NCBI GenBank assembly: GCA_037379345.1
Contig: CM074517.1
Location: 5,022,001-5,086,000 of the forward strand
Reading direction: 5' to 3'
DNA length: 64,000 bases
From: Perna viridis
Lineage: Eukaryota
The notes beneath the pieces are model-generated. The model worked only from the letters and a program-made list of their open reading frames with translations, had not been told where the DNA came from and ran no database searches. Position 1 is the first letter of the stretch, and the number at the start of each line of letters is the position of its first letter. A program made the position numbers and the translations under genes. Of this stretch, positions 1-64,000 are shown piece after piece.

Positions 1-18
1 GCAAATATTTAGACTGCC

Positions 19-182
19 AATATATACTGAATATCACATGTCAAAATCTGTATTGCATGCTGTATGAACCCAAAACTCCTATATGATCCCAAGGGCCACC
101 GGCCCACGGGTGATATAGGTCGAGGGGTGGTACAGCAAGTGATACAGATTTTAACATGTGATGTTCATTATATCATATATTT
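19..182. mobile_element. Palindromic (foldback) MITE-like element
   Basis: Arms ATCACATGTCAAAATCTGTATTGCATGCTGTA (33-64) and TACAGCAAGTGATACAGATTTTAACATGTGAT (131-162) are near-perfect reverse complements. Nested inner stems CCTATAT..CCC/GGG..ATATAGG and GGGCC/GGCCC. Confidence 0.6.
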
Positions 183-441
183 CAACCATACTTCTAGTAA
201 AACTATGGTCTGTAAAGAGGTGTGATATAGGGTATGTGACATAAGACAGACAATATAGGGTTTAACCAAACACTTCTAATGCATATATAAAAAAGTGGTA
301 TTTTAAGGTAAATATATGATATACATGTATATCTGTACATTATCATTGTTGACTGACCAATGTGTTGTTTTGTTTACCTATAGTAACCACTGTTAACCTT
401 GATAAAAATATATTATAAATGTATCTAACTTTTTTTTTAAA

Positions 442-1331
442 TTTTTAGCTCACCTGGCCAAAGGCCATGTGAGCTATTGCCATCACTTGGCATCGGTCGT
501 CGTCGTCGTCCTTTGTCATCATTAACAATTATACAAAACTCTTCTCCTCTGAAACTACTTGACTAATTAGTACCAAACTTGGTGTGAATGTTCCTTGGGG
601 TATCCTGCAAAGAACTGATGTGGGGATTTTTGATTCGTCAAAAAACATGGCCGCTGTTACTAAAAATAGAACACAGGGGTCAGACAGTAGTTTTTTGCAT
701 ATATCTCCTAAACTGTTAGGTTTAGCTGAATTGTGATGTGGGTTAAAGTGTTTAGCATGATGAGATCTATCTCTGGTCAAATTTTGGTTTTAATCCGTTA
801 AGCCATGTTTGAGTTATTGCCCCTTTTCAACGATTTTTGCTATTTTTAATGTTATTTCTTTTCAAAATCTTTTCCTCTGACATGACTTGACCAATTGAAA
901 CCAAACTTGGTATGAATGTTCCTTGGGGTATACTGCATAGAACTGACATGGGGATTTTTGATTCGTCAAAAAACATGGCCACCATTACTAAAAATAGAAC
1001 ATATGGGTCAGACAGTAGTTTTTCACATATATCTCCTAAACTGTTAGGTTTATCCAAATTCTTTCAGCAGCTGAAATAATCCATATTATTAGGACTACAA
1101 GAGTCTTCAGACTCCTTGTAAGAGTTATTGACCTTGAAAGGGGAAAAATGACTTTTTTTTAAAGTTTTCAGTCAATATCTTGAAAACTTTCAATTGTTGA
1201 AAAGATCTTGTGATAGCACTACCAAAGACTTCTTCAGTCAAAATTGTTGGACAACATCTTGTTTAATTTATTGCCTTTGAAAGGCAAAATTCAAGAAGGT
1301 TAGCAATTCAGGCTCCTGGGAGCCTATTGTT
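442..1331 (+). mobile_element. Non-autonomous Helentron-associated element (HINE; pearl/CvA-like) with satellite-type core repeats
   Basis: Starts TTTTTAGCTCACCTGG...GTGAGCTA, followed by a (GTC)n microsatellite and two ~330-bp core copies (~535-860, ~870-1060; these produce the twin ORFs 529..780 and 827..1057). Ends with a sub-terminal IR-like AGGTTAGC, palindrome AGGCTCCTGGGAGCCT and TTGTT. This is the typical bivalve pearl/HINE architecture. Confidence 0.75.
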
Positions 1332-1736
1332 TAATTTTTTATCTTTTTTTTTATTATTTTATCTAGAAAAACTGGAGCAATTTATCTGTAACTGGTAGAA
1401 CTAGAATTAGATGGATTGTTTTTACTCTGATGGAAAGGTCAAAATTAAACACACCAAATTTAAATATGCACATTTTGTAAGAACATTGTTAAAATAAACG
1501 ACACAAAAATATCCCAATTAAGGTAATATTGACAAACCAATTTTTGAAATAAAATGTTGTGTACTTAGATTGGTATTGCACAGTGAATATTCATTGTCTT
1601 CTACAGTTGAAGCAATGACCCAAAAGAATTGAATTTGGGGAAATTAACATCTGTATTTATTCTCATGTATTAGTTTATCTCTTTAGGCATATACTCAGTT
1701 TATTTTGTGAATATTTTAGTTAATCAAATGTCAGAG

Positions 1737-2120
1737 TTCACTGACCTGAAATCTCTCCAGAAGAAACCACAGCACAAAAGTATCACTGATCTCAAAAGTG
1801 AGTAATTTAATCAAAGTACCACTGATCCCAAAACTGAGTTATGTGACATAAAGTATCACTGATCTCAAAAGTAAGTTAAGTGACGAAAGTATCACTGATC
1901 TCAAAAGTAAGTTATATGACCAAAGTATTACTGATCTCAAAACTTAAGTTACATGACTAAAAGTATCACTGATCTCAAAAATAAGTTTTGTCATCAAAGT
2001 ATCACTGATCTTGAAGCTAAGTTATGAGATCAATTCATCTTTTATCTCATAAATGAGTAAAATGGTCATAATATTAATGATTTCAACATTAAGTTAAGTA
2101 ATTGATGTACCACTGATCAA
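1737..2120. repeat. Degenerate ~36-37 bp minisatellite (AAAGTATCACTGATCTCAAAAGTAAGTTA...)
   Basis: AAAGTATCACTGATCTC-like cores recur near 1777, 1813, 1850, 1886, 1922, 1960 and 1996; decayed copies flank them. Confidence 0.85.
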
Positions 2121-3042
2121 TGTCAATTCTTTATTTAATATGTATCTACAAAAAATACTGAAGCGTCAACAGTGAGACATTTCAAATATGTCAAAATCCT
2201 AGTACAGGGCCAGTTAAAAACAGAACACAGAGACAATCTACATGTACATTGTAATAAATTGAATAAAATAGATTACATATATAAACTGACGATGAGGAAA
2301 ACAAGATGTAACACAAAAAACTAAAGCACTGTTTCATGCTTATTGCATATGTTAAGAATACTTTCAGTCCCCCCTTTTAATTTTCTATTATTATACACGC
2401 CTTGAAGTTTACCAATATGTTTCACGACCTGGTTTATACAGTTTCAATTTACAATTTACAGTTTACAATTTAGTTTTTTTCTTCTATACCAATAATTCCC
2501 CTTTGATTTTGGGAATAGATAAGGCTCTAGTGTTGTTTTTTTATAGTATTGATGAAGAATAAAATTGGCCGTATGACATTGTGTAAAATAAAAACTAATA
2601 ATTGTGTAATGGATAAAATGCATTTCATAATTAATTGTATAAGAAGAATTAGTTCTCCTTACTAGTAATTAGTCTTTACAGTGCAAACTGGTGTATCCAA
2701 ACAGGAAAAAAAAATAGACTCATAACTGAGTACATCCGTCAAACAGGCATGCTGAACTTAGTACATATTGATATGAATATATGTTTATGTTGACTTATGA
2801 AAAAATGTATAAACCTAGAACTCAGTAGTTATTAATATGTAATTTTTTGATAATTTGATGATCATTATTATTTTACCAAAGTTACAGATATCCAACAACA
2901 ACTTGAGAATACTATCATACAGAAAAAAATTATAATATTTAACAGAGAATATCCTTCTGACAATCAACTATTCAGCTTGGGAAGTTGGTTTTTAGAAGGT
3001 CTCCCTCTTGGTTGTATAATATAATGTATATTTATTTTGTAG

Positions 3043-5504
3043 GTCGTTGTGATTTGTTACCGGGGAACAAACTTATGCCACTTAGTAGTGTGCGTCGTGA
3101 TAGTAACACAAGTACAATAAGTTCATACCTTAGTAGTATGAGATCAGATGCTAGTCCATTTCCTCTTAGTAGTCATATCTCAAGTCGCAGATCAAGTGAT
3201 GTGTCACAGATATCTAATAATCGCCTGAGCATTACAAATTCTCCTTATGAATATGATATAACAGGAAATATTCCTATTCATGGACGTCATGTTCAGGATA
3301 ATAGCAGACGGTCAAGTGAAACCAGCAACATGAGTGACATTGCCGCTCAGCTTCAAAAAGCCCAGCTCGGCAGTCATCCTAATCTTGTTGTACAGTCTCA
3401 GGCTATGACATTACGTAGTCCCTCAAGTAAATATGCTCACGAGAGAGTTGCAAGATTTTTATCTGCTCGTCATGATTTAGACCGAGCTGGTACTAGTACT
3501 CCATGTCGAACACCACTACCTCATGAAATACCAAACCGTGAAGTCAGAAGAGCTAGTGATCCGGTGCGGACTTTAGATCCTAATTTTAGTGCACTTAAAA
3601 AATTGCAACGATATCATAGTTTGAACATGATGAAACCTTTGCCAGTTCCTCAGGCTATGAAAAGTCTAATGAACAAAACTGGCTCAAATAACACTTTCCA
3701 TTCTTCTAGGAGTAGTATAGCTACAGACTATAGTTTGCAAGAAAATGATGAATATGGGTCACCAGGTCGCAATGAACAAGATCATGAGGCTGCTTTAAAT
3801 GAGCAACTAATGGCTGACAATGAGGATATGATCATTCCTGATGACATGCAGAGATTTCTTAATGAGTGTTATAGTCATGGAATACCTAGCAGTATTCAGG
3901 AAATGGATGCATTTCAAGAGAATGAAATCCCAAATGACACTGGCTCTAATCAGCAGATGCAAATTGGGGATGGAAACAATATGCAAATGTCTCCTGGTTA
4001 CTATGGAAACCAGAATTCTATGTTTGCAAGCAATCAGCAAGGACAAATGCAAGCTAACAATATGAGACAAATGCAAAGCAATGGTATGCAAAATAATATG
4101 CAAATGAATTCCACGTGGGATCAAGGTTACAATATGCAAAACATGCCTCAAGGAGGAAACATGAATTGCAACAGTATGCCTCAAAACTCTTCCGGAAATA
4201 TGATGCCACCTAACTCATCAAATAACATGATGCCCCCACCCTCAACAAATATCATGCCTCACCCTCCGTCCATGAATAAACAGGCTCATAATGGGCCAAT
4301 GAATAATATGCAAATGATGAATATGGGAAATCAGAGTATGCAGCAAAGAATGAATAATGGCAGCAACATGCATGGCAATATGCAGATGGCTCAAAGTGGT
4401 GGAAGGAACTTTAACAGTGGCCAACAAATGGGCATGAATCAATGGCAGATGATGCAGAACAGTGGCAGTAATGAACAGTTTATACAGGAGAAGCCACCAC
4501 ATCCGCCAAGTATGCCCAAATCAAATCAGAGACTTAACATGAGGAGAATGGCAATACAAGCCATGGCACAACAGGGTGGTCAGAATTTGATGATGAATCA
4601 GATGGGTGGGTACATGAATAATCAGCAAAATAATATGAATAACCCTCAAAACATGAATAATCCACAAAACATGAATAATCCACAAAGCATGAATATGCCC
4701 ATGCCTGCTGGACAAAATATGCAAATGAATGGTGGTGAAAGTATGCCTATGCCAATATCTGGTGGTCAAAGTATGAACAATATGCAAATGCAGGGTCAGA
4801 TGAGCACTGAACCTATGTTGAACCAGATGCAGTCTGGTTTAATGTTACCTCCACAACCCCCTGTAAACAAACGAGAATCTCAGAGCCCACAAGTACAAGT
4901 ACCTCATATAAGTACGTCACAAGTTCCTGCTCGGGAAAAGGCAAATCACAATCAGATGATGCAACAACAGAATGAGATGATGGCCAATCAGAATAACGGT
5001 AACAATATGCCAAGGACCAATCAAAATAGTTTTAACAATCAGAACTTGTATCAACAAATGCAAGGTAACCAGAATGTAAACCAGACTGGTAACCATGGTA
5101 ATATGATGTATCCTGGCAACATGTACAATCAAAATCAACAACAAATGTGGAATCAACAAAGTATGAATCGTCAAATGTCAAACAATCAGCGATATTCAAA
5201 CAATCCAATGGAAATGTCACCAGGGTGTAACCAGGTTACTAGTTCTACTGATCGGGAAGAACCAGTTCAACCGATTGAAGACTTTATGGAGAATATCAAC
5301 TCGATATCTCAAGAAAACCTGTTAGATAATATGAGTTCTGTGTCTGGACATACATGTACAAGTTATATACCCCCTGGTGGCAATCGATCTGAATCTCAAT
5401 CATCTCGATATTCGATGATGTCAAATAACATGGTCGTTAATGACATGAGCTCAGTTCTCACTCAGTTAGCTCAGGAAAATAAGTATTTGAACATGCGTCA
5501 CTGA
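3043..5504 (+). CDS. gli: Terminal coding exon of a Gli/Cubitus interruptus zinc-finger transcription factor (zinc fingers lie upstream, outside the window)
   Basis: Acceptor TTTTGTAG at 3035-3042 (phase 1). Gli/Ci PKA cluster RRDSNTSTISS, SRRSSDVSQ, SRRSSETS and RRASDPVR. Gli C-terminal motif NMVVNDMSSVLTQLAQENKYL. Stop TGA at 5502-5504. The ORF-track start at 2985 is intronic. Confidence 0.93.
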
Positions 5505-8500
5505 TAAAGTTGTTCTGTAGTTAATCTTTACAATACTTTGTTGTATAATATAGATAAAGATGTGCTTATGTTTTTAATCTTTGTTGATGTGGTAATCTTG
5601 TTAATGTAGAAATGTATGTTATCAATATTCTGTTTTAAGGAATATACATGAAGGATTTTTTTTTCTGATTTTTAGTTTAAAAAGTGCTAAACAATGAATT
5701 TATTTAGTTAAAAATTAGTATGGTTCTTTAAGAGAATTTGGAAATTGACAGAAACTTGTTGAAATAATGTCTTATCATTTTTTTGTGTATATAGATTAAC
5801 TCCCTTTATTGAAGAAACTGAAAAGTTAGAAGTATACTTTTAAATAACTTAAGAAATAATTCTGATGAATTTCTGGTTTAAGGAATCGTCAATGGAAGAA
5901 AAAATATTAACATATCGGGTCCTTCACTTTATTTTCCTATAACAAATTGTTCTGTAAATAGATTGATATCGAGCCAAAAACTTAAAATTTGTTATTGCTG
6001 TTAGAGATTTTATCTTTTACTTCCTGTATGTTAGTGCTATTCTTTTTGACAGTGTATGTTAGTACTATTCTTTTTGACAGAGCTAGTTTCTGCTCTCTAA
6101 TTTGTTATAGAGAATCTGGAGTATTTGGTGCATTATCAATTGTTATATGGTGCTGATAGACAACAATAAACACCTTGGAATATTTTTAATGAGAATTTGT
6201 TATATATTTTTGTATATATAGAGAATGCAGAAAGTGCTATAATTTTAATAGATTTTTTTACTAGAATCATGCATCATTTTATATCATTGTGTATTTTAAT
6301 TCATTTACACTTTTAATGGTTTTTTTTCTGCAGTTATTCAGATAGATTTGTCTTTTTAATTATAAAACTTCTTTCAAGTCATTGTGATATTATTTCTCTG
6401 TTACCTTTGTGTAATGTTATATAGTGGGGCTTTTTCTCCCATTTAAAATTACTTTTCTCGGTTGTTTTTTATTTTGAAAGGATGACATTTCTGTCTAACA
6501 GTATATTACATTTCCATTTTTGACTTCCTAACTTTATACAGGTACATGAAATGAAACATTAATTCACTTTTGAAACTTTTGTATCTGCTTTGAAAGTTTT
6601 AAATGTCTGAACAAGAGTAATTTACAAGGTTAGAGCAACATAATCTCCATTATCTTTAGATTGTCAACCATTGGACAGGGATCCTGGTAGTTTAAATGTG
6701 CTGATTGTTTCTGTTTATAATGAATCTTTCTGAATTACACTGCAGAACATACATTTTTATATACACATATACTTTTTGTATCATATCCATTGTATTATAC
6801 ATTTTGTACAGAATCTATAGCTACTGTCACATGGATAAAAATATCTTTCGAGGAAAATATTGTTATTCTACACACTCCGATGGATTTGATTTGTGGAAAC
6901 CTATTATATTGATTTAGTTACATGAATGCCTGTCAGTAAAATCTCCTTTAGGTTTTTGTATTATGGTGGTTATTGTTTTACAGACCCTTGATTGTTGGTT
7001 AATATATCAATCATCTCTCAATGAAATGTATGGGTAAAATTGGTACATTACTGACACTGAACAAACTGTATTTGAAGTGTTCTTGAATTACTGATAAATT
7101 ACATTATTTTGAGTTTTTTTGTGTTGTTTTTTTTTTTTATTATTATTATTTCAAGTCACCCTCAAATTCTTTGGAAGTGATATTTGTTATGCATGATACA
7201 ATGAAGTTTGAAAAAAATATCAGCTTACAAAATACCACTTGATTAATATCAGAGAGTTACAAGAGATACAGTCTTATTAAAAGAAAATGTGGACAGCTAA
7301 TGTATGTGTGTTTTTTTAACAATCTTTTAAATTGTGACATAAATTAAATTAAAAGAACATAAATACTCAATTACCCCCCCCCCCCATTTTTCTAACATAT
7401 GTGTATCTAATACTAGTGTCCTAAACATACTCACTGTGTATTGTAGTTTTGGAGGAGAATCTCTCAAGTGATAATACTCACTTTTATTGGGTTTTTTTTT
7501 CATTTCATTAGAAAAATTAGAAATAAAGTCGCCCACCAACTAAACTTAATTTTTAGTCTACTTCTAGCATTTACTGTAGCCATTGTGCCATAAGTAAAAT
7601 ACTCAAGTTGAATACATATCTGTAAATCTGTTGTAGTAGCATTCTAACCCATCACCATGGTTTTGATAAAATGCCCTTTTTTATTAAGTAAATGCTCAAG
7701 TTACCCACATGAATAGTATTCAATACTGCCTTAAGCAATTTAGTGTTAAAAACAGTTTATGAAATATTTTCATGTGATTGAAAACAAAAGCTTTATTAAA
7801 TGATGCATTTTGTGCCTTTCTATTAATAAGTTGAGGATGATATGTTACATTTTTAATGAGATGACATCTGTACTTTGCATTATATTTTAAATGTATTCAA
7901 ACACCCTTTGTTCAAACTTGTGCCATATTGCATTTTAGGTACATATCAAAAGGTAAAACTTAAGTTTACTGCTCGGTTAGGATGGGTTTACCTCAGTGGT
8001 CAATAAGTAGTTAATAGTTTTGTGTCTACACCTCTGTCCTTATTTTTTCTCCCAAGAATATTAACTATTCCATTTGGAGTTCATTTTATAAAGTATAACC
8101 TTTTTAGACATTTTTTATTGAGAAATAATATTTTATTAGTGCCCAATCAAACTTTTTATTATGAATGGCAGGTAAATCAGCCTGGGGTATATTTTTCTAT
8201 GGAAATATTTATTCAGTTTTCTTAACATTAAAACATTTTATAGAATTTACACCAATGTTCTGAAAAATGAGTTTAAGACCTACATAAAATTTAATTTTAT
8301 AATTCATGGTTTTTAGTTTTTATCTTAAATTTTGACTGAAGATTAATTCTTCTCAAACGTAACATTAAACTTGAGTTCTACCTTGAATTTGTTGTGAAAT
8401 TCATTTGTTGTAGCAGCCATATCATCATTATTGTAAACATAACTAGTCTTGATTTTCTCTCAAGATTCAGTTAGGTTGTTAAATACACTGAGACAGATGT

Positions 8501-10179
8501 ATCAAGATATTTAGGTGATATCGAACTTGTTTTTTTATATATAAATAGTTATGGTATTTCCATTGTCATGTACTGAATAATCTGAATTTTATTTGTGACT
8601 TAATGGTTTTTACAAAAGCCTTTTATTACTAAGGATACTTCATGCATATTAATATTTTATTTGTACTGGGGATATTTGTAAAGAAACTCTTCTTTCTAGT
8701 GATCTGTTTTTAGGCAGTGTACAAATTTACCGGATGGAACTTCAATTTTTCATTTTCTGCGTAATACATATAGTTATAGCATGTTTAAATGATTTCTATA
8801 ATATGTATTTCTTTGTTGAAATGTATGAAGTAATGAAGCAAACAGAATCTTTTCAACCATACCATGAAAATATTGTGCCTTAATATGCATTTTAGATCAT
8901 CTTTTACCATTCAGTATGTATTTACAATTGTACCTTTCTTAACTTTATGTCATGTGAAATTTATTACACAAATGCTACTCATTTTTAGAAGATTTGAACA
9001 TTTGTTTTCAATTTAAAAGCTATGCAATTTAATACCAGATTTTACAGTATTTTGAGATCTCGATCATATGATCAACTTATTTTTGTAAAAGTAATTTTTA
9101 CATGAATTATGACTCGCATTAGAATTACTGTGCTGTAGAAGAAATATGGTTGTTTAATAAACTACTATTACCCTAGTTTGTCTGATTAATACCCTAGTTT
9201 GTCTTATATCACTTTGAAATGAAATGATGAAATGAGTGTTGAGGAACAAAGATGGATTATTCTATACAAATCAGCAGGAGGTTAAGGCTTTATTAGATTA
9301 GTTTAAACACTGCAGACATGTTCCTAACCATAGTCAAGAGATTGTCAATAGTATATCTTCTTCTTGTTATTTTATTTTGACAAAGTACTGCGGACTTTGT
9401 TACTTTTCTGGGCCTTCAAAGCTTAGCCTTATTAAAGGTGTGTTTACACTTATTGAAGACTTTGGTGATCTCTAAAAGTATTTGCTATTTTGTATTTAGG
9501 TTATATTCTGGTGCATTTGTTTAGTTTCACCATATCCGTTTCTTTTTTTATTTATGGGAAATCCTGTGGGTCCAAACTTTACTGTGTGTTATCAAAATTA
9601 GAGTTTCACTACGTACTGGATGGTCTGAATGAGATATTTTGTCCTGGCCATTTGCCTGTCTCTCTTCTGTTAGCCAAACTCTTCAGAAGCTAAGGACCTG
9701 AATTTCATTAACTTTGTAGGTAATTAGGTCATGTTATTAGCATACCTTGTGCACATTACCTGAACATTTTGATTATTTTAATTTTGTGGGAGTTCTGTCT
9801 CTTTTAACTTAATATTTCCAAAATATACAACTGAGGCAGCTTATCAACACAACTCCTCTGAAACTAATCAAATGAATCCCATGAAATTTGGAAGGTAGCA
9901 CAGTATGGGATAGTACCTGTAGCCTTGCTATAGGGGAGGTGTAAGATTTTGAAACTGGAAACAAACTTTAATTATACCACCCTTTTCCCCACAACCAAGT
10001 AAACACATTTCTTGGGATATCTAGTACCTATAAGACAGTTTTGTCATCTTGTGGAGATGTACATGAAAGTCTAGTATCAACAGATGCTTCACCTAAAAAT
10101 TGCAAGAGTTAGTCCTTATTACCCAATGGATTGTAATGGAAAAGTTGCAAGATTTTATATGTGTGGGGAGGGCTAAATG

Positions 10180-12321
10180 GCATGGCATGATTTAATGTTT
10201 TGGATAGTCAAACTGACGTGGAAGGATTTAATAATTATGGATTCGCCTCACTGACACTACAGGATTTTTGTAGTATTATATGGCCTCACTGGCATGGCAA
10301 GGTTTAATTGGTAGAGGATTGTCTGATTCAATCGGGAAAATATTGAGTAACAGGAATTGGAAAGTCGCACTGGCATAATCCATTAATCCATTAGGTAGGG
10401 ATAGTCTTACTTAAAAATTCTACTATATCAGTAAAACTAACCCCAAACATAACGATACCATGCCATATCAAAGCGACCATTTTATACCTGTCAATCTAGC
10501 CTACTAGCTAAACCATACCAAATGTTCATCAGGTATGATAGTTACATTGACAGTAGAGTATCATGTATAGGATAGTCTAGCTGACATACCAGGATTTCAG
10601 TATGTCACGAAAAGTTCCATTGACAGTAGGATTTTGTTTGATACGGGAATAGTCTCACTGACAAATAAGTTATAAGGATGCGATACCGGTAGTTTCTTGG
10701 GCAGGATATAGTTTTAGGATAGTCTCGTTGACATGGCAGGATATAGTTTTGGTATAGTCTCACAAATACAGCAGAATAGAGAAAGTCGCAGTGACATGAA
10801 AGGATTCATTTAGGTTTTGAGTAGTTTCGATAAGCTAGCAGGATTCAGTATATATTGGGTGTAATATTTGCTTTGATACAGCAGGAGATAATGAGTATGG
10901 TATGGTTGCACTGACAACATGTGATTTACATGATTACATTAGGTTTGGGGTAGTCTAACTACATGTAATCACAGACCCAGTAATATCCGAATACAGGATA
11001 GTTTCCGACTGACATGGCAATATTCCATAAGCTTGGGCATTAATAGCCTCACTGAAATGGAAGGATTTCAATAAGCAAGTGATTGCCTCAATGAAGTGGT
11101 AGGATTGCACTAGGTATGGGACAGTCTCACTGACATGGCAGGATTTCAGTAGGTATGGAATAGATAGCCTCACTGAAAGATTTCACTAGGTTGGTGATCA
11201 ATGGCCTCACTAACACGACAATTTTCATTAGGCTGGGGAAAGTTTCATGCACATTGGAGCCATTTGTAGGGTTTCTTTAGGTTGCCTAACTGACGACAAA
11301 GTTCAATAGGCAGAAGAATGTCTCACGGACATTGAAGGACTGATTTCCGTAGGTAAGAAACAGATAGCATCACTATTATGACAGGATTTTATCAGATATG
11401 GGGTTGCCTCACTGACGTGGCAGATTTCATTAGGCAGGGGAAAGTCTCACTCACATGGCAAAGATTTCAATATGGCCTCACTGACAGAGCAGGATTTCAT
11501 TAGATATGGGGAAAGATAGCATCACTAAAATGGAAAAATTTCGGTAGGTAGGTGATAGTCTCACTGACATGGCAGGATTTCAATGGGTAAGGGATAGCCT
11601 CACTGACATGGCACATTTTATTAGGCATGGGAAAGTCTCACTGATATGACAGTATTGCCTTTGGCAGAGAATAGATAGCCTCACTAAAATGACAGGATTT
11701 CATAAGCCAGGGAATAAATGGCCTCACTGACATTACAGGATTTCATTAGATATGGGATAGCCTCACTGATATGATATGGTAAATTTCATTAGGCGGGGAA
11801 AGTCTCGCTGATATGGCATGATTTCAATAGGTAAGGAGACATGTCAGGATTTCATTATGTAGGAGATAGATGTGTGCCTTCCTGACAAGGCGGACTTTCA
11901 TTAGATAGGCGATAGGTTGCCTTACTGACAAGGCGGAATTTCATTAGGTAGGTAATAGATAGTCTCACTGACATTGCAGGATTTCATTTGGTATGGGTTA
12001 GTCTTGCTGACATGGCAGGATTTCATTAGGTGGTGAATAGATAGCATCACTGACATTACAGGGTTTCTTTTGATATGGGTTAGTCTCGTTGGCATGGCAG
12101 GGTTTTATTAAGTGGTGAATAGATAGCGTCATTGACATTACAGGAGGATAGTCTGACATTGTAAGTTTTTATTTTGTATTGGATAGTCAGTCCATCTGAA
12201 CCCTACACGATTAAATAGGTATAGGACATTTCATGATATCATTTAATTTAGGATAGTCTCACTGATCAAGTAATATCTGAAACGTATGGGATAGCCCCAT
12301 TGACATGGCAGGATTTCATTT
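10180..12321. repeat. Degenerate ~39-bp satellite (GATAGTCTCACTGACATGGCAGGATTTCATTAGGTATGG); resumes at ~16005-16090 after the LINE
   Basis: Dozens of diverged copies of CTCACTGACATGGCAGGATTTCA, best conserved at 11120-12320. Confidence 0.85.
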
Positions 12322-12331
12322 GATTTATGAT

Positions 12332-15300
12332 TTATTCCATTTCGTCCATGGGTGGACATAGGGCGACTACAGTTTCTCTCCATTCGCTTCGGTTTTGGGC
12401 GATGGTGTTACAATTCTTCCACGTTAGTCCTACTCTCTTCAGTTCAGAGTTCAAACCCCTCCTCCAGGTGTTCTTTGGTCTTCCTCTTTTTCTTTGCCCT
12501 TGGGGATTCCAATCTTAAGCTTGCTTTGTAGTGTTTTTATTGTTCTTCCTTAAAGTATGACCAATCCATTTCCATTTTCGGGTTCGAATGGTGTTTTCTA
12601 TTGGTTGTTGTTTTGTTCTTTGCCAGAGTTTCTTGTTTTTTATTTTTTCTGGCCATCTGATATTCAGTATATTTCTTAGGCATTTGTTAACAAAGACTTG
12701 TATAGATTTCATGGTGTTTTCTGTTTCTCTCCAGGTCTCGCAACCATATAACAGGACAGACTTAACATTGCTGTTGAAAATTTTGATCTTAGTAGTCGTT
12801 CTCAGTGTTCTACTTTTCCATACTGGCTTTAGAATGGAAAAAGCCTGTAATGCTTTCATCTTTCTGGCTTGTACATCTTCGTCAGTGCCTCCAGTTGTAC
12901 TCATGACACTTCCAAGGTACGTAAATTTATCTACATTCTCTATCTGTTGGTTATTTACCAATATTGGATCCATCTGGTTTTGTTGGATTCTCATGGCTTT
13001 GGTTTTGGCTGTGTTGATATACAATCCTGTTCTTTTAGCTGTTTCTTCGAGATGGTTGACCTGGTGTTGGGAATCTTGAAGACGATGCGATAGTGTGCAT
13101 ATGTCGTCTGCAAATTCGAGGTCTTCTAGACGAGATGTTAGTGTCCATTGTATACCATGAGGGTCGTTGTAAGCTGTTGTTGCTATCCAGTCGATGACTA
13201 TGAGAAAGAGAAGGGGAGAGAGAATGCATCCTTGCCTTACGCCAGTTGTTATAGGGAAAGGATCCGTCAATGTACCAGCATGTATGACCTGACAAGAGAA
13301 TTCTTCATACAGTAACTTAATCATGGAAATAATCTTAGGAGGAATCCCATAGTGTCCTAGAATGTTCCATAAGACCTGATGATCTATGCTGTCAAATGCT
13401 TTCTGGAAGTCAATAAAGTTTAGATATAGGGATGACTGCCATTCGATCGTTTGCTCAATAATTATTCTGAGTGTTGCAATCTGGTCGACACATGATCGTT
13501 CTTGTCTAAATCCAGCTTGTTCATCTCTCAGCTTGCTATCAATCTCTTCTTTCATTCTTTGTAAGATTATACTGCATAGGATTTTACTAGGAATGGACAA
13601 AAGAGTTATTCCTCTCCAGTTGTTGCAATTGGATTTGTCCCCCTTTTTAGGTAGTTTTACCAAGAGTCCCTTTTGCCAGTCTTTTGGAATTTTTTCTTTT
13701 TCCTATATCTGGTTTAATAGCCCAAGAAGATATTGAATGGTAGTGTCATTCATGGACTTGAGGGCTTCTGGTGGTATGCCATCGATTCCCGCTGCTTTCC
13801 CATTCTTAAGATGTTTTAGGGCTTTTCTTACTTCATTTTCGGTAATTTTGTCAGTCTCTATGTTAAGTGTTGGACCTTCTTCAAGTATTGGTGGATTTGT
13901 TGGTGGTGGTCTGTTCAATACCTCACTAAAGTGTTCTTTCCATCTGTCAAGCTGATCTTCTAGCTTTGTGAGGGTATTGTTGTTTTTATCTTTGACTGGT
14001 AAATTTTCATTTTGAGAGATCTTTCCACTGAGTTGTCTTGTGATGTTATACAATGTTTTGATGTCTCCTTTTAAGCAGGCGTTTTCAGCTTCTACTGCTA
14101 ACTTTTCAGCATGGTTTCTTTTATCTCTTTTACAGCTTTTCTTCACTTCTCTGTCTTTTGCGCTGTAAAGGTCTTGCAGGTTTTTCTTTTGCTGTCTGGT
14201 TTTGGCACTCATCAACTTTTCTTTTATTTCCCTTCTTTCAGATATTGTATCCCATGTTTGATCTGACATCCATTTCTTTCTTTTCACTTGAATGAAACCA
14301 ACTGTTTCTTCGCATGCTTCCAGAATGGCTGTCTTTGTTGAGTTCCAGATGTCATCAATATCATTGTTCATTTCTTCGTTGTCAAGATCTAATAAAGTAC
14401 TAAATTTGTTCCTGAATGTAATTTGGAAGTTTTCTTTCACTTTCTGATCTTTAAACTTCTCAACATTAAACTTCCTTTTTGTAGTCTCTCTTTTCTTTGT
14501 TGTTAAAAGCTTGAGTTTAATTTTTCCAATTACAAGGTGGTGATCTGATGCTGCGTCTGCTCCACGTTTTGTTCGTACATCTTGTAATGAAGATCTCCAT
14601 CGACGGCTTATTGTTATGTGGTCTATTTGGTTTTCAGTGTCTCCAGATGGTGAAATCCAGGTGGTTTTATGACAAGATTTATGTGGAAACCAAGTACCGC
14701 CAATTACTAGACTGTTTATAGCGCAAAAGTCAGCAAACATCTCTCCGTTCTCATTCATTTGCCCTATTCCATGTGGTCCTATCTCCCTTTCTCTACCTCC
14801 TCTGTCATCACCTACTTTGGCATTCAGATCTCCTAAGATGATAAGGATGTCTCTTTTAGGAACGGCATTAACAACTGATTGTAATAAGTTGTAGAAGTCA
14901 TTTTTATCATCTTCGTCTGCGGTGTTTGTTGGTGCATACACCTGTATAAATGTTGTTTTCTGGAATCGAGTGTCAAATCTAGCTGATATCACTCTTGCAG
15001 ATATTGGATTCCACTCCAAAAGCGATTTCTTGGCTTTCTTTGTAAGCATGAATCCCACGCCTTTGTCATGTATGTCGTCTTCATTTGGATTTCCTGAGAA
15101 TATGACCGTATGACCTGAAGATAGTGTTGTCATTCCAGCTGTATTCCATCTTACTTCGCTGAGTCCTAGAATTTCGATATTGTATCTATCCATTTCGTTC
15201 GCAATTTGCAAGCTTTTGCCACTTTGATACATTGTTCTAACATTCCAAGTGCCTATGGTTGTTGGTTGTTTTGGTGAGAACAACTTCATCAGCTTTCGCG

Positions 15301-15394
15301 TCATTTGCTGTCCTCGATGTTTGGTTTGGTCCTCTTTCTCTAGTCGTTGACGAGTCCGAGGAATGACTTTTACTGTAATCGTTTCTGTAACCAT
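12332..15394 (-). pseudogene. RTE APE-RT ORF interrupted by two in-frame nonsense codons
   Basis: The ORF-track pieces 13703..15394 and 12515..13663 share one frame. TAG at 13703-13705 sits where W is expected (QI*EKEKIPKDW). TAA at 12515-12517 sits where L is expected (QA*DWNPQGQRKRGRPKNTW...VVALCPPMDEME*). The natural stop is at 12332-12334. Confidence 0.88.
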
Positions 15395-15768
15395 TTGTAT
15401 CCACTAGTGGGGGGTTGGCCCTCTAGCTTCAGCTTTATTTTAATGTGGTGGTCAGCAAGTCCCTCACATGCTTTTGTATCAGAGTCAGCTCTCCTAGATA
15501 GGTTCCCTACCATGGGTGACGACTCCTTTCTAGCCGGGTTTTACATCAGAGTTTCCTCTCCTAGACAGGTTCCCTTTCAAAGGTTTGATCCCAGTCTGAC
15601 CATCGTTTTCTGTCTGGGTTGTCTCCCGTAGCCTTTGACTCAACAGTCCATCACAAGGCAGCGATCTATTTAACCCATAGGTGGGGCAAGGTTGGTGAGA
15701 GCCAGGGCGTGTTCCACGCGCCGGTGGGCCTGCACTCTGCACCTCTAGGGTCCTTGTTACTCCGAGAT

Positions 15769-16005
15769 CCCCTTCATGTTAGCCTTGAGTACTAGACCCA
15801 AGTTACCGTGTGTTACCTCGGGGAGGCAAATTGAAGGAGTCTTGGTAGTGTAGAGGCTATGTACTGCCAGAGGAAGGCTTCTGCTTACGCTGCTCCCCTT
15901 TTCGTCTACACGTAGACTAGCCAGCGTCAGTAGCGATCTAGAGACGTTTGATCACTACTGCACTAGACGCATATCACTACCCTGTGGTTATTAAGCCACC
16001 CACAC
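15769..16005 (-). ncRNA. Putative HDV-like self-cleaving ribozyme at the 5' end of the RTE element
   Basis: Manual fold on the - strand: P1 GUGUG(16005-16001)/CACAC(15812-15808); P2 CUCCUUCA/UGAAGGGG; P3 GCC/GGU; L3 UCCCCGA; P1.1 CC/GG; P4 CUUGGGU/ACUCAAG; J4/2 GCUAA with the candidate catalytic C at 15782. Confidence 0.7.
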
Positions 16006-17785
16006 AGGATTTCATTTACACTGATATAATACTATTTGATAGGTATAAGATAATACCATTCCATTTAGCTCAGGATAGTCTCACTGATCCAACACACCTA
16101 ATATTCTGAAGATTCTGATTTAAAGGATGCAACTTATCTCATGGCTCATCTTGGCTTATATATCCTTAGAATCAAATGGGGACAAAAAGAGTTATACTAC
16201 TAAGGCTTTACGGTCGTCATCCGATATGGTGTGTCCATCTAAACATGAGAGCATATTCGCTAAATTTGTGTATGTATATACCGGGCATGATACAAGACAC
16301 TCGAGGGAACTCGTTTATATGTAGGCTACTAGGACATGTTCGGTCCATATTCATGATTTTTGTAGAGTCCGTGTGGCTCGATGTTTCATTTTATATCTGT
16401 ATATTATGTGTCTTTTCTGTCCCAGTTTCTTTGCTAAGATTTCAACCGCCCCGACATCGATTTTTACAAAAAAATTGGTGCAATTTTAGTCTTTATTAAT
16501 AGGATTTACATTACAAGTGGGTAGTGATTTCAATTTGTGATGCTAAAAAAATACAATACTTTAATTTTCCGTAATTCCACTAATAGGGGGATTCCGGTTA
16601 AGGAAAGTCTAAATTTTCAAATAAAAATAAAATTATTTAGCCCATAAGTTAATTTAAAACCCTTGCCATCTTTGTGAAGTGGCCTTAGGGAGGGGTTACC
16701 GGAATAGTAGTAATTAAGTTGTTAATTTCGAAAATGAACCGTTCGCCGGAACTAATATAGAACACTTCAAGTTCGTTGAAGTGTAACAGTATAAGATAGT
16801 ATTTATAACGGTAGAAAATCATTATGACAAAACGGACAATTAGATAAAACATGACCCCATTTCCCCTCCGCTCTAGGCTATATTTGTACCATAAACATGA
16901 CCTCCTTACTTTAAGTGGTTGTATTTTATACCTATGAGGACCGAAATGAATATTTACAATTTGTAATTTCAGTGAAGCATTGGAGAGCTCTCATCAAGGA
17001 CAGGTGTCGACTTTTACCTGAAAATGTCATAATTTTCAGTTGTTCGGTATATAAATGGTGATATGTTAAATTTGCCTACGGCAAAATGTTTGAAAAAACT
17101 GTTCACAATTCGGGTCCGAACTATAGCCACGGGAAGCTATCCAGTAAAATCTTAAACAATGCTATAAACTTTAAAACGGGTAAGTGCTATACTTATACAT
17201 GTATTATTTATGAGAAATCAAACAAAAGAAACTTAACTGATCAAGGTGATTTTATATGACATTGTATATAAATTCTGACATATGTATCATCATTTTGACA
17301 TGTACAACTGACAGGCGCATAATTATACGGTATATTACTAAACAGTTAAGGTTGCCTGGATTGTGTAAACATCAAATTAGCGGCAATTAAAAAAAAACAG
17401 AAATTATGAAAAAGAATTAGTGACAAATGTGTGACAAATGTGTGACTTCCGTTATACTGCTAATGATAGTAAATGGATTGATAGGCAGTCTTCATAAGGT
17501 AACTATTCATAACCAAAAGTTGCTAAATCAATGTTCTATCTACTGTACTCTTGTTGCTCCTTGTCGGCTCCTGATTGTGATATAAAAGATGTTATGATAC
17601 GCTATGTATTGCTTTTGTAATCCGGAAGAGCCCGAAAAACATTAAGCGCTAATTGTGCCTCTAATATCTCTATAGTGCTGTGTTCTAAAAAGGAAAGGTG
17701 CCTGGTGGCTCTTTCTACCTTCTCCTAAAATAAAACAGTAAAATACAAGAGCTGGCAAAACAAAACAAGCAGTTATAATAGTGTA

Positions 17786-19053
17786 ACAAAACAATACTAG
17801 ATATGTACCCTGTTCCGTGTGTAACAAAATGAACATGTACCATATGGCGTTGAAAACTATAATGGACTTGTTTCCTATGCCTTGACTAACAATAAGGACA
17901 TGTTCCCTATGCCTCGAGTAACAATAAGGACACTAGTGTTCCCTATGCCTTGAGTAACAATAAGGTCACTACTGTTCCCTATGCCTTCAGTAACAATAAG
18001 AACGTGTAACGATAACGGACATGTTCCTTAAGCCGTGAGTAACAATAAGGACCTGTTCCATATATAAATATACTGGATCTGTTTCCTATGCTGTAATTGC
18101 AATATTGGACCTGTTCCTCTTTGTCGTGAGTAACAAAGCAATACTGGATCTGTTCCCTATGTCGTGAGTAACAAAACAACACTGGATGTGACCATGTGTC
18201 GTGAGTAACAAAGCAATATCGGATTTGTTCCCTATGTCGTGAGTAACAAAACAATAATGGATCTTTTCCCTATGCCTAGGTAACAAAACAATATTGGATC
18301 TGTTCCCTATGCCGTATATAACAAAGAAATATCAGATCTGTCCCTATGTCGTGAGTAATAAAGCAATATCGTAGGTAACATAACAATACTGCATGATCTG
18401 TTCCTATGTCGTGATAACAAAGAAATATCGGATCTGTCCCTATGTCGTGAGTAACAATGAAATCGGATCTGTTCCCTATGTTCTGAGTAACAAAACAATA
18501 CTGGATCTGTCTCTATGTCGTGAGTAACAAAACAATCATGGACCTGTTTCCTATGCCATGAATAACAAAACAATTCTGGATCTGTTCCCTAAACTGTCGA
18601 TCTCAAAACAATACTGGATCTGTTCCCTTTGCTGTGTGTGAATTAACAATACTTGATCTGTTCCCTATGTCGTAGCAAAACAATATTGGATCAGTTTCCT
18701 ATGCCGTAAGTAACAATACTCGACCTGTTCCCTATGTCGTGAGTTACAAAACAATACTGGATCTGTCTGTATGTCACGAGTAACAAAACAAGACCGGATC
18801 TGTTCCATATGCCGTTGGTAACAAAACAATAATGGATCTATCACTTAGTCGTGAGCAACAAGGCAATATCGGATTTGTTCTCTATGTCGTGAGTAACAAA
18901 ACAATACTGGATCTGCCTGTATGTCATGAGCATCAAAACAATACTGGGTCTGTTCCCTATATTATGAGTAACAAAACAATAATGGATCTGTCTCTATGTT
19001 GTGAGTAGCAAAACAATACTAGATTTTTTCCCTATGGCGTGGGTAACAAAACA
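17786..19053. repeat. Degenerate 38-bp satellite (AACAAAACAATACTGGATCTGTTCCCTATGTCGTGAGT)
   Basis: Roughly 30 diverged tandem copies; they explain the repetitive minus-strand ORFs at 17979-18573. Confidence 0.9.
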
Positions 19054-20614
19054 GGAAACAAAATGCATCTCTTCGCTTTGCTGTATGGTATTCACAAATT
19101 ACCTACTTCTTTCTATGCATAATTCCTATTCAGAATTTTCACATATTACTGGTATTATTTTTTTCTGGTGATTTTCCATCAATTTTAACGATTTTTTATA
19201 TACCAAAAAAGGGATAAAACCACCAGAAGTGTTTTAAATTTGTTTTATCTTATACATAAGCGGTGTATTTTTCGAGATCGTTCAGTCTTAGGTTAGCTTC
19301 GATAGGTGTAATTGTGAATCTATCACAAAGAGATTTATGATGTTACAATATCAGCTTTAGTAGGACTTAGTGTTCCTCAAAATCACAAATGTTTGGATTG
19401 TATAAAAACGGTGATCAAAAGTTTCTTTTATCAAATATATATATATATCGACAATGTGACCGAATTCTTTTGGTCTTAGATTTCATCTCGTTAAAATTTC
19501 CATGACATTAAAACGTTTTTCGAAAAGTCTTACATTCCTTGTATATAAACTAACGTGTAACAAACGAAGTAATTTTAAAGTATCTATACCTCTGGGGAAC
19601 ACAGAACAGCCTATAGGCGTATACATGTATTTATAAAATCTATGCACACTTTTACAACTACTGTCATGTTATATAATATAACAGAAACCTTTTATTTTTG
19701 TCTGTGCAGTGTAAGATATCATAATAAAAGAAGTCGTTGTTCGTATTACGCTTGATCTTGATTTCACCTTGACAGAAAATATAAATACATACATGGTATA
19801 GCGTTTCTTAACCTTTAAAATATTCAGATGACACTAGATATCTCTGTTGTCAGGATTGTAACACTTTAATATATTTTTCTCGGTCAAACGATGATAATCG
19901 AGGCTTGAACTCTTGAGTTTTGGAAATAATTTGTAAAAAAGTATACAACGTACCTAAGAATCCATGATCACTTGGTACTTGTGAGGAAGTAAGTATTGTT
20001 CTGACTAAAAACCAGGCAGGGGGTGATTCATCACATAACAAAACTGTTTAAATACGTTTGTTAGGTGTTAGGTCCTAAAAACAACTCTTCCTATGTCTGT
20101 TGTATATCGTAAAATATTTTTGACGGATTATACAGTGTAAAAAGTCTGGCGAGAAATTTCCCCGTACTTTTTCTGAAGTAGAATATAACCAAATTCTACA
20201 TGTTTATATCTCCAGTGGGCAACTTTTATTCGCACTTTTGTTTTTATGAGGCCTACTGAAGGATTTCCAATCAAAAATATTTTTGACTAAGAAATGCATG
20301 AGTCACTTATAAGCTGCTCCTTTGTTTTAAGGCAGAGATGCACTTAAATGTACGTGCATTTTGTTTTGTCATATTGGTATTACACGGGAAACCGATATTC
20401 TCTTTCCCTCTCACGATGGTAATTATGCTTCAAACATCAGCATAGAATATGAAGTCAGAATGAACATCTTTTAAATATCATTATGAGTAATTGTGATTGT
20501 GTATTTAAAAAATAGCCATGATACAAATGTAGTTCGTCCTTTAAGATTTCCTATTTTGAATACATTCAGCCTTACTTCCCCGCTGCTATTAGTTTTTTTT
20601 CTATTTTTAGGAGA

Positions 20615-23600
20615 ATGGCTTTGACAGAAGAGCGTGCAGCCTGTCTGTTTTGGGCCGGTACTATATGTGCATTCCTGTTTACCATATTGTATTCATCATT
20701 CTGCATTCTTAAAATGTAAGTTGAATCTCGTAACTACAATGAATAATTCCATCCATTTTCAAAGTCAAATACCGATAAACTAAACAAGGTAAAAAAAAAC
20801 AAACAATAACAATTTTAAATTGTTCACCAGCATTGGCTAGAGGGCACGATAAAAGTAAAAAGGTCAACGACACGTTGTGTTTTAGGATGCAACAACCAAA
20901 ATCCACCAAAACTTTAATATATTAGTATTGTCGATGTAAGAAATGACAGTGAACAGATCGATTATCGAGCATTGTACATTGGTCGTGATTGAGAACAGAT
21001 CGATTATCGAGCATTGTACATTGGTCGTGATTGAGAACAGATCGGTTACCGAGCATTGTACATTGGTCGTGATTGAGAACCGATCGATTACCGAGCATTG
21101 TACATTGGTCGTGATTGAGAACCGATCGATTACCGAGCATTGTACATTGGTCGTGATTGAGAACAGATCGATTACCGAGCATTGTACATTGGTCGTGATT
21201 GAGAACAGATCGGTTACCGAGCATTGTACATTGGTCATGATTGAGGATTTTTAGGAATAATTGTGTTCCCCAGTTCATTTTTGTTACTATTTCCACAAAC
21301 TACATTTTTGTACTACCGTTTCACAAACAAATCAAGTATCAAGGTTTGACAAAAAAATTTCTATTGATAAGTGATCAATGTGGACTTTGGCTTTTTAAAT
21401 CATTTATGATATATTTCAGAAACTGCAATGAATGAATTTACTCAGCCTTATATATTTTAAAGGCGTTGGAGGCTACAATTAATTATTGAATTTTTATTTT
21501 CTAAAATTGAAAGACAATTAAAGATAATAACCCTTTTTTTATTTTAAAATAACATTTTTTATGGCACGTCGTATTATATTTATTCCAATTTGTAGATATC
21601 TTCTATTTTTATAAGATATCTTACAAAATAAATAAAATATCTTATGTAATGTACAGTTTATAAGATATTTTTTTTTAAATATATAAGATATTTTTTTAAA
21701 TATATAAGATATCTTAAATACTTTATCATATATCTTACATAGGTTATAAGGTATTTCATTAGTATACAAGATACATAATAAACCGAGATATCTCATATAT
21801 ACTTTATAAGATATCTTTATGCAGAATACTAGAACGTCAACAACTGCTCCCTTGCAAATAGCCAATCATAAATTTAAGAAATAATTCGTGGAGGGGGTAG
21901 ATTTGTGCTCATTTTAACATGGGGTCGGCATTTATATTCGATTATTTAACACCGAGCGACATGAGGACGTGATGTTAGAAATTCCATTTATTCGCTGCAG
22001 TACTTGGCGGCGCAAATTTAACGGTAGAGGAAAGGTATACAAACGTTTTATGCAATGGCTTGAAAGCTTTTAAAAGAGCCAATTGTCGCTCCGACACACA
22101 TGATCAAGTTTCTGTCGTCCAAAATTTAGGGACCCTTTATTGTTATCATACCGGGTATAAGATATGAGATTAAAACTTTCTTTTACAGGACATATTCTTT
22201 GTAACATATCTCATAAGGTTTTTTTTTACAATATCTTATAAACTTCACAAGTTATCTTATTAACTGTATCAGATATAAATAAAATTATATAAGATATCTC
22301 GTTTCTTTTATAGAGTAATCAAGAGAACCAAGGTTATAGTGGTAATCAAAAGAACGCAATCCAGGGACAAAGACCAGACACGGAAAACAGACATACAAAA
22401 CAAAGAACACAAAGTAACCAAAACCATACATACAAATTAACAAAAGCAAATGAGCAACTCGGACTCCACTAAAAACTGGGAGCATGGACCAGGTCCACCT
22501 TCAGGGTAAGCGTCCACTGCTCCTCTAGAAACACCCGCCGAGTTGCTCACAAAAAGTCAAGTCCGGGGTAGACAAACGAGGAAAGGAAACCCATGACCCG
22601 TTGAATAAATCAGTTTTCATGGTGCAGATGGATACACCATAACGATCCACGAGTTCATGATGACGACCATAAAACTTCTGTAGTGATGACTTCAATCTTG
22701 TAGCAACATAACCTAGTTCCAGAAGCCTATTTGTTAGAGTTCGAGCGCGATACAAAAAGTCTGGGTAGTTTCGGCAAGCTCTGGCATAACGTATGAGTTG
22801 TGATATGAACACTCCATACGCAGGTGCTGAAGGGATGTTGCAACAGATGAAAGGAAAGTTGACAATTTTTAATGAAAAGTCATCACGTTTATCGTAAAGT
22901 TTGGTCAATAGTTTTCCTTTACCATCGATTACTAAGTGTAGGTCAAGATATGAGGCTGACTTCACAGTGTCTGTAGTATCCTTTATCTCAAGTTCTTTTG
23001 GGTAGATGCGATGTATGAAATCCCCGAAATTAGGATTGTTTAAAGATAATACGTTATCTATATAGCGGTAACTGAGATCAAAGGATCTAGCCAAACGATA
23101 TTCTTTCTTTCGGATCAGATCAGCTATAAAGTCAGCCTCATAAGAGTGAAGGAATAGATCAGCAAGTAAAGGAGCACAATTTGTTCCCATTGGAATGCCG
23201 ACCGTTTGTTGAAAAACACGTCCACCACACAGGACAAATATGTTGTCGATTAAAAATTCCAGCATTTTGTAAACATCTTCCTCTGTATATTTGGAAGATG
23301 ATTTGAATTATTTCTTACAAAGTATGAGGAATCTCTACCAAGAACTATATATTTGTATCTAGGTGTACCATCTGTTTTGGAAAAACAACGATGCATAATG
23401 TTTTTAAGTCGGGATTTTAACTGGGTATGGGGAATAGAAGTATACAGTGTTGTAAAATCATAGGTGTTAATGCAATTATATTCACATAATAGTTGTGAAC
23501 TGATTGTCTCCAAAAGATCTTTCGAATTTTTCAGGATCCACATTGAATTAATACCACTACGAGAGTAACAAGTGTTGTGGTAGGACTGCAGACCCTCTTT

Positions 23601-26600
23601 GACAGTTGTGAGTATAGAAGTTTAAAGTTTTGAAAGAGGTTTGGTGCTACATTTTGCAGAACCAGCTATGAAACGTTGTTTGTATGGATTCTTGTGGAGT
23701 TTAGGAATCCAGTAAAGGATATCTTTTGAAGATATATGCTATCTTATAAACTTTATAAGATATCTTATATATGTTATAAGATATTTTATTGAAAAAAGAA
23801 GATATCTACTGAAAGAGTAGAGTATCAACAAAAGTCAAAATAGCGCTGCAAACAACGTTGGGGTTTTTAGGAATCGCCCTGTCAACTTACATTTCCTTCT
23901 AAACCGCTCAAAGGGTTACATATCTAAACTGCTTTGTTCTTTCATTTGCATTCTTTATGGGAATTTGTTATTACTTTTTTGCTTCAGAAAACCAGTTGGT
24001 TCAGAAACATGTGCTTTTCTAGAAATCGCTACCGTAGCGTCAGTACTTGCCTTTATTATAGGAATGGGATATTATTGCTATAAACAGAAGGTAAGTTTAT
24101 TGCGCTCTCATAAAAATGTACACTTTTATTTTGTTATATATGTTTATTCTCTTCCTTTATGAAGCTATATTCACATTATTTCTCAAACTTTAAAAATAGA
24201 CAAAAAAGCAAGCAAAAGCAAACAAAAACATTACAAAACAAGAAATACGAAAACAAATCACATTTCGTTTCTTAAATTACATGTTTGTATCACCCTTGAA
24301 ATATACTATTAAAGTTTGAAATACTAGAACATGAATTCAGTTTTGCAAATAATGTTACTCAATTTCAACTGTTAATACATTGTCTATTGTTTACAGTTTG
24401 GAATGTCTGTTCAGAATGATTTATATGCTAATTATACTCACTGGACCATATCCAAGCCTCTCAACTACACCAAGGAGACAGGGACACTGAGTCCTGTATC
24501 TGATGACGAATTACCATCAGGTACTTTTGTTATAGTCTTTAGTGCTCAGTAATCCTTGCCAGAATAAATATATATACAGTATGTATATCCTATAGCCATC
24601 AAGTAGAATAATGACCATATTTGTCACAGACGAGTGGTCACTATCCTTGTGGGAAAGAAGTCCGATAATCCAAGCTGGAAAAATCTGTGAAATCCTTGCA
24701 CTTAGGTCTTGACACATGTGAGGCTCCAACCAAAAGGGATTCCAATGACAGGGCCTCAATGACCACTTGAAGTCCTTAAAATTTATATTCCTATTCTAAT
24801 CATATTTCTATAACATACAGTATATGTTACACAAATTGTTGGTTTTATCAGTGATTTTAGTATTTTTCCATTTTCAGATTTTGAGTGCTCTATATGTAGT
24901 GAAGGCAAGGAACAGATGCTGGTAGTTCAGTTAAATTGCTTGCATTGTAAGTTTCACAATTAAAAGCGTTTCATTAATTGTTAATTGAATTCAACCAATA
25001 TTTTGTTTCAATAGTATGCAAGAAAATTTGTCGTCGTTTTTGTTAAAAAAAACTTAACAAACAACGAAAGAACGCCAGGAAGATCCCTGTAATATAGCAA
25101 TTGCTAATATCGTAAAATTTAAATGCTGTGTACATTCGACAGATTTCCATAAAACATGTATACAGCAATGGTTTAGATCTGACCATCAAAAACGTTGTCC
25201 ACTATGTCGGACTCGACAGAGCAGAAGAGAAAGACTTGTCGTATTAACCATAGTACCTCCTATACTACCAGTCACACAATTAGAGGTGAGTTCGAATAGT
25301 CGTATTAACCATAGTACCTCCTACACTACCAGTCACATAATCAGAGGCGAGTTCGATTAGTCGTATTAACCATAGTACCTCCTACACTACCAGTCACACA
25401 ATTAGAGGTGAGAAAGATTAGTCGTATTAACCATAGTACCTCCTACACTACCAGTCACATAATCAGAGGCGAGTTCGATTAGTCGTATTAACCATAGTAC
25501 CTCCTACACTACCAGTCACACAATTAGAGGTGAGAAAGATTAGTCGTATTAACCATAGTACCTCCTACACTACCAGTCACACAATCAGAGGTGAGAAAGA
25601 TTAGTCGTATTAACCATAGTACCTCCTACACTACCAGTCACACAATCAGAGGTGAGAAAGATTAGTCGTATTAACCATAGTACCTCCTACACTACCAGTC
25701 ACAATCAGAGGTGAGAAAGATTAGTCGTATTAACCATAGTACCTCCTACACTACCAGTCACATAATCAGAGGTGAGAAAGATTAGTCGTATTAACCATAG
25801 TACCTCCTACACTACCAGTCACACAATCAGAGGTGAGAAAGATTAGTCGTATTAACCATAGTACCTCCTACACTACCAGTCACACAATCAGAGGTGAGAA
25901 AGATTAGTCGTATTAACCATAGTACCTCCTACACTACCAGTCATACAATTAGAGGTGAGAAAGATTAGTCGTATTAACCATAGTACCTCCTACACTACCA
26001 GTCACAATCAGAGGTGAGAAAGATTAGTCGTATTAACCATAGTACCTCCTACACTACCAGTCACATAATCAAAGGTGAGAAAGATTAGTCGTATTAACCA
26101 TAGTACCTCCTACACTACCAGTCACACAATCAGAGGTGAGGTCGAATAGTCGTATTAACCATAGTTACCTACTACACTACCAGTCACACAATCAGAGGTG
26201 AGAAAGATTAGTCGTATTAACCATAGTACCTCCTATGCTACCAGTCACAATCAGAGGTGAGAAAGATTAGTCGTATTAACTATAGTACCTCCTACACTAC
26301 CAGTCACACAATCAGAGGTGGGGTCGATTGGGTTTCCAAAAACTGCCAGTGCCAGTAATATTCTAAGTACTGTTCGCTGTACACAAATAGATACAATATT
26401 ATGAAATTAGCAAACCATCACACAAACTCACTAGCTATTCGAAATTTAGCTGTTTGTTTTTGTTTTGTTGTTATGTTGTTGTTTCAATTTTTTGTTTTTG
26501 TAAACCACACAAGGGTAAAGAAAGAGCTTAAATCGGAAAAAAATATAGAAAATAAAAACAGACAGCATTGTCTGTGTAGTATAATTGCTGTCTTTTGGTT

Positions 26601-26854
26601 GCTCTATACGGGAGTAACTGTCATTTTCGATTTATTACCACTAATTCCTATTACTTTTCAGTCGGGAATAGATACGTATACCTTGGCTGTTTAAAACACA
26701 TGTACATGACTGTCTGAAATGAAAATTAATTGTTCTTTGAATTACCAGTATCTCCATCAGCTTGTAAAGCAAGGGGTAGAAAAATGTTACATTTAAATTA
26801 ACGACAATGGTATATCATGTGCGTAATATTTTCTTCTATGATTTCTAGGTATGA
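20615..26854 (+). CDS. Two-transmembrane RING-H2 E3 ubiquitin-ligase-like protein (~181 aa, 6 coding exons)
   Basis: Exons 20615-20715, 23988-24090, 24397-24520, 24878-24946, 25143-25285 and 26849-26854 are all GT-AG and phase-consistent. Protein: MALTEERAACLFWAGTICAFLFTILYSSFCILKIKPVGSETCAFLEIATVASVLAFIIGMGYYCYKQK...DFECSICSEGKEQMLVVQLNCLHYFHKTCIQQWFRSDHQKRCPLCRTRQSRRERLVVLTIVPPILPVTQLEV*. Complete C3H2C3 motif with the conserved W. The last exon and the start codon are less certain. Confidence 0.82.
20951..21244. repeat. 42-bp minisatellite, 7 copies (intron 1 of the RING gene)
   Basis: Unit GAGAACAGATCGATTACCGAGCATTGTACATTGGTCGTGATT. Because 42 is divisible by 3, it yields spurious 14-aa-repeat ORFs. 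Confidence 0.95.
21590..23810. repeat. ATAAGATATCTT-rich repetitive element interrupted by the Penelope-like insertion
   Basis: Many ATAAGATAT(CTT) motifs at 21590-21820, 22155-22300 and 23718-23810, on both sides of the RT fragment. Confidence 0.45.
22310..23717 (-). mobile_element. 5'-truncated, degenerate Penelope-like element (RT core, thumb and 3' region)
   Basis: Motifs LYWIPKLHK, MWILKNS, TYDFTTLYTSIPH, GIPMGTNCAPLLADLFL, RYIDN (catalytic DD lost), YLDL and LYDKRDDF. One stop and one frameshift near 23270-23310. No C-terminal GIY-YIG. Confidence 0.85.
25227..26325 (+). repeat. 59-62 bp tandem array, 18 copies, derived from the 3' end and splice donor of RING-gene exon 5
   Basis: GTCGTATTAAC recurs at 25238, 25299, 25360, 25421 ... 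26211 and 26270. Copy 1 is coding; almost every unit ends in GAG|G(T/C)GAG. Confidence 0.93.
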
Positions 26855-27622
26855 CCATAGTATCAAGTCATGGCGTCCGAATAACACTAATTATCTTTGA
26901 TGTTGCTTTGTTCATCTTTGATGACATGTGATTGACACCAATTATCTTTTCATCTTTGATGACGTGTGAGTGACAGTCCGCAATGGTAGCGTAATTGGCA
27001 ACCTCAGAACAAACATGATATTTCAGAGTGGTGCTAAAAGTGTAGAAATTTGCATCGTGATCTATTAAAATGATTTATGTATATATTCGCATTTTTGTAA
27101 AATACTATTTTTTTTTATTTATAAAAAAAAGAAGATATTATAATTCTGTCTATAGTTGTTTAATTCAGTTTGCTTCAAGTTATTTTTATTCTTAATACTT
27201 TATCAGAAAATGTATATATATCAAGATAAAATTCATTGATACAAGTTACACAAGTAGAGATTATATGTTTAGTATAAATTAATTCCTTAAAGCTTCCAGT
27301 AATCAAACATGGGGAGCTGATTACAGTAATCAAACATGGGGAGCTGATTACTTAATTGTATGAGAAAGTAAGTCGTTTCTATTTCGAATTGTGAATTTTC
27401 CATCTTGTCACAGTGTTTTTTTTTCTCTTTTCTTTTTTTTTTAGCTGATGGAATATATATGTTGATGTTGTACGTAATTCGCGGGTTTGGTCAATTTAAA
27501 CTTAAGGATCAAAGCCAAAGTCTATACGATACTACGCTGTACTAGAAAATCTCTGTTAGGAGAATTATTTTAAGTTTTCAACTGATTTTTTTTCCGTATA
27601 TCACCGATATTGGTCAATCTTT

Positions 27623-28709
27623 GTCATATCGGTACAGCTGGACCAATGTACCTAGGTTATGAAGTCCCAGTTTCTCAGAGGGTGGTTGTCATATCGGTAC
27701 AGCTGGACCAATGTACCTAGGTTATGAAGTCCCAGTTTCTCAGAGGGTGGTTGTCATATCGGTACAGCTGGACCAATGTACCTAGGTTATGAAGTCCCAG
27801 TTTCTCAGAGGGTGGTTGTCATATCGGTACAGCTGGACCAATGTACCTAGGTTATGAAGTCCCAGTTTCTCAGAGGGTGGTTGTCATATCGGTACAGCTG
27901 GACCAATGTACCTAGGTTATGAAGTCCCAGTTTCTCAGAGGGTGGTTGTCATATCGGTACAGCTGGACCAATGTACCTAGGTTATGAAGTCCCAGTTTCT
28001 CAGAGGGTGGTTGTCATATCGGTACAGCTGGACCCATGTACCTAGGTTATGAAGTCCCAGTTTCTCAGAGGGTGGTTGTCATATCGGTACAGCTGGACCA
28101 ATGTACCTAGGTTATGAAGTCCCAGTTTCTCAGAGGGTGGTTGTCATATCGGTACAGCTGGACCAATGTACCTAGGTTATGAAGTCCCAGTTTCTCAGAG
28201 GGTGGTTGTCATATCGGTACAGCTGGACCAATGTACCTAGGTTATGAAGTCCCAGTTTCTCAGAGGGTGGTTGTCATATCGGTACAGCTGGACCAATGTA
28301 CCTAGGTTATGAAGTCCCAGTTTCTCAGAGGGTGGTTGTCATATCGGTACAGCTGGACCAATGTACCTAGGTTATGAAGTCCCAGTTTCTCAGAGGGTGG
28401 TTGTCATATCGGTACAGCTGGACCCATGTACCTAGGTTATGAAGTCCCAGTTTCTCAGAGGGTGGTTGTCATATCGGTACAGCTGGACCAATGTACCTAG
28501 GTTATGAAGTCCCAGTTTCTCAGAGGGTGGTTGTCATATCGGTACAGCTGGACCAATGTACCTAGGTTATGAAGTCCCAGTTTCTCAGAGGGTGGTTGTC
28601 ATATCGGTACAGCTGGACCAATGTACCTAGGTTATGAAGTCCCAGTTTCTCAGAGGGTGGTTGTCATATCGGTACAGCTGGACCAATGTACCTAGGTTAT
28701 GGAGTCCCA
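27623..28709. repeat. 65-bp near-perfect tandem array, 16 full copies plus 1 partial
   Basis: Unit GTCATATCGGTACAGCTGGACCAATGTACCTAGGTTATGAAGTCCCAGTTTCTCAGAGGGTGGTT; starts at 27623+65n up to 28663. Confidence 0.97.
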
Positions 28710-29529
28710 ATTTCAGATTGTGGTTTTATCTACGTTCTCTCTTATTTTTGTTGTCCTCTTGTTTTGACATTAACCAGTTGGTGCGTTCACAATTCTACAA
28801 ATTGATATCGATGTGTATCAATGGTACCTTTAAACTGTGAGCAGTATTTTGGTACCATTGGTAAGATATTTAACCATTTAATTTTAAAATAGCTAGTATG
28901 ATTACATACTCTTAAAAAGACAGGAAAATTGTTCCCGTATTAAATTGTACTAAATAGTTCCTTGAATATTCAACCTGACAGGAATAATGTTACCATCGAT
29001 ATCTTGTACGGAACTAGTGGCTGCCAAAATAATAATAATAATAATAATAATAATAACCATAATTGATAAACAAAGGTATCAATGATTTTTTTTTACCCAC
29101 AGTAATTGTTGGTTCAACTGTGAACGTACCTTATAACAATCAGTTTATAAATACTGTTTTGTCGTTTGCTTTTTTTTCATTTTAGTTAAAAAAGACTTAT
29201 AATTCTAGTACTTCATTATAGCAGGGTTGGGGAAATAAAACCAAAGAATCAAACAGCAAGAAGTAGTTAGAAAAGCTCTGCAGTAGTACTCTAACCAACA
29301 CAACTGAATGGTAAATAAACACTTGGTATTTCCAAGACGTCATCCAATGAGGTCTTATACCCAGTTATCAACAGAAAAATAAATCATCTCAGTAATAATC
29401 AATACTTCCTGTAACCAGTCTACGTCGACGCATGTGACTTTTTGATATACCTATAGGCGGTTAATGACTTTCACGTAATAAATACATGTAAAAATCATTT
29501 TTGTCGTACAAAACTACGTTAACAAAAGT

Positions 29530-29688
29530 CGAAGGTTTCCGATTACTTCGAGCAAGGACATATCATATGGTTGATGCGCTATTCTGTAAACGTAAGTACA
29601 TGTAATACTTCACTAGGTATTACTTACGTTTGCAGAAAATCTTAACACCATATGATATGTAATTGCTCGAAGTAATCGGAAACCTTCG
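29530..29688. repeat. 159-bp inverted repeat / hairpin (MITE-like)
   Basis: 26-bp perfect outer stem (29530-29555 / 29663-29688), plus 14-bp and ~17-bp inner stems. Confidence 0.8.
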
Positions 29689-29770
29689 CCTGCGAGACCC
29701 GCGGTTACTATATCGAATGAGAGACCTTCTGACAAAATCGTGATGAGAGAACTCATTTCTACATCCAAAG

Positions 29771-30165
29771 GATTCTGTAAACTAATTTGCATACAAAATT
29801 GACTTTTGTGACACAAAAGTGAATTTTGTGTTAAATTGCATACAAAAGTTATTTTATTATGACAAAATTCAATTTTGTGACAAAATTTAATTTTGTCACA
29901 ATATTTCTCAGTTTTGTATGCAAATTAGTTCACAGAATCAATTGAATTACAATATTCAAATTAGGTAACAAAGTTAAGTCTGATACAAAAATGAAATTTG
30001 TAATAACAAAAGTAACTTTTGTTCTCTGAAAGATTATTTTATATGACAAAATTTAAATTTGTAGTATGTTATAAATTTTGTTTTTGTTGAACAAAACTTA
30101 CTTTTGTCTGTACAGAATTGAATTTTGAGTATAAAACCACAAGAATTCCATTCGGCGCCCCGTAA
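29771..30165. repeat. Repetitive element with internal CAAAA-N-TTTTG short inverted modules, ending GGCGCCCCGTA
   Basis: Many ACAAAA...TTTTGT mini-palindromes in tandem; family not assignable by eye. Confidence 0.45.
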
Positions 30166-30166
30166 G

Positions 30167-33080
30167 CATTCAAATTCAGTTAAAGTGCGCCAATAGGGAC
30201 GGAAAAACAGCCAGATATTTTGAACACTGAAAACAATTCAAATGATTTAATTAAAAAAAAAAACCAAAGTTTGAATAGCAAGAAAACGCATGAGATAGCT
30301 CTTGATAAGTTGATTAATGTCCTGTACGAAATTTTGAACATGTCCAGTGTATTTTGGTAGTGAATTACGTTACTTCTGGACACCCATGTTGAATAATAAT
30401 AGTTTCATCATACAATTATTCAAAACTGCGCTTCAAATGATATCATTCGATAGAAAAATGCACACAACACAAAGCAAATATTTTGTTCAGAAATTGTTAT
30501 ATTTTTTAAAGATGCTCTATATTTTATAACATCTAGTAAAAAAATAATAAAACAAAATGAAATTGAAAACAAGTTTCCTTTTTATTCTTTGGAAACATAA
30601 TTAGCAAAAGATGAAGGCCAATTTAGCAACCTATTTCCATTCATACATCTTTTAGGTGATATATAGAAAACAATTGTGGATTTAAATCCAATTTGAATGT
30701 TTATAATTAGCTTAACGTGAATGGCCGACTTTGTAACGTAATTCACTTATAACAGTGTAATATATAATCAATGGCTTTCTCATGCTTAAATTGGAACACA
30801 TAACAGAATTGGAAGGTTAAACACAAAAAACAACAAATTGCAATATTTTGGCGATTGATATTAAAAAAAATCATACATGTATCTGTTAAGTTTGTCACTT
30901 TTATATACGCCACATGAAGAAACATAGAAGTCTTTAGTGGCATGTAAGGAAATGATAATGGTACTATTGGTTCGATAAATTTTTTAACATATTATAACAA
31001 ATATTTCTGGAATACTTTCAAAGCATAAAATGTTTGATCAACGAGTAGTCTTCTAGCAGAATAATTACAATGTTAAAATTAAAATGTAACGTAATTCACA
31101 GAAACAACTTTTCGCTGTTATTGTAACGTCACTTGAAAGAGTGATCAAGCTAGGGAACCAAGATTCTAGCGGAAATCAGAAGAATGTAATCCAGGGACAA
31201 AGACCAGACACGGAAAACATTCAAACACAACAAAGAACATAAAGTAACTAAGATAATACATACAAAGTAACAAAAGTAAATGAGCAACTCGGACTCCACT
31301 AAAAACTGGGAGCATGGACCAGGTGTACCGGTTGGGTAATCGTCCTCTGCTATTCTAGAAACACCCACCGAGCTGCTCATAAAATGTAAGTCCAGGGTAG
31401 ACGAAAGAGGAAGGAAAACCATGATACGTTGAACCCCCAGACCCCTTGCCGTAATTTTGCCTACACTTCAATTTGGCCTCAGCTACGCGTCTGTTTGTCA
31501 TAAAGTTTGGTCAATAGTTTTCATTTACCATCGATCTCTACATGTAGGTCAAGATGTGCGGCTGACTTTACAGTGTTTGTGGTATCCTTTATCTCAAGTT
31601 CTTTGGGGTAGATGCGATGTATCAAATCCCGAGAATAGGATTGTTTAAAGATAATACGTCATCTATACAGCTGAGAAATTGAAATTAATCGTTGCTTAAC
31701 GGTGCATTATCATATATTTTATCGTAGTGATGCTTGATTTCAATATATATTCCTTGTTTTCAAGTGATCTGAATAAACAAAAACAAAAAATAATTTATAA
31801 TCTATATCAGTTCACGAAGAAGCTTACATATCGTTTTTGTGCTTACTTAAATTTTTGCAATGATTAAATTGTTTTTGACTGGCTTTTGCATTTTGAAAGG
31901 TATTTCTAATGTTTCTCACGACAAGTTGTCATGTGAAACCATTTTCTGTAATCAAAATACACAGTTTATGAATAGGTGAATTACGTTACACCGTAATATA
32001 TACCACTGCTTGATTTACAATGTATATATCATACATAGCAATATCGTATTGTCATAACATCTTACCAATACATATATTCTCCGTTTCTAAGTTAAATTAA
32101 ACTGAAAATTAATAATATCTAAATAGTTGCACTGAACAGAAATTAAGGACACCTACGACTAGAGGGAATGTTTACATCAGGAACGCCTTTACAATTGTTC
32201 CCGCGTCACAACTTCCTTTCTAAAGATGCCCGTATGATAGGCGATGTCACTGATAATGATTTATAGTTAATTTGTTCACAGAACAGTGTTTTTATCCGTT
32301 TAAAAAGAAATTACCGTAACGTAATTCACTGTAACGTAATTCATGAACTTGTACTTTACCAAGGATGTGAAAAAAAATATGTAGCACCTGAAAAATCTGT
32401 TTAAGGGTCATTTATAACTGACATTGGTGTGTGTACAATTAAGAATATGGAAAGTTTGCTACTATCATTAACAGATGCAAGCGACACCGTAACGTAATTC
32501 ACAATTAAATGCACATTTGGAAAAAAGATAAAAATCATGTATTTTTAAATAAAAACATTATCCTTTACGTGTGAATCATTCATTTTCTTATTGTTTATTA
32601 TTTTATATATTTTTCCTCACATAGACTTACCATATGTGTCAGTTACATTTTCATTACAGCTGCAGGAAAATTGTAACGTAATTCACTGTGTTTCATTAGA
32701 CGTCTGTATTTTGTGGGGGAAAAAGTTAAATCGTTTTCGATGTAAAAATAACTGTTAAAATTGTGTTGTCTGGCCATTTTTTTCTACTAGAAAACTTACT
32801 GGGCGTTCTTCATTTGGAGTATTTTATATTTTTGTATGCATTTTTAGGGGAACCCTAATTTGTGACATAGGGTTTTTGTCGATTGAGTCTTAGATGTTTT
32901 ATAGTTTTTTTGTTCAGTGAACCCGATCAATGCCCCGGCCGTAAACTATGTTTTTACAATCTGGCATAACCCTGAGAGTAAATTTATTCCAAAACTATAT
33001 CAGGAAATAGCTTTTTTGTGTTTGAAAATAGCTTGTGACTACAAAAATTGGCTTTGGCGCACTTTAACTGAATTTGAGTG
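30167..33080. mobile_element. Non-autonomous DNA transposon with 27-bp TIRs and 3-bp TSD (CMC/CACTA-Chapaev-like)
   Basis: Left TIR CATTCAAATTCAGTTAAAGTGCGCCAA; right TIR reverse complement CACTCAAATTCAGTTAAAGTGCGCCAA. AAG flanks both ends. Eight internal copies of GTAACGTAATTCAC. No transposase ORF. Confidence 0.78.
31140..31670 (-). mobile_element. Second, internally deleted Penelope-like fragment nested in the TIR element
   Basis: 31140-31430 matches 22314-22600 (CCAGGGACAAAGACCAGACACGG, GAGCAACTCGGACTCCACTAAAAACTGGGAGCATGGACCAGG). 31500-31670 matches 22890-23065 and retains IDD. Confidence 0.8.
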
Positions 33081-34902
33081 AAGACGACAACCGACAGACT
33101 TTATATAGACCGACGGGTGTATCGAAATTACTTAAAAAATTAACGAATGACAAGGATAATACTAACAGGATAATTAATTGGAAAGAGTGAGAAGAATGCC
33201 TAGATTTAAGGAGTGCGCGGAACTTTTTCCGCGCACGAGTTAAATCACCAAGCGTTCTTGGCACGATTGATCATATTTTGGTTATTCACGATAGCCAATT
33301 GATTATCCTATTTATTATATAGATTTTCGTCATAATATGTCTATATTTTCAACATGAATTTTGAATTTTGTGATTGGCGGATTGATATCAAAGCTCTGAC
33401 GTTTTTGCGCGAGAAAGTTCGAGAGTGAATTTACCGAATTGATTTCACAGCGTGAATAATCGAAATTTATTACACTAGGAACATTCGGTAAAACACTGCT
33501 ATTTATAATAGGGTTTATTTATAGCAAATAATATGGCCTGCTGTACAAGACTCTGTCGTATTTTTAATATTATAGTAAACTGACGTTCGTCAGTCAGGGT
33601 TACACAAACAATATGTACTGACTGAATGGAACATTTGGTAGGTATAATTTTAAGTATGGTTCTGTCTAAAAACCAACCAGGGAGTGATCATCACATCTCA
33701 AGATAATTAATAAAACTGATCAAATACATTTAGATCTTTAAAAATTAACTCTTCGAATTCTTTGATTATTTCTTGGATCTAAGTACTATCATCATTTGCA
33801 ATTTTATTTTCAAATGCTATTTCTGGGAGGCCTACTAAAGGATTTCCAATAAAAAATACTTGGGATTTGCTATATTTCTAACTCGAATAATTCAGCGCCC
33901 GTTACAGGTCAAAGTCCTCTCAATCGAAGATCGCCCGAATATCACGACTGATATTATTCGGGTTACTATACTTCGTGAAATAATTTTTGACTGGTTGCAG
34001 TGTATATATTCTGGCGGGAAAATTACCCGTACATTTAGTGTAGTAGAACTTATTATAACCAGATTGTAAGTGTTAATATTTCCACTTGGCAATTTTCCTT
34101 TGCACTTTTATTTTTGAATCAAGAAATGTTTGAGATTAAGAAATGCATGAATCATGAATCTCAAGCTTTTGTCTGGTTATAAGACAGAGCTGCACATTTA
34201 AGTTGTCAAAACGCACTTAATTTACTTTTATATCTTATTCAGAAATACTTACATACCGTAAACAAGTCTTAGTTTGTCATTCGGTTGTTGCACTTTTGAG
34301 ATAAAAACTATATAAATCATGTATGAAATTGCAAACAGGAGATAGGGGTCAGAAAAAATAATTACACAACGGTTTGGAACTGAAAAAAAAATCTGACATC
34401 CTTTATGAAAATTCTTGCTTTTCCACAGAAGAAAATGATGATAGGGTAAAAATAAAATCCATGGTGAAAAAATCCCCTCATGAAGTTAAATGGTTCTTCC
34501 AAAAACACATCTGCATGTTTTTGTTTTTTGTTGTTGTTTTTTTTGTGTTTGTTTGGTGTTTTTTTTTTTTACATTTCATATGTACAGGAGTAAGTCTCTT
34601 TTCTAGAATTACTCTTTTTTTCTTCATTAAAAAAAATCTTAACCCATTTCACTATGTTTTTTTTTCAATTATTGCCGTCATTATGCATTATTTTATAATC
34701 ATTGTTTGTATAGGAGACGGCTTCGATTATATTGATATTACTTTATTCAAAACGCCTTGAATGTACTCATAAGTAATTAGTTGCGTGTAAGCTAAACCCA
34801 TTTCTTTGTTGTAAATCTTTTCTTGTCGCTTCTTGACGTTACTTGTCGGCTCTTGTTACTAATTAGCGAGACCACTGCAGGATAATTTCCCTTTATTCCA
34901 TC

Positions 34903-37900
34903 ATGGCGACACAACAAATCGACCTCGCTCAGTTGCCTATTGAACAGTTGAATCAACTGACAAAGCAGTTGGACCAGGTTAATACGTATTAACTCTTTTA
35001 ACAATATATTTTCCTCATTGCTAGTGACTACATTTTTCATTCTGTAAATAGACGGACCGAGTTAGATAAAGGCACATGTATACGAGCCTAGTATGACTAC
35101 AGTATCTGAGTTACATTTCTGTATACTCGGCGTCACATAAATAACATACTGTTAAAATTTGAATAAAAATATTTTCTACGACTTTATTGACACCAACCGT
35201 CGTTTAAATTGTCTTAAATGACTTGCTCATTCGTTTAGCCAAACAGCTTCTCAAAAACAAGTCGCTTATTAGCTTAAATCATGCGTAACAAATCCTTACG
35301 GGAAAATCCCATACTAATATCCGCCATGTTGGTTTTTACGGGACGATTTGTTTACAAACGAAGTGCGTAAGTTCCCGTCGAACTCCGGTGACAATCGTCT
35401 GCTTGATCAACTTCTCGGTATTATACGTTGTTCGCGTAAAATAAATCCGAGATATCCGAAATAACGCCGAATTGCATTCTGGGTTCTTCGGTTTTTGGAC
35501 AAACCATTTTAACGTAAACAACATCTCCTAGCAACCCGATCACTGTAAACATGGCCGACTTTTTACAATGTAAATATTGCCACCTAGAATTAAAATCTGA
35601 CCGGAATTTAACGATTCAATGTTTAGGGAGAAGCCGTTTGGCTAAACGAATGAGCAAGTCATTTAAGACAATTTAAACGACGGTAGGTGTCAATAAAGTC
35701 GTAGAAAATATTTTTATTCAAATTTTAACAGTATGTTATTTATGTGACGCCGACTATAGATGGTTTCTTGGGTAAACATTTAAACAAATACGCACCTCAC
35801 ACTAAGTCAGAGTAGCATGTTATCCAACTATAGTATAGCTAATACCACAGTCTGAATATTTTATAAGTAACCAGCTAAATTCATATATCATTTGGAGGGA
35901 GGAGGATTAATCTGGGTTTGTTTGCCATGAACTTTGTTACCGAAAATTAGGTGTATATATCTAAAAACCTCAATTAAATATGTATTTTGTGATATACATA
36001 ATTGCTTCCTACATTATTTAAATTTACATTAAATGAGTTTTTTCATGAAAAAAATCTTTTTATGCATATTACAATACTTTCTAACTTTCTACGAAAGTCT
36101 GACGTTGGAAAGAAGGTGACTTATTTCAATGTACTGTAATGCTGTTCATTCATTTTCAATAAAGAAATCCTGATTTTTGATAAAATAACTCATATCTATT
36201 TTCAGGAATAATCATAAAAAGAATATTTTGTTCATGAAAAACTTTTTTCAAGCTAGTTTAGATAATTTAGTGAGCAATTGTACTGTACACTCAGGGACAT
36301 TTGTTTCTCCAACATTCAAGTCAGAGTTTTAAATCCATGTAGTGTGTCAGTTTGATTTTTTCTAGGTGAAATGTGAATGTTACACCCACCCAACTGGGAC
36401 ATTGTTTATTTTTTGGTTTGAATGTGTTAATAATCCTAAATGCACAGGTCACTTTGCGCTAGAAGACTCACCTGTAATGTTTGTTTTAGCAGACGAAATG
36501 ATGGAAGAGGAAGTCTGCCATGGAGTTGTCTGAAGCGAAAATCAGACAAATATGCCAAAAATTGGGACAAAACAAACATATACATGTATGATTATAAAAT
36601 TTGTCAACAAAAGTATCAATTTACTTGTATGGCTTTTTTCCCATTTGGCCTTGTTACATGTCCTTAGTACATGTATTAATAATCGACTCTTGACTATGTC
36701 CTGAAATAAAGTTGGTTAATAAAAGTATCAATGAATGGCCTTTTCCATATTGGCCCAGTTACATGCCCTTGGTATTAATAATGGCCTCGGGCATGTTACA
36801 GAGCCGATATAGAAAAGGCCATACATTAATACTATAATAATTAATTGAATACCATTTGATGACCAGACACACATCGGAGAAATTGTATTCAATCTGTTCA
36901 TTTAAACTTCTAAAAATAGACAGCTATATGCGAGGTTGGTCCAGGGATTATGAATGTTGGTCAGCATCAATTAAGTTTGAAATTGTTTAACAAAACTTCT
37001 TATTAAAATAAAGGTAAAATTGGCTGTATTTGAAACATACTTTAAAAAAAGATATGTCTCAGAGTTAACTGGAAGCATTTTCAGCGGTCAAAACAAGGTA
37101 GCTGTCTCGTCATCATTTGGACAACATAATGCAACTTATTACTGACAATGTTTGCAGTCCTGATTAAGGGCTTCTTTGCAATTCTTTTGTACACATTGTC
37201 TAGAAGGCTTGGGATATTTAAGTTGTTTTTTTTTTATTTCCGGAAAAGCCATTCAATTATTTAAACTATCATAAACAAAAAGTGTTACCGAACTGTTTTT
37301 ACAAGTCTGTCACTCAAATCAAAATTGTTGGTACAACAATTAATAGGTTCAAAGTGTTTCATTTATAATTATTATAGTAATTATCAATCTAAAGTGCAAA
37401 AATCAAAAGATTACATTACTACTTAATAAAAATACCAAATAATAATCTACATGATTTCTCCCACTTCTTGGACGTAGCTGTAAATAAAAAAATGTTACAT
37501 CAGCATGATAAACATGTACAAAATAAAAAAATAAAATGTACCAAATTTTAAATGACATGAGTAAATTTTGATCCTAACTAGAGTTCTCCAACTTTACTGA
37601 GGATATACACCTGAGAAACAGAAAAAGAATATACATAATTTCTTACAATGAATTCCCCATTATGTCTCATTGAATTTTATGACTATTACAATGTACAAAT
37701 GATCTGTGTTGTCTAGGTAGAATCTGGATGTTAAACACTGACTTTGTTGGTGTAACACTGAGTTTCACTCAGGTTGGACTTGAATGTTAAGAGAACCATT
37801 CCACTCTGAGTGTAGTGTACTACACGAAAGCATATTTTATTGAGGTTTTTGGGATATACATGTATATACCTGGTTTTTGGATAATACCGAGGTTTTTGGT

Positions 37901-40900
37901 TATTCGAGCCACCCTGTTTGTCCTATTACATTTTTTTGCCCAAAGTTCATTGGCTCTCTAAATATATTTATGTCTATCATTTAATTATGTTATCCATTTA
38001 TTGTGATCCAGATTAGCCAAGAATCTCTTAGAAACAAATCTTAGATTTGAGAGTGAATTCCTGTAATGTCAAATAATAAGTAAAAATTAACTTCAGATTT
38101 TTTTGGTCAGCTTATTGTAAACATATATGTACAGTAGTATAAAAATATAACTTTGCTAAAAAAAAATAATGATATAAAATACTGAAGCATTTATAATTCA
38201 TGGCAATGCAGCAGCTGTTCCTTTGAAATTGTGTACACATTTCCAATTTTCTTTATTTCTTTTTCTTAAATTTTATTAACTCTTTCTATGCTGCTCAGTA
38301 AAAACAGTATTTGCCTACTACTGCTGCATTTCACTATTATTATTATGCTCAAATTGTACACCTAATTTCAAGCTTTCTTACGTTTTTTTTTATCTAAAGG
38401 GGAACTGATAACATGGTTCCATCATATATGTCATTGGCATTTCTACATCATTTCTTGCCTGTTCAAATTTCAATATTTCTCAAAGAACAAAATTATTATT
38501 TATGTAATCCCTTGTATTCATTTTTATCGTCATATTCACCAAAATATAATTGGATAAAATCCGTGGCCTCATTGTCGGCCATTTTTATTCACATTTTGTT
38601 GATTTGCTTTATTTTCATTCCTTTATCTGAAATGTTCCGAAAGTGAGTACCTAGACTTTAAATGCAAAGGTGACATTCTGAAAGGTGAAATATTGTGCTC
38701 TACCAAAAGCTTTTTTAGTACTGTATTGGATGAAGTCTCACATTTCAATTTGAATTCCCCCCTCTCTCTATATATATATACGAATATAATTACAGTCAAG
38801 TTATTAACATCATGTTCATGAATGTTCAGATGAAATGATCATTTTGATATGATGGAAGTCAAGTTTCCAGAGTTTCAATGTGAACCTGGCTATTAAAGAT
38901 GACTTTAGGATCAAGTTGCTTGATAGCACCCGAAGAAGAATCATTTTGCAATTTAAATGTTTGCAAATCCAGGGTCTCTTGATTTTAAAGTTTCTGAATG
39001 AAATTCTGATAAATGTAGTAAAATAAATTAATAACTATTTATACTAGACATACTGGATGAGACTATCAGGCTAAGTTAGTCAGCTGATCTGGTGCGTAAT
39101 TGATATCAATGAGTTTGTTAAAATACTTCAGGAGTTCCCATTGAGATTCTCTGAGAAAGTGCTTTTGTGTCAACCATACCTGGTGCTATTTTTTGTTTGT
39201 TTTTGAAAGCCATTTAGTAAATTGCAAGAAAAAATATAGGTCTGGTTACAGTTAAACAAGTATCACGATTACTGTAGTATTCAAATGTATGTAGTCTAAT
39301 CTTTTAAGTGTTAACTAAATATGATCCACTTCATTAATGATTACTTTTCTTTTATAGGAGATAGAGCTATTTACATCTTCGCTGAACCAATTGAAGCATG
39401 CCCAGGGTAAATTTGTTGAATCTCAAGAGAGTTTGAACAAGATATCACCTGACAGTCAGAACAAAGATATACTTGTCCCACTTACTGGATCTGTATCCTT
39501 TATTTAGTTTGTCTTTTTATTTCTTTTTTGAAAAGCTTAGAGGTAATCATGTGTGGTTTGAACAATTTGAGAGTTTTAAAAATTATTTCTACTGTTCCAA
39601 TGTTATTTTCTGTATTTTAAATTTACAGTTCACCAATACTTGCAAAAATTTGTAATGATGCTTTAAGGAGGTAGACCTAGGGTAAGGGAAATAACTCTCT
39701 CAATCAGTGATATGTTTGTATCATATTCAATTTCACCAAAGACTTTCAAGCTTTCCTTTGAAACAGATTGAAATCTGTCCGAGTTACTTTGATGCTTACA
39801 TGAGATTGATGTGAAGTTGTGAATACAAAGGTTACAATGATTTGTAACAGTTGTGTCCCTTACCCTAGGTGTACTTCCTTAAATGATATTATATCATTGA
39901 TGTTTGATTATGTGATTATGTGATCATAAATTACTAGTGAAACAAGTGAATCAAGTAAAATATGTTTTATTAAATGAATTTTTGTGTTTTTTATACATCT
40001 TTTTAATTTTCTTGACCTGATAATAGATTTATGTACCTGGACAACTCAGTGATGTAAACAGTGTTTTAGTAGATATAGGAACTGGATACTATGTAGATAT
40101 GGTTAGTTGTATCATACATATCATGTTAAATTTTTATCAACTTATTTTATTTTGGATGTTCTTTTTCCGTGTTTATATCCTTGCTCCACAGAAAGAGGTA
40201 TACTAACTTACCTTTTTTGTCTGTCACACATTTTTCTTAACAGTTTTCTCTATGACAACCTCTCCTAGTCAGTTGATGTTTTGACACTAGTTTTTTAAAG
40301 GTGTGATAATGATTTCATTCCTTGAGAACAACTGCTTTCAGTTAAATGACTTTATATCATATACTTACTGTAAGTATATGATATAAACTGTTGAAGATAT
40401 AGAAAATTATAAAAATATGGAAATTTTAAGGGAGGTAAATGACATTTTGAATAAACAAACATGTGCAACATGCAATTGTTTACACCTGTTCTTCTACAAA
40501 AATTAGTCCTTTTAACTTGAAAATATTTTTAAAATTAATTGTGCAGTAGAAATTAATTATGAACCAATGATTGGCTGTCCATAAAATTGCTATAGATCCA
40601 ATCAGGATTCATTTTCTACTTGTCAATCATTATATGATAACCCTGGTCAGCTGATTGATCACCAATAATTACCTGAGGTTTACCTGAGGGTTAATTACGA
40701 CAGGATGTAGTTAATGAAGGTGACACTTCTTAATTGGCTTGTGGTAATTTATTAACAAGAGTGGAAATCTTAAAGGGCCATTCAGATAATTGTAAATGGG
40801 CACTAAGGGGGTACCCGATGGGGGCAGAGGGGCATGGACGTGATAGGGCGCGTCACGGCGCCCTTCTATTTTGCCCTAGCTAGGACATATAATACATGTA

Positions 40901-41860
40901 AGTTGGTGTTCAGTGGTCTCACATCTGTGATTTCTTATTCCTATCCAATATCAATAAATATATCTATATACATGTAGAAATTTAAATTCAGCATGAACTT
41001 ATGATAGGATTGATGTTTTTGGTTACTCCTTAATGGCACATATTTTGTGTTATTAAACATTTTTGTTTGTAAGAATATTTACTTTCACAGGATGTAAAGA
41101 AAGGAAAAGAGTATTTTAAAAGGAAAGTAGACTATGTAACAAAACAGATGGAAAAAATACAACCTCTACTCCACGAAAAATACAGGATGAAACAAGGTAA
41201 AGAAAACATACTGAATAACGAATACACCATTCACCATTTGATTAGGATGTTGTGATGTAAAATGAAATGGTTATAATAAGTATATCTTCTGATTTATTAC
41301 ATGTATGCATCTTGATTACTAGCCTCAACTTGCACAATAACTGCTTGAAACCTCTCAGATATTACGTTCACATTTTCTGCATGTGTCTTTATGATTTGAA
41401 GTTCTAGGCTGTCTCCTGTTCTGATTATTTATTTACTATTGTTAATCTTCAGTTGTAGTGTTTACACTACCAGCAAGATATATTTTGAATTTGGAATTAT
41501 TTTGGATTTAAGAAAATAAGTAAAAAATTTATTTGTAAAACTCACATGCTGTCATGACTAAGAGAGGTTAGCAAGTTTTCCATGCTTTTTGTTAACCAAC
41601 TAACCTTACCCCGTAGCCATGCCGGCATGCCTAACCTTCTTAGTAAGTATTAGTTTTTTAAATTATTTTTTTTTGTAATTTTCTAAATTCCAAATTCAAA
41701 TAATACTTTGTTTACCATAGATTTTTTGCTATTTCAGTGTTTCTATTTAACTTACTAATAATCTCTCCATTCTGTTTCAGTTGTGATAGAGATTCTACAG
41801 ATAAAGGTACAGGCGACGTTACAACAGCAACAGGCTGCCGCTGGAGGAGCCAAGTCTTAA
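34903..41860 (+). CDS. PFDN5: Prefoldin subunit 5 (156 aa, 5 coding exons)
   Basis: Exons 34903-34977, 39358-39492, 40027-40101, 41091-41196 and 41781-41860. Protein MATQQIDLAQLPIEQLNQLTKQLDQEIELFTSSLNQLK...[58 protein letters not shown]... carries the alpha-prefoldin signatures VPLT-S-YVPG and VDIGTGYY. Confidence 0.95.
35122..35758. mobile_element. MITE with ~131-bp TIRs, TA-flanked (PFDN5 intron 1)
   Basis: 35122-35252 and 35628-35758 are near-perfect reverse complements; both ends are TATA. Confidence 0.85.
36716..36842. mobile_element. Small palindromic MITE-like element with a partial upstream duplicate (~36611-36690)
   Basis: ATGGCCTTTTCCATATTGGCCCAGTTACATGCCC pairs with GGGCATGTTACAGAGCCGATATAGAAAAGGCCAT. 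Confidence 0.6.
39493..40026 (+). other. U12-type (minor spliceosome) GT-AG intron of PFDN5
   Basis: 5' splice site GTATCCTTT. Branch-like TTTCTTGAC at 40008-40016, about 10 nt before the AG at 40025-40026, with no polypyrimidine tract between them. Confidence 0.88.
39667..39878. mobile_element. Kolobok-like MITE with TTAA TSD inside the U12 intron
   Basis: TTAA|GGAGGTAGACCTAGGGTAAGGGA ... TCCCTTACCCTAGGTGTACTTCC|TTAA; purine-purine termini plus TTAA TSD. Confidence 0.75.
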
Positions 41861-44800
41861 ACTGTAAAGTGACATTATGTACCATCCTACCATTTATACA
41901 ATAATAATTTATCAGTCATTAGTGGTCTTGTTTTTAAGCCTTCTCGGTCTACATCATCAATCAATACAGTGGCCTTGTTTTTGTTTGATTAGAGTTTGGT
42001 TACATTATACAGTGGTTTGATATCATATGTAGCAGTGGTTGATGGAAGATATCGATGCTTGTAAAACTGATAGGCTTACATTAAGGTCTCAATAACCACT
42101 TCCGGGTCAAATGGCAACTCCTATGTAGTACCAAAAACCCACTGGACCTAGATCTACGCATTGTAAGTGCATTATTTGTGTGTATGCTGATCAGAAGTAG
42201 TAAAAATAAAGCTGAGAATGTGTACTTTAAAATCATTTTTGTAATTTACTACAAAAGTATATGAATATTGTTTACATGTGTGAGTAATTTGCTTCCAAGA
42301 TGTCAGTTAGCAGAAAAGGTAAAAATGTGGATTTTCAGTACATGTATTATTTATTCAAGTAAATTTTGTGGAGAATTTCTACCATCATCATAATGATTTT
42401 GAAAGCCTTATTTTCCAAGCTTCACAATGGTATGCAACTTAAATATGTCATTTGTCCAGGGAATTTACAGTGAAACTTTGAAAATTACTTTTTTAATATG
42501 TAAAATAATGGAATCATTTGAAGTGGTTAAGGAGACCAGAGTGGTGTACTTTTCTTCAAGTCATGATGAAGTTTTGGACACTTTCTAACTAAACATGGAA
42601 TTCTGGTACATGTACTCATACATATATTTCTGTCCCTTCAATTTTACATCAGTAATATAATTTTATTGCTACTGAAGTCTCTGTTAAACATAATGTATTA
42701 GAAGGAAACTTGGAACAATAAAAAAAAAATCACACTAACCAATCATTTCCTCAGTTGGAGAAAATGTTAATATTCCAAGGAACCAATTCCACAATTCAAA
42801 GTAAAACTACTTGTACTGAAAGCAAACAAAGTTTTATACTTTTATTCCCTGGTGTGAAATTATGTTGATTCCTCTGAAACTACTGGACAGATTCTTTTGA
42901 TACTGCTACGAAGTGTAGAGGTGCATACTACACTGCCATTCTGTAGGGACTAATTTTTTTTTCAAGGTTTGGGAGTTTAGACTTTTTTCAGCTTGTTTTA
43001 ACAAAAGAAGAGTCCTTTGAACTGATTCTTTTGATACTTTGGTATAATGTATTGATATGAAGTGTAAATGTGCATACTACACTGCCATTTTAATTTGACT
43101 AATGTGGTTGGAGTTTTGGGACTAAGATGTTGTGGATACAACTCCTCTGAAATTTACATTATTTCAGGAATTCCATGCATACTGGTTGACAATTACAATA
43201 AAACACTACATGGAAGATAACAAAGAAAATAACTGTATATTGACTAGAAATAAAAACAATATACGAATGAGGCTTAGAATTGGTGTACAACAGGAGGCTT
43301 GTCACCTTTTTTTTTCCGATTTGTGCTGAATTTGTACATCGTTTTTATTTCTGGTCAATAAGGTTATTTTCTTTATACTGCAATCATTATCATTTTTAAT
43401 CAAGTTTTATTTTTATATGACATGTTTTTTTCATTTCTTCCCTACTTGTGCCCACCCTCATAGTAATGCTACGATAAACAGGTAGTTCATGCAAGGGTAG
43501 GAAAATAGGCGAGGCCTAAGTGTTCTATACTGTTAGTGACCATATATCACAAATAAATATACAGTCAACACATTTTGGTTGCTCAAATAGAACAACTGCA
43601 GTAGAAAAAACTTTTAGTAGCAAAAGAAAATCTGTTACAGTGGGGAAGATATGGCTACACATAGCTATCCTGTTCTTATCTAAAATAACCTAACTCATAA
43701 ATTTATGTTTCTAGAAATAAAATGGACAGTTTTTTTTATATCTACTTTAATATAATCCATCACAGTCAATTTAACGATACACTTACAACAAAGAAGTCAA
43801 ATCACAGACTATATACATAACAGACAGATGGTTCAAGTGAAGACTTGTCAATATCCTACCACTATCCATACAAAATGGTAAATCAATCACGATATGATAA
43901 TCATTCGTTAAATATTTTTACTAGCCATTATCATGTATATACTGTATATATATCAGTGGCGGATCCAAAAAATCACCGAAAAAGGGCCCACAAAAAACCT
44001 TCATTAACACATTTCAATGCATGTGCTTACACACAAACTGAAAGTGAGGGGTTATATTTTAATTGTGTGTAAACCAGTCGTGGTTAAATTCATAGGAAAT
44101 ATCCTTTCAGTCAGTCTGAAATCATTACTGGTTATAATGAAAATATAGCCAAAATTAAGTTATGGGAAGACAATTTCCGAAAATGAATTCATGCCGACAC
44201 TTTTGGGTACGTAGATGGGTAAAGATTAAACCAAGACGATAATTGTTAACTTAGTATTTTAAGCATATCATGAAAATAAACATGTTGCTAAAAGCACTAG
44301 ATATAAAGTGACATAGAGACCTGTAAATCATAACGGGAACAAATTAGGGAGGAATTTATACAATGATACTAAATAAAGAAATAAAAATCTAAAATATAAC
44401 TAAAATCCATCGAACAAATGAAAAAGATTTGTAATAACATATGGTATAAACTAAAGCAAAACATAGGAAACACATTACAATGGGAATTATCAAAACTAAA
44501 GAACTAGAGCATGTATGTAGCTTACTTACAACGTACTGTCAATTCAGAAATTATCCATTAATTAGAGTGATTTTCTACTTACAAGGTACTGTCAATTCAG
44601 AAATTGTCCATTAATTAGAGTGATTTCTTACTTAAAGTAACAAAAATGTTATTTTAGTTTTTGAGAATAATAGAAAAATCATATATTAGTTTTATTAAAT
44701 TTAAATAATAATGTAATTAATTATTGTGATTTTAACTTAGCCATATTTTTAGAAATAATTTCTCAATTTACAGTACTTGTATTAACAGATAAAATATGTA

Positions 44801-46241
44801 GTTCTTTTTGTGTTGAAATATAATTCACTTGTGGACTAAATTTAAGTTTTAACGTAATTGTTCCTGACATCATACAATTTACAGCTGACATTCAGTACAA
44901 ATAAGTCCAACCCATTAGTTACCCACAATATATCATAAATTGAAAAAAAGTACATGTAAGAAGAATGAAAGATGACAAAAATATTACAATGACTTAATAT
45001 GATGACAAAGACTTGAATATTGTTACAATTTCACTGGGGAAAAGCAATACACAAGAACAGAAATAAAATAAAAAATAACATCTATAAACAATGGGTGTGA
45101 CATGACAGTTTTATCCCAACAGAAAATCTCTCAATAGTTACCTCTTACATAGAAATTGGTTCCTTTTACAACTACAACCCAACAGATTGGTACATAGCTA
45201 TTAACAATGTAGTTCCACCAAAATATGCTATTTTTAAATAAAAGCATAAATGTAGACATTTTGAGCTGAAGTAAAGGTGTGATATCAGTTTTAAGGAAAT
45301 TAATAGTAATTTAAACATAATGATTTGTTAGAACTGATTATAAAAACATTGAATAAACACATTCTGTGTGCAATAATGTTCCAGCTCATAGTTCAGTATC
45401 TATACTTGTTTCCAATCAAATCTCTTTTGGGTAGAACTATATTGTTTGATGGCCCCATCTTTTCATGTTTCTGTGAGAAATAAATTTCTCACTTTTGAGA
45501 AAGGATATATATATTTTTAGCCATGGGTGAGACAACATAAGCATACATTTGGACATCACAATAAATGTTTTTCATGACTTGGTGTAAATACAAAGCAATT
45601 TCCACAAGCTGGCATTTCTTATCAACAATAATAGGCACACTAATTAAAAGTGAGAAAAAAATCAAACACAAAAAAATACAAGATTAACAAATCTCAGACA
45701 CCCTCGTTAAGACTACTTGACATATTCCACTTGGATATCTTAGATTTCTCTGTCATGTACTCTCAGCTTTAATGTACCCTAAGAATGGGGTACTGAAAAA
45801 ATAAATTGTAAACTTTTACATCTCAAAATATTTAGATCTGCCAATAGAAAAATTATATGGAAGGACAGATATTCTCTTAAAACAGTATATAGAAGAAAAA
45901 AAAATGGGGAAAAAAATCTGCAAAATATGAAACAATTCAAATTGTACATATATGATTTAACCCCAAAACACAATACTATTCTCAATTTTCAAAAAGCACA
46001 TCACATTAATCAATACACTTATTATCTCTTCAAATCTGATGAAGTATAGACGTGTACAGAGAAAATCACAGACGAAACAGAGTTATCTGTACTTTCAAAA
46101 TACAATCTTTCATCAACTTATGAATTATATTTATTTTCAATAGATATCACATGATCAATAACTTCTGGTCAATAAAACTAGAATCTTTCAATTTTGTGCA
46201 GAAAAAAATCATTTTATCCAAAATCTTTAAGAAAATGCAGT

Positions 46242-49200
46242 TTAATCAAATTCCATAGTTGTATCCTGCTCAGGATTCATATTTCTCTGGTCCAGATGCT
46301 TGTTGACATGGTGTTCAAAATCTTCATCTGTACAGTTGTCAATCATATTATGACAAAGAGGGCAGATCCTTCCAACATGGGCCAGAATGTGTGCCTCAAA
46401 GTTACTCTCAGAAACATCAGCTGAGAATGATGTCGAGCAAACTGGGCAAATTTTCATTCCTTCTCCAGGAGCATCTTCAAACCTAAAAAAGAAAACATTG
46501 ACATGTGGTTTTTTTTCTCCACAAAACATCATTATATGGTGTACATGTAATATGTTTGGGAATGTTAATAAATATCTAACCATTTCTGATCTAGATATTT
46601 AAAAAAAAAGAAGAGAAGACTTATACTGACAAATAAAAAAGAATCCCTAACATCAACAGTTGGTAACCTTCAACTAGCAATGTTAGTTGCTGCAACAATT
46701 TGTTCAAAATAAAATTTCGGGTGATAAACATCTTACAAATGAAGTTGATTAGCGGTTTAAAACTATACAACTACTTAGATCTATGCCATAACTGCTCATA
46801 TTTGATCATTCAAAATGCATTAATTGTGTATTCACAAGTGTTAATCTGTCTCAAGTCTGTATGCAACGTTAATGTCACACTGTTGTAAAAATAACATTAA
46901 GTCCCTGCTTCGTGACAAAGTTGTCTCTTTTTTTTTTAATTTAGTGTATCAGTATCAGGATTCTCCCCAGGATTTTCAGATAGCACTGTATTCAGTGCGT
47001 GACACAACATTAATATGTCTTGTGTCGAAACGCGCCACTTTGTATTTAATGTATTGTATAAAGATTGATCAGTGTATTAAAAATGTACATTTGTACATTG
47101 CTGTTTATGTTTACATGAATTATTTGTAGGTAAATATTTTACCTTTTTCTTCTTTTACAGTAATTATAACTTTAATACCATTTTTTATTTTTCCTTTTTA
47201 TATTAACAGAAAAATTAACGATACTCTATCAAATAATGATAAGTAATTCTTCATAAATATTTCCTCTAATTCATACACACCCAGTGTTCTTCAAAATTTT
47301 CCTGACAACAGACCCATTAAAAATTACAATTTTTCTTTTGTTTTTGCCTCATTTGAATGTGACATTCATTTGATTAAGAGCATTTTCTATTAAACTCTTT
47401 TTCTAGTTTTTGTAACTTTCAATAAATTTATACATTTAGAATATTATCTAATCAGGTACATGTTATAGACTACTCTGGTCTTAATATTCATGTTTCCAAA
47501 AAAATTACAGGAAGTAGTGTGGAGTTGACCTACTTTTACCAGGAAATAAAAACTAAAATCTTATTGTTGTTATTTAAAGTCGGCACACTAGTTGTTTTGC
47601 TTTTAAATATTATGTTTATTCATGTAGTTTATTCATGGAAAAAAACCCATATCATGATTTACAAAGAAAAATCCCTCCAAAAAAAACCTGTTGTACTATT
47701 TTTATATGGGAGATTTTATGATCTATTTCTTAACTAATTTTTCCATCAAAAAACGTGCTCTTGATACACAACATGGCAATGTAAACATTTCCTTTTTCTT
47801 TTCAAGTGTTTTGGAAGTATCTGATGAAATAAATATTGTTTGGGAATTTAATATGTACTTTTATAAGATAAATCAGCTTCTTAATGTTGAAAACATCATC
47901 TGATTGTGAAATTATTCAACGTTGCATTTATAAATAGCCATGTGCTTTTGGCCAAGGTTGAGTGAATTTTTACCATAGTCAGTTTTGATATTAGCATCTG
48001 ATTGACACCTTCATTAAAATTTATTTGTGGCTAGGTGGGGTGACTGATAAAGAATATTGTCGGCAATGTTGTAACTTTTATTGGCTTCAGACACCTGTGC
48101 GGTCACGCGGTGATCAACTGACCATAGCATGTTTACTGCTATCGGTTTCAAGAGCTAATTACCTTGTAGGATGCCGTAAATGACCTCAGGGCACACACGT
48201 TTCCTGCAATAATTGATTCTTAATCCTCAAATTTAACTTAATAGCACAGTACTGATCTCAATAGCGCAGCGCTTTAAGGGCCTGGGGAGAACATTGAGTA
48301 TAAAAACAATAACAATGCACTTATTAAAACAAAATCCAAAAATACACTGATTTGCTTGAATCAATGAAAATTATTTGACTAAGCCTCGTATATTCAAGCC
48401 TTCTAAGCCACACCCTCATACAAATTTTCCATAAAGTCAGTACACAAGACAATCTGCTAGATACCATATTCACTGGCCATAAAATTTTGAAATGTCATAA
48501 ATATTTATTATGACAAATTCGTTTACCTCTCTTCTTTCATGTCCTGTATTGGTTGGGCTGTTGGTACACTGTTTCCTCCTCCTGCAGTCCCTGTTAACAA
48601 ATAATCACTTGATCAAGTTTTGAGAATACAGGTTTAGAACCAGGAAATTAAAAAGCATACAGAGTTTTTTTTTTTTAAATCAAAACCCTTTGAAGTTGAA
48701 TAAGAAATAAGCATCTCATAGCTCTGTGGTTCAGGCCGTACCCCTAATCCTAAACTTCCACTTGTTTGTCAAATAGATTTAACAGAGATTCACTGAGTAA
48801 TACTAAAGTAATTGTACAAAAACCTTATGTCTTCAGACAATGCTGATGACACTAACATCCCATTTGGTTATATGACCAATGAATTTTTGTTTATATATAA
48901 CAGCAAAAAATGAATTCTACTTGAAATTTCTCCTCATACCAGATCACTTGCTTCAGTAGAAATACTTAGAATCATGCCATACATCACCAAATTTTACAAA
49001 TTTGTTACTGGTCCATGCAAATATGGAATAATAGATACTTTTGATTTGATAATGACAATATCAAGTGGAATATTTTGATGTGGGTATGAGTCAAGATATT
49101 CAACACAATATTATCACTCTCCAAATTCCCTTGGGCCAACTACCATACCCAGTAAAAAACCGCCAGTTACAGAAACTAAAACAAGTGTCATAAATGTTAA

Positions 49201-52200
49201 CTCTCTACAGTGTTCTAGGATTCCTATTTCCCGTTACCCGGGACAAGTGAAATTTGGGTCAGGAAAAGTTAGGTACTTAGTTATACTTTCTCATGGCAAA
49301 TTGAAAACTTCATATGCTGTAAGGATTTATTTTGTTAGGAAAGCAGTCAATGACTGTGGGAAAGTTTATTTTATATGGATTTTTCCACGATGAAACCTCA
49401 ATATCTGAAAAATCCTAGAACACTGCTCTAGCCAGGATATAGGCAACAAGACATCTTCTTGCAGATTGAGTCAGAGTATTTTAAGATCTTAATAAAAACT
49501 TCGTGTTGGAGCATGGAAAGAGAATATGAGGTAGACCATGCACCACCTGGCGTAGAACTGCTATGGATGAGGACAAGTGGGGATTGTGGCAAAAGACAGT
49601 GGGAGATGGCAGCAACTTGTGGTAGCCTTATGTCCCATCCAGGATGAAGAGGATATAAAGTAAGTAAGTAAATGTCAGTCTCAAAATGAAAAGTAACTTT
49701 AATTCTTTTATCAGTAATTCAATTATTTCATTTTTAATCATTTTAATGTAAATTTAGTCTTTGGACTATTTTTGTTCAGCAAAAAAACTAGTAGTGTCAC
49801 TACACACTATTTGTGTGAGATGTCGTTTTCATTCAAAACTCTAACAGAAGGTGTGATGATATCACAGTCACTCTCTATGTTTTTTATGGATATTTTGGAA
49901 TAGCTTATCATGTACGAGAGATCGAGAAATATTTGTCAACAGGATCAAAGGAAAAAAGTACAGACTACTGATAAACAAGATACACAAACTTACCTCCAAA
50001 ATCACTCAGAAAATTAATGACCTCAGCCTTCTTAGCAGATTGTAACCTTTCAGGAATCATGGGAGCAGGTAGGGGCTGAAGGGGTGGGTCTAGTGTTCCT
50101 GATTCTGGTATGGCATCATCTGGATTGACTGTTTTCTGTAGGTCTGTTCTTCGTGGGGGCAGAGGGGGAGCAGCTGCTGCACTCTGTCCCTCTTCAACAC
50201 GTCTTGGGTAAGCAGGAGGTGATATATAGGCCATCTGAAAACAGTACTTGAGTATTTACAAACATCATAGAAGTGTCTTTACTGTTTTCCAATACAAAAA
50301 TTCATGTGGCTTTTTTCTTCTCCTATAGGTTCCCTTCAGTAAAAAAGTTGTGTAGTAAAAATCTGTATTATCACATATATTTTTATCTTCTTTAACCAAA
50401 CAAGTTTTGGAATATAAAGTTTTAAAGAGCCCAGATTGCTAGGGTACACAGGAAAAATTGCAACATATGTTTTCATATCAAAACATATCATCTGGATAGT
50501 CTGTTTATAAATGGAAACATATGTTTAAGACCACTATAGACATATACCAGGATCTATTTTTGGACATAAAACTCACAAACTGCATATTTTACCTCAATCC
50601 AAGAGAAAACAGATGTTTTAATAGATTAAAATCTTCCTATTTATTGTTTAATGAAAGATAAATGATTAACAAATATTTATTTTTAATTGAAAACATGTTT
50701 TTCAAATATATCAGAAAAACATATATTGCAATTTTTCCTCTTTAGCAATCAAAAAATGACAATTGACTGACAAAAATAAAATTTAATTTAAGAATGACAC
50801 CTTAAGAAGAAAATTAAACAGGAACTTGAGGCTTTAAAGAACCTGCATTGTTCATTGGAAGAATTGAAATCTACTATCCATATCATTTGATCACAAGGAA
50901 CAAAATTCCTGCCAACATTTCCAAACTTTGGTAAGCATTAGCAGAACTAAAGGCCAAAATATTTCCCAAATGAAATTAATGATGCATGCAACAGTAATTC
51001 CAGAGAAGTTGATTTTTGAAAATTGTGAAAATCAGAATCTTAGCTTCTGACGGTGATCAATCAAAAGTGGACTTAATAACTGTAGATACTTTTCCGTACA
51101 TGATTCCTACATGTATCTAATTCAGTGGAAAATGATCAAAGGGTTTTCAAATTGGCGAGGAAAATGTATACAGACAATGGGAATAAGCCATAAATATTTT
51201 CTTACTTTGAAGTATGTAGACTGATGGAAATTTTAAAAAAGACTGTTGAATTTTGGGTTATTAAGATTTTTTGCTATTACTGTAAAATCTAGAGCCTTGC
51301 AAAAACAATGTAGATTATAAAATACAAACTAACATTGTTAATTTCCCATGAAAAAAGTTTTAAAATGTTTAATAAGTCTTACAAGGACAGTAGGATAGCT
51401 GTTGAGAGAAAACTACATGTATAAGGATTTACTGGTTTACTAATATGTTCAAATGTGTGGTTTTAGATTTATTACTAACCCCAGGATGTGGATACACTAG
51501 TGGTACCTGAGGCGGATACATGGGTGATCTCCCCTGGGCAGGGTAAGCAATGGGTCCTGGTTGTTGGCCTGGATACACTAATGGTACCATGTATGGGTAG
51601 TTGTTCCCCTCTGCAGAAGTTTTAGGTTTCTCTAGTGATGAAGCAGCTCCACTTCCTTCTGAGGACTGAATCTTACAAGGTCCCTGAACATGAAAATAAA
51701 AACAATATATAATGTATGAATACAAATTCATAAGAAACAATTTGCTAAATACACAAGCATAAAAACCTGTAATTACAATTAAAACAAGAAAGAAAAGCGA
51801 AGTAAATTCATAGTTCTTTCATAAGAAACATTGATTAAAGATGATCATTTTTAAGCTTTGACAGGGAAACCTTAATTAAAGGAGTACCTAGAATCAACTG
51901 TACTGACAAAAACTTATGTTCCATGCCTACAAGAATGCATACATTTTTCAATCAATAAAAAAAAAATTCTTATTTTGTTACAAAGTATTGTTGGTCTATA
52001 CAATTCTAGAGAAATCCAGAATCTAAAATACAAATTTAGTTACTACAGGTAAATTGTCATGTCTATAGACAAAAGTTTTAATTAAATTATCTATGTTGAC
52101 TTACATCATGAAGATTAATGGAGTCCCTGATTTTTCTGTTAAGTTCATCTATTGTCATCTCTTTCTCTGCTACAAAATTCTGTAGGTAAAACAGAAAATC

Positions 52201-55200
52201 AGTCAATTAACAACTCTATCACTAGAATTATTTAAATATCTAATACACATTTATCCCCAAAACGATTGCATTAATCATTAATTCAAGAAATATCAAACTT
52301 GCTCACATCTGCCACACCTTAAGTAGCAGTCTTTATAAAAACCAGACAGGAGGTGATTCATGCGTGTCAAAAACCCACTGAACTCACTTTTATTTCTTGT
52401 TCAGAAACAGTTCCTGATCACATAACCAGTCTTAGTTTTTCATTTGGACATTGTGCTTTTGAGAAAAAAAAACATATGGAATGTACATGAAATTGACACT
52501 TTGCAAGAGTTATCTATCTTGTTAATTGTTTGATTTGTGTAATATTAGTGAGAGATAAATGTATGATTTTATCAAAAGTACAGATCTGATAGCACAAGTA
52601 GATTGAAAAAGCATCATTTTTTCTTCAACATGAATCACTTTAATATTGGCACTGTCTGATTTTTATGCGGACTGTTACTTAAACAAATAAATCTCTATTC
52701 TGTATTTGGTTTACTCCAATGACAATAAGTCCTACATACTGGTGGTAATTAATGTTCTAAATCTGGACTTCATAATTAGAAATGATACATATTAAGTTAT
52801 TCAACAGAAATCAGTTGACAACTGTATGAATGAGCAAACAGACAAACAGACAGACAGGTATCTCAGCCATGTTATTTTTACAGGGTATAATCTAAATACT
52901 AACCTCAAGTGATCTGACTTTAACATGATTCTGATTTTGGACTTCCTGTAAATGTTCCTTTAGCTTCTCTATTTCCTCTTGGTTCTGCTGTAGTTCTTTC
53001 TTCATGGCATCAATCCTCTTCCTTTCCTCAATCAGACACATCTTGTACCTTGCAAATAAAAACATTGCATTCATGATCATTGGGATAAAGATTTTTGCAA
53101 TATAAAATGAATTTTTGTTTTTAATGTAAGGATCCATACTGATAGTTATATGTCATAAATCTGTATATTTTCTTGAACTACATGTACCAGAAGAAATTGA
53201 ATATAAAAAAATTCAACAGGTCTGAAAACCTAAGATAACTATTTAAACTAATGCACTGCCTTGAATCAAATTTTAAATCTAACTGAAACTACCCAGCCTA
53301 ATTTCCTCAAATTGCATACTGTGTTTCATTGAATGTTTAACAAATAGTTCCTTGATTAAATAAATCAAAAGAATTAGTGTGTTTCTCAATATAAAAAAAT
53401 TCTTCTGTCACATGTTAAATAGAAGTATGAATCAATATAAATAATCAATTTCTTAATTTTACAGTTTTATGAATTAGTACATTTTTTAAAAAATTTCTTT
53501 GTATGTTAACTGAAACTTACTTTAACTTCTTTTCCTGTCTGATACTGAGCTCTCTTCCAACACCTTCGAATTGTTCATGAAGTTTAGTTTCTATGGCAAC
53601 CTCACCAGTAGATGATTCACTAGTAGATCTCTGGCACTGTTCTACAGTAACTACTCCTGTTTCAGATGTTTGGTCCTGTGGGGATTTTTCTGAAGAGTAA
53701 GTGAAGAAGTTGCAATGTAATAGAGACAAATAAACCAACCTATTGAAAAATCTCACTTCAAGGCACTTTCTATAATAAATGGAACAAAGTACAATAAGCA
53801 TTATTTTTTTAATATCAACACTTTTTACAGATGCCTCCAGTATATTTTAGGCGATGTATATAAAAAAAACATGGCAGACATACAAATACGTAGGCATATT
53901 AAAGTTATCAAATTAAATTTCTGTTTACATGGCATTTACTACATGATCAGTACAATATAGTAAGCACTATTCAAATTAGAAAGGATACCTTACTGCAATA
54001 ACCATGAGGTCAAAATATAAAGATAAACAGAAAATGATGTTGATTCACTAATGTTAGATGTTAAGTGATTGTAAGAAAACTGTAACGAAAAAGTAGTGGA
54101 TGGAGGAATGATAGACAAACACCATAATCCTTGTCTTTATATCTTGACAACTTTAATATAGAAAATCATGGACATAACTGAAAAATTCACAATATGAAAA
54201 TTATGAATCCAATTGGACAACCATTTTTTAAAGTTACTAGTTCTGTGTACCTATTTATGTAGGTTACTTTTAAGTGTCAAACCCTATGACCTTAAAACTT
54301 ACTTTTCTCCAATTTTTCTACTTTCTTGTGTAGTTTTCTGTTTTCCAGGTACAAGTTTCTATACTCATTAGAGCCCATTGTAAGTCTTTCTTTCAAGTCT
54401 TCTATTTCCCGACCCATATCCTTGATTTGTTGTTTAAATTCTTTCTGCAGACAATGAATGAAAATACAACAACGAATTAGTTCAAAAAGCTGATTCAAAA
54501 CATTAAATAACAAAGAAACTGGATAGCTACTAACATTGATATAGAAACTGGATAGCTACTAACATTGATATAGAAACTGGATAGCTACTAACATTGATAT
54601 AGAAACTGGATAGCTACTAACATTCATATAGAAACTGGATAGCTACTAACATTGATATAGAAACTGGATAGCTACTAACATTCATATAGAAACTGGATAG
54701 CTACTAACATTGATATAGAAACTGGATAGCTACTAACATTGATATAGAAACTGGATAGCTACTAACATTGATATAGAAACTGGATAGCTACTAACATTGA
54801 TATAGAAACTGGATAGCTACTAACATTCATATAGAAACTGGATAGCTACTAACATTCATATAGAAACTGGATAGCTACTAACATTCATATAGAAACTGGA
54901 TAGCTACTAACATTGATATAGAAACTGGATAGCTACTAACATTGATATAGAAACTGGATAGCTACTAACATTCATATAGAAACTGGATAGCTACTAACAT
55001 TCATATAGAAACTGGATAGCTACTAACATTCATATAGAAACTGGATAGCTACTAACATTCATATAGAAACTGGATAGCTACTAACATTGATATAGAAACT
55101 GGATAGCTACTAACATTGATATAGAAACTGGATAGCTACTAACATTGATATAGAAACTGGATAGCTACTAACATTGATATAGAAACTGGATAGCTACTAA

Positions 55201-58200
55201 CATTGATATAGAAACTGGATAGCTACTAACATTGATATAGAAACTGGATAGCTACTAACATTCATATAGAAACTGGATAGCTACTAACATTGATATAGAA
55301 ACTGGATAGCTACTAACATTGATATAGAAACTGGATAGCTACTAACATTGATATAGAAACTGGATAGCTACTAACATTGATATAGAAACTACAATATTAC
55401 TCTAGAAATATCAAGTACCATAAAAAACTTTACTTTTGTTCAAGTACAATTTGCAATATGGTATTTGTTTTCACTTTAATCATGTAATACATGAGACACA
55501 AAAGTAGAAACAAGTTACATTTCAAAGTCAGACATTCAAACAATGACTTGACCATATGTTTCCTATGTATGAAAATTTATGACTTTGTGAACCTTCCTTT
55601 ACATACAAATAACAGGCATGTACACAGGATTTTTGCTAACTTAAAACAGTAGGGAACTTTCTTCTATTAGTCACAGTTGAAACAAAACAATGAAACAATG
55701 AGCTTGTTAGTGCTTGATGGTTTTCAAAGGGTGTATAACTGCAGAGCCTCCCTCCTCCTACCCAGTGTACAGGTCTGAATAACCTAATTTATCACCCTGT
55801 AGGTTACTAAGTATATTGTTAGCTTTATATAATACTCAATACTAAAAGTTTTTTTTTAATTTATTCATATACCTATTAAATTTCAAAATTTTTAAGGACA
55901 TACCTGGATTAAATACCCGACAAAAAAGTATCAGTATTTATTACCTGTTTCTTAGCAGATTCTGTTTGGTAGTGAGTCAAGTTATGTTCCATTTTAGAAT
56001 ATCTCTCCTTTAATGTTGACTGAGCCATGACCAAACACTGCATAGAACCAACAGAACTGGTTTCTATTGTCTCTTCTAACTTATGGGTTAACTTGACATT
56101 TTCTGATCTTAATTTCTCTACTTCCTATAAAATGATCACATGTTGAAAAAATGTAATTGAACTACATGTGCATTCATATAGATTTTAATGATATAAAAAA
56201 TCTTTTTCAAATATTGGTCAAAATAATATATTATGAGTAAAGCACAATCATAATTGCCACAGAAATTGAACCAATTGACTATGTTTAGGATTTATTTCAG
56301 TTCAAAATTAAATAGTTTGTGTAGAAATTTTTCAAGACTTATCCATTTTTCTCTAATGTTTGTAGTTTATTGACAGTTAACAACAAATATGATGTTATAA
56401 CACAGACTAGGTCACATCTACATTGAGTTTATATTAGAAATTGCAAGTATATCAAAGCATGTTTTGTAAAACTAGGAAACCTAGCGGAAATCTACGAAAT
56501 AATCAGAAACTGATGGGCGTAGAAGCTGCTTGTAACACGTATAAAAATGAATAGATTATTATGCAGGAATATAATTTTTACAATCCAAAAACATACAAAT
56601 TCCGTTACCCAAGTCAAAGAACATGCATAATGTCAGTAATTTAGACAAAAGTATAAATGTAACACTAAATAATTATCAGTGATAATAATAAAATATCAAA
56701 TCGAGGCTGGGGTTGGGCTAACAAAAACAGCACCTTCAAGTAAAAGCGTTACGGAATTCACCATCTAAAAACACTTGAAATACAGGAAGATGTGTATAAA
56801 AAGAGCTATAAAGCTTACCGTTGACTATATAAATATCCACAAGTCCAAATGTGGCAAATAAACAGGTCAAGGGAACGACACAGCCGATCCCTGGGACAGT
56901 CGAATTTTCGAATTTTCCAACTTTGTTTTCAGTAGAAACACCAACGTCAGATTGTTGACGACAACGCATGAAATTTCCCGCAATACACTAATTTCGCGGA
57001 ATAAAAGACGTTCACAACCCTGACACGACTGACAAATATGCAGAACGAATAAAACATAACTATATACAACAATATTCTATAACAAGACTAATTTACTCAA
57101 AACACAGAATTTAAACCCACATCTAACCAGTCCTGGTATAAAAATTAATGTACGCCAAAAGAACAATAACTCTACTTTTGCGGAAAATGTAGACGTCAAA
57201 ACAGCGACAGACTTCTGTTAAAATGATAATAATTAATAACTTAAATGATAAACAATGCTAAACCATTATCCCTAAGTATATTTTTGTCTTCCCATAACTG
57301 CTATAATTCCCAAAATACTTCAGGATAATTAATGTGAAAACGTATTTCACAACACATGTTAAACAAGTTCACTAAACAAATTTTGTCTTCAAAACAAAAA
57401 TTAGTTGATTGCAAGGGAAACTGGCCACTTGTGTATTGGTCTGAAATACACACCAAAAAATAGTTCTCATACCTCTTTCACTGCAGTTAGATTTTTATCT
57501 TTTTCATCAAGTTCAGACATACAGAGGGCTGTTTTTGTAGCCAGAGACTCTTTATCTTGACTATACGCCTGTCTCAATGTGTGGTTTTCTTCTTTACATG
57601 CCTGGAAAATTTATGAACAAAGCTTTGAAAACATTAACATTTGAAAACTTTCTTCTCGATAGAAACATGTAAAAAAGAGAAACATAGTTTGATGATAAAT
57701 GTATTATTTTAAAAGTAGTTATTAACTCAAATCTCACTTTCTTTCCAATTTAAAAAAATAATCTTGAAAAGAAATTTTGTTCCGGTATATTTGATTTGAA
57801 TCATTGTGGATTTGGAAATTACTATAAATTTTGGGTCAGAATTTATTAGTTGTCTGGTATCAACAAGATCTTATCTTGTCCATACTGGCTTCCTGCAATA
57901 TTGTCCATAATTTCAGTCTTGACAATTGGACAGACATCATTTTATCACTTTTTGTGATTATTTTCATAGTTTTTTGTTTTTTTTGGCCCCGTGCAGGTCC
58001 GTGTGTCAAAAGAATAGACCTGCAGCAGCGCTAAGCTTGTCCTATAAGCTGACCAAATAGTGCTCAGAACCCTAGCCGGGGGCTAGGCCACTCTGCCCAC
58101 AGAGCAACTGGTTTGTGTGTCCCAGGTGGTGGAATGGGGTACCCCTGGCGTGTTACATGCTGAGGTAGTCAGGCTATAATACAGGAAACCTGACTGCAAA

Positions 58201-61200
58201 CCATGGTGGTGCACCGTGTTGGGAAAGATGTCACGTTCCTTGCACATTTAAGAACCCTACTGTGGTAATCTCCCGGAGTAGGAACCACAGGGCTCCACCA
58301 CAGGAGGCTAAATTGTCCGACCTACCCACCTCTCCCTATTTCCAGTGGCAATCAAAAGTTGCCAACCCTATTATCCTTGTGTCCCATCCTATTTTTCATT
58401 TCATCATCATTTCATGTTCATTTTGTCATCCACTTCATGTTCATCGCCTAAATATAGCTGAAATATTGCTGCTCGGGTGTTAAACCCCAACAATCAATCA
58501 ATCAATCAATCATAGTTTTTTTCACGAAACAAAGAGCACACAAAATTATAAGTGTAACCTTCATTAAATACAAAGCCATTTTATGATAATCACTTTGTCA
58601 CCTCTATTCAGTGTGATTTTCTTGCATGTTAGCTATTCCAGCTGTTCCAGCTCAAGCAAGAAAATTTATTCTGTTCAGATGATAAGTTTTAATAAGTATT
58701 ATTTACCTCTAGATCTCTAGCCATTTTCTGGTTGTGTTCCTTGTATGTATGTATTTCCTCTTGAAGTAACTGTTTAACATTATCAGCTGCGGACAATTTG
58801 TCTTCTAAGTTCTGTACCTTCTCAGTAAGCCAATCAATGTTCTCCTATAATAATTTAGATAACTGATATTATGACAACCATCTATAAATTACTTATTTTT
58901 TTTTTTATTTCTAAGGAGTATATAGTAAATGTTAATAATTCTTTAAGTAATATAACATCTGACTTATTTATAATACCAGTATGTATAATAAGGTTTAAAA
59001 GTTACCTATCAAAGGTAAATAATTCTGAGAATTAGAGAATTATCTTCTGTTAGTTTAATCAATAAATATAACAATTTTCAAAACAGTAAAATTGTGATTA
59101 TCTACAGAACAAACTTCTAATTAAAGCTTTATCAGCAGTTAGATGAGAATGACTACTGTCATATTACGGCTCAAGTTGACCAAAAGTTTTAAATAACTTA
59201 TACATAGTGCACTGTACTTTTTGCAGCAATCAAGGTAGATAATAATAGCTGTACCCTATCAGATTCTGAGATCTCCTGCTGTCTACTTAACAGAGTCTGT
59301 GTTTGTTCTAGTTCAGCTTTAGTACTTTCTAACTCAGACTTGAGGTGGTCTACAATGCTCTCCTGTTTGGCAAGTGTTATTTGTAATTCTTCTATCTGAC
59401 GGGATGCTTCCTTGCCTTTTCCTTCTTGTATGGAAAAATGTTGCTAAAATGTATGAACATATATTATTGTAATATCAGTAATTGGAGAATACCTTACCAC
59501 ACAATAGCAGACTGGCCTGTAAATGATCCTGAAATCATTTTACTTCTCATTTTTTGAAAGACTGGAAGACTTCACCATCTGAAGAATCTGATGAGACAGT
59601 TACATACACAGGTGACAAAAAAAGAGTAATTGTTATTGGGTTACCATCCATAAAATTACAATTTACCATTAAAATTACTTGTGTTCACTACAAAAAAATT
59701 AATTTAACTCTTTGTATTAAAAAAACTTAGAAAGTGATATGTAAACAAGTGTCTCGTTGCTCGAATTTACCATCGGCAAAAGCTACTATAGAATAGGTCC
59801 AGGTCAATATATCCAATAAATGTATATTAGTCCAGTGGATAGCATGAAATTGAATAAATTTGTAGTTTTGACATACTTTGTACATTTCAATGCCTTTCTT
59901 CAGAGTTTCATTCTGTCCTTCTAACTCATCCTTTTCACTTTGTAACCTCTTAATGGCATCCTTCAGAGAACAGATTTCACCATCTAGTCTATTTACCCTT
60001 TCTTCAATACTCTCTCGTTCCTGTGTGATATAAGCCATAACAAATTGCCCCATTAAAATGTTTCTTATTGTAATTTTAAATAACATTGTTTACTTTATAC
60101 ATATGATAAAATGCTAGAGATTTTGAATTCTGTAAGTTTTTGATGAAATATGTTTGTTTGTATAGATGAAAATATACGAAAAATGTAAGCACAAAACTAT
60201 AAATGGCTAAAAAATATTCTGACAGAAGTGATGAAACTTGTTGACATGGAAGTAGATGACTTAGCAAGTGCATTAATACTAGCTTAGTTCATCACAGGCA
60301 TAGCCTAAAATCACCTACTTTTTTTTCAAATTTAGATAAAACTTAAGTATATTCACTTAAATACAAATTTTCTGGTACATTTGAACTACCACAAAATGGG
60401 CTTTTCAGGAAAGTAACGTAATACAAGGTAAATTAGATCAAGAGAAAGAGAACATTTAAAGCCTTTTAAACTTAATGATTCTTCACCTTTTTAACAGAAT
60501 CAGCCTTCTGTTGCACCTCATCCCTGACCATGATTAAATCCTTTGCCTCTTGCTGAAGTTGTGTGATGGTCTGCCTGTCAACTTTCACCTGGTCAGCTAA
60601 ATGTTTATTCTCCTGAGTCATTTCCTGTAGATTTTGGTCCAAGGTATACAGTTTGTTTACCAGGTCATCTTTCTCCAGCCCAAGCTCTTGTTGTATCTAC
60701 AGAAAACAGTATTACAAACTGAGGACTAAGTAATAATCTTTTTAAATGTCGTTATGATTTTCAGCCAGCAGAACTAGAATGAGAATTAACTTAGCAATAG
60801 AAGTCACATATGGTATATTACAAATTTTTTTTTATAGAAATTAGAGTTGATATCTATGTTTTTTTACATTAATTTTTTCAAAACAACATGCTTTACCTGA
60901 CAACTAAATATTAAAGTCATAGTACAAATCTATCTATAAAATGTAGTATAACATGTACTTATCAAAAGTAGGACAAATTTGTTGAATGATCCGCTTTTAA
61001 AATGGCCAGAGAATTCTCCATTTTTGATTTTATAATTATCCTTTGTATCCATTAACTTTTTACAATGCACTATTTACCTGTAATAGAGCACTTTTCTCAT
61101 CTTCTAATTTACGAAGGTTCTCTTCCAAGACGATCGTCTTTGACCTAATAACTAACATCTCAGTCTCATCGTCCTCTATCTCTACAAAGTCATCAGCACT

Positions 61201-62281
61201 TGGTTTTTTGAACTGGAATGGTGTGCTAGCTCCTCTGATCTGTCCAGAACTGGTTACATAACAGAACTGGTAGAATTCACCATCATCATCTGGAAGCTTG
61301 TGGGCTGAAAGATTATTTTAAGTAATATTATACTCCAGTTGGGAATAATTGGATGAAAATGTACATGTACCATGATAAATACTTATTTTCTTTCAGTGTG
61401 TATACCAGTTTATTAGTCACTTTTATACTTACAATATTCCATGGGTTATGTAAATAAAAACATGTGATAAAACATACACTATGTCAATTTCCCAAGATTT
61501 TTCAGTTCTTTAATAGACTTCTGAAGTGTTCTGACAACTGTGCTAAATTAATTTACTTACATATAAGATTCATAACTTTGCTTACACCACATTTCACATA
61601 TGTAAGAATAATGAATGTTGTGGATACTTGCATTGACTACTAATGACCTTTGACCCTAACTTACAGCCAATTTTGCTTTTGTCTGTTTCTAAGACTCATC
61701 AATGTGTATTTTAGTACAAAAATATACTAGATATTATAATGTTGTTGCATTGCTTTTCAGTGTCATTCAATGTTTCCTGTAACTATATAATGAAACTCAC
61801 TGTAAACTATTTGTTTCATTACCATATGTGTGTATAATGGTTTGATTATTCCTCATGTAGACCTTTAAATAGAAATGAAGACATCTATAAATTACAGACA
61901 TATACAAATGTACTGCATTAATGGTTTTGGTCTCTGGAAAAAATATTTTAATTAAAAACCATGAACAGTAAACTTACAAGGGAATAGAACACGGCCCTCA
62001 GCATCCTTCCCCTCCTCGTAATTGGATGGTATGTTGACCCAATCATAGTATATATAATCCTTGGTAGATAACCAACCCACTTTATACAATCCTATCCAAT
62101 CACTTTTTGTTGGCTTCAGGTCAAAGGTTATCGTATAACCACATTCAATGTGTGCATCAGCAGGATATGTTTCTGGAATGTTATGGAACACAACCATTGC
62201 AAACTCCTTCCTCTTACTAGTTGGTTCTGCTGATACTACCTCCCCAGCTGTAGCTCCCTCTGTGGTTGGTTGCTCTTCCAT
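46242..62281 (-). CDS. TAX1BP1: TAX1BP1/CALCOCO (NDP52)-family selective autophagy receptor: SKICH, coiled coil and 2 UBZ zinc fingers (~933 aa, 16 coding exons)
   Basis: Exons (high to low): 62281-61978, 61304-61078, 60696-60487, 60020-59877, 59443-59255, 58844-58707, 57601-57473, 56124-55945, 54444-54303, 53689-53521, 53048-52904, 52179-52105, 51683-51480, 50234-49994, 48590-48527, 46482-46242. All GT-AG and phase-consistent (2802 nt). SKICH motifs DWIGLYKVGW and EFYQFCYVTSSGQIRGASTPFQF. C-terminal CPVC..FEAHILAH and CPLC..FEHHVNKH. An acceptor at 62287-62288 implies an upstream UTR exon. Confidence 0.92.
49208..49425. mobile_element. Small TIR element (MITE), CAG termini
   Basis: CAGTGTTCTAGGATT ... 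AATCCTAGAACACTG perfect 15-bp TIR; CTCTA lies on both flanks. Confidence 0.65.
49500..49671 (+). mobile_element. 3' fragment of a second RTE-type LINE
   Basis: Encodes GRPCTTWRRT and RWQQLVVALCPIQDEEDIK*, matching the C-terminus of the 12-16 kb element, followed by an (AAGT)n tail. Confidence 0.65.
54514..55390. repeat. 29-bp minisatellite, 30 copies, two variants
   Basis: AGAAACTGGATAGCTACTAACATT(G/C)ATAT x30, in a TAX1BP1 intron. Confidence 0.97.
57976..58509 (+). mobile_element. SINE-like retroposon with (CAAT)n tail and TSD
   Basis: TSD TCATAGTTTTTT at 57964-57975 and 58510-58521. 3' end ATATAGCTGAAATATTGCTG...GTTAAAC...(CAAT)5 resembles molluscan SINE/LINE tails. GC-rich, multi-hairpin 5' half. 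Confidence 0.72.
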
Positions 62282-64000
62282 ATCTTCTACAATATATTTA
62301 CATTTGAATGTGACAAAACATGAATATGATGTTTATACAGCATGAATTTAGGAGAATAATAATGTGTACCATATACATCAGAAATTTAGCATTTAGTAGG
62401 GTTGACAAATCTCAGTAGACATCCCATAATCTCATCCTTAACTAAAAATATTTTCTCCCTGTTAATGAGTCAAGACGGATTTTTCTTCAGATTTTTTTTT
62501 GCACTTTGAATGAAATTCATAATGAACTAGCAAATCAAGAAACCAAACTGACTTTAGTAATGTCAAAACCCACATGCATGTAAGGCCAAATAACAAAAAG
62601 TCTAAAGTTTCTCTCAGAATTGTTACAAAATCACATTTTCTGAATTTCATTTTTATGGATGTTTGGTGTTTACCGTCCCTTCCAGTTTCAGCATTTATAT
62701 CTACATGAATGATAACATGGCAGAGGCCATGTTCGATTCCCCTGTACTTTCCAATGTGTTGTACAATTGAAACATGCCACATGTATGAATTCAACTAAAG
62801 GAGTGTGCAACAAAAGATAAAAGACATTGTGTCAATAAAATCATATCTCGGTATAGGTATAGCACATGTATGAAAATGTTCAAAGTTTTGTTTTAAACTG
62901 AATTATTTTCCAATCTTCCATCCCTATTTTTTTCCAGGTGGTACTATTTTGTGGGCCTAAAATTGAAACTGAAAGTAAAATTGTATACTGAAAATGTACA
63001 TCTTAAATTATTTGAACTATTCATAACTGTCAAATATTTAACTATTCACATGTTACAGCTTACCCCATTAATATTATTTGGTTCTGTCAAGTTTAAATCT
63101 TATGCTTTAAAACTTTCTGGTATAAAAATGGCTGTATCAGACAACTATTTTTGTTGCACAAGGAAGTTAAATACATAACTAGTGTGTACAGTGACATTAT
63201 AAATAATTCTTAATGCATGTTGTGTACTTGTAAAAAACAATTTATAAAATGTGATGTGAGGGTCTACAGGGAACTACACTGTATAAATTTCTAATAAACA
63301 TACAGAATTAAGTTTCTACTTCCTTAATATTCTATGTGACACTTACATCTGTACATGTTCATGCATTGAATCAGTTTCAAAAAATAAAATAGATAATCAT
63401 GTATTCCAGTGTATGTGAATGTTGTTGTGAAAATTGAAGTTCATTAAAGCTCCATGAAAATGCTTCCATGCAAATGAAGTTTTAAATAAAGGTTTGTGTC
63501 TTATGTTCATATACATGTATTGTATGTACAGAATAAAAGGAACCTTTTAAACAAAGGTCAAAGTAGTCAGTTTCCTTATGTTAAGTAAATTACACTTAAA
63601 AGGTAAAAAGTACATTTTTTTGTACCAATGCCAATGTACACCCATATATTTGTTTATATTTTCTTTTTTCTACTTGCTTATCATTCATGAATATTTAATT
63701 GGAGGGTCTAAATTGGGGTAGATATGCATACCGTCATTAACAGTGATACATGGTCTACATGAAGACTCCAAGTCCTAATGATCACAGCATCCAGTACTTT
63801 GATTCTTATAACACCACATATTATTTTTTTTCTGTATTTACTTTTTAAAAGTAATATGGGCCCAGGCTTTTAGAAATATAAGTAACAATAAAGAGATGCC
63901 CAATATTAAATTGCCAATATTCAACAGTAATAATTAAAAACTTAAATGATAATGTTGGTATATTGCCGTAACACAATATCCAGTCTGCGTGGTGATACAA

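Follow-up and report, generated by a model that had tools for sequence, protein, structure and literature searches.

A predicted HDV-like self-cleaving ribozyme at the 5' end of RTE-clade retrotransposons of the mussel Perna viridis

RTE, R2, R4 and L1Tc elements can carry an HDV-like ribozyme at the 5' end, which cuts at the 5' junction or close to it and so releases the RNA of the element from a co-transcript (PMC3774820, PMC6765202); for RTE elements, too, such ribozymes have thus already been described (PMC6765202, PMC3774820). Drz-Agam-2 (drz-Agam-2-1 and Rfam family RF01788, drz-agam-2-2) comes from RTE elements of Anopheles gambiae. Experiments have shown that large HDV-like ribozymes, drz-Agam-2-1 among them, are activated by a closed domain in J1/2 which holds P1 next to P2, the "pinch" (PMC4908430). 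R2 ribozymes of Drosophila and other animals also process a non-LTR 5' end from a co-transcript, but R2 belongs to another clade and is site-specific in 28S rDNA, and many species recruit upstream 28S sequence for P1. In Trypanosoma cruzi, too, a dispersed non-LTR element of the APE type, L1Tc/NARTc, begins with an HDV-like ribozyme (PMC6765202). Finally, twister variants at the 5' ends of non-LTR elements of Schistosoma mansoni (PMC8501958) have the same proposed job, with an unrelated fold.

Here we consider an element from the window, that is, the whole stretch of 64,000 nt of P. viridis DNA that was analyzed; all coordinates without a locus name refer to it, and the element is read on its minus strand. 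As judged from comparison of natural copies, the first ~239 nt of this mussel RTE-clade element very probably encode an HDV-like nested double-pseudoknot self-cleaving ribozyme. It shares with drz-Agam-2 the element clade, the 5'-terminal position and the layout of the core as it stands in the window family: P3 with three pairs, L3 with the seven nucleotides UCCNCGN, P1' (the 3' strand of P1, likewise 7 nt), the GG of P1.1, UAA, P4, and the J4/2 sequence GCUAA. A structured J1/2 insertion with a shared AUAGCCUCU-like motif is also present in both (PMC4908430). On the other hand, the mussel element scores only 19–21 bits against the RF01788 gathering score of 38, its J1/2 has roughly three times the length (161 nt for the window copy, compared to ~55 nt) and forms a multi-helix junction instead of one hairpin, its G1 pairs with C and not with U, and the host is a bivalve. 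Compared to R2, the mussel P1 lies entirely inside the element, and L1Tc/NARTc differs in being compact (77 nt, without a large J1/2), of an L1-like clade and from a protist host.

The element itself is an RTE-type non-LTR retrotransposon extending from ~16007 to ~12322. It has a single-frame ORF (15394–12332) for an endonuclease of the APE type, a reverse transcriptase and a DUF6451 domain, the Pfam matches being Exo_endo_phos, RVT_1 and DUF6451. Assignment to the RTE clade agrees with the single ORF with an N-terminal APE-type endonuclease and a reverse transcriptase, the 3' end made of a short repeat, and the target-site duplications (TSDs). In the window copy the ORF is broken by two in-frame stops (13705–13703 and 12517–12515), the frame otherwise running on to 12334–12332; given these stops, this copy is dead. 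The element is flanked by a 13-nt direct repeat, AAATGAAATCCTG, whose 5' copy occupies 16017–16005, while the same 13-mer at 12321–12309 adjoins the 3' end of the element, ...AAATCATAAATCA. The 3' ends of the family consist of ...AAATCA followed by variable AATC-type repeats, without a poly(A) tail, and the TSDs of family copies are 6–17 bp long.

The insertion occurred in a host repeat with units of ~100 nt, where gatcagtgagactatcct...aatgaaatcctgccatgtca recurs on both sides (16150–16008 and 12308–12000); because the element sits inside this repeat, a part of the apparent TSD context is repeat sequence. The host flank also contains a perfect GUGUGUU on the minus strand (16097–16091), 84 nt upstream of the damaged P1 strand at 16007–16001. 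Were this flank transcribed together with the element, the GUGUGUU could pair with P1' of the window copy, in the manner of R2 with upstream 28S sequence, but it may as well be a pure coincidence of the GU-rich repeat.

All helices of the original prediction are found at their minus-strand coordinates on reading the sequence, and the canonical order of a nested double pseudoknot (P1, P2, P3, P4, with P1' between P3' and P1.1) is observed. The 5' strand of P2, CUCCUUCA (15839–15832), pairs with UGAAGGGG (15776–15769), which ends the ribozyme; three pairs of this helix show compensatory changes. P3 is formed by GCC (15827–15825) and GGU (15817–15815), closing L3 UCCCCGA (15824–15818), in which U15824 and G15819 are the equivalents of U20 and G25. 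It is followed by the 3' strand of P1, AACACAC (15814–15808), whose pairs 5 and 6 covary with the 5' terminus of the element, and by the GG of P1.1 (15807–15806), which pairs with C15823 and C15822 of L3. The 7-bp hairpin P4 (CUUGGGU 15802–15796 with ACUCAAG 15790–15784) has the loop CUAGU, and J4/2, GCUAACA (15783–15777), aligned to GCUAA of RF01788, contains the presumed catalytic C15782.

The 5' strand of P1 requires a correction. It was originally placed at 16005, starting with GUGUG; this string is indeed present at 16005–16001, but homology with other copies shows that its register is displaced by 2 nt within the GU repeat. The homologous strand is 16007–16001, with the sequence CUGUGUG in the window copy as against GUGUGUU in 26 others. 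Compared to the family, the window copy has G1 replaced by C or by the flank and U7 replaced by G, which leaves five pairs in either register. The 5-bp P1, previously listed as an atypical point, is thus true of the window copy, but is copy-specific damage, the family having seven Watson–Crick pairs. Similarly, the coincidence of G1 with the TSD junction holds at the family level, while here G16005 is the last base of the duplication, and the junction is ambiguous, since the final 2–3 bases of the 5' TSD copy may equally be the first bases of the element. With G1 lost, U7 changed to G and only five pairs left, the ribozyme of the window copy is probably impaired: this copy looks like a decayed family member, whose own activity is doubtful. 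The HDV-like reading, to judge by these comparisons, holds better at the level of the family than in the window copy.

The genome from which the window comes (723 Mb) contains at least 40 copies with 96–99% identity, most of which stop matching at one common base. These copies begin with GUGUGUU followed by GGUGGC, and GUGUGUU is a perfect 7-bp Watson–Crick partner of AACACAC ~190 nt downstream. The flanks are unrelated starting from the base before G1. Pattern counts in this genome are 40 for exact matches to a 22-nt core string, 66 for a degenerate core pattern, 26 for exact matches to the intact 5' terminus, and 125 for the 3' terminus at no more than one mismatch; the reversed control gives zero in each case. 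A shared 5' end of family copies, as implied by the original prediction, is therefore observed, most copies ending at G1.

The TSDs provide an independent definition of the terminus. The 3' ends of 20 full-length copies were compared with their flanks, and the 3' anchor was present in 18. The TSD adjoins G1 exactly in nine of these 18 copies, one to four extra bases separate it from G1 in five, two copies start at U2, and in two the junction is ambiguous, so that by TSDs G1 is the first templated base in 14/18. Extra, non-propagated bases are also known from the 5' junctions of ribozyme-processed R2 elements (PMC3774820). We also considered the T-rich bases upstream of G1 as non-templated additions, and rejected this, as they mostly belong to the TSD and the extra bases are seen in only the five copies. 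Templated sequence starts with G1 not only in full-length copies of the window family, but also in those of a second family in this genome, described below.

Uniform 5' ends alone cannot separate a cleavage site from a transcription start at G1. The main alternative is a conserved structured 5' UTR, serving, for example, in translation initiation, binding of the reverse transcriptase or as an internal promoter, that resembles HDV ribozymes without cleaving, the uniform 5' end being set by such a start; we consider it improbable.

The second family (family B, the window family being family A) was revealed in the same genome by the degenerate core pattern and has 22 exact copies of its own core. 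It starts with GUGUGCU and has P1' AGCACAC (e.g., L056:1403-1635, L047 and L062); at least 11 different flanks adjoin its G1, unrelated right up to this base. One of its sub-lineages starts with GUGUACU and keeps AGCACAC, which creates an A·C mismatch at pair 5 of P1. As this sub-lineage has inserted at four or more independent sites, perfect pairing of P1 is not strictly needed for spread. Four other family-B 5' ends (L110–L113, C13, 33.6–35.9 Mb) have an identical upstream flank, and are segmental duplicates of one insertion of the A·C sub-lineage rather than separate insertions.

Outside P. viridis, the closest named relatives of the endonuclease ORF are Mytilus edulis proteins (64–71% identity). 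Three M. edulis copies, representing two lineages, have an alignable 5' UTR (L034, L074 and L073), and a pattern scan of metagenome contigs added two more relatives (L076 and L077); a metagenome scan with the invariant UTR block produced no match. L074 has P1 GUGUAUU with AAUACAC (seven Watson–Crick pairs), and L076 has GUGUGCU with AGCGCAU, including a G1·U wobble. The first seven bases thus match their own P1' in families A and B, L074 and L076, and seven Watson–Crick pairs starting at the cleavage-site G are formed in intact family-A copies, family-B copies and L074. In more distant RTE relatives (L032 and L035–L042, with proteins 46–68% identical), the part of the 5' region in common with the window family is no more than the distal 5' UTR, and no HDV-like core was found in them by Rfam or by the relaxed descriptor. 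In one further RTE relative with 46% identity, from an ENA contig (ERZ25069863), the ORF starts at 3001 and is preceded, at a distance of ~200 nt, by a twister-P1-like match to RF03160 (L033:2750-2804, E = 2e-6; 41.5 bits, short of the gathering score of 67). This recalls the twister variants described for non-LTR 5' ends in Schistosoma (PMC8501958).

Covariation was assessed in an alignment of 15 sequences, with all comparisons made between natural copies. In the named structure, 94.7% of cells form standard pairs, compared to 33–47% in slid controls with the 3' partners moved by 1–3 columns, a contrast that is inflated by the structure having been read from one of the aligned sequences. The latter does not explain the two-sided changes, which are observed in six pairs (pairs 5 and 6 of P1, three pairs of P2 and one of P4), with G-C/G-U switches in several more pairs of P4. 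The covariation score was reached by none of 500 shuffles, and an earlier alignment of 12 sequences gave the same picture. The pairings of the original prediction are thereby borne out across copies, as P1, P2 and P4 keep pairing in five to six lineages. This covariation speaks against a non-cleaving UTR, as it links the first 7 nt to a strand whose place, flanked by P3' and P1.1, is precisely that seen in HDV ribozymes.

Conservation of the unpaired and short elements of the core is more mixed. P1.1 CC/GG is invariant except in L077, a truncated metagenome contig, and as it never varies, it is uninformative for covariation. The G-C of J4/2 is invariant in 15/15 rows, with GCUAA present in most. 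L3 is conserved, having the UCCNCGN form in family A and Medu-A, where P3 is GCC paired with GGU or GGC. In the B-type lineages (family B, L073, L076 and L077), P3' is GAC instead of GGU/GGC, resulting in C·A at the middle pair of the 3-bp P3 in every one of them (8/15 rows). This mismatch favors a structure without catalysis; still, family B is young and multi-copy, and therefore the C·A pair seems to be tolerated or somehow compensated there. Moreover, the G25 equivalent is A in L076, and J4/2 is altered in L076 and L073, single copies that may be dead. G1 pairs with C in 10/14 rows, the G·U wobble being seen in L076 only; as G1·U is common but not universal in HDV-like ribozymes, its rarity does not exclude membership in this class. 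L3 (UCCNCGN), P1.1 GG/CC and J4/2 GCUAA agree with the catalytic core found in RTE ribozymes whose activity has been demonstrated by experiment (PMC4908430), which again argues for a cleaving RNA.

The original prediction had a J1/2 of ~160 nt folded into hairpins, and this is confirmed: J1/2 comprises 161 nt (16000–15840) and, according to RNAalifold, pair counts and the minimum free energy (MFE) fold, forms a closed, covarying multi-helix domain. RNAalifold finds five parts: a first hairpin right after P1 (15999–15996/15987–15984), a closing helix (15981–15975/15850–15844) ending 4 nt before P2, a long hairpin (15970–15920), the hairpin at 15917–15904, and a small helix besides. The long one is the hairpin recognized originally, with the core CAGUAGUGAUC (15960–15950) and GAUCGCUACUG (15938–15928) and its base extended by a conserved stretch; the next one pairs GUCUA (15917–13) with UAGAC (15908–04). 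In this domain 94.7% of cells are paired, with 16 pairs changed on both sides and 25–53% in slid controls, numbers that lean towards the predicted structure, as it was derived from the same alignment. Family A also allows a J1/2 hairpin in the style of the Rfam drz-agam-2-2 model, but we discarded it, as this hairpin lacks conservation and is in competition with the closing helix, which covaries. In the nested-only MFE fold of an intact copy, P2, P4 and the helices of J1/2 are recovered, and neither strand of P1 is paired; the z-scores of folding, –2.0 and –1.6, are modest. As closed J1/2 domains activate large HDV-like ribozymes (PMC4908430), the length of J1/2 is no argument against the fold.

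J1/2 also holds invariant sequence blocks, more conserved than its helices. Just past the ribozyme, L034 of M. edulis matches a 23-nt block of the 5' UTR (15741–15719) at every position, and further downstream blocks almost as well, and such blocks are more conserved than the ribozyme helices. This pattern counts in favor of the structured-UTR alternative.

So do the scores of the covariance models. In a permissive Rfam scan of 11000–18000, the sole ribozyme match is to RF01788 drz-agam-2-2 at 15916–15769 on the minus strand (20.7 bits, E = 0.04), with L3, P1', P1.1, P4, J4/2 (GCUAA) and P2' aligned at high posterior probability. The RF01788 scores (20.7 and 18.7 bits) are compared to a gathering score of 38, and the RF01787 scores of the Mytilus relatives (26.3 and 25.1 bits), to 37; the gathering score was reached in no lineage scanned. 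In the region scanned, nothing but the core matches HDV-like models of Rfam, and it stays below threshold throughout. As covariance models cannot score the pseudoknotted P1, the RF01788 match is silent on the cleavage site. A search of the whole genome with RF01788 had as its single best match L031:1501-1635 (C14:1255894-1256028, 31.8 bits), which was dismissed as spurious in spite of its E-value, being AT-rich, with U at the position of the catalytic C and no L3 motif. A relaxed descriptor gave six matches in 470 kb of shuffled sequence, about one per 80 kb, and was not used as evidence. RNA-seq was also of little help: four raw runs from the same organism contain only 16–56 reads on 1.1 kb over the 5' junction of family A (L016:1200-2300), many of them with mismatches of another, diverged family; sense depth over the ribozyme is 0–1, too thin for 5' ends, and there is no pile-up of read starts or ends at G1.

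The HDV-like double-pseudoknot reading thus gains support from the copy ends, from the covariation of P1, P2 and P4, and from the matches to HDV-like Rfam models. A chance resemblance, with a GU-rich 5' end matching a downstream ACAC run in one copy, is extremely unlikely: the window copy forms only five pairs in two possible registers, an unrelated GUGUGUU is present in the host flank and the relaxed descriptor has its background of false matches, but P1 exists in three sequence versions, in different lineages, each version being matched by its own P1', P2 and P4 covary, and the reversed-pattern controls are zero.

If the predicted ribozyme is active, the following scheme may be suggested. 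The element would be transcribed as part of a longer RNA, in which the first 7 nt (P1, GUGUGUU in intact copies) would pair with AACACAC ~190 nt downstream, the closed four-helix J1/2 domain pinching P1 next to P2. The core, composed of P3/L3, P1.1, P4 and the J4/2 cytosine (here C15782), would then presumably cut the backbone just 5' of G1. The upstream host RNA would be discarded, and the retrotransposition template would begin exactly at G1 with the whole ribozyme retained, and therefore each full-length daughter copy would regenerate the ribozyme. The cleaved RNA with its 5'-OH might be translated without a cap.

A broader interpretation, which we offer tentatively and regard as rather unlikely, would see the ribozyme as a composite 5' module of unusual size, in which J1/2 and the 23-nt block have a second conserved function and the C·A pair in P3 of family B is tolerated or tuned, and does not reflect decay. 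Such a second function, if real, might consist in bringing the translation machinery, or else the protein encoded by the element, to the uncapped cleaved RNA.

In the literature searched, we found no report of HDV-like ribozymes in RTE elements of molluscs. For annotation, the true 5' end is now defined for two young RTE families of this genome; curated Rfam thresholds miss the mussel RTE ribozymes. The copies also constitute a natural series for the tolerance of the HDV-like core, with an intact P1, a 5-bp P1, A·C in P1, C·A in P3 and a "pinch" by a very large J1/2. Taken as we propose, the mussel families would extend ribozyme-processed RTE elements to bivalves, and would do so by comparative evidence rather than by the resemblance of a single copy.

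Follow-up and report, generated by a model that had tools for sequence, protein, structure and literature searches.

Minisatellites whose first unit spans an exon-intron boundary have been described in the human F7, 6-16, CBS, LMNB2, and PDGF genes (Borensztajn et al. 2006, PMC1557585). In that account, the authentic donor alone is described as used in F7, LMNB2, and PDGF, and two more sites, the nearest pseudo-sites, are used in 6-16 and CBS. F7 constructs are reported there to show the functional site that lies most upstream winning and the downstream copies noncompeting even when strengthened (PMC1557585). Duplicated exon-intron boundaries termed "mirages" have been reported in lancelet Adh3 and in the globin genes BflGb6 and BflGb9, with regular splicing unaffected; their units show length instability and concerted evolution (PMC3087553). 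A literature search by title or abstract start returned no intronic splice-site minisatellite from a bivalve, which does not imply absence from print.

We analyzed a 64,000-nt window of the Perna viridis genome (assembly GCA_037379345.1, contig CM074517.1, positions 5,022,001 to 5,086,000, forward strand); all positions given are those of the window. It contains a locus that belongs to this known class of exon-intron boundary minisatellites, with which every tested feature agrees. The lancelet BflGb9 mirage likewise duplicates the 3′ boundary of an exon in an invertebrate (PMC3087553), whereas the P. viridis array lies in a mollusc and has a 61-bp unit, 18 copies, and 59 exonic nucleotides of 61. 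The 37-bp VNTR of human F7 intron 7 also has a boundary-spanning first unit and a reiterated donor of which the most upstream is used, but its unit contains 4 exonic bases, its donors are identical, and it has 5–9 copies (PMC1557585); the P. viridis unit has 59 exonic bases and 18 copies, and all of its downstream donors are unlike donor 1. LMNB2 (100 bp × 10–15) and PDGF intron 4 (81 bp × 16–18) are similar in unit size, copy number, and use of a sole authentic donor (PMC1557585). The 31-bp VNTR of CBS intron 13 and that of 6-16 intron 2 share the layout and have two further donors in use (PMC1557585), whereas no further donor was seen in use at the P. viridis array, at low read depth. We consider it probable that this is a locus-specific minisatellite repeating a coding end and its donor 18 times, in which the first donor is spliced and copies 2–18 are likely neutral.

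The array (+ strand) comprised 18.0 copies with 93% matches according to TRF, and splitting it yielded 18 anchors, arranged head-to-tail at a single locus, with anchor-to-anchor periods of 59–62 bp. Both results agree with the original prediction, made from the sequence alone, of a 61-bp unit (25227–25288) whose first copy is an exon end plus its donor. Copy 1 consists of the final 59 nt of the exon 25143–25285 plus GT, and the first unit thus spans the exon-intron boundary. Each copy carries one donor-like site (25286, 25347, 25408 ... 26318; 18 in total), so that the splice signal is reiterated in the intron by 15 GT and 2 GC donor-like sites beyond donor 1. A count of the donor words bore out their earlier description: GTGAGT is perfect in copy 1 alone, GCGAGT occurs in copies 2 and 4, and GTGAGA occurs in 13 copies, the remaining two words being GTGAGG (copy 15, 26136) and GTGGGG (copy 18, 26318).

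The unit is confined to this locus. A 122-bp query returned one candidate region in the 723-Mb, 46-contig genome, and all 16 exact 19-mer matches lay inside the array (16/16; reversed control, 0). Neither the 19-mer nor the 122-bp genome search found the unit at other loci, and it does not behave as a dispersed repeat. Tandem arrays are error-prone in assembly, and the exact copy number comes from one assembly and one haplotype, the contigs of RNA run X1 collapsing the array; that the array is an assembly artefact is nevertheless hardly credible, as its units bear structured variants and the X1 contigs, which derive from another sample, hold unit-to-unit junctions.

Features of the RING-H2 gene and of the minisatellite at its last coding junction. 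Positions are those of the 64,000-nt window; X1 and X23 are RNA runs.
Feature	Position	Strand	Evidence or remark
First coding exon, ATG 20615, first predicted TM helix	20611..20715	+	Loose read ends before 23988; Mytilus identity
Coding exon, second predicted TM helix	23988..24090	+	Read depth; GT-AG joint to 24397
Coding exon, linker	24397..24520	+	6 X23 reads and the X1 contig splice to 24878
Coding exon, first half of RING-H2	24878..24946	+	5 X23 reads and the X1 contig splice to 25143; orthologue alignment
Coding exon, RING-H2 second half plus C-terminal tail	25143..25285	+	Pfam; RNA; orthologue tail
Minisatellite	25227..26320	+	TRF; unit alignment; all genome matches at the same locus
Leu/Ser codon site	25281	+	T (TTA, Leu, position −2) in copies 1, 3, 5, 12; C (TCA, Ser) in the other 14
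Donor 1, GAG/GTGAGT, seen used	25286..25291	+	7 X23 reads and X1 contig; duplex energies
Last intron (1,563 nt; array copies 2–18 fill ~1,035 nt)	25286..26848	+	Junction reads
Donor 2, GC-type (GCGAGT); the same change in donor 4 at 25469	25347..25352	+	Sequence
In-frame TAG, met when donors 1 and 2 are passed	25358..25360	+	Translation
3′ flank	26320..26331	+	Imperfect direct repeat (6/12) of the array's exonic start 25227–25238
Start of last exon: one Val codon, TGA, then 3′ UTR	26849..26854	+	Loose ends past 25287 match 26851 onward (X23, X1)

The product of the host gene has 181 aa, with two hydrophobic segments (two predicted TM helices) and a RING-H2 finger. All eight ligands of the C3H2C3 pattern C-x2-C ... 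C-x-H-x2-H-x2-C ... C-x2-C (8/8) are found across the exons 24878–24946 and 25143–25285. The half-domain Pfam matches (zf-rbx1, E = 1e-5; zf-RING_2, E = 1.6e-5) were both below the curated cut-offs; the orthologue carries PF13639/PF12678. Identity of the gene model was 69.6% to the Mytilus galloprovincialis protein (P0001) and 70.7% to that of M. californianus, and oyster and pearl-oyster relatives showed 28–36% identity to the Mytilus protein. The Mytilus proteins XP_076090402 and XP_063420359 likewise have 181 aa, two hydrophobic segments, a RING-H2 finger, and a tail, but the Mytilus protein ends in S-Q-V (S-Q-I in M. californianus), whereas the P. viridis protein ends in L-E-V. Their name, "RING finger protein 150-like," is automatic, and orthology to RNF150 is not established because 181 aa leave no room for a PA domain. 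Membership in the RING-H2 family suggests a putative role as an E3 ligase.

The terminal residue of the orthologues is Val, Ile, or Leu, which supports the start of the last exon. The automatic models of three relatives (P0020, P0027, and P0014) continue straight after Gln-Val, a run-on that would fit an intron at the equivalent place in those genes. When the 47-aa exon was searched as protein against the genome, no paralogue emerged (16 candidates scored; 10 matches, all at the locus). Homologous-protein searches retained 0 of 2 candidates with the exon piece, 4 of 32 with P0001, and 4 of 958 with the alignment, the last of which yielded no closer relative; in the protein atlas search every match was below 0.9, and these are leads at most.

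RNA reads aligned to 23800–25300 were obtained from four of 24 listed runs (X1, X21, X22, and X23), with 19–25% of each of X21, X22, and X23 sampled and differences in fewer than three reads not listed. X23 gave 22 reads, all oriented as a + strand transcript (stranded library) and limited to exons. Seven of these leave the exon after 25287 and continue in the exon at 26849, the GT being common to both sides, and none of the 22 runs past 25300 into the array; the depth over 25279–25300 was 3.68, equivalent to approximately 9 reads stopping at 25287. X1 yielded one 621-nt contig (depth 37.2) that passes through all junctions, joins donor 1 to the last exon, and has no other letters over 25143–25287. 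None of the listed runs is recorded as RNA, but X1 contains RNA, since this contig is spliced. Over 23800–25300, X21 gave 2 reads and X22 gave none. RNA joints along the exons (X23 reads, X1 contig) establish that the gene is real, transcribed, and spliced. A candidate exon near 24630 was rejected because all junction reads skip it.

The upstream authentic donor dominates the mRNA (7 junction reads vs. 0 read-through reads, plus one contig, at low depth). No use of donors 2–18 was seen in the X23 reads or the X1 mRNA contig, also at low depth; 0 of 7 junction reads at other donors allows up to approximately 35% use (95% confidence). In reading these counts, mates are nonindependent, contigs lose rare forms, and NMD would deplete the products of donors 4–18. 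The X1 array contigs had a summed depth of ~5.3 per extra copy, vs. 5.4 for the contig of the preceding intron. Contig depth is rough and no measure of copy number, and on this rough scale the array depth in X1 does not exceed unspliced background. Compared with the assembly, X23 carries a C→T change at 24046 (4/4 reads; Leu→Phe in the second hydrophobic segment) and a difference in a single base of the 3′ UTR (26863); it is thus another genotype, still with the copy-1 bases at the exon end.

Predicted U1 pairing was calculated as duplex energy with the generally known motif of the U1 5′ end. Donor 1 had the strongest pairing of the 18 sites (−10.8 kcal/mol), and every downstream donor was predicted to be weaker: −6.4 kcal/mol for the GC sites and −9.4 to −10.2 kcal/mol for the others, with the 13 GTGAGA donors at −9.6/−9.7 kcal/mol. 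For the four upstream coding donors of the gene, the values were −5.4, −10.6, −7.1, and −5.4 kcal/mol. Because GTGAGA pairs better than three constitutive donors of the RING-H2 gene, the downstream sites are plausible donors. The array variants were not significantly enriched in the donor 9-mer (4/15 or 5/16 events in a hand count; P = 0.16 and P = 0.07, respectively); therefore, selection against the downstream donors is not demonstrated.

Reading through donor 1 adds VSSNSRINHSTSYTTSHIIRGEFD and stops at TAG 25358–25360, and the translation agrees with the original prediction in both the peptide and the stop. Donor 2 precedes this stop, and its 227-aa product would lack a premature stop; the later donors all follow the stop, at a distance of 47 nt for donor 3 and 108–957 nt for donors 4–18. 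Transcripts with a stop more than 50–55 nt before a junction are subject to NMD, a rule established in mammals that may not hold in molluscs. The proposal that most downstream donors would create NMD substrates thus holds for donors 4–18 (15/17), which exceed 50–55 nt, whereas donors 2 and 3 escape. By this rule, NMD would spare both of donor 1's closest rivals, and the known cases point to these as the sites with the best prospect of use.

The array had also been proposed to tune expression or the balance of isoforms through donor competition or U1 titration. Neither this nor tuning through NMD is supported by our RNA data, in which all junctions, a small sample, are those of donor 1. A rheostat of this kind, in which downstream donors compete with donor 1 and divert transcripts to altered C-termini or NMD so that copy number tunes output, is in our judgment very unlikely. 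The U1 pairing of the 13 GTGAGA donors does fall inside the span shown by real donors, more than 55 nt would separate the stop from 15 of 17 downstream junctions, and human 6-16 and CBS use their nearest pseudo-sites (PMC1557585). However, X23 contained 0 read-through reads against 7 junction reads, the X1 mRNA contig is joined at donor 1, and X1 shows no surplus depth over the array. In addition, the downstream copies of F7 are described as noncompeting even when strengthened (PMC1557585), and donor 2, the nearest rival here, is GC-type and weak (−6.4 kcal/mol). Under the neutral reading that we prefer, the upstream-most donor would win, as in the known cases, being met first, closing an exon of normal size, and pairing best with U1. 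Copies 2–18, lacking good acceptors, would be removed with the intron and ignored in splicing.

The acceptor side of the unit was consistent with its earlier description as a cassette of ~47 nt bracketed by TAG and GT and lacking a pyrimidine tract: the bracket is present, and its upstream stretch has 4/17 pyrimidines, vs. 9–14/17 at six real acceptors. A second acceptor-like site in each unit, a CAG overlooked in the earlier note, has 11/17 pyrimidines, of which only 4 are T (6–13 T at real acceptors). The AG sites of the units are T-poor overall, with 2–6 T vs. 6–13 T per 17 nt at the six real acceptors. Each unit also contains a branch-point-like TATTAAC (25243–25249 in copy 1), a C-rich tract, and the CAG 14 nt before the donor, that is, a complete yet weak mini-intron anatomy, of which no use was seen in the RNA. 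Recursive splicing and 14-nt micro-exons through the AG sites of the units were rejected, the acceptors being T-poor and none having been seen. A 9-base match of the unit with the start of the last exon was no better than chance, since 273 of 11,741 random 50-mers reached an equal score.

The frequency of comparable arrays was estimated from 59 of 60 ten-kb stretches on 12 contigs (590 kb; one N stretch was dropped). The sample contained 17 arrays (period 20–150, ≥5 copies, ≥85% matches), of which 5 satisfied stricter limits (period 30–100, ≥10 copies, ≥90% matches). Scaled genome-wide, these correspond to approximately 20,800 and 6,100 arrays (95% range of counts, 9.9–27 and 1.6–11.7, respectively). 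The units of 4 of the 17 sampled arrays had a loose donor-like motif. Assuming 150,000–250,000 introns and a 45-bp end unit, 57–324 donor-straddling arrays are expected by chance, before selection. The array itself far exceeds chance, but its straddling of a donor does not.

TRF detected three more homogeneous arrays in the window besides the 61-bp array. A 42 bp × 7 array (20951–21245, 97%) lies in the intron after the first coding exon. A near-perfect 65-bp × 16.8 minisatellite (27621–28714, 99% matches) begins ~770 bp past the stop of the RING gene; it is the only such locus in the genome, and no exon is tied to it. A 29 bp × 30 array lies at 54514–55390 (98%). Upstream of the first coding exon, an old degenerate array of 36–38 bp (17803–19053, ~25 copies, 69%) has the donor-like word GTGAGT in many units, with no source exon identified. 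At 16973–17179 there is a possible 5′ UTR exon, flanked by a good acceptor and, at 17180, by a donor with strong predicted U1 pairing (−12.5 kcal/mol). An open frame of 847 aa (2961–5504, +) has abundant Q, M, and N, and we take it to resemble a Gli/Ci transcription factor's large terminal exon; a 36-bp × 7 array precedes it at 1777–2033. On the minus strand, two adjacent frames at 12515–15403 are LINE-like endonuclease and reverse transcriptase, a label given from the look of the sequence. A reverse transcriptase fragment (22300–23560, −; 260-aa frame at 22525–23307) lies in an intron of the RING gene, and a shorter related copy occurs downstream at 31170–31670.

The peptide of copy 1 aligned without gaps to the Mytilus tail and with gaps to the oyster tails. 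Since this tail aligns with those of bivalve orthologues, copy 1 is old coding sequence. The conserved coding tail, together with a unit unique to the locus and the lack of a paralogue, indicates that the array grew from the exon end into the intron. The earlier suggestion that a satellite had been born from coding sequence is upheld by the conserved orthologue tails and by the uniqueness of the unit. The opposite course, exonisation of the first unit of a satellite or mobile repeat that already existed and had entered the intron, is extremely improbable: the genome is rich in minisatellites, but the unit peptide aligns to the Mytilus and oyster tails and the unit occurs at a single locus. We rejected exonisation on the conservation of the tail in orthologues.

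We envisage growth out of the exon as beginning with a 61-bp duplication between imperfect direct repeats in the exon (25227–25238) and at the start of the intron. Later growth and homogenisation may have proceeded through slippage and unequal exchange. Copies 2–3 and 4–5 form a near-duplicated block, in which both GC-type donors (2 and 4) sit, and the post-donor spacers are of two kinds, exon-like in 13 copies and 3′-flank-like in 4. Slippage and unequal exchange are suggested by this two-unit block in copies 2–5 and by the resemblance of the spacers to each flank.

Four bases set copy 1 apart from the array consensus. Two of these, at 25235 and 25237, leave Leu unchanged, and two change the amino acid, at 25263 (Ile in copy 1 vs. 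Thr in the array) and at 25281 (Leu vs. Ser). In the unit alignment the Ser codon is present in 14 of the 17 intronic copies. The residue at position −2 is Ser in Mytilus, P0036, C. virginica, and Pinctada, and Ala in P0011. The simplest reading would be that the array kept an older Ser codon and that the T moved between the coding copy and the array; alternatively, T→C in the array may have restored Ser by coincidence. S/T-x-V is the pattern of a class I PDZ ligand.

These bases could be read as the trace of an archive. The array, ignored by splicing, would store older exon ends and trade bases with copy 1 by unequal crossover or conversion, so that the last residues (Ser vs. Leu at −2, perhaps a ligand of PDZ type) would change at a higher rate than by point mutation. 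We regard this as quite unlikely. The 14 of 17 intronic Ser codons agree with the residue of Mytilus, P0036, C. virginica, and Pinctada; copies 1, 3, 5, and 12 have the Leu-type T in common; and the majority spacer has the AAA of the exon amid intron-like bases. The argument concerns a single site, however, and at 25263 copy 1 (Ile) is nearer to Mytilus (Leu) than the array (Thr) is. Moreover, chance reversion to Ser is possible, and the outgroups are known by protein, not by codon. With listing at ≥3 reads, X23 shows no variant letter at any base that separates copy 1 from the later copies, 25263 and 25281 among them, and the X1 mRNA contig likewise has none at these two; there is accordingly no sign of array-type alleles in the coding copy. 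It is also unlikely that the array is a silent cassette store that keeps the ancestral Ser-x-Val ending, of late lost from the coding copy, and swaps bases with that copy by unequal crossover or conversion, with selection having kept the array harmless by disarming donor 2 (GT→GC) in parallel with human CBS.

The locus adds a bivalve to the known cases of this oddity and conforms to the rule by which, among repeated donors, the most upstream is the one in use. With an outgroup protein for comparison and units that are exonic over 59 bases, it provides a clean case of coding sequence giving rise to a minisatellite. Its importance would grow if the downstream donors were used in proportion to copy number. 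If array-type alleles occurred in the coding copy, an intronic repeat would be steering the evolution of a C-terminus, and if the cassette reading were true, repeat turnover would switch a membrane ubiquitin ligase's putative PDZ-type docking motif on or off from allele to allele.
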